A stretch of 61,208 nucleotides of DNA, counting the filler, from Basidiobolus ranarum (taxonomy: Eukaryota): the NCBI GenBank assembly GCA_040143965.1. It is 20 parts of 20 records of this genome, joined end to end, with 100 filler letters (N's around TTAATTAATTAA, not from the genome) between each part and the next. Parts side by side here need not be neighbours in the genome. Positions count along the whole stretch, not along the records: positions 6,161 to 9,138 come from JASJQH010009692.1; 19 more parts are not named here. One strand, 5' to 3'. Positions 1-61,208 of this stretch are shown piece after piece; within the stretch, counting starts at the first letter, position 1; every line of letters begins with the position of its first letter. Made by a program: the position numbers and the translations under genes. Below the pieces are notes generated by a model that saw only the letters and a list, made by a program, of their open reading frames with translations, ran no database searches and was not told where the DNA came from.

Positions 1-199
1 AAATGGAACAAGTCTAATTTTTTCAGTTTCTGGAGTGAAATTTCAAGATCTTGCAAAATAGTTGCACATGATAGCCTACAATCCCAGGAAAGTATGGTTC
101 AACACATGTACAAAAGAGATAGCTCAAATTTGACACATTTGCCACTAGAATGCTACTTTGTCAACTCCAAAATCTTTTGTTTCTTTGATATATTATGAT

Positions 200-2451
200 C
201 TGACATAACTGAACAACATCAATATGCTTAACCAGAAAACTATTGGTGGAAAAGTTGTTTAACATCTGAAATTTTGAGTGGCACTGACACTTGGCAAATA
301 GCTGACTTTTGTGACCATTCTTAATGAGAATGAGCTCTTTGATTTTGGCAAATTTTCATAAAGAATTCAACCAATATGACAAATGGCCTGCCATAAGTAG
401 ATGTGTCATTGCTTAAATAGACTACCCAATGGCTGAGACAACACTACTGCTTATCTTGATCGATGTCATCACAAAGTCTGTTTTGCAGCTTTCCTGGAAA
501 TACATTCATATTATTACACAAACAAATTAGGCCAAATTTAGAGGTATTTACTCTGTGTCCATAGATTGGGCTTTGTTGCTGTTATTGTGCTCAAACAATG
601 CAAAAACCCATGAGCATATTGAAAAGGGCCCCTTGATGGGAGGTTAATATACTCTGGAGTCTCATTAATCCTTTGCATTAAATCCATCACTGATTGTACT
701 GATACATTGTTGGTTATATTCACATATGGTAATACTGACAAATTCACATGGAGCATCATTTCACAGCAGGTCTGCTCCATTGGAAACTCCCATAATGTAT
801 AGCAAGGGCTTACAATCTCTAAGCATTATGAAAGATTTAGCTGGGAATGTTTTGAATACTGGCATAGATTCAGTCTATCTTCTTTAGACCTGTAATAAAC
901 TTTCTCATAGCTGATTACAAAATATTCTCACAGTTGCTGTATCTGCCTGAGATTTGCCAATGTGAGGTGATCCCATAAGAATATATTAACAGTATCCACA
1001 AACAACTCCTAATGTTGCCAATACTTATCAGGCAGAAATATTTTCAAAATTCCACTTGAATATATTCACATCCAATACTGCCAGTGTTTGCATTTGAATA
1101 GACACCTAGATGAGTGAATATTGATAGGAGTTCTGGTGAAATATGATGGTATCTTGACGTTTTCAAGTATATTCCCAATTGATTGCAACTTTGATCCTGA
1201 CTCAAATTGCTCATTCATATTGAATTTTCCACTATATAGCTGAGTAAGTAGTATTGGAAAGTAGTTAAATTGTAAGTGCATAGTGCCCAGTGGGAAGCTC
1301 TAACTCCAACTGATCCCCTTTAGTAATATAATCTTAGGCTTACAGCTAATACCAAGTTTGATGTTGGGCTGACTATTTGATGCATTGATATCAGTGATCA
1401 AGGTGATATCTAACCAAGCTGTTGATGGAAAAATCATGGAGTTAATTTTTGCATTGATATAGTAGTAATGGGTATGCCTGATAGAGTAGACTCCATTGAT
1501 TTGACAAAATCTACAGCAAGATAGTGCATTGTGCCCACAAAGACATCCAAGTTTATTGATGGTAGTAGTGTCACCCATACAAACATTGATATTAGCTTTA
1601 ATAAAATATTCACCCATCTGAACCACACTAAATAGCCATTCAAATTCTGCAATCAAGGGCTCCAAACACCTATATATAAGCACTGGTGATTTGGGTCAAG
1701 ATATGATGGATAGTATCAAAATATTGTGACTCTTTTACCATTCACAAGGCAGAAGATTTAAGTTAATTAAAATAATGGACCACAAGCCTTTTCAATGATA
1801 TATTTGTTTAGCAAGAAACAATCTAGAGCCAATGCAAATGCATGATCATATGTGTTCTCAGAGAAATGTTGACTTTTCAGTTTCTGGTAGTGATATCCAT
1901 CAAGTATATTGGTATTACCATCAGCTACATGGTGAGTACTTTGGTATTGTATCAATGATCTATATTTGGGTGATTTCATCAAAACTTTAAGATGGGGAAT
2001 GAATGGTGTGTAAGCCAAATATGAACAATGTTTACCTGATTCAGTCATTGCCAATTGTGTGCAAACAGTACATGACTTCAATTTTCCAAATCACCAGTGA
2101 AAGCCAAACAACCAGGTGGACATGAAGGTAGTTTAATTACTGAACAAAATAATAAGTCATACAATTGAAAATTGTTTTCCACTTGCACCAGGTCTGTGGC
2201 AAGCAACAGTTGCCAAACAACTGTGTTAATAGTGTAAGAAAACCAATAAACACCCGTTTGCTAAAATTGGATTGAACTCTCCACTCCTCAATAATCAAAT
2301 CTGCTTTGTTTACTATGAGTGTTATGAGTGGACTAATACTTGCCAATAATAAACAGTCTGTAACAAAACCATACTCTTCTTCTTCAACTTCTGATATACT
2401 ACCATCAGTACTGGAATAAGCAAGGTCAACATCTAGCAGCATGTCCTCAAA
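200..2451 (-). mobile_element. Degenerate CMC/EnSpm (CACTA, Tnp2/Transposase_21-like) transposase
   Basis: Broken frames carry HAFALALDCF, GD..INKLGCLCGHNALSCCRFC, TMHL and H.L....PCYTLWEFPMEQTC motifs typical of Tnp2 plus DUF4218. Many stops and frameshifts; paralogous pieces in five other contigs. Confidence 0.8.
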
Positions 2452-2981
2452 CCCTTACAAAAATAAAATTGATTTGATCCAGATTGGATCCATCCTCCAA
2501 AAGAGCAAAACTATCAGAGAACCATCACAATATTGGTGGCTTGCATTCTGCCAGGGATTTTGATGGTGTGATGGTGGTTTCCTGATGGTATTTAGACAGT
2601 ATTCATACATGTTGAAATATTGATCCTCAAATTTGGCATGCGTTATTCAATATCCAGCAATTTTTGCAAAAATATAATTTTTCAATGGCAAATTACTGAA
2701 TTTACTGCTGTAGGCATTCAAATTAATATTCATGCCTTTATTTAGTTTTTTTAGGCTTTGTATTCCAGCCATAATAAGAATCAAAAATGCAATAATCTCT
2801 TTGTGTTTAGTCTCTACAGATGCATATACTTGATTGATTAGACATAACTGAGCAACATCAATATGCCTTACCAGCAAACTAATGGTAGCAAAATTGCTAA
2901 ACATCTGAAATTTTGAATAGCACTGACACTTGGCAAATAGCTGCCTCTTGTTACCATTCACAATGAGAATAAGCTCTTGGA
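2452..2981 (-). mobile_element. Terminus and transposase 3' end of a second CMC/EnSpm copy, nested in the first
   Basis: Starts CCCTTACAAAAATAAAATTGATTTGATCC, the same terminus as at 23521, 31179 and 42248. It interrupts the LLDVDL reading frame that is continuous at 33263-33496. Confidence 0.75.
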
Positions 2982-3081
2982 NNNNNNNNNNNNNNNNNNN
3001 NNNNNNNNNNNNNNNNNNNNNNNNNTTAATTAATTAANNNNNNNNNNNNNNNNNNNNNNNNNNNNNNNNNNNNNNNNNNNN
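2982..3081. other. Artificial contig spacer (first of 19; others start at 6061, 9139, 12215, 15289, 18362, 21432, 24499, 27564, 30629, 33693, 36754, 39814, 42873, 45931, 48988, 52044, 55100, 58155)
   Basis: Identical 44 N + TTAATTAATTAA (stops in all six frames) + 44 N each time. Intervening segments decrease in length from 2981 to 2954 bp. Confidence 0.99.
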
Positions 3082-3316
3082 TAAACAAACTATTGTGTAG
3101 AATATGTTAAGGAAGGTCCCAGGAACATGTGTGCAAAGTTTGGGGCTTCTAGCACAAGTTTGAAAAATCTATATATCTGAGAACTTCTAAGTTGGCAAAA
3201 ATATTCTTAGTAATTTCCAATTGAGAATAATTGATAATATCTTAGTGAGTTATAAGATAACTAATTACTAAGTTATACACAACTATATAGGTCTTTAGGC
3301 AATGCTAATTTCAACA
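3082..3316 (-). repeat. Copia LTR family A, partial
   Basis: Reverse complement of 55460-55700; ends GCTAATTTCAACA. Confidence 0.85.
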
Positions 3317-5125
3317 GTAACTCCATGTTATCTTCACTTTTAGCAGTGTTACCAGAACTTGAAGGTTTTGTGCACATAGTACTATTGATGCTCACAGGCT
3401 TTGTGTTGAGAATGTGCCTGTGACTATCCTTTCTCTGAAGCCTCCAGCTCTCATGGCACATGAATTTGTTATGATAACTGTAGCAAATCTTTGAGCATTT
3501 GAGTTGAGGCTTGGGTAAAATATTATCTCACAAAAGGCAACATATACTACATAAGGGTGATGTTTTATGTGTATACAATCAATTTTTCAGCTGCCTCTGA
3601 GACAGTTTTGCAGATGAGGCATCAGGTGATTGTTGAAATTGGATAAATAGCAACTTGTTATTTAGTAGTTAGTTTATTCATATTCTGATTATTTTGCACT
3701 TAATTGTGTCTTTGAAAAACATGTGTTTATTGCTCTAATTGATAGAAATATCAACTAGATCACTTTACCAACTTTAACTATTTTCCCAAAAGTTCTCCAA
3801 ATAACCTCAAATCTTCACCCATACTTTACAGTAATGTTTGTGATGATTTAAGCATATTCAATAGTCCTATTTCATAATAAACTGTAAATAGGATATATCA
3901 AATGCAACAAAACTTATCTGTTTAATTCACAAATCCAAATCTTGTCCAAAACACTTCTAAATCCCCTAAACACTTTTATCAAAAATCCTGTAGGAAAACC
4001 AGCAAACAAAAGACTCTGATTGTCAGAGCCATCAACAATTGCTGTGATGATGAGTGGTTTAACATTTTGCAAATTGTGTGGACTCTTGCCCAAAATCACC
4101 TTGATTTGAGCCAATGTAGAAAAACCAAAATCCAGGCATTAGTCTGATGGTTCTTGACTTGTTTCCTGTGGCTTATCCTAAGCTTTTGCAAGCCAAAGGC
4201 AATGAGACTTGTATAGGCCTATTAACAAAACATCTCAAAAATGTACACCATTATGGACTTGGAAAAGAAAGAAAAGCAGCTAAAGAAGTACTCATGAGCA
4301 GGAAGTTACTAAACCCAAGGGAAAAGCAAAGGAGCCAGTGAGTTTAGGCTCTGCTATCCCACTAACCAAATTCTTCACACCGTTACAATCTGCATTTCCA
4401 GAGTCAGATTTTCTGGCAAAAAAGCTTAATTTCACCAAGGAACTGGGTACACCAGTTGGAAGAGTGGTAAATTTGCAAGTTTATCCAACACCTGGCACCT
4501 CTCAACAAGCCAAAACACCAGCAAATAAAACTCACAGCTGTTCAACCTCAACTGGTACTTTTCAAAGTGTTGAAATTAGCCCCAAAGCTAAAGGCAAGCA
4601 AAAAGCCATACAAGCAATGCAAAGCACCCTTAGTAGTGTCACTCTACAAGGATGTACAAAAATAGTCAAACTGCTTAAGGAGTATTTTAAAAAGTATGAA
4701 GGGAAGAATGCAGTGCATGTGTGCACAAAGTGGCTTCAGAAGTAGAACATTCAACTTGACATTTAGTCTGCTGTTGACTGTATCATGAGTAAAAATTATG
4801 AAGCTATTGTACAGATAATAATGAAGCCATGTTGCAAGTAATACAGTGTTCTGAAGCAACTAGTCATCAATTAAAGAGTCACTCAACAATAATGAAAGAC
4901 TTTCAGATTAATGTGCTTTGAACTATGGCAACATAAAGCTCTCACTGCCCAGTTTCATAATGGATTTCAATCAATCCCTTGCCACACATATGAGGATCCC
5001 CATGACAATCTAGCAGAGGAGTATGTATGTTCAACCATCAAGTCTGTACAATGGTCAAAAATTGCTTGGGCACAAGAAGTAGAAATCAAACAGGAACATG
5101 CTGGAGCAAGCTGTTTAACATAAGG
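3317..5125. mobile_element. Internal part of the CMC/EnSpm element: transposase N-terminus (minus, 3317-3461) and second ORF (plus, ~3990-5125), split by LTR B
   Basis: 3317-3461 (GNTAKSEDNMELL) matches 31940-31990 and 33070-33230. 4000-4780 matches 29550-30380 and, inverted, 40180-40770. Confidence 0.65.
3631..3981 (+). repeat. Copia LTR family B (solo)
   Basis: TGTTGAAATT...CCCCTAAACACTTTTATCA, colinear with 9783-10133. Confidence 0.85.
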
Positions 5126-5512
5126 TTTGCATTTGGCAGTTCTTGCCTCTTCAACCATGGTAAAAGCTTCATCTCATTTGACTGGCAGCCGTGACATCTA
5201 TTGCATGGCAGAATGTGTTGGAAGATATAGTCTAGCATGAGGTTCCTGTTTGCCTGTTGTGGCTTCTTCAAGAGCAGCAAGAGCTTCACTGTCTTTCTCA
5301 AACACCTGTTGTCTTGGTCTTGTGGACATATGAATTGTAATGGATTGCTGTCTTAGTAGATTGCTCTCAGGTGCCAAATCTTCATCCAACATAGTGGAAT
5401 GTTCCAAAATTTTTGCAGTTGGCTATTGTTGCTGTTGCGCAGCAGTACATGTTAAACCAGTATGGCTTTCTGGTGGCATGCTCCCTGGAACTGACTCTTC
5501 TCCAGATGTAAA

Positions 5513-5794
5513 TGTTGAAAGTCTGGTGACTTGTGGTACAAGCAGTAAATCCCAAAGAGGAAAGTATTGAGTATGGTGACTGCTTCTGAACAAAAAGTCT
5601 AAGGCCAATCAGTTGCTTGTATAGCTGAAATGCCAAAGTACCATATATTGTCACACTAGGTTAAGGTTCCCTAGCAATACAGGCATAGCATACAAGGACT
5701 GGTAGCTTAGTGGTTAGAGCACCTTGCTAGAGTGAAGGAGGTCCGAGGTTCAAATCCTGGCCAGACCAATATTTCTCCCTAAATAATTACAATA
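5513..5794 (+). mobile_element. Solo LTR carrying a tRNA-like sequence (copy 1)
   Basis: Termini TGTTGAAA...TTACAATA; perfect 5-bp TSD GTAAA (5508-5512 and 5795-5799); colinear with 57688-57968. Confidence 0.9.
5696..5768 (+). tRNA. tRNA-like cloverleaf (probable pseudo-tRNA / Pol III promoter) inside the LTR; nominal anticodon AGA
   Basis: GGACTGG-TA-GCTTAGTGGTTAGAGC-A-CCTTG-CTAGAGT-GAAGG-AGGTC-CGAGG-TTCAAAT-CCTGG-CCAGACC-A is 73 nt with A and B boxes. Single mismatches in three stems; the short variable arm does not fit a true Ser tRNA. Confidence 0.75.
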
Positions 5795-8613
5795 GTAAAA
5801 AGCTCACTGGTTAGTTTAGTTAAATCAAGTAATTTGTGCACTATGATGCATGAGAATGCAGGCCATCCTCTTTCTGGTTCTTCATTGACTGCTTGCTCTT
5901 CATCAAAAACAGGGAAAACATCACAGCCTCTTCTAAGCTGGCTTTGCTGTTGATGCGTACTACTAGCTGATGAATCAACTTATTGGGCTCTTGCCCTTTT
6001 TGGGGATTTTACCTCAATTCAAGTGGTTAGTTGTGTAGATTCTTCTTGATACCTTGTCAGNNNNNNNNNNNNNNNNNNNNNNNNNNNNNNNNNNNNNNNN
6101 NNNNTTAATTAATTAANNNNNNNNNNNNNNNNNNNNNNNNNNNNNNNNNNNNNNNNNNNNCTCTCAATCAAATCTCGGTGGATCAGCCAAATCCTTTCGC
6201 AGATTGAGGATCACGCACCTTGACACTAGTCGATTAATTGGGTGAATCGTGGATTTGAATTGTTGCTCAGGATCCCGAGTGAAAATATATTTTGACATCA
6301 GACCCCGATCCAAAAGAAATATTTGGATGATTAATTAACCTGAAGTTAAAGTGTTCCAATGAAAGCTTTCGTTTCAAGAACGGCAAAATTTCACTAATTA
6401 ACATCGACGAATGCATTTATCCAAGTCTAACCTTATGTACCATAGGGCTAGTCCATTACTATCATTGATGCTGCCTTTACAATCGAGGTGTATCTCATGG
6501 CACCAGTTTTAGCAGCTGAAGAAGTGAAATTGTCAAGTTATGAATACATGACTTCTATGCATCTGAGCATCATACCAAAAACTGTCACAGGTCACGTGAT
6601 TTAGCTACCTATAGGGAAATGTTCCGAAATTCAATTTATACTTCCCTCATGAGCATCCAACCGATCTCAGGAAGATGTGACTCCTCATTGGACTGGTCTG
6701 CAAGGAATGCCTTAATTGGCTGACTCAAAAGTAGTTGAATCCGAGAAACCTTCCCTAATATATTACCATGATCCAATCCACTGGCTAATATGCTTACAAC
6801 TTCTGTTCTGGAGTTTAAAACCCTGCTCACCAGATTCTAGGAAAGTAAAGTCTTGATATGGTAAGCAACGGTTCATCCCAGACTGATTGCTGAAGCAAAG
6901 ACCCTTCTTGAAGATCATCAACCTAATCTGATATTGGTGTGTCAATTGGCTGTCGAGTGATTGTTTAATATATGTAGATTATAGCTATGCAGATATTGCT
7001 TAAACTTTCCTTTGGTACCAAGTAAGGAAGGCACCCGAACCACAGCTCTAATCTAGAAGGCCACGACGGTTGAGTACCAATGCCGAGTGAACTGGGTTGG
7101 ATATCCTTGGATGTACTGATGAATGATATATTTGGGTTTGCATCCATCAGAAGGAATTCCTCTTCATACTATACACTGTTTAGGTAGTACAGCGGTGGTT
7201 TGGAAGATTGGAACTACACCTAAGCATGTGGCGGGAGTTTCATATGCTCTTTATACAGTGCAGCTGCATACTTTGGCTCGACCTTTTTATATATCAGTGT
7301 ACTTATTGGATGACCGAAAACCCTCAAAGCCCAAGCGGTCCTCGAGAACATCATCAATATTACGATATATCTCCGTTGAGGCCCAGAGTCAGGGCGGAAC
7401 GTTGACACACGTATGATAGAGTATAATTGCAGTATGCCTTGACACGCACCCAATTTCATTGTTTTCAATCCCAATTAGTATTCCATTTTGGATAACTATC
7501 TGATGAGTTCGATCATAGAAATGCTCTGATTGAAATATGGATGAATGAAGAGCGATCGCAGAGGATCAGCCTAATACCACAAAGGCTGAATCAGAGCTGC
7601 CAATGGAAGGAACTTTAATGCAAATTAACTATGGAGACCAAGATTAATTGCATTGGTTGCTACCCATAGCAACTCGTATTCCAGAACAAGTGAATTAGTT
7701 GCCTTGAAGCTAATTGGAATGTAAGTATTCACAGATTGCACAAATCAGACGAATCTTGCCCTTAGTGGCGCTTAGGGATATACCCTGCCAGTAGACATCC
7801 AACTAGGCAAGAATGCACCGAGTAATCTGAAAGAGTGCCGGTACACGGCCTGGAAAGAACGTGCATTCTCTCTATTGTCTTCGCCTCTTTTTCGCGTTTG
7901 GTAGCAGTGTATGGTTGTCACCCAAATTTGAATTCAATCGCCTCAACACTCTCAATTCACAATGTCGGCAATGTATGACAAACTGTTGGCTCATTGGATG
8001 AAGTCCCTGTGATCGAACGTTGACTCCTGATACCAAGCGTGGATTGCGTAGAGAATAGCGTTTGATATACCCCAATCTGTGTTGATCAGAAACCACAACC
8101 TATCTAAGCCATCCAGTACTCTTTTTCGGAACTCTTCATCCGTAATTAGGATATGACTTGATTCGTGGATCTTCCTAGTGGAGTCAAATAGTTGTTAAGC
8201 TCTCGATCACACGAGGGGTAACCAAGTCCCAAAACAATACCAAAATTATCGACACTATTGGAGGTAGCTGGAAGGCTCGGATTGTTAAGAATTCGTAGAA
8301 GACATACCATACGTTCGCCGATTAATTTAAAATATTTTAAACATCTAGAGTTTTTGGTCAACAGACTCCTAAATAGAGAATGCTTGGCCAGAGGAGGAAA
8401 TCACCCGATTCATACGGGTTCTTAAGATTGATATTACCGTTCAAGTCAGCAAATGTATCCCAAATTTGCTTGTAGAACTTCGTGACAAACCATTTCCATA
8501 AAGAATTCGATCTCTAAGGGAAAATCTTCGAATCGTTAAACTTATAAAAGCTGCGAACGATGCATGTTATTTCCACACCAAAAACAAAGTCTGAGACTTC
8601 AGTTTCTAAAGCA

Positions 8614-9138
8614 ATGATCATGTTAAAAGCTCTTCTCTCCGCTATTACCTTAGCCTGTTGTGCTATTTCTCTCGCTGATGCGCGCGTCAATTGTCCTAAC
8701 GGTAACGGGGTGTACTGTGGAAGTGTATTGGGTATGACTTTGCTTGATCCATAGCTGCTTGTGATATTATAGTTACTAATTTGTCACTTTTTACTTTTTC
8801 ATAGGCCTTAAAGCCAATTCTCTTTACGACTGCAAATCGGATCGCTGGAGCTGGAGTTATCACCCTATAGAAAGCTGCCGTAACGGCTGTGTTGTCGCTA
8901 AAGCTGGCACTCCTGATCACTGCCAAGGCGCTGATGAAACTGGTGATGACAACAAGGATGATAATGGTAATGACGGCAACGATGGCAACGACGGAAATGA
9001 TGGAAACAATGGAAATGACAAAAATGATAACACTGACACTACCAACGTTTCCAAGTTTCCTTTGGAGTTCCGCTTCAGAAATGGACAATGCACTGATTGG
9101 GCTGATGCTCGCTACGCTCAAATTACTGGTCATCATAC
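8614..9138 (+). CDS. Secreted protein: signal peptide, six-Cys N-terminal module, Gly/Asn/Asp linker, start of CHAP domain (3'-truncated by contig end); exons 8614-8731 and 8805->9138
   Basis: GTATGA...TACTAAT...pyrimidine tract-TAG intron at 8732-8804. Spliced frame is open: MIMLKALLSAITLACCAISLADARVNCPNGNGVYCGSVLGLKANSLYDC...CRNGCVVAKAGTPDHC...(DGN)n...FRNGQCTDWADARYAQITGHH. Confidence 0.85.
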
Positions 9139-9238
9139 NNNNNNNNNNNNNNNNNNNNNNNNNNNNNNNNNNNNNNNNNNNNTTAATTAATTAANNNNNN
9201 NNNNNNNNNNNNNNNNNNNNNNNNNNNNNNNNNNNNNN

Positions 9239-10133
9239 TGAGAGGAATGGAAGATCTAGTTCTGGAATACTCTGGCACTCCTGACGCAGGAAAGTTTGAA
9301 GGCTACAGTGAGGGAGACTAGGTAAGAACTCTTGTTGATTGCAGAACAACAAGTGGGTACTCTTGTCTCTACGGTAATGGAGCCATAACTTGGAATAGCA
9401 AGAAGCAACCAACCATAGTACTTTCCACTACAGAAGCAGAGTATATTGCTGCCTCTCCTACTTCACAAGAAGCTATGTGTTTAAGTAAGTCATTTCTCAA
9501 CTTGGAATACATGTAAAGATGTGCTTTTACTGTAATTGATGATAATCAAAGTTGTATTTCATTAGCTAAAAACCCTACCTTTCATGCTAGAACAAAACAT
9601 ATAGATATTAGGCAGCATTTTGTTAGGGAAACAATATGGAATGATATAATTGAGCTTGTCCATTGCCGTACTGAAGAAATAATTGCTGACACCTTAACCA
9701 AACATTGAGCTAAAGCACAATTTGAGTTATTGAGATATAAGTTAGGTTTAAGAGAAATACAAAATAATTAGTTAAGTGGGAATGTTGAAATTAGGTAAAT
9801 AGCCACTCATTGGTGAGTAGTTGGTTTATTCATATTCTGATTATTTAGCACTCAATTCAGCCATTCAAACAAGTGTTTCTTGCTCTTAGTGATAGATATA
9901 TAAATTAGTTCTCTTTCACCAATTTTCACTATTTACACAAAACCTGTCCAAATCACCTCAAATTTTCACCCATACTCAACAGGCATTTTTGTTATGATCT
10001 AAGCAAGTCCAATAGTCCCATTTCATACTAAACTATAAAGAGGACATATTCAATTTGATAAAACCTTATTGTCTAATTCACAAAATCTAAATCTTGTCCA
10101 AATCACTTTCAAGTCCCCTAAACACTGTGATCA
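9239..10133 (+). mobile_element. Copia 3' end: RNase H remnant, polypurine tract (PPT) and 3' LTR B (9783-10133)
   Basis: W.SKKQPTIVLSTTEAEYIA, DNQSCISLAKNPTFHARTKHIDIRQHFVRE and ADTLTK motifs, then AAGTGGGAA directly before TGTTGAAA. Confidence 0.92.
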
Positions 10134-11178
10134 CTTCCAACCATTATATCTATTAAACTACCTACCATGGATTGCTAATGGAATTCCTGGCTTTGATTTG
10201 ACCCATTTTCAGTCAAATCAGATGAAATATAAATTAAATTCACATTGGAATCCATTGTAGTTGATACAGGATTGATATCTTCCATGTTGAAGCATTTTAG
10301 AATGTTTAGGATGTTTCTAAACTTAATCAGCTTAATATTCTGGTGGGGTTTATCTCTCTTAATTTGAGTTCCAGGAAAATAACTTAATTCATCCATAGCG
10401 GCAATCTGAAATTGGCTCTATAAGCTGCTTTTTGTCTGATCAAATGCTTCTTAATCATTTGTGGCTACAATAAAGTTTTTCACATTTAGTGCCAAGATGT
10501 GGATCTTTTTTCCAGTTGGTTTAATGTAAATTCTGTATTCTGCTGTGCTTTTTTGCAATTTGGTGATTCTAAGTTGGTATCTATCTTGTTGCACCAAGCC
10601 CTAGGTATTTGCTTGAGTCCATATAGCAATTTTTGCAGTTTCTACACCTCATTAGGGTATTTTTGGTCAACAAATCCATCTGGTTGCTCCAAATAGATCC
10701 CTTCTTCTAAATTCCTTTCATAAAGGCTGTTTTTAAAGCCATTACATATCAATCAAGGTCATGGACAGCTGAGAGCTCCAGGATTGATCTATTGCAGCTA
10801 AAATTAGTTTCTGGGGCAACAGTATCAGACACATCAACTCCTGGATTGTCAAAATAACCTTTTGCCACCACTCTTGCTTTGTGCATCTCTATGATTCCAT
10901 CAGCTTGGTTTTTTACTTTATAAGCCAAGTTTTAACCTATTAGCTTTCTTTCTGATGGTCAAGGACTTGAAACCTATGTTCTATTGTCATGGAGTGAAGA
11001 AACTGCATCAGAAATTGCTTTTTCCCATAATTGTGATACTGGAAACTCCAGAGCTTGATCTAGAGTCTGTGGCTTGTCACAGAATGCTGCATATGCATAG
11101 ACATTTTCATTGGAAGTGCTCCACCAGTTCTATGGCCTATTCCTCCTTCTGGGTGTTCTTCTAAGTGCTGCATGACCT
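10134..11178 (-). mobile_element. Degenerate copia reverse transcriptase fragment
   Basis: HKARVVAKGY, LEEGIYLEQPDGF and KLLYGLKQ motifs with stops and frameshifts. Confidence 0.85.
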
Positions 11179-11180
11179 TC

Positions 11181-12214
11181 TGATATAGTTAGAAGTGTTT
11201 TGGACAAGATTTGGATTTGTGAATTAGAGACTTAAGTTTTATTGAATTGTACATGTCCGGTTTACAGCTTACTATGTGATAGGACTATTGGATGTACTTA
11301 CATCATAACAAAGATGCTGGTTAAGCATGTGTGAAAGTTTGAGGTGATTTGGTGAAGGTTTGAGAAAATAGTGAAAATTGGTAAGAGGGATCTAATGAAT
11401 GTTTCTATCCAATAGAGCAATAAACACTCATTTTTGAATGGCAGATTTGAGACCTAGATAATCAGACAATGAGTATTCATATTACTAAATATTGAGTTGC
11501 TCTTTACCTAATTTTAGCATTCCCACTCAACTGTTTAAATATTATGTATTTCTCTTAAACCCAACTTATATCTTGATCATTCAAATTATGCTTTAGCTGA
11601 TGGTTTGGTTAGGGTGTTAGCTATCATTTCTTCAGTATGGCAATAGATAAGTTTAATTATGTCATTCTCCATTGCTTCCAAAACTAAATGATGCCCAACA
11701 TCTGTATGTTTTGTTTTAGCAGGAAATGTAGGGGTTTTTAGCTAATGAAATACAACATTCATTATATTCAAGTGCAGTAATAGCATGTTTTACATATTTC
11801 CTTAGTATGTAAATAACTTCCTTAACCACATAGTTTCTTGTGTTGTAGCAGAGGCAGCATTATGCCCTGCTACTATAGTGGAAAGTGCTATGGCTGGTAG
11901 CTTCTAACTATTCCACTTATGACTCCTTTACCATGGAATAAGTGACCCAGTTGTTGATCTTCTATCATCAAGGTTTGTTCCCCAGTCTGCATCATTATAG
12001 TCCTTGACATCTTGTGCATCAAAAGTGGCAGAGTACCCCAGAACTAGATCTTCCATTCCTCTCAAATACCTGAATATTTGTGTTACTGCAGCTTGGGGCT
12101 CAGATCCTGGATTTTTGGGATATTGGTTCACAGTTCCCATTGCAACAGCAAAGTCTGAACATGTTATAGCCATTGTAAACATTAAACGACCTACCATGGA
12201 TTGATAAGGGAACT
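11181..12214 (-). mobile_element. Copia 3' end: RT/RNase H remnant, PPT and LTR B (11181-11519)
   Basis: YQSMVGRLMF, RYLRG and DADWGTNLDDRRSTTG motifs; GAGTGGGAA PPT abuts the LTR. Confidence 0.9.
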
Positions 12215-13011
12215 NNNNNNNNNNNNNNNNNNNNNNNNNNNNNNNNNNNNNNNNNNNNTTAATTAATTAANNNNNNNNNNNNNNNNNNNNNNNNNNNNNN
12301 NNNNNNNNNNNNNNGGTGTTACGGACGGTCCCAGGAACATTTGTGCAAAGTTTGGGGCTTCTTTCAAAAATCTATATATCTGAGAACTTCTAAGTAAATT
12401 CCAATTAAGAATAATAGATAATATCTTAGTTGAAAATGACTGCTCAGGGAACATTTTTCCCCATCACTCTTCTAACTTGCTTAATGTTGACAGAAATACT
12501 GAAAGAGACAAGTTTTATTCCACTTTCAATAATCAATATACATCAAAGTTGGCTTTACTCAACAGAATAGTTTGACAAATTGTATATGAAGCACTGTAGT
12601 AGAGTGAAGCTAGATGTAACTACTCATTTACATCAGTTTCTATCAAATCCCCAATATTATCATTACTTTTGAGATATATATCAGTATTCCTGTATATGTC
12701 AGATTTTCATGTATGAGTTTCATAGAACCTAGGTGTGGAAGCCAGTAATATTGGTCCCACTAATTTTTGAATGCAATTTTAAAGTTTGTGATACAGCCTC
12801 TGTTGTAATTAACATAGCCTAAGCATATGTATAGACATGCATAGCTTGGTATTTAGTTATTCTATTTTTCACCAAGATATCACCTACCATTCCAAGTTGA
12901 AATTTAATTAGGAGATTTTTCAAACCTATTCTAGAAGCCCCAAACTTTGTAAACATGTTTGTGTGATTTTCTTCAACACACATGACCTGTTTTTTGTTTA
13001 CCCCCTCATAT

Positions 13012-13361
13012 TGTTGAAGTGTCTGGGAGCCTTTTGGAAGTGGTTTGAAGAAAATAGACAAGTAGGTGGTTTTCACTTGTTGATTTATTGAGTTCAAAGT
13101 TGACATTAATAGTTTCATCAAGATATAAGCAAGCTAACGTGTCGAAGATGCTAAAAAAGGTCCCAGGAACATGTGTGCAAAGTTTGGGGCTTCTAGCACA
13201 AGTTTGAAAAATCCACATATCTGAGAACTTCTAAGTTGGCGTCAGCATTCTAAGTAAATTCCAATTGAGAATAATGGGTAATATCTTAGTGAAAGTGTAA
13301 GATAATCAAGTACTAAGCTATATATGACTATATAGGTGCTTAGGCAATGCTAATTTCAACA
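13012..13361 (-). repeat. Copia LTR family A (solo); another fragment at 12315-12430
   Basis: TGTTGAAG...TTTCAACA termini; reverse complement of 55460-55807. Confidence 0.88.
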
Positions 13362-13536
13362 GTTCCCTGTGATAGTGCCAGATTGTGCTGTATATATCAT
13401 ATTGGATAAAGTATTCTCAAATTTATGCGGCACAATTTGGCACTATCCAGCACCCTCTGGCATGATCAATTTCAATCACAATTACTCTAATGTATTGAGC
13501 CAAGGTCCGATAAATCCTGGCACAATGGAACAAGTC
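13362..13536. mobile_element. End of a MITE-like element with GACTTGTTCCATT terminus
   Basis: Ends AATGGAACAAGTC. Same terminus at 1-14, 42682 and 55006; internal GGCACAAT/ATTGTGCC motifs are shared with 42682-42872. Confidence 0.5.
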
Positions 13537-15388
13537 CAGTGAATACATGGAGTAAACGCAGAGATATTGTCATTGCCAAAATGCATGCAGAAAAACAGAA
13601 CTAGTTATGAGCGCTAGTGTGTATAACCAACATACATATTCGAAATCATTGCTAGTAAAGAGAGTTTTTGAAGAGAAACTTACTAATCACATTAAATGTG
13701 AGCGTACTAAATATAATACCTGTACTTTTGCAATAAGTGAAGAAAAATAGAGGCCGGTATACCTCAAAGTTGGTGATTTAAGGATGAGATAGATTCAAAG
13801 CATTATTCCGTAGCCCGCTGATATATTTTCGAACAAACCATATACACTAAACTAGAATATTTTGTCAATGCGGTGATATTCCAATAGGATTGAAGTTATA
13901 GTATTGGTTGCCACACTTTGCCATGGTTAAGTAACAATTGTTTTGCTCAGATAGTTTGGGAAAACCAGGGCTATGTACTTATGTATATTGCATCTTGCAT
14001 ATTGGTTATCCACCAAATATTGCTACTATTGACTTGCGTGCTAACGAAGCAGCGGTACTGATATCTCTATGACTCTGCTGTCAACAGCTGTGATTCGGAT
14101 AGAGAAGCCACATATAATATGACCTATAATTTGAGAGTGTTTGTTCATGTGCCCAAAGCTATAAAGACAATTAGCATGTTTATGTTGGAGAAAAGACAAT
14201 TCTCACTAAATGGAAAGTCATCCACAAACCTCTGAGGTATAATCTGATCAAACTCGAATACTAAATACCAACGAAACACATTAGACTTATGAACCATACA
14301 ATTACCAGTCGGCACAGTGTCATTGCTCGAGGGAAATATCTCCTGATTGTTGGCATCCTATCTTATAGGTTTGAGTTGCACTAGATCAGGTACGTTAACT
14401 CTATCCCTTACCCAGGTAGTTAGGCGTATTGTACCTAATGGGAGGCTCTGAAGCTTGAATTCTGTCTTATGATTGGCAGCTCTAACATATATTTGCGCAA
14501 TTAGTCGATCAGTTAGTCGATGAAATTAATTGTGTTTTCGCTCGAACCGAGAGGTGCTGACTAATTTATGGGTTCTGATTTCGACCATATTATTGGCTAG
14601 GTGTTCGATGACATTTTAGAATGTTTCTATTTCCCACCTGTGGTATTTCTTCCCAGGTCACAGAGAGTTTTTCCATGAGCTTCTCACGATCCAGAGTAAC
14701 CTGAAGATCTACTGATACACTCTGACCCGATCAGATCCAGTTTGACACATTTTCTCACCCTCCATGTTTGGGTTGGGGAAGGTTTAAAAAAACGATCGTC
14801 CAGTGCTTACCTACTCGGAAAAGCTTAGCCATACACTTGGTTAGTTAATTTGATAATCACACGAACCAGATGGGTCGTGATTGTTAAGTACAGTAACCCG
14901 TCAAAGATCGTAACTTGACCATTGCTATTAAAAACTTGTCCTCAATAATCTACTTTGGTTTCCCTTGAACCTACTCCCAGCTCTGAACCGCCTCAGTTTC
15001 CAAATTCTTCGACGTCTGAGAAGAGACAAAACCGATTTCCCCCATCGATGAGGTTGACTGCTTATCGCAGTATCTTGCCGCTCGGAGTTTTCCGTGAGAG
15101 GGTTGGCAGTGGCTTTGGTACATTCAATAATCCTCGAGCTAAGCACCGCCGAGTCGACTAAAGCTGTAATCCAGTACTGGCCAATTTAGTCATTGTCACC
15201 CATGTTTAATAAGCGTTTCAAATTGAAACCAGAGTAATTACTGGCTAGCAATAGTATTTTCTGCCTACTTTTCTGTAACCCACTCACANNNNNNNNNNNN
15301 NNNNNNNNNNNNNNNNNNNNNNNNNNNNNNNNTTAATTAATTAANNNNNNNNNNNNNNNNNNNNNNNNNNNNNNNNNNNNNNNNNNNN

Positions 15389-15525
15389 CTTGAGCTTTTT
15401 TGAATTCAGCATTACCTTCGGCTCTTCTGGCGTTTCCTTCTGCTGGACTTTGACCGGTACCGATAGCACTACCGACATTTTCTTTAACTTGTTCTGACTT
15501 CGATTTACATGTGATATTCTAGTCA
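15389..15525 (-). pseudogene. CsbD-like copy 1, diverged and truncated by contig end
   Basis: Frame reads VKENVGSAIGTGQSPAEGNARRAEGNAEFKKAQ, but there is an upstream stop and no in-frame ATG. Confidence 0.7.
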
Positions 15526-15676
15526 TCATTAGAGTATATATAGATTGGAACAAAGGATGATGTAATCTCAGCTACTAATTAAATGTCAGTAGGTTAACAT
15601 GTTCAACTGTGACTATATAACTCTGCAATAATCCCGGCAAATACAATCAAAACTCTTACTTTCAAGAACTAAAATC

Positions 15677-15970
15677 ATGAATAAATTCAATGCTAGCGTC
15701 AAGTCAATCTCCGGGGCCGTTAAAGAATATGTCAGTAGTGTTTTTGGCAACAAATAAATGGAAGCTCTGGGTAAAAAAGCCAGAAGAGCTGAAGGTAATG
15801 CCAAATACAAGAAAGCCCAGGTTGAAGGATATGCTCAAGGCGCTGGAGAGAAGCTTAAGGGGAATGTCAAAAACACAGTTGGCAGTGCAATTGGAAATGA
15901 GCAAATGGAAGCCGAGGGCAAGGCTGGACGTGTCAAAGGAGAGGCACGTGTAGAAGCTAATTCCAGTTAA
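15677..15970 (+). pseudogene. CsbD-like copy 2 with TAA at codon 27; downstream 70-aa ORF 15758-15970 is intact
   Basis: MNKFNASVKSISGAVKEYVSSVFGNK*MEALGKKARRAEGNAKYKK... aligns to 18021-18311. Confidence 0.85.
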
Positions 15971-16334
15971 TCAGTGCCTTCGATATCAATTTGTAAATAA
16001 ATAGAACCAATATGCTGTACACTTGCTGAATGAGAGCTCATAAACGTGGTTGACTTCAGGACAATTATGTGGATTGGTACTGAGGTTACGCAGGTGTCTT
16101 GACAGAGTGTACAGGAGTTAACTTTAGCCACAGAGGAGAATATCACTTCACAAATACCACTTGGGTAGCAGGTAAGATATATTGCCTTCACTTCAAAATA
16201 TACATTCAATACTGTGTCAATTATATACAATTTGTAAACAGAGACACAAGAGTATTCTTAACTCTTGGGCATAAAGTGGCGCTGTAGTAGATGTAATTTA
16301 TTTATTTATTTACAAAGAATAAGCAATTGGATAT

Positions 16335-16472
16335 TATTCGTTAGAGTTGGCTTCCATACGAGCTTCACCGTTGACTCTGCCCGCTTTCCCTTCAGCTTCC
16401 ATTTGTTCGTTTCCTATTGCACAGCCAGCGGTGTTCTTGACATTACCTTTAAGCTTCTCTCCAGCACCTTCA
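16335..16472 (-). pseudogene. CsbD-like copy 3, 3' half only
   Basis: EGAGEKLKGNVKNTAGCAIGNEQMEAEGKAGRVNGEARMEANSNE* with no 5' half. Confidence 0.85.
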
Positions 16473-16635
16473 GAACAAAATACTATTTTAGGTAAATTTC
16501 ATTCTGACATCACAAAAATCATTTGATCAGAAATCCCAATATAAACACTGAGGAATGCTCAGCAGTTTTACAAACATATCAACGTTCTCATCCTCAACAA
16601 CCAACTTCATACTTCAAAATATTTTAACAATCAAA

Positions 16636-16925
16636 ATGGATAAATTCAATGCTAACGTCAAGTCCACCTCTGGTGCTATTAAAAAGAATGTCGGTAGTGC
16701 CACGGAAATGAATAAATACAAGCTGAAGGAAAGGCGAGGAGAGCCGAGGGTAACGCTGAATACGAGAAAGCTCAAGCTGAAGGATATGCTCAAGGTGCTG
16801 GAGAGAAGTTTAAGGGAAATATCAAGAACACTGTTGGAAGTGCTGTCGAAAATGAACAAATGGAATCCGAAGGGAAAGCTGTTAGAGTCAAAGGTGAAGC
16901 TCGTATGGAAGCCAATTCTAATTAA
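16636..16925 (+). pseudogene. CsbD-like copy 4, full length with a 1-nt deletion near 16702 and a stop at codon 27
   Basis: MDKFNANVKSTSGAIKKNVGSA/GNE*IQAEGKARRAEG...EANSN*. Confidence 0.88.
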
Positions 16926-17411
16926 TGATCTCATGCTCTTTCTTCTTGTAAGTAAATTGGTTACATCTGCCCTATTACTATGCAGCAATATCCGAGTTAT
17001 AGAATATTCGTTTGATTTTAGCTACAAGTTTAATGAAAAGGACACGATAAATAATATAGCTCTAAGTTAGTGCCATAAGTCGCGTTCGCAATTCTGATAG
17101 TATATCATTTTCAATCCATGTAGTGTAGGAAACATGCAGAAACATAAACACATATGTTGTATTTCGGCATTCTAAAATGTGCGTGCAAATTTGCTACATT
17201 TAGTTTATTTACAAATCGATGTCAACGTTATTCGTTAACTTTGATATTAGCGCTGAATTTATTCATGATTTCAGTCGTTAACTTTTATTTATATTAGTTT
17301 TTGATAGCTTTAACTGATAGTATTACAGAATTATAAAGATACGACTACTCACGTTGATATGTTGAAATGTAATTACTTAATAACGGAGATTATAAATTAT
17401 GATTATCCATT

Positions 17412-17590
17412 GTGGACAAACTCCAAGTTAACATTAAATCAGCTTCTGGTACCGTTAAGAAATATTTCCACGGTGCTTCTTGTATCGAACAAGTAGAAGT
17501 GGAAAGAAAAATCAAAAGAATTGAGGATAACGATCAATACAAGAAAGCCCAAACTGAAGGTTATCCTCAAGGTGCCGGAGAAAAGCTATG
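17412..17590 (+). pseudogene. CsbD-like copy 5, diverged and 3'-truncated
   Basis: GTG in place of ATG; DKLQVNIKSASGTVKK...YKKAQTEGYPQGAGEKL, then similarity is lost. Confidence 0.8.
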
Positions 17591-18020
17591 TGTTAAATCT
17601 AAATTTTTATATCTTCTCGAATATCTTATTTAAATCTTATTTACGACCACTTTTAAATATTAACCTCACAATACCGTTCTTTTGTACGTATATTACTTTA
17701 TTATGCTTACCAAAGAATGGAAGCTTCATCTCAACTCTAAAGACTAATCCTATTACTAAAATTTCGTCCTACGCGGTTGCCACATCCTCAAAAACAACAA
17801 TTCCAAACTTGTCCTAAAAGGCCAGGAAAGTTAATCTGCGATCAAGAAAGAATACGAACTACACAAATCCTACTGCTATGAGTCATTTTTCGCGGTTATC
17901 TAATTTACATTATTAACAGCTGAAACTGTATTAATATCAGTATATATAGTACTGCCTTAGATATATAGGGGTTTATCAGCGTGTGCTCATTTTATTTACA
18001 ATTATTGACTGGTTCTCCAA

Positions 18021-18311
18021 CTAATTGGAATTGGCCTCCATACGAGCGTCACCCTTAACACGGCCAGCTTTGCCCTCAGCTTCCATTTGCTCATTTCCAA
18101 CGGCACTGCCAACTGTGTTCTTGACATTTCCCTTCAGTTTCTCACCAGCACCTTGCGCATAACCTTCAGCTTGAGCTTTCTTGTATTCAGCATTACCCTC
18201 GGCTCTTCTGGCTTTTCCTTCAGCTTGCATCTGTTCGTTACCGATAGCACTACCGACATTTTCTTTGACAGCTCCGGAGGTTGACTTGACGTTAGCGTTG
18301 AATTTATCCAT
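18021..18311 (-). CDS. CsbD/YjbJ-like (UPF0337) small hydrophilic stress protein, 96 aa, two tandem repeats; intact copy
   Basis: Two G.VK..VGSA.GNEQM.AEGKA.R..G.A repeats; ATG in an AAAATG context; clean ORF. Confidence 0.92.
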   Translation of the reverse strand: MDKFNANVKSTSGAVKENVGSAIGNEQMQAEGKARRAEGNAEYKKAQAEGYAQGAGEKLKGNVKNTVGSAVGNEQMEAEGKAGRVKGDARMEANSN

Positions 18312-18461
18312 TTTGATTGATAGTAGATTTTAAAGTGTGATGTTATTCGTTGATGATGAGANNNNNNNNNNNNNNNNNNNNNNNNNNNNNNNNNNNNNNN
18401 NNNNNTTAATTAATTAANNNNNNNNNNNNNNNNNNNNNNNNNNNNNNNNNNNNNNNNNNNN

Positions 18462-21431
18462 CACCATCGACTCAGGGCAAACGCCTAACTGGATCAAATG
18501 GTGAGCCAACTGGTTAGCTCTCCTATTGAGTTGGCTGTAAGTGACATATTCAGAGGTCATAAACTGCAATGCGATATTGTCCGGATGAAGATTTGCCTGA
18601 GCTTCAAATGCATGATGAAGACAGGTGCCGTGTACATTTTCATGAATAGTGGAGTGCAAGGAACCGTCAAAGTTCATTTGTGATGACATTAATTCGATAC
18701 TCAAATGTTTGAGTTTCATGTTTGCCGTTGTACTGACTAATCCTTGGAAAAGAGTTTTGAAATTAGCAGATAGCAACTCAGCATGATATGGTGAAATTAA
18801 TTGAGTGCTGAACATCAAAATATATGATAGTTCAAGATCATCTGATTCAACACATAAACCTAATGGATACTATGAATATAAATCAATGATTAGCTCAAAA
18901 CCATAGACAAAATAAGAATGGTGGCAGTTTCAAATACCTCTGATTTTTCATTACTGCCCAGTGGTACAAGTTCCAGGGAATTTCTACTACCATCAGGTGA
19001 TTGCTTAGTGGGATTTCTACTCTTAATCATGTAACTATTCTTGTAATCAAGAAGAGTATCAAAAAGTGGTGCTGTATCCGTCCAGCCTTGGATATCACGC
19101 AGACTACTTTGTTGGTAGGACAGGGAGGAAGTATGATCACTGTGAACACTTTGAAGCCACTCAATTACTGGTATTTCACCATTATAATGAATGCGGCACG
19201 CAAGCGTGTTAATGCAAGGTCCAATCATAGAAGAAGCCCCTTCCTGCTCGCCGTCTCTTCCATTGATGGTGTAGCCAAAAGTGACATCTTCACTTTGAGT
19301 GTACATTCTTAGAAGTATAGCCCAGACAGCTTTAATAAGAGTAAAGATCGTTACTCTCGAACGTTGAGCAAACTGAGCTATGTTACAGATAGGTATTTCA
19401 ATTGAGCCAGGAAGGTAAACCATTTCAGGCTTCACTTGCTCGGATACTCCAATCTTCGGAAATGGTACAGCATTCAGCTGTGCGAATTGATTTTTCCAAT
19501 AAGATTTTTCTTCTGCAATGTGGGCTGGAGTACGATTAAATAAGCTTTCAACAAAATATTTGTAAGGATATGCTTTAGAGCGTGGTTGTTGATGATAGAC
19601 CGCGTAGAAATCATCTAAAACTAAGCCCCATGAGGTTGCATCCAGAATTCCGTGATGCCAGCTAATTACAAGCACACGCTTATTCGTGCCAGTTTCAATC
19701 AGTCCTAATCTCATGTTTGGTTGACTTAAGCTAAAATGATTCTGTTTATCCGTGGTCAAGCATGTAGCAGTTGCTTCCGCGATAGAGTCTTCAGTGCAGT
19801 TGATGTGCAACCATTGAGGAGTGTAATCTCTGATAACCACCTGGAAAAAGGCGACACTACTCTCATTCATCACTGGATTCTGAACAAAGACTGAGCGTAG
19901 AATATGGTGATCATGGATAACAGTTTGCCAAGCCTCTTTGAATTTCCGCTGGTCGAAGTCACCAACTATATCAAAGGTTTGTTGCACATGGTAGTAATCC
20001 GATGATTTCAGCATTCCAGCTATAAGCCCTTCCTGTAAGTGAGTACAAGGAAGAATATCCTCAATGAGACTGGGATCAACTCCAGCTTCAAGGAGAGTCT
20101 CGTTGTAAAGCACATTAAAGTTCGATTCCGATAGTTTGAGCAATGGGAAGTCACTTCGAGTATGCTCTATAACATTCAACTGAGTGCATTGACTGATCAT
20201 TGTATTAAGAACCTGCTGCCATTTTAAAAGCCACTGAGATACAATATCTTCAGAATGTAGCGATGTACTAAAAAGAATGCTGGCTTCGAAGCTATTCTGG
20301 TTTACACCAGCCAATATATCGAATACCTGATTTCTCCTCCATTGCAGATCGACATCACCAATATCAAAATCGAAAGGCGCCTCTACAGGTTGGAAAAAAG
20401 AGTTTTGATTCTCCAATTGTTGGAACCGTCCAGAATAATTAAATACGATTTGAATTATATCTTTTTTAGGAGGGTTCTCTTGGTATAGCTTCAGATCACG
20501 TAGTAGACCGTAAATAATTCCGTTACCTGGGATAATCTTTCTCAAATCCTTGACACGTTTCAAAATAGTCAAAGGATCCTCCATTTCGTTAGCATTTACT
20601 ACCATAGGATAAATTGTGGTAAACCAGCCAATGGTTCTGGAAATATCAATATCTTCACGCCACGGCTCTCGACCGTGCCCTTCAATCCCAAGAGTCATGG
20701 CACTCAGATTGAATACTGAGCAATAGGCAATGACTAGAGAGGAGATCATCAGGTCTGTAGCTTCTGTCTGGAAGGGGATATTTGCCTTGCCAAATAATTG
20801 CTCAGTCTGAGAAGGCGTCAGTTTAAATGATAAAGATTTCGTGGATTGTAATGTATTCTGCTCTAGGAGCGACATATCACTAATTAAAGGCTCAGATATA
20901 TCTTGAATCGGCCACATGTCTATATCTAAGCTTTGAGCATACTCATCTAGCATGTAACTCCACTGCATAAAAGACATTGACTTGTACCCACACTCCTTTC
21001 CTTGTAAAAGTTGCTCAAGGTCTTCCCAGATAATGCGCCATGATACTAGGTCAATAACAAAATGATGGATTGTCATGAAAAGCAACTGCTGGTTGTCACT
21101 AGTATCGTACAAAGAAAACTGGAAAAGCGGACCGGAGAGGAGATTGAGACTATGTTGAAGTTGATGAATGCTATCTTTGAGCTCATCGGTCGATTCAATC
21201 TTGATATGTCGAGCTTCATTTTGTGCTTGTTCAATGGGCAGAATTTGGATTTTCCACTTTCCTTCTGAACAGGAAAAGCAACTGCGTAGTAACTCATGGT
21301 GGTGAATCAGAGAAGAAATAGCCAAATTCAAGCTTTCAACGGTGATAGAGTCTCTCAGCTTAAGCAGCCACGATTGATTGAAGTGATGTATGTTTTCCTG
21401 AGGAGTATTCAAGAAACGTTTCAGAATAGGA
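18462..21431 (-). CDS. Non-ribosomal peptide synthetase internal fragment: epimerization, condensation and start of adenylation domain; intron 18870-18937; truncated at both ends
   Basis: E motifs HHFVIDLVSW, EGHGRE, RTIGWFT, FNYSGRF; C motifs PCTHLQEGL, WHHGILD, IGPCINTL; A1 motif TYSQLNRRANQLAHHL. A GTATTT...GCTAAT...TAG intron joins the two ORFs as EKSE|YPLGL. Confidence 0.95.
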
Positions 21432-21531
21432 NNNNNNNNNNNNNNNNNNNNNNNNNNNNNNNNNNNNNNNNNNNNTTAATTAATTAANNNNNNNNNNNNN
21501 NNNNNNNNNNNNNNNNNNNNNNNNNNNNNNN

Positions 21532-23515
21532 ATTTCCCCTCCCAAGGCCCCATTCAAAAAAGTAGTTTTAACATCCAATTGATGGATTTTTAAGCTGTGT
21601 TTTGCTGCCACTGCTAGTATGGTTCTGATGGAATTAAACTTTGCTACAGGAGCAAATATTTCATTGTAGTCCACTCCTTCCATTTGAGAGTATCCTTTAG
21701 CCACAAGTCTGGCTTTAAATCTTTCTACAGATGCATCAGCTTTGTGTTAAACTTTGAACACTCATTTGCTTCCAATTAATTTTTGGTCATTGGGTAACTT
21801 AACCAAAGTCCTTGTTTGGTTATCGATGAGTGACTGATACTCCTCTGCCATTGCAGCACTCCAAAACATTGTGTTGAGACTCTCCATAGCCTCCTGTACT
21901 GATTTGGGCTCATCAGAAAAGGCTAAATTAGTACTAGGCTCCATTGGCTAGTGTGAGAGTAATAATCAGGCAGAGATCTCATCCAATTGGATCTCCCAAG
22001 ATGGGAAATTGGCACTACAACTTCTGGTACCAGTTTAGGCAATGAAACCACCTCAGGCTTGGTTGAGGAGACTGCAGGTACATGATTTTCAATGTTTTCT
22101 CACTGATCAAGATTTGGTGAGAGAAAGTAGAGTTGTCATCCAATTTTGGTTGTTTTTCTTGATCCTGGATTGTTTCGATTGAAAACTTTTCGGTTGCTTG
22201 GCTTGTTTTCCATATGCAACCCTCACAAATTTCCATTTTGGCTTGGGGGTTAATTTGAATTCCACAATTTAGGCAATTTTTTGACCTTTTTGCTCAAATA
22301 TAATATGGCCAAATCTGTTATGCCATAATTGAATAGTTTCTTGATTGGCATAATTTATATTCACACATAAACTTTGTTGACCATGAGTATGCTTGTATAA
22401 GTTCTGATCCTTTTCTCCCAAAGCTAAATAATTCCCATTTTGATCAGTTATGGTGTATCCTGACTTATCAAAATTGAATTTTAGCCCTTCTGAGATGGCC
22501 TTGCATATAGATAATGTCATGATTCTGATCTTGGCATACTGATCCACTACAAATAGAATGCCTCTATTATCAGATTATGACATCATATCTGTTGTGCCAT
22601 CCCTTCTTGGCAAACTGGTGTCAGTTCATCCAGATTACAATATATGGAAGTCATGTTCTTTGGAACATTCCATGAAACCTAACCAATCATGTCATGCCAC
22701 ACATAGTGTACTTCTGCCAAGACCTTCCATGGAAGGTTACCTGATCATCCTTACAGCATCCCTCTTTGTACTGGTCCTTGTAGTCCCCAACACCCTGACT
22801 CTTGAACTTACTACAGTACATTCCCTATTAAGTATATTGTGTTTCACCTTGCAATATCTATATAAGCCCCATGTATTCCTTGATCAGACCTCAGTCTGAT
22901 CAACACCAGTTATCAATAAAGATTTTGCCAAACTATCTTCCTTATCTTGTCTTGTCTTGTCTTGTGGTCTACACCCAATTACTCTCCTGCCTTCTAGTCT
23001 TTTGTTGTTGTTTCCAGTCCTTGTCCAGTTCCTTATTGTGATAGATAATACATTCTTGGCAATATCACAAATATGTTGTACATCCTTGAAAGTATTTACT
23101 TTCTCTTCTGAAGCTCCATATGGATTGACTTGAATTGTTCTGTTTGCAATAGCATCCAATGTGCAGTCATCTCCCATGAAACCTTTCTAATTAGAATTTC
23201 TTCATAATCCACAAACTAATGTGTTCCTATTCTTCTTAAATTGCTTTTGACCTTTATACGAAGGTTTCTCATAGGCTATTAAAGCATTTTCTTCATTTTT
23301 TGGGTTGGATCCTGATTTGTTTAAATCTTCATCCAGAAGTCTGCCAAATAGAAAACTTAAGGGCAGATTTTCAGTTCTTGTTTCTAGAGCCATTACTAGA
23401 CTTTGAAACCTGTGTGGCTGGCTATTCAGAACTGTAACTATGATATCTTGATCAGTGCTTGGTACTTCAATGCATTCCATTTCATCCAATAAAATAGTGA
23501 CTATATTCATAAGTG
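21532..23515 (-). mobile_element. Degenerate, internally deleted copia gag-pol
   Basis: Gag ALETRTENL, LWHNRFGH (pre-integrase), CEGC, EPKSVQEA and [21 protein letters not shown]...[12 protein letters not shown]. Confidence 0.9.
22515..23043 (+). mobile_element. Solo LTR family C inserted in the copia protease region
   Basis: TGTCATGA...TTGTGATA with perfect TSD GATAA. Removal restores AKNVLSICK. Internal TATATAA and AATAAA; paralogs at 33580-33692 and 45098-45428. Confidence 0.88.
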
Positions 23516-23520
23516 ATTTA

Positions 23521-24498
23521 CCCTAATAAAAATAAAATCAATTTGATCCAGATTGGATTCACCCTTAGGAATAGCAATACCATCAGAGAACTGTCACAAT
23601 ATGAGTGGCTTGCATTCTGCCAGGGTTTTTGATGATGTAATGTTGGTTTCTTGACAGTATCTTGATGGTATTCATATATGTTAAAATATTGATCCTCATA
23701 TTTAGCTTGCATTATTGAATTTCCTGCAATTTTTGTAAATATTTAATTTTCAAATGGCAAATTACTGGATTTACTGCTGTGGGAATTTGAATTAAGATGC
23801 ATGCCTTTATTTAGATATTTTTGGCTTTGTATTCCAGCCATAATGAGAATCAAAAAATACCAGAATCCCATTGTGTTTAGTCTCTACATATGCACATACT
23901 TGACTAATCAGACATAACTTAACAACTTCACCATGCTTTACCATCAAACTAATGGTGGAAAAGTTTCTAAACATATGAAATTTTGACTAGCACTAACACT
24001 TGACAAATTGCTAACTCTTTTTACCATTCACAATGAGAATTAGGTCATGGATTTTGGCAAATTTCCGTAAATAATTTAGCCAATATATCCCTGACTAGCA
24101 GTCAACAAATATCATGCCTCAAGTAGATGTGTCATTGCTTGAATAAATTACTCCATGGCTAAAACAATAATACTGCATATCTTTATCTGTCTCACCTGGA
24201 AGTCTGTCTTGCAGCTCTCCTAGAAATACTGTCAGATATTCACACAAACAAATTGGCTCAAATTATAGAGGTACTTATTCTGTGTCTGGGGATTGGGTTT
24301 TGTGGCTGCTATTTTGCTCAAACAATGCAAAAACCTGTGAGCACATTGAAAAGAGCCCTTTGTTTGAAGGTTAATATACTCTGGAGTCTCTTTAACCCAT
24401 CGCATTACATCCATCACTGATCTTGCTGATACATTGTTAATCAGATTAGCATATAGTAATACTGACAATTTCACATGGAGGGTCATTTCATCAAAGGT
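23521..24498 (-). mobile_element. CMC/EnSpm terminus and transposase 3' region
   Basis: CCCTAATAAAAATAAAATCAATTTGATCC terminus; homologous to 200-780 and 2452-2981. Confidence 0.78.
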
Positions 24499-24598
24499 NN
24501 NNNNNNNNNNNNNNNNNNNNNNNNNNNNNNNNNNNNNNNNNNTTAATTAATTAANNNNNNNNNNNNNNNNNNNNNNNNNNNNNNNNNNNNNNNNNNNN

Positions 24599-26432
24599 AT
24601 AAAGTACCTTTCTCACCTGGTGAAGAATTTTTCATGGGCCCACATAGGTCAGAATGAGACAGGGCAAAATTCTGGGTGGATTTGATCTCTCCAGCACTTG
24701 AAAATGGCTCGCTGTGAAGTTTTCCCTAGAAATAACCTTCACACAGTTCCAATTAGGTGATATTCTCAATATCGAAGCTTGGAACAGGCTTAAATTATTT
24801 CAGGTGCAACAATTTTTGTTGTCCAATGTGGCCTAATCATCTGTGCCATGTTTGACAGCTTATCTCATTTTTTTGGCCATATTTGCATGCTCAGAATGCA
24901 ATTAATTGATTTGTAGCTTTTATGAGGTTTGAGTTTCAATCCCATTAGCAAATTTCATATTATTCTGATCTGAAAAAGTGTATGCAGCCTTGCCCAACAT
25001 TAAATTTAGTCCTTGAGTTGTTGTTTGGTTTACTGAGAGTAGATTCCTAGCTATATTTAGTACATAGCATACATCTTCAAATTTTGCAGAGGGTGCAGCT
25101 GAGTTTTAGTCTAAATTGAGCACAACTGTGCCCTTACTCACTGCATCTAGACCAAAATCATCACCTTGGTAGACTTTCCTTGTTTGAATGGGTATTAAGC
25201 TAGAAAATCAATCTTTCTTGTTTGACATGGGCTGGGAAGCTCCAGAATCAATGTATCATGTTTCTGAGTCTTCCTTAGTGGGGACTGATAGAGCAGACAC
25301 AAATAGATCATCCCTATCTGTGCTTACTTGCTTTGTTTTAGCTTTGTAGCAAAATCCTTTGACCACAATCTTTGATTAAATGGACTGGTTCAATACCTGC
25401 AGATGGTTAATTTCCTATCAGGGGCACCATTGTTGAAACTTGCTGGATGTTTTACAGCTCTGAAAAATTCCTGATCTGCATTATTTTGCTGAGAATTACA
25501 CCTCCATAAGTCCTTGTTCAAAAGCCTAGCACCAACATAATACATTGTTTATGGCTCTGATCTTGATTCAAGGGCTATTATATTGTTCCCAAACTTATCT
25601 GGTAGGCTCCCGATTAGTGTCATGACTAAGGCATCTTCGGTCAGAGTTATTCAAATGGATGAGAGCTGAACTGCCTTAGTAGTAATCTGATTCAGATGAT
25701 TAAGCATAGTATCATCAGAATTAATCAGAATTGATGATAAATTTCACTATAGATATAGCCTATTAGCCAGACTTTCAGTTTCGGATAGCTCCTGCAGTGT
25801 TTCCCCAGCAGTTGGAATATTTTTGGGGGATTCTACATTCCTCAATTGAAAGTCTCTGAGATGTTGACAAAGTGAATAGATTGCTTTCCTCTGCTTCTTG
25901 TGAAAGGCAGGGATAGCTTCTGGTGGTCCCTTTGGCTCTATTTCTTCTCCATTAACAAATCCCCAAAGTTCCATATCTTCTAACACTATTTGCCTCTTAA
26001 AGTTCCAAAGGTGAAAGTGTATGTCATCAAGCTTCACTGTGGATTCAAAAGCATTGGTAATACTACTGGCAGACATTCCTTTAACAGCTTACTTGGGGCT
26101 CCAAGCTTGATAACAGTCTTTAGGGGTTTGGAAGTGTTTTGACACTTATGTTTTATTGAATTGAATATATACTATTTATAGCTTCCCATGAAATAGGACC
26201 ATTGAATGTGCTTAGATCATAACAAAACTGCCTGTTATGCATGGGTGAAATTTGAGGTGATTTGGGGAAGTTTTAAGAAAATAATGAAGATTGGTAAAAG
26301 TGATCTAATTGATATTTCTCTCAGCTAGAGCAATAAACACACATTTTTGAATGGCAGAAATACATGCTAAGTAATCAAAATATGAAAAAACTAACTACTA
26401 AATAATAAGTTGCTATTTACCTACTTTCAACA
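24599..26432 (-). mobile_element. Copia family B 5' part: LTR (26108-26432), gag, protease, start of integrase
   Basis: Gag FHLWNFK...LEDMELWGFVNG, protease IDSGASQPM and integrase HSDLCGPM motifs. Confidence 0.9.
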
Positions 26433-26625
26433 TTATTCCCTATCCATAGTTTTGATAAAAGTGTTGAGTGGATTTGGAAGTGCGTTGAACAATATTTGGA
26501 TTTTAGTATTAGACACTTATGTTTTATTGCATTGAGCAAGTCCCTTCTATAGTTTATTATGAGATAGGGCTATTGAACAAACTAAGATTTTAACAAACAA
26601 GCCTTTAAAGTGTGGGTGAAAATAT

Positions 26626-27563
26626 TGTTGAAATTAGGTAAATATCAACCCATTATTTAGTGATTACTTTATTCTTATCTGATTATTAAGAATTCGATTC
26701 TGATTCAAAGATGTGTCTTCATTGCTCTTATTGATAGAAAAATCAATTAGGTCACATTTACCAATTTTCACTATTTTTTTAAATCTTCTACAAATCATCT
26801 CAAATTTTCACCCATGATTAACAGGCATGTTTGTTACAATCTAAGCCGGGCCATTAGTCCTATTTCATAATGAAGTATAATCAGGACATATTCATTTCAA
26901 TAAAACTTAGGTGTCAAATTCACAAATTTGAATCAGGTTCAACACGCTTTCAAATCCCCCAAACACACTTATCATCTTATGAGCCCTGAGCTAGCTGTTA
27001 AAGAAATGTCAACCAGTACAATTACTAACATTTTTGCATCCACCTAGAAGTTTGATGGTGAAAACTTTTGCCATTAGAAGTTCAAGATGCAAATGGTGCC
27101 GGAAGATAAGGACCTTTAGGATTTGTTTCAGGAGAAGAAATAGAGCCATAGGGCACACCACAAGCTATTGTTGCTATTCACAAAAGCAGAGGAAAGCACT
27201 CTCTACACTTTGTCTACTTCTCAGAGACTCTCAATTGAGGTACATACAACCAGCTGAAAACATCCAACATGCTTGTGAAACATCTGAAGGACTATATAAG
27301 ACTAAAAGTCTGGCTAATAGGTTATATCTTTGGTGAAATCTGATGATTCTATGCTTAATCATATAAGTCGGATAAAAATTATGGTGGATCAGCTCTCATC
27401 CATAGGAGCACCTCTAAATGAAGATGACCTAGTCATGACACTACATGGGGCCATACAGACAAGTTTGGGAACCTCATAATTGCCCTAGAATTAAGATCAG
27501 AGCCATTAAAAATGGAATATGTTGGTGCTAGGCTTTGTATGTGGAATTAAGGAGGTCCAATTC
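26626..27563 (+). mobile_element. Copia family B 5' part: LTR 26626-26974, primer-binding site (PBS), gag; abuts another LTR B fragment (26454-26625, minus)
   Basis: TGTTGAAATTAGG...TTATCA, then (TC)TTATGAGCCCTG and gag KTKSLANRLYL. Confidence 0.88.
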
Positions 27564-27663
27564 NNNNNNNNNNNNNNNNNNNNNNNNNNNNNNNNNNNNN
27601 NNNNNNNTTAATTAATTAANNNNNNNNNNNNNNNNNNNNNNNNNNNNNNNNNNNNNNNNNNNN

Positions 27664-28659
27664 TGCAATCTTGGATTAAACGGACTGGTTTTTTGCAATA
27701 CTTGCATATGATTGACTTCCTATTAGGATCAACATTATTAAAGCCTGTTGGACATTTGACAGCTCCAAAAAATGCCTGTTCTGTATTACTTTGCTGGGAA
27801 TTAGATCTCCTTAATTTCTCATTCCAAAGCCCAGAAGCAACATATTCCATTGGTAAAGGCTCTGATCAAGATTCTAGGGCAAGTGTGAGGCTTGCAAACT
27901 TGTCTGGCAGGCTCCTAAGTAGTGTCATGACTAGGTCATCTTCATTCAGAGGAGCTCAGCCTATTAGCCAGACTTATAGTCTCATATATTCCCTCAAGTG
28001 TTTCCCAAGCATTATGGATGTTTTTGGCTGATTGTATCTGCAGCAATTGAGAGTCTCTGAGATGTAGACAAGATGTAGGGAGTGCTTTCCTCTGCTTCTT
28101 ATGAAAGGCAAGAATAGCTTCTGGTGGTCCCTTTGGTTCTATTTCTACTAGTATAGTAAATCCCCAAGAGTCCTTGTCTTTTGCACCATTTGCATCTTGA
28201 ACTTCTAAAGATGAAAGTCTTCACCATCAAACCTCTCTGTGGATGCAAAAACATTGGTAATAGTACTGGTAAACATTCCTTTAACAGCTAGCTTGGGGCT
28301 CATAACCTGATAATAGTGTTTAGGGGAGTTGGAAGTGTTTCGGAGAAGATTTGCATTTGTGAATTAGACACTTAGGTTTTATTGAATTGAATATGTCGTA
28401 TTTATAGTTTACTATAAAATAGGACTATTGGACATGCCTAGATCATAACAAACATTTGTGTGAAACATGGGTGAAAACTTGAGGTGATTTGGAGAAGTTT
28501 TGTGAAAATAGTAAAAATTGGTAAAAATTATCTGATTGATATTTCTATCAATTTGAGCAATAAACACATGTTTTTGAATGGCAGAATTGAGTGCTAAATA
28601 ATCAGAATATGAATAAACTACCTACTAAATAATGAGTTGCTATTCACCCAATTTCCTCA
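27664..28659 (-). mobile_element. Copia family B 5' part: LTR 28308-28659, PBS, gag with zinc knuckle
   Basis: CKYCKKPVRLIQDC decayed CCHC knuckle; same gag as 25400-26076. Confidence 0.88.
28296..28307 (-). promoter_or_regulatory. Primer-binding site GGTTATGAGCCC, complementary to the anticodon arm of initiator tRNA-Met
   Basis: Lies directly after the LTR-terminal CA; complement of GGGCUCAUAACC in fungal tRNAiMet. Confidence 0.85.
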
Positions 28660-30380
28660 TTTTTGATATATCCCATAAATACTGTACACTGATTGTGCAA
28701 CAGCATCACAGATGAGTCATCAGAGGATTTACAAAATATAATTGGTAATGAAAGGCAATTTTGGTTTACTAAAAGTTGCCTCTAATGAATTTCATCACAC
28801 CAAGGTTGCCATTGGAATATTTCAATGCCACTGAAAAAGGGTTAAATACCTGAATCAAAATTGGCTTCCAACCAAGAGCTTGCTGCCCTGAGAGAAAATA
28901 CCAGCAAGAGCAGAAGACACCATGGATGTACAGTCTAGCACTCCACTAGACACTTTGGAAGGCCTCATCATGACAGAAAATAACTCCAGTAACAACAAAG
29001 CATTAATCACCTTACCAGATGTGTTGATTTCTAGAAAGTATGCAAGTGCAGAGATTACAATCCCAAATTACATAGTCAATCAATAGTTGAGCAAAGTTTA
29101 GTAGAAGCACCATCATGGCCATCAACTTCCACAGTACCTACTTTGCCAATTATCAAACATCCCTTTGCAAACAACATTGATAGGGTTATTACAACAAGAG
29201 AATCTCAGGCTGAACACCATAATGATTTGTATGAAATTATAAGTAAATGCTACAAAGTTGTTATATAGGCCATGACAGGCAATAACACACCAATGCAGTA
29301 ATCCATGCGGCACTCTAAAGTAACTAGTCATTAGTGAGAGAGTTAGCCAACAATGATGCAAGACCTTCAGCATGATCAACTTGAGCTACAGCAACATGCT
29401 GCTCTCTCTGACCATTCTGTATGGAATCTAAATCAATTGCACACCTTACACACAAACATCACTGTAACAATCTAGCATAGCAGAATATTGGAGCAGTAAG
29501 CGGGCAAAATGACTCAAAATTGGTGTTGCAAATGAAAGTTGAAAACTCATAGGACAAGCAGCAAACCAAAAGACTCTGAGTGTGAGAGCTTCAGGCACTG
29601 TTTCTGATGTTGAATGGTTTAGCATTTTGGAAACTGGACAGATTTGTGGCCAAAATCACCTCATTTTGAGCCAATTGTGGAAAGCCAAAGACCAGGCATT
29701 ACTCAGAAGGTTCATGACTTATTTTGTGTGACTTAGCATGGGTTTTTGCAAGCAATTGGCAATTGGGCTAGTATAGGCCTATTACTAAGACATCTCAAAA
29801 GTATATGCAATTTTTGACTTGGAAAAGCAAGAAAGGCAGACTGAAATTTACTCAAGGAGCAGAAAGTTAGTAAGCCCAAGGGAAAAACAAAGGAGGTAGC
29901 AATTTTAGGCTTCACAGTCCCTCTTACCAAATTCTTGACACCATTACAAAGATATGTATTTCCAGAGTCAGATATACTGGCAAAGAAGCTTAATTTCACC
30001 ATGCAACCAGGTACACCAGTTGGAAGAGTGCTAAATTTGGAAGTTTATCCAATACCTGGCACCTCTCAACAAGCCAAAACCCCTACAAATAAAACTCATG
30101 GCTCTCCAACCTCTACTGGAACTTTTAAAGTGCCAAAGTTAGCCCAAACTTAGAGGCAAGCAAAAAGCCACCCAAACATCACAAAGCAAACCAAGTAGTG
30201 TCACACCATAGGGATGTATGAAAATAGTAAAAGTGCTTGAAGAGTATTTTCAAAAGTATGAAGGGAAAACACTGCCATAAGTATGTATAAGGTAGCATCA
30301 AAACAAGAACATTCAACTCAACAGTCAGTTTGGTGTTGATGATGCAGATATCTGGGAAGAACTTAATACAGAGTGGCACA
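28660..30380 (+). mobile_element. Degenerate second ORF of the CMC/EnSpm-like element (function unknown)
   Basis: Homologous to 31181-31850 (inverted), 3990-4780 and 40180-40770; FPESDILAKKLNFT..GTPVGRVLNLEVYP is conserved. Confidence 0.6.
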
Positions 30381-30728
30381 TTTATTGAAGTATATTGTCT
30401 TTATTATATTTGTTATCTCTATCTTTATAAACTTAACTATTTCATATCTCACATATAAGTTAGGTAACTTTACTTAGGCAAATAACACCTAACTGCAAAT
30501 TGGAACATATATTATATATAATTGTGAATAATGTGAGAATTAGCAATTCCATATTGGAAATTTCAAACTTGTCCAAATTGCCCCAAAGATAGCTCATTTT
30601 ACTCCCACAGATGTTCTGAACACAACCCNNNNNNNNNNNNNNNNNNNNNNNNNNNNNNNNNNNNNNNNNNNNTTAATTAATTAANNNNNNNNNNNNNNNN
30701 NNNNNNNNNNNNNNNNNNNNNNNNNNNN

Positions 30729-31179
30729 GATTAGCAATTTTTCACCATTAGTTTGCTGGTAAAGGATATTGATGTTGTTGAGTTATGTCTAATTAGTCAA
30801 ATATGTGCATATGTAGAGACTAAACAAAACAAGATTCTTGTATTTTTTGATTCTCATCATGGCTGGAATACAAAGCCTAAAATATCTAAATAAAGGCATG
30901 CATATTAATTTGAATTCCTATAGCAGTAAACCCAGTAATTTGCCATTCAAAAATTATATTTTTGCAACAATCACTGGATATTGAATAATGCATGCCAAAT
31001 TTGTGGATCTATATTTTAACATGTATGCATACCATTAAGATACCATCAAGAAGCCACCGTCACACCATCAAGATCCCTGGCAGAATGCAAGCCAGCAATA
31101 TTGTGATGGTTCTCTTACAGTTTTGCTATTTTGGAGGGTGGATCCAATCCGGATCAAATTAATTTTATTTTTGTTAGGG
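30729..31179 (+). mobile_element. CMC/EnSpm transposase 3' end and terminus
   Basis: Ends GGATCAAATTAATTTTATTTTTGTTAGGG followed by TA. Confidence 0.78.
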
Positions 31180-31180
31180 T

Positions 31181-33579
31181 AGTTGTTTCCAACCACTGAA
31201 CTAATTGCAATATTGCATAATTATTACTGGTCATGGCCTGTATAGCAACTTTGTAGTTTTTACTCATGATTAGTTACAAATCATTATAGTGTTCTGCCTG
31301 CAATTCTCTTTTTTTAATAGTTCTATCCAATTTTTCTATGGGGGGTTGTACAATAGTGTACAAAGTAGCCATTTTGGAAGTTAATGGTCTTGACAGTGTT
31401 TTGGTTGAACTTTGCTCAACTATTGATTCACTACATAATTTGGGGATTACAATTTCTTCACTTGCACTATTGCTGGCAAGGAACACATCTGGTAAGTTGA
31501 TTAATTCTTCATCATTACTTGAGTTTGTTTCTGGCATGTTAATGCCCTTCAAAGTGGATGGTAGACTGCTAGACTGCTCTTCAATCAAGTCCTCTGTTCT
31601 TGCTGGTTTTTTTCCTTTTATGCCAGCAGACTTTGGCTTGGAAGCTGATTTTGATTTAAATTTTAAATAATCTTTGAATGGCATTGAAATTTTCAGATGG
31701 TAAACTTGATGTAATGAAATTTCTTAGAAACAGCTTATAATAAGCCAAAAGCCATCCATTACTAGAAATATCTTGTAAATCCTCTGACAACTCATCTGTG
31801 ACACCATCTCAGAATCAGCTGATGCCATTGATAGGCCATATCTAAAATATCAGCCTTATGTAGGTGGTGTTCTTTTTTCTACAATATCCCTCTCATGCCA
31901 GAGCACAAATGTGCAAAGAAGCCCTGCTATTATTGTCACCAATTCTTGTGCTATGAAAGCAGGAGGCTTCATAGAAAAAATAATCACAAGCATGGTGTAG
32001 TGTGGGATAGGGGTATTAACTTAAATATTTGGTAATAAAGCTTAATCCCACTTCAAATCTCCAGCCAAGCTGAATTTTTATAATGGAAGCTTAAGAATAT
32101 TGATAGGAGATATATTCTTCACTCTATCTTTGAAGGGTAAAGACACACCTTAATAGGTTCAATAGCTTGATGAATTTATGAGAACAGATTATTTCTGATA
32201 ATAGAACTATGAAAAATCCCCAATACTACAAGGGTAGATAAAACTCTGGTGGTTTCTCTAACTTCAAGTCTGAAGAAAAAGATATAGTTCTTTTTAGAAG
32301 GGCAAAGACTTTGATTGAGAGTTGGATGTATTTTGTGGCTGTATAAGTGAAGATATCTATGAAAGAATCTGAACTGCAATCTTCAATAGTCAAATCTAGT
32401 TGAGTTGCAATATGAATCTTTACTATCTTACTATGATACAGGGTAGAATATCTATTTATGGAAAGGGTAAATAGTATGGTGCAGTTTTGGATGGTGCTAA
32501 GGCTAGAAGCTTTTTCACTAGGGGGAATGGTTGCTTATATAAAGAAAAGCTTAGAATAAATGTTATGAATTGGTGGCTGATAACAAATGCTGTGAGTGGG
32601 TGGCTTAGCATCACAGTGCCAATAAGTTCACTAAAATACTAGCTGTGGCTTTAGAACTTAGAACACATCAGAATTAAGTACTGTTGCCACTCTGTGCAAC
32701 ATTTGAAGAGAATCTATTGGCCAGTTCAAAAGTTAGCACTAGTTTTGTGAGACTCTCAAGGTTCTGAATTCCTATGTTCTGAATATATGCTAGTGTTGAT
32801 TTTTGTGTTGGCAATTTTGAAATGGTTGTAGCTCCACCAATACTTGAACAAATCTAATGATTCATGCATGGTTTTAAAGCTCTAATTCAGGGGTTTTATC
32901 TGCCATTAGAGTTACTGTAATAAGCAAAGTATTGATGCTACCATGAGTGATCAAATAGTCTTGTTCTTTTTCTTGATTGTTGAAATATTATAAGACAGCA
33001 ATAGATAATATTCTTCCTACTAACTATGTGCAAGATATGGTTGCAATATTTCCAACACTACAACAGTCACTGTACAAAGCCACCAGCTGCACAAAGCCTG
33101 GTGTATAACAACAGCAATAGATGCACTAAATTGACTTTAGTTTTGCCTATAGAGTCCACTGACTGTACTTAGCCTCCAATTTATGGGAACACTGCCAAAA
33201 GTCAGGATACTGTGAAGTTACTACAGTTATTTGACTAGAATGATGTAGGTAGAAATGCAACTTTGGTCAAACTAGTAAGTCCAGACAACTTTGATCACTT
33301 GCTGCTAGATGTTGACCTTGGTTATTCCAGTACTGGTGGCAGTTTATCAGAAGATGAAGAAGATGATGGTTTTGTTATGGAAACTTTGTTATTGGCAAAC
33401 ATTAGTCTACTTATTTCATTTAGTTTAAAGGAAGCAGCTTTGATTATTGAGGAGTGGAGAGTTCAAATAAAAATCTTACAACCAGGTGTTTATTAGTCTT
33501 CTTACACTTTTACCATAGTTGATTGGCAACTGTTGCTTGCCACAGACCTGGTACAAGTGGAAAACACTTGTCAATCAAA
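31181..33579. mobile_element. CMC/EnSpm central region: ORF2 5' part (minus) and transposase 5' part (plus), interrupted by a ~1.07 kb insertion
   Basis: 31274-31684 matches 28820-29250; 33263-33579 matches 2137-2450. Confidence 0.65.
31993..33065. mobile_element. Non-coding insertion with 15-bp inverted termini; probable long solo LTR
   Basis: TGGTGTAGTGTGGGA...TCCAACACTACAACA (13/15 inverted match, TG...CA). Transposase similarity resumes on both sides; no clear TSD. Confidence 0.55.
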
Positions 33580-34289
33580 TGTCCATGAAACCTAACCAAT
33601 CATGTCATCCCACACACAGTGTATTTCTGCCAAGACCTTTTATAGAAGGTCATCTGATCATCCTTACAGCATCCCTCTTTGTATTCATCCTTNNNNNNNN
33701 NNNNNNNNNNNNNNNNNNNNNNNNNNNNNNNNNNNNTTAATTAATTAANNNNNNNNNNNNNNNNNNNNNNNNNNNNNNNNNNNNNNNNNNNNCATATATA
33801 CAAATCCGGCATGTTTCTTATGACTGTTGTTTCAGGATGTGCCTCTGACTACTCCATGTTTCTCTCTAATTTTGCGAGTTCCAGTTATCCTCCACTTGAC
33901 CATATTTCCATTCCGATAATATTCTATACATTTTTTTCTGCCCTTGTTGTCATACGTTCATTTTCTTGATTTTGCCATTATCCAGGTCTTTGGTTATTCC
34001 TTACAATCTTTGTCTTCTGTGTTAGATAGAGTTTATTACCACCTCTTCAATAAACCACGGAATTTCCTTGGTAATTCGACGTTGGGTTCACTGTCCTCGT
34101 CTTCATGTATGAGCCTTTGATCAAGCAGAAATTCTTCGAACTCTTCAGCTTTGCATCTTTAGTCCTCTTTCGTTGTTTCCGAGCTTAATCCCTACCTCAG
34201 AAACCATTACTTGTCACTCCTCAAATCTCCTACTTCATACCAGACCTTCTCTTTCCTTTATAGTGTACGGGGAGTAGATATTTTTCAAT

Positions 34290-36753
34290 ATGAGCGGAAA
34301 CTTGGTGCAGATTGTTCCTCAATTTTCCTCTTCACGATCCTCAGTATGCTCCACTTCAGAAACGGAATCTGAGCTTTCCAGTAAATCTGATAAATCTTTT
34401 CTCTTTTGTTCCGACAGCCATTCTAAGCATTTTTTAGGTCACGAGAAACCAACACTTAAAAAACCTTCAGAGAAAATGCTGTCAAAGGATTCCTACAAAC
34501 AAGAAAAATTGAAGCCAGAAATTTCGCACAAGAAGGTAGTGAGTAACAACTCCAAAACCCTACACTTTCAGCCCAAATATACTTTCCGCAGTCTTCATCT
34601 ATTTAAGACCAAGAAGCCTAGTACTCCAACCTTAACTCGTTCGGATTCCACTTCCTCACAAATTGAAAGTGAACACACAACTCACATTGAAACTGATACA
34701 TGGAAGAAATCTGGCTGGGGAGTCCTTCATGATCTTTTCGATTCTGCTCATACTCAGTCGAAAAAACTTATTTCTCCTGAGCCAGCCATAAGTTCTATCC
34801 CCGAAGCGAAGAAAGATCCTAAGAAATTTCGTTCTCCCTTCAGAAGAAGATCCTACACTCTGGACTCTAGCTATAAGCCTTTCACTGTTGAAGAAATACA
34901 GGCCAAAAGTTCCCAAAATCGAGATAGCCCCTCTGATGAGTTTGCTACACGCCGAACGGTTTCTCTAGGAAGCGATATCCCATCAAACTCGATCTCGATC
35001 CCAAGTATATCTATTTCCGACACAGTAGAAGCCGTAGTTCCAGATATTACTGATAACAATCATTTCCTGTTCGATGACCAGGATGCTTATGATTACAATG
35101 ATGGGTTACTTGATCGAAGTTCATCTTACAGAGTTCACAGTAGAAACAACCTCAGTGGTGTCAAAACAATCGATAGAAGCAAAAGTATGGAACTCATCCG
35201 AGTCGACCCCGGTGAGTCTACGGAGACATTACCTATCTCAAGTGACATTACTAGCAAATCGACTCCTAAACCTGCTACCACTAACGAAAAGGAGCTCAAG
35301 CGATCACACAGTTTAAATGGAAAATTAAACAAACCTCTAGATTGGACGTTGAGAAAGAATTCATCTTCGGTAGATCTCGCTGCAATGAATTCTTGGGCAC
35401 AAACGGAACATGCTGACCAAGATCATCGACCACGAATCTCAGCGGTATGGGTGTTCATTACTATAGTACACCAGCTTGACTTCTTATTAATGCTGATTTT
35501 CTTTAGAGTAAAACATTCACTGCGTCGAAGCTGATGGTTCGTTTTGTTTCTTTTTGTGTGTAAGTTAGATTGATGTATATCTGGATTCTGAGTTTAATTT
35601 CTCTTGTCAACCTTAGAATATTGACGTACGGCCTGTATTTAACGAAGGGCGTTTCTATGTTGTTGATGAAATACTTACTACAGAGCTGAATTATCTGGAG
35701 AATTTGGAAATTATTCTCAATGTAACTACACTCAAATATGAACGATACTCAAATACTCGTATTCTAACTCAACTTTCCTGGTGACCTAAAGACTTTCATG
35801 ATTCCTATACAAAAGTCGGCTCAAACACCGCACCCAATTATCTCTCCTCGTGATACGAAAATCATCTTTGAAGGGATTGAACCACTTTATGAGCTCAGTC
35901 TAGAGTTATGTCAAGAATTGAAAGCAATAGTTAACCATTGGGACAAGGGGGCCCAAGTTGGTGATCTGTTCTTGAAACGTCAAAAGGAGTGGGAAATCTA
36001 TCCCCGATTTGTAGATAATTACTCTTTTGCCCGGGAGGCGATTCGAAGAGCCGAAGCTACGCACTCATTCAACAATTTCATTAAGGTTTACTTTTACTCC
36101 GATTTAATGATAATCTAGTGTATATACTCATACACCTTACCAACCTTTCTGTAGAATGTCGCTCGGAAGGCTACTAAGCGTCAAACGCTAAAGGAGTTCC
36201 TGATTATCCCTATACAGAGAGTTACTCGTTATTCATTGCTCTTGAAAGGCAAGTTAAATCTTTCCAAGATAAACCGTTTATTTTGTATAATTCTGACGAT
36301 CATCTCTATCTATCTATAGATCTCAAGAAACAAACCAAACCGGATCACCCTGATTATCGTGAGGTCGAGAGAGCGTTGGAGTTCATGACTGCTCTTGCTG
36401 TCAGAGTTAACGAAGTCAAACAACGAGAAGAGGAAAGAACCCAATTGTTTACTGTGTTCAACGCTGTTCGAGATTGTCCAGTTAGTATATTTATATTGGC
36501 TAAGTTGACCAATCCTTCTGGAATAATCCAATAACACTGCCTCTTTAGCCTACAATGATCAGCGCTAACCGTCGATTCACCCTTGAAACTGACGTTGTAG
36601 AAACACGCACCAGCCGCAAGATACACTTGGTTTTATATTCTGACTACTTAATGTTTACCACACCTTCTAAAGGGCGACCGCTTAAGCAGACTGAAAAATG
36701 GGTCTTCATACGATTGATTGATTTACGACATATCATCATGTTCAATGTGCCCG
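34290..36753 (+). CDS. Dbl-family RhoGEF (DH-PH) with long Ser-rich N-terminus; exons 34290-35444, 35507-35536, 35617-35721, 35792-36085, 36155-36248, 36320-36480, 36549->36753; 3'-truncated
   Basis: DH motifs EILTTELNYLENL, LKEFLIIPIQRVTRYSLLLKDL and PDHPDY..VERAL...VNE; PH-like HLVLYSDYLMFT. Six short introns keep the frame. Confidence 0.92.
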
Positions 36754-36853
36754 NNNNNNNNNNNNNNNNNNNNNNNNNNNNNNNNNNNNNNNNNNNNTTA
36801 ATTAATTAANNNNNNNNNNNNNNNNNNNNNNNNNNNNNNNNNNNNNNNNNNNN

Positions 36854-39070
36854 CATGTTCCAACCATGATGTACAACAAACTACCAACCATATATTGAGA
36901 GGAAATTTCTGGCTTGCATTTGAATCCAAAAATGTCTGATTTGAGCCATTTTTAGTCAAGTTAAGATTTGTCTCCATTGGGATAGACATTGGATTATATT
37001 TTTCCATTTTAAACTTGTTTAGTATATCTAGTATATACTTGGACTGGTTTAAAGCTATTATTTTGGTAGCTGTATCTATCTTAACTTGGATTCCAAGATA
37101 GTATATCAATTCACTAAGATCAGTCATTTTGAACTCAGCAGATAAGCTGGATTTGGTTTTCTCCAAAGTCTTCAAGTCAATGGTTGCTTTAATAGGGTCA
37201 TCTACATATAAGGCTAATAAAACTGGGTTTTCTTATCTAGCCTGAAGTAGATACTACAGTCATCATTAGTCTTTTGGAGGTTGGGTGTTTCCAAAGAAGC
37301 ATCTATCTTGCTATTACAAGCTCTTAGAGATTGTTATAAGCCATAGAGTGTTTCTAGAGTCTGCAAGCTTTTTTGGGGTTTTCTGGGTCCACAAATCCAT
37401 CTGGCCGGTCTATATAGATCTCTTCAGCAAGCTCATCATTCAAAAAAGCAACTTGAACATCCATTTGATGTTTAATATACTGATATTTAGCAGAAACTGC
37501 TAAAATCAAACTAATTGAAATAAAATTTGCTACAAAAGCAAAAGTTTCTGTATAATCTATTCCTGATGTTTAGGAATAGCCATTGACTACTAGTCCAGCC
37601 TTATACCTTTCTATATTGCCATCATAGTTGTATTTAACTTTAAACACCTGTTGGCAGCCAATTGATTTTCTAGCACCAGGTAAGTAGGTTGAAATCCAAG
37701 TTTGATTATCAACTAAAGCCTGGTGCTCATCAGCCATTGCAGATCTCCAAATTCTGTGTGAGGGCCATTCAGGGCCTTGTTTACAGTCTGGGGCTCATGT
37801 ATTTGAGCTGTGCAGGTATAGGCCCATATTTTTCACTCATTGATGAAGCAATCAAGGCTATTTCTGATCCGATTTGATCTCCTGGTTTCCAATAAAGGTA
37901 CTACAGCTTCTTTCATTGTATTGGGCACTTCAGTAGGCAAAATTTGGTTGAAGGATCCACAGGAATGCTATTTTTGTCATAGTTTTGGTTTGATTCAGTT
38001 GGAATATTTGGATCAAGAGAAAATTGATTTTCATCATCATCTGAGGTATTTTGAGTGAAAATGTTTCATTTTCAATAAACAAAACATCTCTGGACTTGAT
38101 TAACTACAAAATTTTGGAATCATAGATTCTGTAGGCCTTAGTTTTAGTACAATGCCCAGAAATATGCATTTCTAACTTTTTGGAGCAAATTTGGACCAAT
38201 TTTTGATCATAATTTTGACATAAGCAATGCATCCAAAGATCCTCAAATGCTTTATATCAGGTTTAACTCCAAACCAAGCTTGATATGGTGTAGAGTTAGA
38301 GAGACTTCTAGTAAAACTCCTATTTTTCAGATATACAGCTGTAGCAACAGACACTGCTCAAAAGTTATGAGAAAAATTTTGTGCATTTATTATAGATCTT
38401 ACCCTTTCTATTATAGTCCTGTTAACTTTTCAGCAACTTGATTTTGTTGAGATGAATAGGGGGCAGTAGTTTCTTGCTTAATACCATGAACTTTACAAAA
38501 GTGCTTAAATAGTGTTGTAGTATATTCTCCACCATTATCAGTATATATTTTTTTGATTTTAGTTCCAGTTTCAGTCTCCATTATTGTTTTTAAAATGTCT
38601 AAAGATAGAGAGAGCTGCTTCTTTTCTTTCTATAAAGTAGTCACAAGTGTATCTTGTATAATCATCAATAAATGCAATTAAATATCTTTTTCCACCTAAA
38701 GATAAATTTTGCGTAGGTCCTCACATATCTGAATGAAATAGATCCAACTTTTTTGACAGATTTAATTAAACCAGAGCTCTTGAACAGCTGTCTGGCTTGT
38801 TTTCCATATATACAACCCTCACAAGTTTCCATTTTGGTTGGGGGGTTAATTCAACTTCCAGAAATTAGGTGATTTTTGAACATTTTGATCAGATAATCAA
38901 ATCCATTATGGCAAATCTCTTTTGCAATAATTGAATAGTTTTGTGATTGGAATAACTTAGAGTTACACATAAATCTCTTGGATTATATTTAAGTTTGTAT
39001 AAGTTCTGATCCTTTTCTCCCAAAGCTAAATAATTCCCATTTTGATCTGTGATGGTGCATCCTGACTTAT
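36854..39070 (-). mobile_element. Degenerate copia pol (pre-integrase, integrase, RT)
   Basis: HSDM.GP, TDNGGEY, ATAVYLKNRS, HLRIFGC, LYVDD and FKMTDLSELIYYLGIQV in IN-RT order. Confidence 0.92.
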
Positions 39071-39385
39071 TGTTGGAGGATCTTGACATAATGGGAGTAG
39101 ACTTTGAGTATTAGAAGCAACTTATGATAGTGTTTTAGTTAGTTTATTCTCAAGAGTATATGGTGACTTATATAGTAGAAAAGTATATCAATTGTTTGAG
39201 ATCTTCAGGAGTTTGTGTAATAAGATATAATAGATAAGTGGGGGTAATAAGACATACTTGTTATAGAGATATAGAGATATTCCTATTTAGAATATAGGGG
39301 CTACAGATACGTTGCTTTCTGTTTCAGATATATGTATCATAACTAAAGTTAACTATGTTGTTGAATAAAGATTATTTATCCAACA
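39071..39385 (+). repeat. Probable solo LTR (family D)
   Basis: TGTTGGA...TCCAACA inverted ends, AATAAA near the 3' end; truncates the copia frame. Confidence 0.65.
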
Positions 39386-39813
39386 CCCTAACAGAAATTT
39401 GAGGATTGTTATTGTAGGAAAACCATCACAATTTTAATCTATTTGGGATTGACCATTTACTTACCATCATAAAATTGTCAAGTTAGATTTGTTTTAATCA
39501 ACTTTTTCAGTTTCAGGAGTGAAATTTCAAGATCTCACAAAATAGTTGCAAATGATTGGCTAAAAGCTCAGAGAACTATGGATCAATACATGTGCAAAAA
39601 ACATAACTCAAATTTTACACAATTAACACTTGAACGCTAATTTGTCACCTTCAAAATCCCTAGTCTCTTTGATATATTCTCCTGAATATTTTTATAAAGT
39701 TATTCATACCCAAGGTTTAGCTCATACCCAACACAAGTTTGTGTCAATATCTCCATCAAAGCCCACCATTGTATTAACATTGCTGAATCAACATTCTTCC
39801 AGCTATCTGGCAG
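39386..39813 (-). mobile_element. Opposite terminus of the CMC/EnSpm element and ORF2 3' region
   Basis: Starts CCCTAACAGAAAT, matching the CCCTAACAAAAAT terminus; continues into sequence shared with 15-190 and 39914-40140. Confidence 0.55.
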
Positions 39814-39913
39814 NNNNNNNNNNNNNNNNNNNNNNNNNNNNNNNNNNNNNNNNNNNNTTAATTAATTAANNNNNNNNNNNNNNNNNNNNNNNNNNNNNNN
39901 NNNNNNNNNNNNN

Positions 39914-42248
39914 GTGCAAAAAACATAACTCAAATTTAAACAATTACCACTTGAAAGCTAATTTGTCATCTTTAAAAACCCTAGTCTCTTCAATATAATA
40001 TCCTGAATATTTTTATAGAGTTCTTCATACCCAAGGTTTAGCTCATGTCTAACACAAGTTTGTATTAATATCTCCATCAAAGCCTACCATTGTATTAATG
40101 TTGCCAAATCAACATTCTTCCAGCTATCTGGCAGATACCCTGCAATATTGTGCCACTCTGTATTAAGTTCTTCCTGGATATCAGCATGGTCAACACCAGA
40201 CTGAATGTCAAGTTGAATGTCCTTCTTGTGAAGTCACTTTCTGCATACTTGCACTGCATTTTTCCATTCATAATTTTGAAAATGCTGCTCAAGCACTTTG
40301 ACTATTGTTTTACATCCTTGTAGTGTGACACTACTGAGGGTGCTTTGTGGTGTTTGTGCAGCTTTTTACTTGCCTTTACCTTAGGGGCTAATTTCAACAC
40401 TTTGAAAAGCACTGGTTGAGGTTGGAGAGCCATGAGTTTTATTTGCTGGTGTTTTGGCTTGTAGAGAGGTGCCAGGTGTTGGATAAACTTCCAAATTTAG
40501 CACTCTTCCAACTGGTGTACCCAGTTCCATGGTGAAATTAAGCTTTTTTGCCACTATATCTGACTCTGGAAATGCAGATCTTTGTAATGGTGTGAAGAAT
40601 TCCACAAGTGGGACAGTAGAGCCTAAACTCACTGGCTTGTTTGCTTTTCAATTGAGTTTACCAGCTTCCTGCTCCTTCAGTACTTCTTTAGCCACTTTTC
40701 TTTCTTTTCCAAGTTGATATTTGCGCACATTTTTGAGATGTTTCAAGAATAGGCCTACACTAGCCCAATTGTCATTTGCTTGCAAAGACCCAGGATAAGT
40801 TTTCCACAATTTTTAGGGTAAGTAAATTCAATCTGAATGAGCCATTTGAGATAGGATCACTATATGAGTCAAATGGGAAGATGCTTGAAAATTTCCATAT
40901 ACCAACATATTTGACCTGGACTCCCTTCAATGTCCTCTCAACTAGGTGTCTATTCAAATGCAAAGACTGGAAGACAGGACTTATCAATATTCAAGTGGAA
41001 TCTTGAAATGCTTTTGGCCTGATATGCATTGGTAACATTGGGTGATATTTGTGTGTTTTGTTAATATATTCTTATGGTGTCACCTTACATTGGCAGATCT
41101 CAGGCAGATAGAGAAACTGTGTGAAGATTTTGAAATTGGATACAAACTGTAATACAGGTTTAAAGAAGCTAGACTCAATCTATGCTGGTGCTCAATATAA
41201 TCCCTGCTTCATCCTTCACAATGCTTAGATATTATAGGCCCTTGATATACATTCTGGAAGCTCCCAATGGAGCACACTTGCAGTGAAATGATGCTCCATG
41301 TGCAATTGTCAGTATTACCATATGCTAATCTCATAAATAATGTCTCAGTAAAATCAGTCATGGATATAATACAATGGGTTAAGGAGACTCTAGAGTATAT
41401 TAACCTTCCAACAAAGGCCTATTTCCAATATGCTAGCAGGTTATTGCATTGTTTGAGCTCAATAACAGCAACAAAACCAAATCCATAGACTCAGAGTGGG
41501 ATCTTCTATAATTTGACTAATTTGTTTGAGTGATAATATGCTGGTATTTCAGAAAGATGCAAGACACACTTCTTGGAGAGATAGATCAAGATATGCATTA
41601 TTATAGTTTTGCTATGGGGTAATCTATTAAAGCATTGACACTTCTACTTGTAACAGGACATTTGTTGACTGCAAGTTGGGTATATTTTAACTGAATTCTT
41701 TATGGTAATTTACCAAAATCCAAGAGCTTATTCTTGTTGTGTTTGGCAACAAGAGTCAGCTATTTGCAAAGTGTTAGTGCAGCTCAAAATTATCAATGTT
41801 TAGCAATTTTTCCACTACTAGTTTGCTGGTAAAGCTTATTGATGTTGTTTAGTATTGTGTGATCAGTCAAATATGTGCATATGTAGAGACCAAGCACAAT
41901 GAGATTCTTGTATTTCTTGATTCGCATTATGGCTGGAATACAGGGCATAAAATATCCAAATAAAGGCATGCATATTAATTCCAAAGCCTATAGCAGTAAA
42001 TGCCATAATTTGTCATTCAAATTTTGTTTTTTGCATAATTTTTTGGAGAATAAATAATGCATGCCAAAGATTAGGATCAATATTTTTCCATGTGTGAATA
42101 CCATCAAATGACTGTTAAAAAGCTGCCATCTCACCTTCAAAATCCTTGGCAGAATTCAAGCCATCAAGAATGTAAAGGTTCTCTGATGGTTTTGCTATCA
42201 ACAATGGTGGATCCTATCTGGATCAAATTGATTTTATTTTTCTTAGGC
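39914..42248. mobile_element. Internally deleted CMC/EnSpm copy: ORF2 (minus, to ~40770) joined to transposase 3' half (plus) and terminus
   Basis: GP.YTFW..PMEHTC region at ~41235-41285; ends GGATCAAATTGATTTTATTTTCTTAGG. Confidence 0.75.
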
Positions 42249-42681
42249 AATTTGGCCTTATTGGATTTGATTATTTGAGCAACATGACCAAAATTACCTA
42301 ATTTCTGGAATTCAAATTAACCCCCAAACCAAATTGGAAATTTGTGAAGGTTGTGTATATGGAAATTCAGACAGCTCAAGAGCTCAGGTCTAATCAAATC
42401 TGACAAAAAATTGGATATAATAGATTCACATTTGTGTGGCCTTTTGCAAAATTTGTCTTTAGGTGGAAAAAGATTTATGCTCCCATAAATTGATGATTAT
42501 ACAAGATACACTTGGGGCTACTTTAAGAAGAGAAAAGAAGAACCCCTCTCTATCTTTAGAGATTTAGTAGCACTAGTGGAAACTGATGCTTAAAATAAAT
42601 CAAGAAAATACATAGGGATAATGGTAGAAAATATTGTTCAACAGCATTTAAGCACTTTTGCAAAGTTTATGGAATTATATA
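42249..42681 (+). mobile_element. Copia integrase fragment
   Basis: CEGCVYG, CGLLQNLSLGGKR and IDDYTRYTW motifs. Confidence 0.82.
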
Positions 42682-42872
42682 GACTTGTTCCATTGGACCA
42701 GGTCAGATTGTGCCGCTTGATCCAGCCTGCTAGTACACAATCTGGTGTGATCTGTCAATTACCATGGCTGGGTCCTATAACACTTGATGAGACTCTATAA
42801 GGAACAATATGGCACTATCCCACCACAATCGGACACAATGATTTCATTGGAGATATTGTGCCAGCCTGTAAT
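42682..42872 (+). mobile_element. MITE-like element end (second copy at 55006-55099)
   Basis: TA|GACTTGTTCCATT start and ~90 bp colinear with 55006-55099; each copy truncates a copia frame. Confidence 0.6.
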
Positions 42873-42972
42873 NNNNNNNNNNNNNNNNNNNNNNNNNNNN
42901 NNNNNNNNNNNNNNNNTTAATTAATTAANNNNNNNNNNNNNNNNNNNNNNNNNNNNNNNNNNNNNNNNNNNN

Positions 42973-45097
42973 AGCCCATATTTTCCCAATAGGTTGTGCG
43001 CCCCATGTTCCAACACTACAGCATGACAGAAACCACTACTACCACTTTTATCAACTCAAGTGTTTAAAAGCTTGATGGAGAAAATTGCAATTTCTGGAAG
43101 TGCAAGATGCCTATTATGCTGGAAGACAGGGAGCTTTGGGATGTAGTCTCTGGAGATGAAAAGAAACCTTCTGACCCTTCTTTATTGGAAGCTTACAAGA
43201 ATAGAGACAAAAAGGCCTTTAATGCCATTTGTCTAGGTTTGAAAGATTCATGACTTGTGAATATTTATTGTGCAAAAAGTTCCCACCATGCTTGGACTAT
43301 ATTGGAGGAGTGTTATTAAGCAAAGAGTCTTGCTAATAGACTCTTTCTCAGATGTAAATTTTTCAATAAAAAGATGGAAAAGTCTGAAAGCATGTTTACT
43401 CATATTGGAAATGCAAGATCTTTGGCAAAACAACTGGAAAATATTGGTGCAACTTTACAGGAAGAAGATGTTGTTATGACTCTTCTAAATATTCTACCAG
43501 AATAGTATTCAAACTGCTCACAGCTTTGGAAGCGAAGTCTGAAAAGTTGTCTTTGGAGTTTGTGGTAGCAAGGCTAATGGATCAACACCCCAGAAATAAA
43601 AATTTGGAAAAAGAATCTGGGGAACCAGCACTTTTTGGAGCTGGAAAACATAGTTTTGGCAAGTACAACATTTACAAAAGAAGGAAACCAAGTTTATGTA
43701 ATGATTGTAACAAACCAGGAAACCGGTTGAAAGATCATAAATCAAGAAATTACAACAAAAATGTGTAGGTTATGGTTTATTGATTCTGGATCCTCTCAAA
43801 ATTTCTCTAATCAAAAAAACTAGTTTAAGACACTCAAAACTGACATAAACAAGAAGGTTTATATGGGAGATGACCGGTTACTAGAAGCTCTGAGAGTGGG
43901 AGAAATTGAAGTAGATCTTGGTGCCATCTATGGGATCATGTATTTGACACTGAAAAGCTAGCTATATATGCCTGAGATCGCGAACAACTTGTTATCAGTT
44001 AGTAAAGCTACATATGTGTGGTGTAGCTTTATTTTGATCAAAATGGCTGTATAATTAGGGATCAAAAAGGGAATAACATAGCTTCTGGACTAAGCCCAAT
44101 AACTTGGATAAACTTCATTATATTAGGCCAATATATGAGCAAGTTAATAAAGCCACAGCTGAAAAGATAGAATGCAAAATCTGGCCAGGGAGATTTTGTC
44201 ATCTAGCATCTTAAAATTTGGGAGATTTAATCAAAAACAAGATAGTTTTGGGATTACATTTTGAAATACCACGGGATCTAAAGCTATATGAGGTTGTCTG
44301 TGTGGTAGGTAACACAGACAGCCTTTTGGGCCTCTGGAATGAGCAAAATTGATCAACAATTGGGCTTGATACCCTCAGGTCTGTGTGGCCAAATGCAGAC
44401 AAAATCCTTAGGCTGAAAAAGGTATTTTATGACCATTATTGATGATAAGACAAAGTATAATTGGGTGTACTTTCTGGCCAGTAAGAAATGAAGCCTTTGG
44501 CATCTTCAAGAAGTTCAAACAATGGTGGAGACCAAAACAGGTCTAAAAATTAAGATTATCTGAACTGATAATGGAGGGTAATACACCTCAAAAGTCTTCT
44601 CTAACTTTTGCTCAACACATGGACTAAAACAGCAGACTACAGTGCAATATTCCTCACAGCAGAATGGAGTAGCAGAACATGCAAACAGATCAATAATTGA
44701 ACAGGCAAGATCAATGCTTCAAGATCAAGATTAACAAAACAGTTCTTGGCTGAATTGGTTGCTACTGCAGTATATATTAGGAATAGTTATCCTTCCAGGT
44801 CTCTATTGGCTCTGACACCTCATCAAGCTTGGCTTGGAAATAAGCTTGATGTGGCTAATCTCAGAGCTTTTGGAAATATCACATATGCAATGAATCCAGA
44901 CCAGAAGAGATCAAAATTAGATCAAAATTGCCAGAAATGTCTTTTTTGGGATATTGTGGAGGAACAAAATAGTACAGACTATGTGATACCAAAAATAAGA
45001 AGCTAATCAAGTCAAGGGATGTGGAATCTGCTGAAGAAGAAGCATCTACAAGCAAAACAATCCAGGATCAAGAAAAACAATCAAAAACTGATGAAAA
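42973..45097 (+). mobile_element. Degenerate copia gag-protease-integrase with decayed PBS (GGTTGTGCGCCCC at ~42992)
   Basis: FWKCKM...LEDRELWDVVSG, WFIDSGSSQ, TDNGG, QQNGVAE and ATAVYIRN motifs. Confidence 0.92.
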
Positions 45098-45930
45098 TTC
45101 CATGGAAGGTCACCTGATCATCCTTACATCATTGTTATATCATCCCTCTTTGTATTGGTCCTTGTAGCGCCCAACACTCTGACTCTTGAACTTGCCACAG
45201 TATATTCCCTATTAAGTATATTAAGTTACACCTTGCAATATCTATATAATTCCCATGTATTCCTTGATCAGACCTCAGTCTGATCAACACTACTTATCAA
45301 TAAAGATTCTTGCCAAAGTATCTTCCTTGTCCAGGCTTGTCTTGTCTTGTGGTCTACACCCAAATACTCTCCTGCCTTCTAGCCTCTTGTTGTTGTTCCC
45401 AGTCTTTGTCCAGTTCCTTATTGTGACAGTTTCATCAGACTACTTATACTTGCCTGTAGACTTCTATCCATCCCTGTTCTCCAACCTTGAAGCCACCCAA
45501 GGTTGGCTTCCCTCTTAATTCCCATCTTTCCCAAGCTTCCCTGCTAAGGCAAAGGTACCTTCCACCATTGGACAGTTGCTATACGTGCATCCTTGTCAAG
45601 ACACTACTGGTTGAGTTTACAGTTCTTTTTGATCAAAGAAGCTTTAAACTTGATCAAGATCAAAGGACATTGATACCAGCATATTCTCTTGTCAAGGCAC
45701 TGATCATTTCTTCAACAGAAAGTTGGACATTGCATTATGATTATCATTCCTAGAGAAACTTGTGGTTTTTAAAACTTCCCCCTCCCAACATAGTAAGTAT
45801 TATGTCTACACCAGCCCTCACAATGGAAGATGTTATGTGAGCCCTTACTCAGCTTCAGTAAGAAAATCAGAACTTTGTCCTTCCATGGCTCATGTACTGA
45901 ATTCAGCTCCACCCAGCTATACTGCAATTC
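45098..45930 (+). mobile_element. LTR family C 3' part (to 45428) followed by probable internal sequence
   Basis: Matches 22700-23043 and ends TTGTGACA; downstream DNA is CpG-poor with broken frames. Confidence 0.65.
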
Positions 45931-46030
45931 NNNNNNNNNNNNNNNNNNNNNNNNNNNNNNNNNNNNNNNNNNNNTTAATTAATTAANNNNNNNNNNNNNN
46001 NNNNNNNNNNNNNNNNNNNNNNNNNNNNNN

Positions 46031-46428
46031 CTGTTTCTTTTCGCTAAGGGTGTGGAGTTCAGGAGAGCTAAAGGCAACAATAGTAAGCATATGTCGAAAC
46101 TCCGAGATACGATTAGCAGTATTTACTCTTCATCCAATGCTTTGAATACGGGGTCTATGGTGTTTTCTCTTTCGTAAGAATTGTGGCCACTTTTCGATGA
46201 GATAGTTTCAGTTAAAGGGATATTTCTAGATCGAGATACAGCTGTATTGTAACGGTTGAAGATATTCTGATTCGACCCTGTGCTTGGAAGCGAATCGTCA
46301 CTAGCTACTGATAGTAAGGAGTTGTTGCTTTTTTTGTATTTTCGCCACTCCATCTGAGTATCATCCACGTCGAATTCCACATAGTTCACTCGAGGGCGAG
46401 TGGGACTATTATTGCGAGAACTGGCCAT
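46031..46428 (-). CDS. Probable first coding exon of a host gene, function unknown (truncated)
   Basis: MASSRNNSPTRPRVNYVEFDVDDTQMEW... Ser-rich ORF in CpG-normal DNA; GTAAAT donor and GCTAAT branch-like site near 46125-46110. Confidence 0.55.
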
Positions 46429-48019
46429 CTAGAAAGCAGAGGTAAGAGAAATAGTAAAGTGGTAGGGAGAAATCAAATGCGTATGGTATGTTTATAGATT
46501 CTAGGGCAGACTTGACTGCATCAAGAACAGGTAGCTGTAGATCAAGGTACAACGTGTAGAAAAGAAAGAACAATGAGTGAGAAAGACAAAAGCTCACTAC
46601 GGAGCTTTTTATCAATCCGAGCGGGTCAGCGATTTCCCCGAAATAGCAGGTGCACCACTAAATCAGCTTAAAACAAACCCCACCCTAAAATTAGAAGTAG
46701 TCTTAGATCTCTAAGGAGTCTCCCTGTGACTGCCATCGATGTCAATAGTAATTTTGCTTTTGCTGGGCACACAAAGAACATGGAACTCATTGAATAGGTA
46801 AGTGTAATGCTTGTTGGTGCTTGTTCGCTTGAGAAAACTATAATAATAGCAATCGACTAAATCGAGTCAAATGTAGGGTTACTTTCATTAATACTTGTCC
46901 AACAATATTTGATTGTGGAACATGATTGCAATGTGATTGGAAAACTACGTAGCGTCTTCTGATATGGAAATCATCAATTAGCATGTTCCACTATCTTTAG
47001 ATTAGGTCCACCCAAAAGCGGACTGAGCGACCTGATCTCGGAGTCCATGATTCCTGATCAGCAATCCAGATCCAATGAGCTCATGATTCACCTACAAATG
47101 AATGCTTGAAACGATCTTGATGCTAGGAGATGACTGGCCGCATCATCCCATGGTAACGATTTGCATTCTCGTCATTCCATACCCTTCGCTGCCCCTCAGC
47201 GCTTGTTCCTCGAAGTCAGACAAACAATGGTTGACTCCCAGCGTTGGTCACCGCCGCAGTTGTCTTCAGCTTGCATGCGATCTCTAGAGTCCAATCAGAT
47301 AGACTCTCTAGCCACTTTCCCATTTGCATGTAGGTGGCTAAATACGGGAGAATCTGATTCGGAACGATCCAGCCATTCCATGGAAGTCGCAGATGTTGAG
47401 ACGATTTGACCTAGGGTTAGCACGCATAGCTAACCTTGATATGTTTATGGTTTAATGGAGGCATTTGTAGTCTACAGTATTGGCTGTCCAGTTGATAGGG
47501 ATTTTGGTACTATTCCGGTTGGTCTAAGAGTCTATTGAGATAACATCATTTTCTGACCGCGGAATATACCCAGACTACTCTGTCTAAGGCTATACAGTAA
47601 GGGATATTAAACAGTGTTTAACCCTGAGGGTATTTTGCAAGTAAATAATTTTCTCTCAATAATCCCGAGTTTGCTTTAAGAAGCCCGAGTGCTTCACTTT
47701 ATATGTTTGTGAGCTATTGAAAGTGCCAAAGGTAATTAGAACAAAAATCTGGTGAGCTTGTTACGCTTTCTGTATCATCTGACTCCTAGAGTTTGCTACT
47801 AATGCACTTGATACCTTACAAAATGTTGAAAATGGAGTGAGTACTGTAAGTAATTAACTGCACACCAGATATACTAGCTGGTAAGCTGATGGTATTTCTG
47901 AAGTTCTTGGGTTTCATTTGTTTAGGATCATTTGAAGAAGCAGTGTATGTCAGTGCAGTACCTAGCTTTGAACTATATACAAAGAGGAGGAAAAAACTTC
48001 ACAACATTGGGCTCTTATT

Positions 48020-48987
48020 TATTGAAGTATTTTGGGAGTTGTTGGAATTTATTTGTGTACCTAGAAGAATTGGTGGTTTTCACTTAATGACTTATTGAGT
48101 ACAAGTTGACATTTGTACTTTTGTACCGAAGTAGATAACCTAATGTCTACAATATATTCAGGAAGGCTCTAGGAACACCTGTTCAAGATTTGGGGTCTTT
48201 TGAACAAGTTTGAGAAAAGCATATAATTTGAGTACTTCAAAGTTGGAAAATGTATTCCATATGAAGATATTGAGCAAAACATAGTGAAACTTAGGTAGCT
48301 AGCTCTATGACTATACAGATGCTTAAGCTATATCATTTTCAACAGTATTCATAAGCTTCTCTATGGTATTAATTGTGGATACAAGCACTACTTTTTGTTG
48401 AAGTATTTTGCAAGTTTATTGCAAGTGGTTTGGAGAACAAAAATTGATGGTTTTCACTAATTGATTTATTAAGTAGAAAGTTGACATTTATAGTTTTGTC
48501 AAAATGAAAAAAAGACAAACATGTAGAATGTGTTAAAGAAGGTCCCAGAAACTTGTGTGGTATGCTTAGGGCCTCTAGCACAAGTTTGAAAAATCTATAT
48601 ATCTGAGAACTTCTAAGTTGGTAGAAATATTCCAAGTAAATTCCAATTAAGAATAATGAGTGATATCTTAGTGAGCTATGGAATAACTAAATACTGAGCT
48701 ATATAGGACTATATAGGTGTTTGGCTATGCAAGTTCAATATGCATCACTCCAAATTTGTACTGGGTATCAGCAGTCTTGAGACTACTTCAATGGTTCTAA
48801 TTATGAATAATACAGTGCTTGAGGTTGTTGAGATTAGCATTACCTAAGCACCTATATAGTCATATATAGCTTAGTATTTAGTTATCCTATATTGAACTAA
48901 GATATTACCCATTATTCTCATGAGGAATTTACTTGGAATATTGCCACCAACTTACAAGTTCTCAGATACATAGATTTTTTCAAACTT
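48020..48987. repeat. Three clustered LTR A copies: ~48020-48344 (-), 48396-48740 (-), 48826-48987 (+, partial)
   Basis: Each aligns by eye to 55460-55807. Confidence 0.82.
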
Positions 48988-49089
48988 NNNNNNNNNNNNN
49001 NNNNNNNNNNNNNNNNNNNNNNNNNNNNNNNTTAATTAATTAANNNNNNNNNNNNNNNNNNNNNNNNNNNNNNNNNNNNNNNNNNNNGT

Positions 49090-49416
49090 TTAGCTAAACT
49101 TTGAACTTAATCTCAGCTTCCATTTGCGGAAGATAAAAATACCAACTGCGGATAAAACCACAACAACCCCTACTGAAACTCCGGCCGCAACAACTGTTTT
49201 GTTGCTGCCATCATTACTATTAGACTGGTTTCCATTAGGAGTAGTAGAAGGTGAGGAGCTAGTTGTGAAGCTGTCAGTGGGTGTAACGATGCTGGTTATA
49301 GTTTTTCCAGCTTCAGTTGAGGTTATGATGCTGGTTATAGTGTTCTGAGCTGTGGTATGAAAGCAACTAATTAGCACCAAAAGTGCGAGATATATCACTT
49401 GAATGCGCAGATTCAT
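49090..49416 (-). CDS. Small type I membrane protein (signal peptide, Ser/Thr-rich ectodomain, transmembrane helix, FRKWKL tail); Mid2/Skg6-like architecture
   Basis: Hydrophobic N-terminus, Thr/Ser run, VVAAGVSVGVVVVLSAVGIFIF followed by basic residues. The stop lies 2 nt from the contig end, so the C-terminus is uncertain. Confidence 0.8.
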   Translation of the reverse strand: MNLRIQVIYLALLVLISCFHTTAQNTITSIITSTEAGKTITSIVTPTDSFTTSSSPSTTPNGNQSNSNDGSNKTVVAAGVSVGVVVVLSAVGIFIFRKWKLRLSSKFS

Positions 49417-51605
49417 AACTGAGATTTACAAAATGAGATTAAGGCGTGGATAGGAATGTGTAGTACGGAAAAACAGTTAAAGAGGTCAAGTAGCTTTTCT
49501 CGAATAGATTAGTCACGGTGAAAGAAAAACTATAGACTTGGTCAAGTTGAGAAAAAGATAGAACACCAGGTACCGCAGGAGGCCTTTGTACTGGGTTTTC
49601 TTTTAGGTTCAGACTACGGAGGCTTGGATCTTCGATGATAAAATTCGGGCGTTTCATCGTTTTTTGATAGGTTATAGTCGTAGTGGTACAAAGCTATTCA
49701 TATATTGTCCAACTGAATACAAGCTCATAATGGGCCAAGACTAAAATAATCTATTTTCAGCCTCTTTGAGCTGGTCTATATCTAATCAAGTAACTACTAA
49801 TCTTTAGTTCATCTCGATCACAAGCTGAGCCAATTGTACAGGAGTACCTTGGCGCTCGACAGTAACCTTAATCGAGTTCAACGAGATTTCTACTCAGAAA
49901 GCAGCATTTTGTATTAAATGAATAGTCGAGGATTCCGTTAATACTATGACAAATGCAAATCTGTTGCCATGATCTAGATCACTGAAGCGGCTGTTAGCGG
50001 CTATAGTACCTTGGCAAGTATAGTCTTCGCATGTCTGATTTCAGTAATGGTCACGATTTATGACTAATTAAGAAATCCCAAGAAATATTGGGGCAGTATG
50101 AGTTCATTAGTCTATATCGATTCTTGAAATATACCTGGAGATGGTAAGCGCATGCTAGAATACATCAGAGCCCTGCCTGATCAGACTGGATTTCGTCATT
50201 TCGTTGGGTCAAAACATGTCCAAACACTGGAGGGTATGACATTTCCGTCGATCCCTTAGTCGCCGTTGTTCGACTTCTGTACATATATCTTACCATGCAG
50301 AATGAACAGTAGTCGCCGCTTACTCTCTGCATCTTTCACGTAGTTGGCTGTTGTGACTTGTACTTAGCTTCCAATCCCCACCACGGATCCTCTTTAGTTT
50401 ACGATCATCCCATTACAAATTCAATATCCAAGTGATCAACTTGCAGAAGCAGTGGATGTGTGGATGAGTCCGCCTACACCGAGTATTGTGAGTAAATCAA
50501 ATTGGCACAATATGGCCCCCTTCCAAAAAGTGCAGTAACAAGGCTACATCCGGGAGGTACCACCACTAATGGGAACCGCTTGATCAGAGTATTATTAGTG
50601 ACTAATCATCGAATGTCAAACTGAGTACTATTTGGAAATGGTCTAGCATAGGCCCCGTGATTAACTCTATTTCCCTGATCTCGCATCTGGGCTACTTAGA
50701 GCAACTGTCAATTGTGTTGAGTGGACAAGCTACCATACGGCCAACCTCACCCCCTTGGTTCCGTATAAATGATTCCTCTTTGGGCGCCTTGGCTCGGGTA
50801 ATTGAGAAAGATACTGGCTCTGTGGTACACAGTTCTCGGGCTTCCATTCTCCAACGTTCACTAATCAACTAATGCGATATTGGTAAATACGTCATTCTGC
50901 GGATTTTAAACATCCATATAATATAACCCGAGCCGCGTTTTTAAAACCTAAATGATGATTGAATGCAAATGGGACAATGGATATGAACCAATCAAGGGGC
51001 TGGATCCACTTGATCGATTAGAGTCGTTGTGATACTAGTTGAATTCTCTTTCTATTCACTAACTGGTGAGAGATTTAAACACTAGAATGAATCATGATGG
51101 AAGACTATCAGTAGGTATGGCCGCTCAAGGTCGCTTCTGATCTAGGTTTATTCACTGACTGTACTGCATATATAGATGAGGTATGTCTCGGGGATAATCT
51201 ATATCCAGTTTAAGATCCTCAACAAGCTTCGATATATCCGAGATCCATCAAATATAAATTAAATAGCTGTTGAGTTTACATTGGCAGCCTCATAGTCTTA
51301 ATCCACTACTAATCTCTAACAGCGTGCAAGTTGAACGATGTGTCAATCTTGCTTCTTCTGCTAGTATGGTTGCCCCATTTAGAATTACTAGTTAAGATGG
51401 TATATCTCATATGGTTAACAAACGGATGATCATTTGTTAATGTCGGGTAAATGGAACTTGTTTATTTGTATCTTATTGACATTGCGTAGTTTGAGAAATA
51501 AATAAGTTCAGAGTCCCTTTATAATGTGTATTTTCGGTGAGTTGCACAGTATCCTAACATTCAAAAGATTATTAGTTTTGGTGGATAGGCTTAAGTACTG
51601 AAATT

Positions 51606-52043
51606 TGTTGACATTGATGTAGCCTAAACATCTATATAGTGAAATATGGAATAACCAAATTCTAGGCTATATAGGACTAAGATATCTCCTACTATTCTCA
51701 AGAAGAATTTACTTAGAAGTTTAAAGATACATAGATTTTGAGAAATTGTCCTAGATGCCCAAAGCTTTACACATATGTACCTAGGACTTTCCTTGATCCA
51801 TTCTACATGCTTGCTAATTTGCCTCTTGACAAAACTATAAATGTCAACTTTCTACTTAATAAATAAATATGTGAAAACCACTAATTGCTATAATTCTCCA
51901 AGCCATTTCCAACTGGCAAATACTTTACCCAGTAATTGTTGAAATTGTTGAAATTAGCATTGCCTAAACACTTATATAGTCATATATAGCTTAGTACTTA
52001 GTTTTCTTATAATTCACTAAGATATTATCAATTATTCTCAATT
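51606..52043 (+). repeat. Two tandem LTR A copies (51606-~51931 decayed; 51946-52043 partial)
   Basis: TGTTGA starts and colinearity with 55460-55807. Confidence 0.78.
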
Positions 52044-52143
52044 NNNNNNNNNNNNNNNNNNNNNNNNNNNNNNNNNNNNNNNNNNNNTTAATTAATTAAN
52101 NNNNNNNNNNNNNNNNNNNNNNNNNNNNNNNNNNNNNNNNNNN

Positions 52144-55005
52144 CATGAAGAAAGCAAATAGGTGACAATGGGTCCACAAGGTCAAAACCAAATGGATGAA
52201 ATCATTGAGGGGCACAAGGAAGGATTAGTTGCAAAAGGTTGTTCTCAGACTTGGGGAGTTGCTTTTGATAATATGATTACTGCTATAGATACATTTAGGT
52301 GCATTGGATCAATTGAGGCACTCTCAGCTATCCATAACCTTAAATTTTATTAAATGGATGCAAAAACAGCCTTTCTGAATGGAAATCTAGAAGAAGTGAT
52401 CCCTATATAAACCAATAGATGGATTTGTTGACCCAAAATATTCTGATACTGTCTGTAAGCTGCATAAGTGGATATATAGACTCAATCAAACACCCAGAGC
52501 AGGTGAAATGGAGAAGTTTTGAGAAAAAAGTGAATATTGGTTAAAGAAATAAAATTGATATTCTATGAGTTTGACCTATAAACACACACTTTGGAATTAT
52601 AGAATTGAGTGCTGAAGAAGCAGAATATGAATATACTAACTACTAAATAATGAGTTGGTATTTACCTAATTACAACACTGCCACTCAACCAATTATTTTG
52701 TATTTCTCTTAAACCTACTAATGTCTTAGTGATTTAGATTGTACCTACTTATGTCTTAATAATTCTGGTTGTGCTTTATCTAAAGTTTTGGTTAAAAGGT
52801 GAACTACTATTTATTTTGGTAGGGTAACAGGCAAGTTCAATTAAACTGTTCCCTATTGCTTCTCTGACAAAATAATGCCTAATATGTCTTCAATTACAGT
52901 GAAGCACATTTTCCAAGTATCCTAAGTCTGTAAATAACTTCCTTAACCACTTAGCTTGTTATGTAGTAGCAGAAGCAGCCATATACTCTGCTTTTCAGTG
53001 GTAAGTACTATGGTTGGTTGCCTCTTACTATTCCAAGTTATGGCTTCATTAGTATAAAAAAATGTGTCCTCAGTTGTTGATCATTGATCAACAAGGTTTC
53101 TTCCCCAGTCTGCATAATTGTAGCTTTCAAAATATTGTGCAGCAGAAGTGCCATAATATTCCAGAACTATATCTACAGTTCCTCTCAAATTCCTGAGTAT
53201 TTGTTTTAATCCAGTTTTGTGCTCAGATCCTGAATTATTGAGATATTGACACACAGTTCCATCACCACAGCAATGGCTGGTTATGTTCCTACCAATGTAT
53301 GCCTCAAACCACCCACCATGGAATAACAAGGAAACTCCTGGCTCTGATTCAAGTCATATTGGGCCATATTAGATGAAATATTGATTGATTTAACATTGGG
53401 ATCAATTGGTCTTGATACAGGCTTTCTATTCTCTGTGGTAGATTGTTTTAGGTTGTCTAGGATGCATTTAGACTGATTCAGCATGTTTATCTGAATGGGT
53501 TTATCTCTCTGGATTATGATTTCATAAAAACTTGATTCACCCATGTCTGTAATCTGAATTTGCTTGATAAGTTTGTTTTTGTCTTATTAAGTGCTTCTAG
53601 ATGATTTGTGGCTATGATCAAGTGATCCACATATAGTGCCTAGACAAGGATCCTTTTGCCAGTTCTTTTGATTCAAATCAGTTATCTGCTGTGCATTTTT
53701 AGAATTCCAGTGATTGCAAATAGGTATCTATCTTGTTGTTCCATGCCCTAGGTGCTAGCTTAATTGCATACAGCAATTTTTGCAGTTTACAGACCATATC
53801 AGGGTGTTATAGGTCAACAAATCTATCTGGTAGATTTATGTAGATGTACTCTTCTAGATTTCCATTCAGAGACTGTTTTTATATCCATTTGATGTAAATC
53901 AAGGTAATGGACAACTGACAGGACCAGCATTGATCCAATGGAGCTACACCAAGCTACTGGAGCAAAAGCTTCATTAAAATCAACTCCTGTTGGTTGCAAA
54001 TAACCATTTGCAACTAATCTTGCTTTGTACCTTTCTATGGTTTCATCAGGTCAATTTTAGAACTTTTAGCCCCATTTTCAACCTATTGGCTCTCTTCTGG
54101 CTAATAGCAGACTCAAATCCCATGTTTTACTGCTTTTCTATGCTTCCATCAGCTTGGACTTTGAGTTTGTAGATCCATTTGCAACCTAGTGGCTTTACCT
54201 CTGACTGTCAAAGACTCAAAACCAAGGTTTTATTGTCCTGAAGTGAAGAAAATGCATCAGACCTTGCCTTAACCCATAATTAGGTTTCTGGACACTCCAG
54301 AGCTTGATCTAGAGTCTGTGGCTGACACAAAATACTGCACAAGAATATACATTATCATTGGAAGTGTTCCACCAATTCCCTGGCTTGTTTCTCCTTCTAG
54401 ATAATCTTCTTAGGGTTGGGGTTAGTCTGGGGCATTTGAAAGTGTTTTGAGCATGATTTGGGTTTTTGACTTAGACACTAAAGTTTTAACAATTGAATAT
54501 ATCCTACTTATAGTCTACTGTGAAGTAGAACTATTGGATGTGCTTAGATCATAACAAACATGCCTGTTGAACCTGGGTGAAAATATCAGGTGATTTGGGG
54601 GAGATTTGAGAAAATAGTAAAAATTGTTAACAGTGATCTAATTGATATTTCTATCAATTAGGGCAAAAAACACACATTTTTGAATGATAGAAATGAGTGC
54701 TAGATAATCAGAATATGAATAAATAATAGATGAGTTGCTATTTCACCAATTTCAACAGGTACTAAGCTTTTTCACAAGAAAATAAGGGGATTTGGTTCAC
54801 AGCAAAACAATGCAGATCAGGCATTTTTTGGAGCTGTAAAACATCCAACAGGCTTAAATAATAGTGCTGCTGATAGGATAGCAATCATTTACAAGTATTT
54901 AAAGAAACCAGGCCATTTAATCAAAGATTGTCAAAAAAGGGTTTTTTCCAAGAAGCTAAAGTTGGAGCAAGCATATAAGATAAGGACTGATATGGATCAT
55001 CTATA
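52144..55005. mobile_element. Nested copia debris: RT (+, 52144-52500), LTR B part (-, ~52503-52677) with PPT, RNase H-RT (-, 52690-54410), LTR B (-, ~54415-54757), gag (+, 54760-55005)
   Basis: LVAKGCSQ, MDAKTAFLNGNLEE, ALYVDHL, ADWGRNL and AEYMAAS motifs plus LTR B similarity. Confidence 0.85.
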
Positions 55006-55199
55006 GACTTGTTCCATTAGACCAGGTCGGATTATGCTGCTTGATCCAGCCTGCTAGTATACCACCTGGCATCATCTGTCAATTACCATGGCTGGGTCCN
55101 NNNNNNNNNNNNNNNNNNNNNNNNNNNNNNNNNNNNNNNNNNNTTAATTAATTAANNNNNNNNNNNNNNNNNNNNNNNNNNNNNNNNNNNNNNNNNNNN

Positions 55200-55807
55200 T
55201 CACCAACTACAATATTTCAAGAAAATCAAGGTTGTATCAAATTAGCTTAAAATCCCATGTTTCATAATAGAAGCAAGTATATAAGTATTAAGCATCACTT
55301 CTTTAAAGAGACTATAGAGAATAAGTATATTGACTTCACTTGTTGCTCTACAGAAGACATGATTGCTGATATATTAACCAAACCATTGGCTAGACAGAAA
55401 TTTGAGAAAGTTAGAACTTTATTAAGATTAGTTTATATGACTATTTAGTTGAGGGAGAGTGTTGAAATTAGCTTTGTCTAAGTACCTATATAGTCATATA
55501 TATCTTAGAGCATAGTTATCTTATAACTCACCTAGGTATTATCCATTATTCTCAATTGGAATTTACTTGGGATATTTTTACCAACTTCAAAGCTGTCAGA
55601 TAAATAGATTTTTTAAACTTGTGCTACAAGCCCCAAACTTTGCACACATGTTCCTGGGACCTTTTTTAACAGGTTGTACATATTTGTTTGTCTATATGTT
55701 GACAAAACTATAAATGTCAACTTTCAACTCAATAAATCAATAAGTGTAAACCACCAATTCCTGTAATTCTCCAAATCACTTCCAACCATCTCCCAAATAC
55801 TTTAACA
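55200..55807 (+). mobile_element. Copia family A 3' end: RNase H, PPT and 3' LTR A (55460-55807)
   Basis: FHNRSKYISIKHHF...MIADILTKPL then stop; GAGGGAGAG PPT abuts TGTTGAAATTAG; LTR ends TTTAACA. Confidence 0.93.
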
Positions 55808-56470
55808 AAATTTATCTCTAGGTGAAAAATATACTTAATCACAATTATTGATGCTTATAAAAGATACACTTGGGTCTATTTTATGAAAAAAAAAGAAGCT
55901 CTCTCTATCTTCAGAGATTTTAAAAACACTTGTGGAGACTCAAACTGGAATTAAATTCACAAAAATATGTATTGATAATGGCAGCAAAAATTTTTCCACA
56001 CTATTTGAGCACTTTAGCAAACTTCATGGAATTAAGCAAGAAGCCACTGGCCCCTATTCACCATAACAAAATGGAGTTGCTGAAAGAGCTAACAGGACTA
56101 TAATAGAAATAGCAAGATCTATGATTAATGCACAAAATTTATCTTATAGCTTTTGGGCAGTATCTGTTGATGCAGCTGCATATTTGAAGAATAGGAGTTT
56201 GACTAGAAGTCTGTCTATTGCTACACCTTATCAATCTTGGTTTGGAGTTAAACCTGATGCATAACTTTTGAGGATCTTTGGATGCATTCCTTATGTCAAA
56301 ATTATGACCAAAAATTGGTCTAAAATTGATCTAAAAAGTTAGAAATGCATATTTCTAGGTTATTGTACTCAAACTAAGGCCTACAGCCTCTATGATAACA
56401 AGATTTCCAGGCTAATCAAGTCCAGGAATGTTTTGTTTAATAAAAATGAAAAATTTCATTCAAAATGAAC
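55808..56470 (+). mobile_element. Copia integrase fragment
   Basis: NGVAERANRTIIEIARSM, FWA, YLKNRS and LRIFGC motifs. Confidence 0.88.
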
Positions 56471-57687
56471 TCATATGATGATCTACCTTGACAATATCTT
56501 GGTCTTCTCAAACTCTCAAGAAGAACATAATATTCATGGTTCCCAAGTCATATAAAAGCTGAAAACCTCTGGACTCTGTGCTAAACTTGAGATATGTGAA
56601 CTTGACCAAGCTCAAGTTGAATTCCTTGGATATAACATCAGCCCATCAGCCATCTCCAAGCACCCTAAGATGGTTGAATTTGTTCTGGTTTGGGATACTC
56701 CCAAGAATGTGAAGGACGTCCAATCCTTTCTTGGATTTGCAAACTCTTACCAGTGGTTTCCCAAGAACTACTCCAAATTATCTGCTCCATTAACAAACCT
56801 TACCAAGAACAAATTCCTATTTGACTGTAACCCATCTTGCCAACAAGCATTTGTAACTTTAAAGAATGCTTTTATCTCAGCACCAATTCTGGTACACCCC
56901 AAGCTAGACAAGCTATTTATTGTTGAAACTAGTGCATCTGACTTTGCTCTAGGAGCAGTACTGTCACAGTATGGTGAAGATAACTTACTGTACCCTGTTG
57001 CCTTTTATGCAAGAAAGTTCTGTGTAGCACAAATCAACTATAACATCTATAACAAGGACTGTCAGCAACTATTGCAGCATTTGAACAGCAGCAACAAAAC
57101 TTGGATGGAGCAAATCTCACAATCACAGTCTATTGTGATCATAAGAATCAGCAGTATGTCTGTACAACAAAAGTTCTGAACTACCATCAAGCAAGATGGT
57201 CATTATTTCTTGCCAGTTTTGATTTTGTGATTACATATCAACCAGGTAGCCTACAAGAAAAGCCTGATGCCGTATTGTGTAGGCCTAATTGAAGCATATT
57301 CCATGAAGTCATTTGCAAACTTCAATCTGAAGACCCTTTGGTAATATCAATCAAGAAAGCCCAGGATACACCCAAAGGCCTCTCAAGCTTGAATATGTAC
57401 TATGATTTCTCTATCATCAATGATCTCTTGTTTTAGAAGAAGCACCTTTATATTCCAGCCCAAACTTTCAGACTTAAAATCATGCAGGAAAGACATGATT
57501 CACCACTTGCAGGACACTTTGGTATTGCTAAATCATATATGTTGGCATCCAAGAATTGTTGGTGGCCCAATATGCTTGCATTTGTCAAGACTTATGTTTC
57601 CACCTGTGATACTTGTGCTCAAGTGCAGGCTCCAAGACATCAGCCCTATGGCCTCTTGCAGCCACTTTCAATTCCCAATCAGCAGAG

Positions 57688-57968
57688 TGTTGAAAGTCTG
57701 GTGACTTGTGCTACAAGCAGTAAGTCCCAAAGAGGATAATATGGAGTATGGTGACTGCATCTGAACACAAAGTCTGAGGTCAATCAGTTGCTTGCATAGC
57801 TGAAATTCCAAAGCACCATACATTGAAAGACTGGGTAAAGGTTCCCTAGCAACATAGGCATAGCATACAAGGACTGGTAGCTTGGTGGTCGGAGCACCTT
57901 GCTAAAGTGAAGGAGGTCCTGGGTTCAACTCCTGCCAGACCAATATTTCTACATAAATAATTTCAATA
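57688..57968 (+). mobile_element. Solo LTR carrying a tRNA-like sequence (copy 2)
   Basis: TGTTGAAA...TTTCAATA; TSD CAGAG/CAGTG (4/5). Removal restores integrase PNQQWIYVSWEFITDL. Confidence 0.9.
57871..57942 (+). tRNA. tRNA-like sequence inside the LTR, more decayed; nominal anticodon AAA
   Basis: GGACTGGTAGCTTGGTGGTCGGAGCACCTTGCTAAAGTGAAGGAGGTCCTGGGTTCAACTCCTGCCAGACCA; A and B boxes retained. Confidence 0.7.
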
Positions 57969-58254
57969 CAGTGGATATATGTTTCCTGGGAATTCATAAC
58001 TGATCTACAATTGCCTGCCCAATGTGATTAAATTCTGGTAATTGTTGAACATCTAACAAAGCAGGCCCATTTTTCCCCCTGCCATAAGTCAATTGATGCA
58101 AAAAAAACAGCAGAATTGGTAACTCAATATATCTTCTGCCTACATGGACTTCCTNNNNNNNNNNNNNNNNNNNNNNNNNNNNNNNNNNNNNNNNNNNNTT
58201 AATTAATTAANNNNNNNNNNNNNNNNNNNNNNNNNNNNNNNNNNNNNNNNNNNN

Positions 58255-58460
58255 CAATTTCACATGGAGCATCATTTCACCACAGGTGTGCTCCATTGGG
58301 AACTCCCAGAATGTATAGCAAGGGCCTATAATCTCTAAGCATTGTGAAAGATGCAGCAGGGAATGATTCAACCTATTGTCTTTAAACCTGTAACAAAGTT
58401 TTTCATATCCAATTACAAAATCTTTGCACCTCTTGACTGCTGTGCAAGTGACACCCATAG
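58255..58460 (-). mobile_element. CMC/EnSpm transposase fragment (DUF4218-like region)
   Basis: HSLLHLSQCLEIIGPCYTFWEFPMEHTCG. Confidence 0.8.
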
Positions 58461-58959
58461 TAATTAATAACTACAATCTTAGAATTTAAGTGACTGGTCA
58501 TTGTACATAAAAGGAGGAATGAGTGAAATCCCATTGGAATTCCAACATAGATCTTCCCAAAAAAAGTTAGGCGCATATATGCTCATACCTGCCCCTTGCT
58601 CTACACTAGACCTTCCCTAGATTTGAAAAACAATCCCTTGAAAGGTTTGCCCTCACCATTTTGGCTGTTCATATAATGCTGATTTTGCCTCAAGAAGGTG
58701 ATTGTAAATGTGCGATACAGACGCATCCGTTGATTGGTGTTTTCCTCATGACAGTGACCCATTCGCGTTTTCGTGACCGTAGCCAATTGAGCGCTCAACT
58801 GGATGAATATACCGGTTTCAATGAACATATTGAGATCAAGATGAAGAAATTCAGTATAAATAGTAGTGGTAATCGTGAGTAGTAAGCGTAGTCCTTGTCC
58901 TTCCATTAATAGCTTCGCGAAACCCAGTCTTCCCTTACACTTAAACTAATCTTACTATA

Positions 58960-59190
58960 ATGGCCAGAGAAAAGACTATTAAGAGAACTGGTGGAAAGAA
59001 ACTATCTCCCTATAACCGGTTTATGAAAACTGAACTCCCCAAAGTAAAAGCGGAGGATCCATCGATAGTCCACAAAGAAGCCTTCAAAGTAGTTGCTGCC
59101 AGGTGGAAAACCGCTCCTGAAAACCCCATAAATAAGAAGGCAGTGGCCGAATCCAAGGATACCAAGGAATCCAAGAAGGAAGTCAAGTAG
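58960..59190 (+). CDS. Small YABBY/HMG-box-like DNA-binding protein, 76 aa
   Basis: LSPYNRFMKTELPKVKAEDPSIVHKEAFKVVAARWKTAPENP matches the YABBY C-terminal pattern S.YN.F.K.E....K...P.I.H.EAF...A..W; ATAATGG start context. Confidence 0.88.
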   Translation: MAREKTIKRTGGKKLSPYNRFMKTELPKVKAEDPSIVHKEAFKVVAARWKTAPENPINKKAVAESKDTKESKKEVK

Positions 59191-60754
59191 GTAAACTGAA
59201 TTCCGCCACGACCAATTATTCTTGCTACTTTTGTGTTTCTTGTGTATATCAGTTGTCATTTCTCTTGATCTTTCTATTCACTAATAAAAGAAATTCCAAT
59301 CATCAGCTTGATGGACTCGGCCCCAAATCAGTGTAAGCGCTGAACAGTGGAAATCAACGCGACTCAACGCAACTTAGGGGGGTGATGATAGATACTGAGT
59401 AGATCGTGGGTGATTGGTTGTCAAGTGTCGTCACTAACTTCCACGACAAACTTGATCGTATACAGCCAGGAGGTGCATGCGCTACTTTTTAAGTAATGTG
59501 CTCTAATAGCCAATTACACTCAAGATCCACCAAAACGGATGTCTTATTATCGAGATCATGAAACAGCGATAGATTGCATGATACTGAGTACGTGTTGGCA
59601 ATGGACGGGACTAAACCTACTTTCCTCTCCCAATGTATAAATGGACCACATGAGATGAAGGTCAGTTTGCGTGCTCACAACCTATGGGCGGCGTTTAATG
59701 TGATACACTCAGCAACCTTTCAAGTGAAGAGAACGTCTGGAGTTACACATCAACTCTTCTTTCATCAGTTGACTCAATGCCACTGACAATATATGGATTC
59801 TGATCCCAAATGATCCAAATGGCATCCCGTCTACCAACTCTCACATGAGACATGAAATCTTACTAGATAACGCTTGGTTCATTTAAGCCAATCCATAGTG
59901 GAACCAATCTTGATAGATTGGCTGATTACGTCAAGTTGGTTTGGGCTCGGTTACTTGGTAGACTGCGGTGATATTTAATGGATAAATCTATTATTGAGGT
60001 AGAAGGCGTTATAGCCGTCGGAGCTGAGCAGCTGTGGGCTTGCTATAACTAGTATATGGCGATGTTGTCTAGAACCCAATCATCCCGCTTCCATCGATGC
60101 TCTCAACCGTAATTATCATCTTTTAGTGTAGCTCGCATGTTTTTCTTCACTTATCTCCCTTCTAATTCAAGTGTACATGGATTTTGCATAGATTGAGCAA
60201 GGGAGCTATACCCACTCCAGCATATATTATTCAGGCATGATTAGGTTTAAAAATACCCTGACCCGTTGACCAAATATCCAACGATACTGATTGTTGCGAT
60301 AACCGAGCTGTATCTGCTAGCAAATTAGATGGTATTGGATGTTAGTATGAGATTGCTGACTTTAACGAGTTTAACTCAACAATTAGATAGATAAGTGGGC
60401 AATATTATCTATATATACACCCAAGTCGTTGGGCATACAATTAAGCGTTTCTCATTCAATGGTTTGTAGGTGAAAGTTCTCATCTTCCATTGTCAGTTAT
60501 CCCCAACTCTTGTTGACATGGAGACTGAGTTAACTTTATAGTTGGACATAACACCAAAAACAGAGTAAGTCAGTCCAATTAATAGAATTTTTTGGTCACT
60601 TTGAATGTGCTCACATGAAGTTGGTTCGACTTCTTTTGGAGAAGTTATTCAAACAAAGACATAAACTATACGTAATAAAGGTAGCGACAATTACTACGAA
60701 TTTGTTGAATATTAATAACAGCGAAGAGATTCTTCAACTGGCATCTTAGCCACT

Positions 60755-61069
60755 TTGTCAGACAATAGCCAGTCTATTTCACCCAACGCTCATCTTAAAA
60801 GCTCTCAAGATGGAAAAGAAAAGGCTATGGTAAACTCAACTGAAACAGAGTTAGCAAGGGATGAGCGTTCAGTATTCAAACTCTCAAGCAGTGATGTGCT
60901 AAACATGAAATGTGTCACAATGGTACGGGTTATACATGATCCAATACCTTTCATCCACACGATAAGATTGGCACTAAAAAATTCCTACATGATTGTGTTT
61001 AAAGAGATAATGCCATCTCTTATTGCTATTGGTCTTGTCTCCTTTTTGCATTCAATATACATCTACTAG
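60755..61069 (+). CDS. Possible coding exon of unknown function
   Basis: 104-codon ORF in CpG-normal DNA with a hydrophilic first half; no ATG at the ORF start and no recognised motif. Confidence 0.2.
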   Translation: MSDNSQSISPNAHLKSSQDGKEKAMVNSTETELARDERSVFKLSSSDVLNMKCVTMVRVIHDPIPFIHTIRLALKNSYMIVFKEIMPSLIAIGLVSFLHSIYIY

Positions 61070-61208
61070 CCTTCTCAATCAATGCAATAATGTGAGCTTG
61101 CAGTTGCATTCGTCATCATAATCTGTAGAGTCGAGATTTTAATAAAGTATTCGGAAATTAATTCTGTGCCAAGTGAGGTGTCGCAGAAATTGCTCGCAAT
61201 GTGTGGAT

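Follow-up and report, generated by a model that had tools for sequence, protein, structure and literature searches.

A 282-bp sequence at 5513–5794 (+) in the DNA of Basidiobolus ranarum carries a tRNA-like segment deep inside what has the appearance of a long terminal repeat (LTR), and so raises the question of what kind of mobile element it belongs to. The window, i.e. the whole stretch of 61,208 bases analysed here, is made of 20 separate contigs of 2,954–2,981 bp, ordered by decreasing size and joined by N44-TTAATTAATTAA-N44 spacers. The sequence occurs in it twice, as copy A (282 bp) on the contig at 3082–6060 and as copy B (281 bp; 57688–57968, +) on the contig at 55200–58154, and these are truly separate loci; because the copies lie on different contigs, the spacing from A to B within the window is meaningless. 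The host sequence has 36% G+C with an observed/expected CpG ratio of 0.34. Copia-type fragments fill most of the contigs, including Pfam matches to RVT_2, Retrotran_gag_2 and SH3_retrovirus, and Ty3/Gypsy elements are represented by one fragment in the window (RT_RNaseH_2 and Integrase_H2C2). Among the coding sequences is a RhoGEF exon (35768–36115; Pfam RhoGEF 2.7e-12) with 99% identity to a B. ranarum protein and 79–82% identity to proteins of B. meristosporus. A frame of 846 amino acids at 18893–21430 (-) encodes an NRPS condensation domain (Pfam Condensation 4.7e-92), the best named relatives of which are B. ranarum proteins at 37% identity.

Alignment of the two copies, extended by 20 bp of flanking sequence at either end, shows that they are 89% identical and that the identity runs from TGTTGAAA to CAATA, where it stops sharply, the flanks being unrelated. 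The element is a discrete unit, which in copy A reads TGTTGAAAG...AATTACAATA, and the description in the earlier note of two insertions with shared boundaries at these positions is confirmed. The 5-bp duplications of the target site (TSDs) that it had listed can be read directly from the sequence: GTAAA at 5508–5512 (+) is repeated identically at 5795–5799 (+) around copy A, while CAGAG at 57683–57687 (+) matches CAGTG at 57969–57973 (+) in four of five positions around copy B. Given the base composition of the window, a five-of-five match is expected by chance with p = 0.0013 and a match of at least four in five with p = 0.020. Both copies are solo, with the TSDs directly at their ends, and neither is accompanied by a second LTR, an internal part, a PBS or a PPT. 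Each begins with TG and ends with TA, where the canonical 3' dinucleotide is CA, and the 3' ends are TTTCAATA or TTACAATA, i.e. TT(T/A)CAATA. The inverted ends that had been described are present and prove to be imperfect, matching at seven of eight positions in copy B (TGTTGAAA and TATTGAAA) and six of eight in copy A.

The differences between the copies are spread evenly, with 20 in the 183 positions before the tRNA-like module, 8 in the 73 positions inside it and 3 in the 26 after it, and they comprise 15 transitions, 15 transversions and one indel. From this even spread it follows that both copies decayed neutrally after insertion, as dead insertions should. Searches of the window with blastn (9-letter words) and with an nhmmer profile of both copies found no third copy, whole or partial, and no empty-site paralogue of either flank was found within the window. 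Exact-pattern scans for two conserved tRNA-like stretches gave no match in metagenome, prokaryote-genome or viral contigs, and a 71-residue stop-free translation of the minus strand of copy B had no match among 1.84 billion representative proteins.

The insertion of copy B can be followed at the protein level, as it lies inside a Ty3/Gypsy integrase gene. The left half of the gene (57437–57687, +) encodes the zinc-binding HHCC domain (Pfam Integrase_H2C2 5.1e-20), and the element sits just past this domain; the right half (57974–58154, +), recognized by its translation (IYVSWEFITDL), contains one in-frame stop and reaches the contig end. Removal of copy B with one TSD restores the empty site as a single frame, ...CDTCAQVQAPRHQPYGLLQPLSIPNQQ[W/R]IYVSWEFITDLQLP... 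(LLQPLSIPNQQ[W/R]IYVSWEFITDL), which resumes at 57974. In this frame the downstream version of the TSD, CAGTG, supplies a Trp codon, and Trp is conserved at that position in integrases of the Ty3/Gypsy type; the upstream version, CAGAG, has probably mutated since the insertion.

The tRNA-derived module was recognized by both ARAGORN and Rfam, at 5696–5768 (+) in copy A, where it occupies element positions 184–256 and has the anticodon AGA, and at 57871–57942 (+) in copy B, where the anticodon is AAA. A tRNA fold of 72–73 nt with A and B boxes had been placed about 185 bp into the element, in agreement with the module start at position 184. Its homology to tRNA is clear from the Rfam model RF00005, which is matched end to end (model positions 1–71) with 49.9 bits in copy A and 33.8 bits in copy B, both copies passing the gathering score of 29. 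ARAGORN made no tRNA call in the window beyond the two modules, and a permissive Rfam scan of copy A returned the tRNA match alone, plus one sub-threshold chance match. The A box of copy A is TAGCTTAGTGG (5703–5713, +) and its B box GGTTCAAATCC (5747–5757, +); in copy B they read TAGCTTGGTGG and GGTTCAACTCC, with one change in each box. Both copies thus contain the box A (TRGCY...YGG) and box B (GGTTC) sequences by which the tRNA-bearing Helenus elements discussed below are characterized.

The cloverleaf had been called complete. Its outline is indeed complete, but the structure is imperfect, with 18 of 21 pairs standard in copy A and three of 21 non-standard in each copy. In copy A the mismatches are A.A at 3-70, G.G at 31-39 and G.G at 50-64, the first two of which are common to copy B, and copy B has in addition a change of A14 to G and a 1-nt deletion in the T arm. 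Folding stability was considered as support for the cloverleaf and rejected: the minimum free energy (MFE) of the modules is no better than that of shuffled sequences (z of 0.47 and -0.32), and the cloverleaf, at -16.0 kcal/mol versus -19.1 kcal/mol for the MFE structure, is not the MFE fold. Serine tRNAs belong to class II and need a long variable arm, and in copy A the AGA (Ser) anticodon is carried on a body with a short variable loop of 5 nt, as in class I. Judged by its sequence, with mismatched stems and AGA on a short-variable-loop body, the module is not a working tRNA.

The earlier note had also pointed out that no TTTT terminator follows the tRNA-like part inside the element, such that Pol III could read through the LTR end. 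TTTT is truly absent from the sense strand of both copies, and the first run of at least four T beyond the LTR end lies at 203 nt in copy A and 102 nt in copy B. The absence has no statistical weight, since TTTT is also lacking in 37–42% of shuffled versions of the element and in 420 of the 2,147 background windows, each of 282 bp, and we therefore rejected it as evidence for Pol III read-through. In copy A a TATA-like sequence, CATATATTG, precedes the tRNA-like start by 35–43 nt. A scan of the region for sigma-70 promoters and terminators gave nothing, which is irrelevant to a eukaryote.

The ends of the element connect it with other repeats of the same assembly. The window contains 22 occurrences of the 5' octamer TGTTGAAA, where 6.5 ± 2.5 are expected, and none of 100 shuffles reaches 22. 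Two of these sites are the element copies and 10 are the starts of two multi-copy repeat families, fam1 and fam2, which are LTRs of Copia type. The fam1 LTR of about 350 bp at 55460–55810 (+) starts TGTTGAAATTAGC and ends ...CTTTAACA, and a pol C-terminus (...TEDMIADILTKPLARQKFEKVRTLL...stop) plus the purine tract GAGGGAGAG immediately precede it; the pol piece (55251–55445) matches no Pfam family and was called Copia-type from its motifs and its alignment with the corresponding case in fam2. Other copies of fam1 are at 13361–13008 (-), 3316–3082 (-), 48718–48393 (-), 48344–48018 (-) and 51946–52043 (+). The 3' ends in this family are CTTTAACA, CTTCAACA (twice) and CTTCAATA, the end of a fifth copy having diverged, and the fam1-like copy at 48344–48018 (-) ends in CAATA where its relatives have CAACA, i.e. 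the same TA for CA as in the element. The fam2 LTR of about 345 bp at 9783–10128 (+; end approximate) starts TGTTGAAATTAGG and is preceded by a Copia-type pol C-terminus (...TKHIDIRQHFVRE...ADTLTKH) with its stop and by the purine tract AAGTGGGAA. Further fam2 copies start at 3631 (+), 26626 (+), 26432 (-) and 54757 (-); after those at 26626 (+) and 26432 (-) comes a copia-type gag (Retrotran_gag_2 1.3e-07), and the sequence after the 26626 (+) copy is TTATGAGCCC, which we take to be the complement of the initiator tRNA-Met anticodon stem-loop.

The 5' ends of fam1 and fam2 are identical to that of the element over the 8 nt of TGTTGAAA, and over 10 nt for the fam2 copy at 26432 (-). At the 3' end the TTCAAYA of fam1 resembles the TT(T/A)CAATA of the element, whereas the TTATCA of fam2 is unlike it. 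Between the tips nhmmer found no similarity of the element to these Copia LTRs, which, unlike the element, have no tRNA-like part detectable by ARAGORN or Rfam; at about 345–350 bp versus 282 bp they are of similar size. Fixed ends, 5-bp TSDs and tips like those of Copia-type LTRs together uphold the solo-LTR reading that had been proposed, and the sequence comparisons support an LTR-like element with tips that match Copia-type LTRs of the same assembly. The shared tips are suggestive of mimicry of the ends recognized by a partner's integrase; fungal partners of Copia and of Ty3-type Gypsy kind cannot be told apart by a 5-bp TSD.

These data lead us to regard the two copies as old solo LTRs of one Basidiobolus LTR-retrotransposon family that was mobilized by Copia elements and that belongs to, or closely parallels, the Helenus/TRIMp3 group, and we assign this reading a probability of about 0.6. 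Against it count the TA at the 3' end, the restriction of the likeness with Copia LTRs to the tips, and a cloverleaf that is neither the MFE fold nor more stable than shuffled sequence. The shared tips also fit a different LTR element, namely one of Copia type, either autonomous or large and non-autonomous, that captured a tRNA-derived piece, for example a small SINE, and was transcribed by Pol II from U3, leaving the module as a passenger or as a chromatin or processing signal. With 282 bp the LTR is near the resident Copia LTRs (about 345–350 bp) in size and so could belong to a full-length element, and the TATA-like CATATATTG of copy A is also in favour of this reading. Copy A has TACAA both just before the tRNA-like part and at the end of the LTR, hinting weakly at an old insertion inside the LTR, and "not a few" LTRs in Repbase contain a partial tRNA, only some of them being TRIMs (PMC10886601, in the part of that article consulted). 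Against this, no Copia or Gypsy fragment on the 20 contigs carries this LTR, and the whole tRNA body is kept together with both boxes, which is the published pattern of the miniature elements (in the same part of PMC10886601); both arguments are weak in a sample of only 59 kb. We consider a captured tRNA piece in a Copia-type element of this kind unlikely, if still deserving of attention.

Two explanations outside the LTR retrotransposons carry far less weight. The element could be a MITE in which the terminal inverted repeats are imperfect and 8 bp long, the TSD is 5 bp and a tRNA-derived piece is present by chance, as its inverted ends TGTTGAAA and TATTGAAA match at seven of eight positions in copy B and its size and 5-bp TSD would suit a small number of cut-and-paste superfamilies (Transib- or Ginger-like). 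The inverted repeat is, however, very short and imperfect, the same 5' octamer begins LTRs that adjoin Copia-type pol and a purine tract or copia gag, the 3' end is like that of one Copia-type LTR family (fam1), and no transposase-related sequence was noticed among the selected open reading frames scanned, all of which makes a MITE quite improbable. A module with A and B boxes is the textbook hallmark of tRNA-type SINEs, as also set out in the part of Kojima (2024, PMC10886601) consulted, and would suit a SINE of unusual build, or another LINE-dependent retroposon, in which a leader of 183 nt comes before the tRNA head. The tRNA-like part is nevertheless internal, with 183 shared nucleotides upstream that a Pol III transcript starting at the tRNA-like +1 could not copy through a SINE mechanism; neither copy has an A-rich or simple-repeat tail, and both are full length with fixed 5-bp TSDs. 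The earlier exclusion of a SINE on the grounds of an internal module and a missing tail thus holds for both copies, and we give this explanation almost no credence.

Returning to the reading as a Copia-mobilized miniature element, the active form is inferred to be a short element with the structure LTR-PBS-internal part-PPT-LTR, in which the PBS would most likely pair with the anticodon stem-loop of initiator tRNA-Met, as the TTATGAGCCC of fam2 suggests. The tRNA-like module in the 5' LTR of such a two-LTR element would serve as the internal promoter for transcription, by Pol III as we predict. The RNA would start at about LTR position 184, the tRNA-like +1, so that R/U5 would correspond to the last 99 nt, and with no T run in the LTR after the module it would cross the internal part and the 3' LTR and end at a T run farther on. 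Resident Copia-type proteins would then reverse-transcribe and integrate the element in trans, generating the 5-bp TSD; they might do so because the element copies the LTR tips of its partner (TGTTGAAA...TTCAAYA). Later recombination between the two LTRs would leave the solo LTR seen at each locus.

If confirmed genome-wide, the family would add an early-diverging fungal lineage to the rusts and mushrooms that harbour tRNA-bearing LTR elements and would support a repeated origin of this design. We advance tentatively, at rather less than even odds, the further proposal that this is the first Helenus-type miniature, i.e. one with a tRNA promoter and parasitic on Copia, outside Dikarya, and that it arose independently in Basidiobolus by copying the tips of Copia LTRs and not their internal part. 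Were this proposal true, it would show that Pol III-promoted LTR parasites arise again and again where Copia elements occur together with tRNA-derived retroposons, and that some predicted "tRNA genes" of early-diverging fungi are LTR modules. Since ARAGORN and Rfam both call the LTR modules tRNAs, tRNA counts in genomes like that of Basidiobolus could be inflated, an effect that the consulted part of Kojima (2024, PMC10886601) demonstrates for Helenus in rust fungi. The element opens no new class and settles no open question; it does offer a family in which the recognition of a partner might be read from shared LTR tips.

Several known systems resemble the element in one respect or another. 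A functional tRNA gene is characterized by intact stems and a body matched to the isotype of its anticodon, whereas the module has non-standard stem pairs in both copies and, in copy A, a body at odds with its AGA anticodon. The tRNA-derived SINEs (SINE2) have a tRNA head with A and B boxes, likewise found in the module, but they start at that head and end in a tail, with variable TSDs made through LINE machinery, whereas the Basidiobolus element has 183 nt upstream, no tail and TSDs of 5 bp. As far as their published descriptions were consulted, Cassandra, a plant TRIM with 5S rRNA in its LTR, and Ajax, a nemertean TRIM with a 5S promoter fragment, share with the element an LTR module derived from the Pol III promoter of a small-RNA gene; their module comes from 5S and that of Basidiobolus from tRNA, and the host kingdoms differ. 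Cassandra also retains a Pol III terminator after the 5S part, whereas no T run follows the tRNA-like part in the Basidiobolus LTR.

[quoted passage not shown] The mention of such elements in the earlier note was correct, as was its caution that the class may not be new, since tRNA-bearing LTR elements have been in print since 2024 (PMC10886601). The account of Helenus given here follows the parts of that article that were consulted. Its elements consist of two LTRs around an internal part with PBS and PPT, with LTRs of 120 to 323 bp, a total size below about 1–1.3 kb and no coding capacity; TSDs are 5 bp in fungi and plants and 4 bp in animals (PMC10886601). In fungi Copia is the inferred partner and many solo LTRs with TSDs are found, and the only fungal hosts reported are Pucciniales and three Agaricomycetes (PMC10886601). 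The tRNA-like part conserves TRGCY/YGG and GGTTC, and most of its predicted anticodons are at odds with the tRNA body; transcription of Helenus by Pol III is itself unvalidated, and the insertion of a SINE into an ancestral LTR is Kojima's proposed source of the module (PMC10886601). By analogy, a SINE insertion is a possible source of the Basidiobolus module too. The Helenus screen took its seeds from Repbase and beyond them reached only relatives of the genomes concerned, and the main text, as far as consulted, makes no mention of Basidiobolus, Zoopagomycota or Mucoromycota (PMC10886601). Our literature searches found nothing that links Basidiobolus with tRNA-like LTRs or TRIMs and nothing relevant on TRIMp3 besides Kojima (2024, PMC10886601), and the consulted portions of later papers citing Helenus name no new hosts.

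Within the same consulted text, the fungal Helenus families LTR-1_PTrit and Helenus-9_PSt share with the Basidiobolus element tRNA-derived LTR sequence, boxes, 5-bp TSDs and solo LTRs with TSDs, the last of which are common in Helenus. AGA "Ser" predictions like that of copy A are also listed for rust families (Table 2 of PMC10886601), and AGA on a body with a short variable arm, together with three mismatched pairs, fits the isotype disagreement of most Helenus. As far as a pair of solo LTRs can display the features of Helenus, all of them are present in the element at the level of sequence, and a Helenus-like nature is likely on these grounds. The comparison is one of described features. Helenus is known as two-LTR elements and the Basidiobolus element from two solo LTRs, and both are tied to Copia by inference. 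The two also differ. The published fungal hosts of Helenus are rusts and three Agaricomycetes whereas Basidiobolus is an early-diverging fungus, and Helenus resembles Copia in its internal part and PBS and not in its LTRs, whereas the similarity of the Basidiobolus element to Copia lies in the LTR tips. It is this host lineage, and the similarity of the tips to those of Copia LTRs, that are new here.

The window is composed of 20 contigs, each of 2954-2981 bp and sorted by falling length, and the joints between them are spacers of the form N44-TTAATTAATTAA-N44, for example at 2982-3081 and 6061-6160. Any feature that appears to cross a spacer, as well as any distance between contigs in the window, is an artefact.

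An NRPS fragment occupies one whole contig on the minus strand (18462-21431). Its 846-aa frame without stops contains two stretches of condensation domain (Pfam 4.7e-92), and behind this frame, at 18462-18869, an AMP-binding domain begins (6.6e-09). Its closest named relatives are Basidiobolus ranarum proteins, with an identity of only 37-44%, and bacterial and other fungal NRPSs come next. Several CsbD-like frames (MDKFNANVKSTSGA...) lie on both strands of a further contig (15389-18361), the minus-strand frame at 18024-18329 matching Pfam CsbD at 3.9e-22, and their arrangement suggests a small gene cluster, inverted or tandem. The low-complexity tract at 8780-9136 is coding-like, with Gly/Asn/Asp repeats (GNDGNDGND...), and matches imperfect tandem repeats of 18-27 bp.

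The contig at 55200-58154 is nested transposon wreckage, in which a Copia-type pol C-terminus with an LTR of the ~350-bp Copia-type family fam1 comes first, a Copia integrase fragment second and a Ty3/Gypsy piece last. The Ty3/Gypsy RT-RNaseH-integrase is 5'-truncated and bears copy B, the solo LTR with the tRNA-derived module. Elsewhere, the 3' portion of a further fam1 LTR (51725-51927) adjoins an LTR start, TGTTGAAAT, that is present in tandem duplicate at 51937-51953 (TGTTGAAAT TGTTGAAATTAGC).

A repeat of 0.6-0.8 kb was found on three contigs (3991-4777, 29550-30339, and 40189-40799 on the minus strand) with an identity of 78-85%. A Pfam search with its 153-aa frame (4284-4742) gave no match. 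On the contig at 3082-6060 the repeat comes after an LTR (3631-3981) of the type of fam2, a second Copia-type family of ~345 bp, and it may represent the internal region of an LTR element that is non-autonomous.

Two 5' LTRs of fam2 are placed head to head, at 26626-27000 (+) and 26432-26090 (-), with ~190 bp between them and a copia gag downstream of each. The sequence that follows the plus-strand LTR, TCTTATGAGCCCTGAG, is a candidate primer-binding site that would pair with the anticodon stem-loop of initiator tRNA-Met, as in Ty5/copia-style priming.

Follow-up and report, generated by a model that had tools for sequence, protein, structure and literature searches.

Gene structure at the locus

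The window, i.e., the whole stretch of 61,208 nucleotides of Basidiobolus ranarum DNA that was analyzed, comprises 20 contigs of approximately 3 kb each, joined by N44-TTAATTAATTAA-N44 linkers. It contains the 5′ two-thirds of a nuclear Basidiobolus gene, which is cut at position 9138, a genuine contig end. The gene begins with an ATG start codon at 8614 on the + strand, and joining of exons 8614-8731 and 8805-9138 yields a single open frame of 150 codons up to the contig end; without splicing, the frame hits a stop at 8752-8754. In the spliced protein, a signal peptide is followed by a six-Cys module, a D/G/N linker and the start of a CHAP domain (approximately 26 residues). The features are as follows:

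8614..8682, + strand: start codon and predicted signal peptide of approximately 23 residues, read from the sequence (hydrophobic core, A-D-A before the mature end)
8692..8731, + strand: six-Cys module, part 1, with Cys1, Cys2 and the G-x-G-x-Y-C-G motif, at the end of exon 1 (alignments A1 and A4; phmmer matches to bacterial tandem repeats)
8732..8804, + strand: spliceosomal intron inside the module-coding region (homolog colinearity; same intron in P0120)
8805..8923, + strand: remainder of the six-Cys module, Cys3-Cys6 (alignments; AlphaFold2 pLDDT 83-95 over the module)
8924..9058, + strand: acidic D/G/N-rich low-complexity linker, predicted to be disordered (9-nt periodicity; pLDDT of the P0003 equivalent)
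9059..9138, + strand: CHAP start, approximately 26 residues, with the catalytic Cys codon TGC at 9089-9091 (identity to P0003)

The intron is 73 nt long, bounded by GT and AG, in phase 1 and 30% GC, with a branch-like site (TACTAAT) at 8774-8780, 25 nt upstream of the acceptor. The first-pass annotation had proposed this intron and the single open frame created by its removal; the coordinates were reproduced, and the best full-length relative, P0003, which is 68% identical, aligns in the same order on both sides of the splice junction. In a tblastn search against the window, P0003 matched in two colinear pieces, 8620-8736 and 8801-9136, with a joint E of 5e-46. The predicted splicing of 8732-8804 rests on this homology and on a public gene model, P0120, which is labelled B. 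ranarum, can be rebuilt without any difference from the window segments 8560-8731, 8805-8966 and 9056 onward, and has the same first intron. The second intron of P0120, 8967-9055, lies inside the linker and is spurious; because it shifts the frame, P0120 lacks the CHAP start. The initial statement that the gene had been missed by the ORF track thus holds in part: the gene is not wholly unannotated, since P0120 exists, but its CHAP start is absent from that model.

Alternative starts lie at 8620 and, in the annotator's model, at 8560, with homologs P0003-P0006 beginning at the position equivalent to 8614/8620. The six Cys residues span Cys27 to Cys79 of the spliced protein. The linker is encoded by tandem repeats at 8933-9038 with a period of 9 nt, and the linker-equivalent stretch of P0003 had a pLDDT below 50 in AlphaFold2. 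The signal peptide, six-Cys module, acidic linker and CHAP-like end described at first reading were each found where they had been placed. When the other 19 contigs were searched by tblastn with six homologs for the missing 3′ half of the CHAP domain, chance matches only were obtained (E ≥0.4).

The CHAP domain

Pfam searches with both exon translations of the window returned 0 families at E up to 10, because only approximately 26 residues of the 81-position CHAP model are on the contig. The identity of the domain was instead apparent from the relatives. Among 1040 candidates, six of six homologs were Basidiobolus proteins that are longer than the fragment and contain CHAP (PF05257), and all four that were tested (P0003, P0004, P0006, P0007) scored 56-61 bits against a cut-off of 26, with P0003 at 61 bits. 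The CHAP assignment made from the fragment was supported by its longer homologs. Over the final 26 residues before the contig end, the window matches P0003, a protein of another species, without a single difference, and the CHAP start of the window is 92% identical to P0007/P0008.

The Cys codon at 9089-9091 falls within an N-G-Q-C-T-D-W motif, and the contig ends with ...GHH; the catalytic His and the remainder of the CHAP domain lie beyond the contig end, outside the window. The first-pass annotation had read GQCT as a catalytic-Cys motif and had predicted a GHVA-type His downstream, and the relatives agree with it on both counts. Cys129 of P0003 is invariant (alignment A2) and begins a helix (residues 129-141), the first of the CHAP domain, in the P0003 model, and C129, H189, E194 and N208 are all invariant in a 12-row alignment of relatives. 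The third catalytic residue of the triad in these relatives is one that we assign presumptively, by analogy.

The papain-like alpha+beta CHAP fold was assessed on the ortholog P0003, which stood in for the incomplete protein of the window. The AlphaFold2 model of P0003 had a mean pLDDT of 82, with values of 87-97 in the CHAP part. Its best solved match was 5t1q (Z 15.1, rmsd 2.2 Å over 117 residues), and seven structures matched at Z ≥12, i.e., 5t1q, 9euf, 2k3a, 8ej5, 9eum, 4cgk and 2lrj, all of which were also among the best CHAP or staphylococcal Foldseek matches. P0003 shares its fold and Cys...His core with the CHAP hydrolases of Firmicutes and phages (PF05257, MEROPS C51; 5t1q, 2k3a, the phi812 hub 9eum, PcsB 4cgk and the LysK CHAP 4csh), at Z 15.1-12.2 and 27-36% identity over 107-126 residues. 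Those enzymes are also modular, with a targeting module, linker and catalytic domain, as in the fungal enzyme. The Basidiobolus gene, however, has a eukaryotic host, an intron and a eukaryotic signal peptide, and its targeting module belongs to none of the named wall-binding types, such as SH3b or LysM.

It is very unlikely that the window copy is a dead or truncated paralog with only its relatives functional. The contig stops inside the CHAP domain, so that the copy could break beyond 9138, and there are many paralogs, some of which have odd gene models (P0009, P0065). All 150 codons are nevertheless open, the catalytic-Cys motif and all six Cys are preserved, and the identity of the last 26 residues to P0003 across species argues for purifying selection.

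The CHAP family in Basidiobolus

In each of two Basidiobolus species, the CHAP family has 20 or more members, and one homolog was found in Entomophthora muscae. Full-length relatives of the window gene were found under Basidiobolus labels only, and all have the Pfam CHAP domain. In the homology search, 39 of 109 matches were labelled Basidiobolus (58-100% identity), and there was no other eukaryote label among the 109. The fungal proteins bearing the six-Cys module form one subclade (95/96) within the fungal radiation. The Entomophthora row was unstable, pairing with P0026 in IQ-TREE (95/87) but falling as sister to all Basidiobolus rows in FastTree, and had a long branch (1.16).

The gene is resident in the fungal genome, as judged from its intron, a host-like GC3 and the position of relatives on long host contigs. 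GC3 was 0.42, compared with 0.39-0.42 in two other ORFs of the window; the median GC of the Ktedonobacteria loci described below was 0.52. The relatives sit on fungal contigs of 96-268 kb in two or three species. The original argument that the intron speaks against bacterial contamination is thus joined by GC3 and by family members on contigs of up to 268 kb, and the fungal host that it presumed agrees with the organism labels, which are Basidiobolus for the family and B. ranarum for P0120.

Origin of the CHAP domain

The nearest matches from outside Basidiobolus were 57-63% identical and came from Chloroflexota; where named, these were Ktedonobacteraceae or Thermogemmatispora. In a scan of species-representative prokaryote genomes, 69 of 69 loci were labelled Ktedonobacteria or Chloroflexota, a purely Ktedonobacteria yield that is partly built in because the motifs were specific to this CHAP subfamily. 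These Ktedonobacteria “surface antigen” CHAPs (P0041, P0067, P0080; L001-L069) are the closest sequence relatives of the catalytic domain, at 57-62% identity, with long motifs in common around the Cys and the His. The bacterial proteins, of 300-360 residues, have their N-terminus in the cytoplasm, are held in the membrane by an anchor and lack a Cys module, whereas the fungal CHAPs are secreted and shorter, with low-complexity linkers.

To enter the trees, a domain piece had to cover at least 95 positions of the profile (224 reduced to 217; P0065 is absent from the kept rows); one locus piece with a stop was also removed, and locus pieces were thinned at 85% identity (91 reduced to 64). Representatives scoring ≥135 were left out of the thinned set and of the 83-row tree but were included in a FastTree of 308 rows. 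In the careful tree of 83 rows, the fungal sequences formed a clade at 100/100 with a stem of 0.55, fungi and Ktedonobacteria were joined at 99/94, and the fungal clade was nested among Ktedonobacteria at 86/96. In the AU test, however, a single Ktedonobacteria clade was not rejected (p 0.352), so that from these sequences the fungi can be placed either within the Ktedonobacteria CHAPs or as their sister group, and no more narrowly. In the FastTree, the fungal clade was free of any other row. The bacterial side of the subfamily included four Ktedonobacteria families, with other unlabelled bacterial groups outside.

Both the tree and the identities support a bacterial origin of the CHAP domain. 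Since one fungal clade (100/100) is joined to Ktedonobacteria at 57-62% identity, the transfer appears to be old, not recent, with a large expansion afterwards. The first-pass annotation had regarded the gene as horizontally acquired and had named a phylogeny with bacterial homologs as the way to check this, with a broad, vertically inherited eukaryotic clade as the result that would speak against a recent transfer. The phylogeny agrees with acquisition from bacteria but not with a recent date; the eukaryote labels seen in the trees and in the searches, which for phmmer means among the best 150 of 1455 matches, were confined to Basidiobolus and Entomophthora, and no such broad clade was seen.

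Bacterial contamination, chimeric assembly, transfer from fungus to bacteria or an ancient vertical eukaryotic gene might each be considered, given the 57-62% identity to bacterial proteins, but we regard them, even taken together, as highly improbable. These readings sit poorly with the spliceosomal intron, the host-like GC3, the N/D-rich linker and the presence of the family in two or three fungal species, on contigs as long as 268 kb. They also sit poorly with a bacterial side that spans four Ktedonobacteria families plus the unlabelled outside groups and a eukaryote side on which two genera were seen.

The six-Cys module

The fungal module is a single, disulfide-rich copy of approximately 53 residues. 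By sequence, it belongs to an unnamed family of bacterial repeats, members of which are attached to wall hydrolases of many kinds. The repeat unit has approximately 50 residues, six conserved Cys and the motifs G-x-G-x-Y-C-G and L-Y-x-C; alignment A1 contained 14 invariant columns in the module, and the fungal copies carry an insertion of 3-4 residues between Cys3 and Cys4. Among the best 150 of 1455 phmmer matches of P0003 were long bacterial proteins with up to 15 tandem copies, the multi-repeat proteins matching at E 2e-118 to 1e-33. A profile search with the module found 185 proteins. M23, Amidase_2, SpoIID, GH25, SLT or CHAP was present in 11 of the 25 repeat proteins tested and, by hand count, such wall-hydrolase families were carried by 42 of the 120 profile matches listed (185 found).

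The module occurs mainly under Myxococcota labels, and the named sources are Myxococcales, Polyangiaceae, Sandaracinaceae, Labilithrix, Minicystis and Ca. Electrothrix. In the Myxococcota multi-repeat hydrolases (P0112, P0113, P0116, P0136, P0209), the repeat is of the same six-Cys kind, approximately 50 residues long, and 43-58% identical to the fungal module, but is present in 3-15 tandem copies as opposed to one; its partners are mostly M23, Amidase_2, SpoIID, GH25 and SLT, and the CHAPs, where present, are distant.

Sequence searches with the module matched no Pfam or NCBIfam family and no solved structure (the lone PDB match was vicilin, E 8.4), and no sequence match to CBM14/peritrophin-A was seen. 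By structure, Foldseek returned nothing at E ≤0.001, with CHIT1 CBM14 at noise level (E 1.2-2.7). The VIA-align matches were all below trust level, i.e., Der p 23 (Z 3.9, rmsd 3.1 Å over 46 residues), Blo t 12 (Z 3.5), Avr4 (3.0 and 2.7) and tachycitin (2.3), and these modelled scores hint weakly at a chitin-binding-like theme only. As a lead only, the PAFC antifungal protein matched at Z 3.2 with 23% identity. In the Atlas, a search by features gave no usable match for the module, and its structural neighbours there were M23 and Amidase_2 proteins of Myxococcota together with small proteins of Ascomycota.

The chitin-binding theme bears on the target of the enzyme. The same gene and family might act on the fungus's own wall, on secreted glycoproteins or on another amide, with the module anchoring the enzyme to chitin, and the CBM14-type domains among the weak structural neighbours of the module would suit a role in wall remodelling or in spore or conidium release. 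The CHAP superfamily also includes a non-wall enzyme, glutathionylspermidine amidase (Z 8.9-9.2). We nevertheless consider a non-bacterial target unlikely. The nearest relatives of the catalytic domain, among solved structures and by sequence alike, hydrolyze peptidoglycan; in bacteria, the module accompanies peptidoglycan hydrolases from six families; and every structural score behind the chitin anchor is at noise level. To our knowledge, moreover, fungi have no peptidoglycan-like stem peptides.

By sequence, the six-Cys module is also a bacterial-type repeat, with an affinity separate from that of the CHAP domain. In searches of Ktedonobacteria genomes with the module profile, which had no positive control, there was no match in five genomes and then one weak match in 121 (E 0.003, with a stop inside); as the module was not found there, the gene looks chimeric. 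Rather than being fused within the fungus, module and CHAP could have been acquired as one piece from an unsampled bacterium, since bacterial proteins with both exist (P0183, P0209, P0309, P0347 and others) and in P0183 the module likewise stands immediately ahead of CHAP. The bacterial CHAPs in question are distant, however, with profile scores of 19-40 (P0183, P0309, P0347; P0209 gave no score) against 181-215 for the four module-bearing fungal proteins on the same profile. The nearest CHAP relatives, those of Ktedonobacteria, have a membrane anchor and lack the module, and within the fungal family the proteins with the module branch as a derived subclade. A single donor is accordingly disfavoured, and we judge it quite improbable, the uncontrolled Ktedonobacteria searches being part of that judgement. 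Fusion within the fungus is the reading followed below.

Proposed history and function

Taken as a whole, the data make it probable that a Ktedonobacteria-like CHAP was acquired, expanded, fused in part to the module and put to use as a secreted peptidoglycan hydrolase; the same joint judgement covers the protein of the window as a secreted peptidoglycan hydrolase of modular build, with a CHAP cysteine amidase/endopeptidase at its C-terminus, predicted from its sequence and from the P0003 model. The Ktedonobacteria-like gene, taken from soil bacteria, would have passed into the ancestry of Basidiobolus, perhaps ahead of the divergence from Entomophthora. There it would have acquired linkers, an intron and a signal peptide of eukaryotic type before its copies multiplied. 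A fusion confined to one sub-lineage would have joined the CHAP domain to a module of separate acquisition, by which the enzyme is directed to a glycan wall. Once secreted, the enzyme would cut the stem peptides of bacterial peptidoglycan by means of a Cys-His dyad, and may help the fungus to compete with the bacteria of soil, dung and the amphibian gut or to feed on them. We infer an antibacterial or bacterivory function, in line with the first reading of the locus.

The known bacterial wall-cutting enzymes captured by eukaryotes form a short list, which includes tick Dae2, GH25 lysozymes and the Saprolegnia CHAPs. The present case would add a fungal lineage in which a captured wall hydrolase has multiplied to approximately 20 copies per genome, as well as a sub-lineage that gained a second bacterial-type part after the transfer. 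It would also add a likely donor group, Ktedonobacteria, which is named in no paper found by our literature search. That search found no paper on this fungal CHAP case or on the six-Cys repeat, although the supplements of PMC7466969 may list the genes as transfer candidates.

In the oomycete Saprolegnia parasitica, seven secreted CHAP genes have been described, for which acquisition from bacteria and subsequent duplications were proposed (PMC3681718). The two cases are alike in that an osmotrophic eukaryote, there one tied to aquatic animals, has secreted, duplicated CHAPs of presumed bacterial origin. They differ in the eukaryotic lineage, and no relation of the Saprolegnia proteins to the Basidiobolus clade was seen; the table of that paper gives no donor, and no Cys module is reported in it (PMC3681718).

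A bolder version, which we put forward tentatively and hold to be possible but doubtful, is that Basidiobolus itself built a chimeric bacteriolytic enzyme from two imports, a Ktedonobacteria-type CHAP and the six-Cys unit, that the repeat represents a new class of domain, targeting glycan or peptidoglycan walls, of predatory Myxococcota, found with at least six lytic families, and that the approximately 20 secreted CHAPs per genome constitute an antibacterial arsenal. If true, this arsenal would help a gut- and dung-dwelling fungus to live amid dense bacteria. The common, unnamed six-Cys repeat is a candidate new wall-binding domain, with possible use in engineered lysins.

Tick Dae2 is reportedly a papain-like peptidoglycan amidase that passed from bacteria to a eukaryote and was kept as a secreted antibacterial factor, with its activity demonstrated. 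It would represent the same kind of event, in the same superfamily, as the Basidiobolus CHAP. Dae2 and other eukaryotic “domesticated amidase effectors” are derived from bacterial Tae toxins (bioRxiv 10.1101/2020.04.10.036376). Those effectors are Tae/NlpC-P60-like rather than CHAP and are single genes as opposed to a family of approximately 20 members, and the activity of the Basidiobolus enzyme is a prediction from sequence. Among the structural matches of P0003 were Tae3 (Z 7.4) and Tse1 (Z 7.1).

Gene structure and public gene model

Features of the gene and its product
8614, + strand: start codon ATG, by sequence reading
8614-8731, + strand: exon 1, by sequence reading
8732-8804, + strand: intron of 73 nt, GT..AG, phase 1
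8805-9138, + strand: exon 2, running to the contig end
First part of the product: signal-like hydrophobic N-terminus of ~23 residues, by sequence reading
After the N-terminus: six-Cys stretch of 53 residues, by sequence reading
Before the CHAP start: D/G/N-rich linker, coded by imperfect 9-nt repeats
Contig end: N-G-Q-C-T-D-W...G-H-H stretch, by sequence reading
9089-9091, + strand: catalytic-Cys codon, within the CHAP start

The first-pass annotation had proposed that the 73-nt intron joins one open frame, and this was confirmed. The spliced segments (8614-8731 and 8805-9138) give 150 codons plus two bases, whereas without splicing the frame is closed by a stop at 8752-8754. By tblastn, P0003, the best full-length Basidiobolus homolog, aligned to the window as a colinear pair of segments (8620-8736 and 8801-9136; joint E 5e-46), and thus runs uninterrupted over the proposed 8731/8805 junction. 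The intron has a GC content of 30%, as against 46% in the coding part, with TACTAAT at 8774-8780, 25 nt upstream of the acceptor. The gene sits at the 3' end of contig 6161-9138; this is the literal contig end, and the sequence past 9138 is unrelated. The initial reading was essentially right; this copy is incomplete, and we infer its function.

The gene had also been described as missed by the ORF track. This holds for the CHAP start, which is absent from the public model, but a model with the same first intron does exist, i.e., P0120 (124 residues, B. ranarum source label), recovered in an exhaustive homolog search. P0120 was rebuilt exactly by script from 8560-8731, 8805-8966 and 9056 onward, its first intron being identical to the one proposed here. 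Its second GT..AG intron (8967-9055) lies in the repetitive linker, and the resulting frame shift terminates the protein ahead of the CHAP motif. As the linkers of all full-length relatives are read through in frame, we take this second intron to be an artefact. By starting upstream, at 8560, the model gains ~18 residues that are absent from all homologs.

Assignment to the CHAP family

A search for longer proteins with the exon-2 translation yielded six matches among 1040 candidates, all with B. meristosporus or B. ranarum labels, 216-249 residues in length and with precomputed PF05257 (6/6). P0003 was the best homolog of the window protein (68% identical). Pfam analysis of four homologs gave CHAP scores of 56-61 bits in each (cut-off 26), and the last 26 residues on the contig are identical in P0003, which bears out the CHAP call made from the contig end. 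Fragments of the window itself matched no Pfam family, as expected for pieces holding only ~26 residues of the domain. A downstream GHVA-type His, named at the outset as something to look for, is present in the relatives: H189 of P0003, within a G-H-V-A-V-V-E motif, was invariant across 12 aligned rows of fungal and bacterial proteins, as were C129 (P0003 numbering), E194 and N208.

The AlphaFold2 model of P0003 (54 rows) had a mean pLDDT of 82 (CHAP 87-97, module 75-89, linker <50). Its best solved match was 5t1q, the CHAP domain of a S. aureus amidase (Z 15.1, 35% identity; rmsd 2.2 A over 117 residues). Next in order were the CHAP domains of the phage phi812 hub and S. saprophyticus, then phage Andhra, PcsB and the LysK-type CHAP domains. 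The nearest NCBIfam models were staphylococcal amidases and PcsB, all far under equivalog cut-offs. The CHAP assignment is sound for the family, with the His-bearing half of the window copy lying off the contig.

Family expansion and bacterial relatives

With the CHAP part of P0003 as query, 109 matches were obtained among 130 candidates. Basidiobolus labels accounted for 39 of these (21 B. meristosporus and 18 B. ranarum, counted as clusters at 90% identity; 58-100% identity), and other searches added two B. ranarum members, P0118 and P0120. N-termini vary across the Basidiobolus proteins, the commonest layout being a signal peptide, an N/S/G-rich linker and CHAP. The six-Cys module was found among the 39 in P0003-P0006 only, while the truncated model P0009 retains its last three Cys; at least three module-bearing paralog pairs are common to both species. 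P0009 (B. meristosporus label, 182 aa) begins mid-module and lacks a signal peptide and the first three Cys. The model probably omits a first exon, a hint that this paralog also has an intron.

No eukaryote label other than Basidiobolus occurred among the 109 matches. The nearest non-Basidiobolus matches (57-63% identity) were metagenomic proteins of 300-365 residues, those with names being Chloroflexota, Ktedonobacteraceae or Thermogemmatispora. Scanning prokaryotes at one genome per species gave 141 motif matches, 109 of them relatives, and the best 80 were resolved into 69 loci.

Labels of the 69 loci
Ktedonobacteraceae: 34
Dictyobacteraceae: 10
Thermogemmatisporaceae: 6
Ktedonosporobacteraceae: 1
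Ktedonobacteria without family: 3
'uncultured Chloroflexia': 13
Chloroflexota (no rank in labels; from record titles): 2

Since the scan motifs were subfamily-specific, these loci show where the subfamily lives, not its absence from other phyla. The 69 loci (L001-L069) contained 92 CHAP pieces, with two or three in several (e.g., L031, L045, L058), so that some genomes carry neighbouring copies of the subfamily.

By IQ-TREE (83 rows, 120 columns), the 39 rows from Basidiobolus fell into a single clade (100/100, stem 0.55) together with one protein of Entomophthora muscae. This clade grouped with the Ktedonobacteria rows at 99/94, leaving 15 other bacterial representatives outside, and was placed among the Ktedonobacteria rows at 86/96; Ktedonobacteria as one clade was not rejected by the AU test (p 0.352). 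A quick tree (136 rows) and FastTree (308 rows) likewise gave one fungal clade, with no other visible representative inside it. The GC3 of the gene (0.42) is host-like, two other window ORFs having 0.39 and 0.42; the median GC of the Ktedonobacteria loci was 0.52. From these sequence comparisons we conclude in favor of one old transfer, from a Ktedonobacteria-like bacterium and before the split of the two Basidiobolus species, with a large expansion afterwards. The horizontal acquisition proposed at first pass thus stands, but not as a recent event. The transfer may even be older than the split from Entomophthora.

The E. muscae-labeled protein, P0204 (314 aa, on a 260-kb contig), is a divergent member of the clade from a second order of Entomophthoromycotina, carrying K-G-Q-C-S-E-W around the catalytic Cys and G-H-V-A-I-V-E around the His. 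It sits on a long branch (1.16) and is unstable in position between IQ-TREE and FastTree; the protein bears on how old the transfer is.

The six-Cys module

Exhaustive phmmer with P0003 gave 1455 matches at E 0.001 or better. Among the best 150, long proteins carried as many as 15 tandem matches to residues 21-84, with E down to 2e-118. Pfam analysis of 25 repeat proteins found wall-hydrolase domains (M23, Amidase_2, SpoIID, GH25, SLT, CHAP) in 11, other domains in three and none in 11. A module profile built from 12 copies matched 185 of 7999 scored candidates; by hand count, 56 of the 120 matches listed had any precomputed Pfam family and 42 had those wall-hydrolase families. Named sources were Myxococcales, Polyangiaceae, Sandaracinaceae, Labilithrix, Minicystis, a 'Deltaproteobacteria' MAG and Ca. 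Electrothrix. The sole eukaryote label among these 120 was P0003, at rank 120; because single-copy proteins score low, more fungal carriers could be among the remaining 65.

The module had no match in Pfam, NCBIfam or PDB sequences. In the AlphaFold2 model of P0120 (20 rows), it forms a small beta structure (pLDDT 83-95), for which Foldseek gave no match at E 0.001 or better. The best VIA-align scores (Der p 23, Z 3.9; Blo t 12, 3.5; PAFC, 3.2; Avr4, 3.0/2.7; tachycitin, 2.3) are too weak for a claim of fold, the recurring theme being small disulfide-rich chitin-binding domains. Small Ascomycota protein clusters (89-93 aa) were also structural neighbours (TM 0.71-0.75 by query; Atlas rows 3 and 5), which, taken with the weak PAFC match, hints at some connection with the small antifungal proteins of fungi.

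Two bacterial repeat proteins, P0112 and P0167, share ~130 C-terminal residues after the repeats, with a conserved Cys and G-H-I-V and unrecognised by Pfam, which may be another papain-like wall hydrolase.

Proposed chimeric origin

In Ktedonobacteria, the proteins nearest to the fungal CHAP are membrane-anchored and lack the module. In searches run without a positive control, the module profile matched 0/5 and then 1/121 Ktedonobacteria genomes. The lone match, L070 (G118:C482:653-751, - strand; E 0.003, 21 bits, model positions 4-36), has a TAA inside and is probably due to chance. In bacterial proteins with both module and CHAP, the CHAP is distant from the fungal type: only P0183, P0309 and P0347 reached the subfamily profile, scoring 19-40 as against 181-215 in four module-bearing fungal proteins. 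The latter type forms one subclade (95/96, IQ-TREE) within the fungal radiation. The simplest reading is that the CHAP gene was already present in the Basidiobolus lineage when the module joined it. As the intron lies within the module-coding part, it would have been gained after this addition.

Proposed function and published parallels

The window protein has a secretory-type N-terminus; in the models the module is folded and the linker disordered, and the orthologs have a CHAP fold in which Cys and His are conserved. The protein would be secreted, the module would hold it on the glycan wall, and CHAP would cleave an amide bond, either within the stem peptides of peptidoglycan or at MurNAc-L-Ala. 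The many paralogs differ in their N-terminal parts and may thereby broaden the range of walls targeted. There is also an argument from habitat, i.e., soil, dung and amphibian gut, which agrees with published titles and abstracts. Tick Dae2 is the best-studied functional parallel. The genome paper of Saprolegnia parasitica describes a secreted, duplicated CHAP family of seven genes, likely acquired from bacteria (PMC3681718).

Full-text literature searching found no report of CHAP or peptidoglycan hydrolases in Basidiobolus. They are not mentioned in the main text of PMC7466969 (its supplements, outside this scope, might list them), in the portions covered of PMC8778642, or in those of PMC11291939 and one supplement, despite B. 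meristosporus being in that study. Events of this kind are already known, and the proteins are present in databases with automatically assigned names; the novelty lies in the donor group, in how large the expansion is and in the second module of bacterial type.

Other features of the window

The 61,208 bases of the window comprise 20 contigs, of 2954-2981 bases each and with GC of 0.33-0.41, joined by spacers (N44-TTAATTAATTAA-N44), so that neighbouring contigs say nothing on genomic adjacency.

Other features
9239-9700, + strand: possible decayed copia-type pol fragment with stops, by-eye reading of the contig that comes next in the window
18893-21430, - strand: NRPS-like ORF on contig 18462-21431, at least 846 codons, intronless, open at the upper contig end
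56556-57176, + strand: retrotransposon fragment with reverse-transcriptase RNase H-like domains PF17919 (E 7e-23) and PF17917

The NRPS-like ORF had two matches to the PF00668 condensation domain (E 4.5e-92), and fits the bacterial-like NRPS genes reported from Basidiobolus (PMC7466969).
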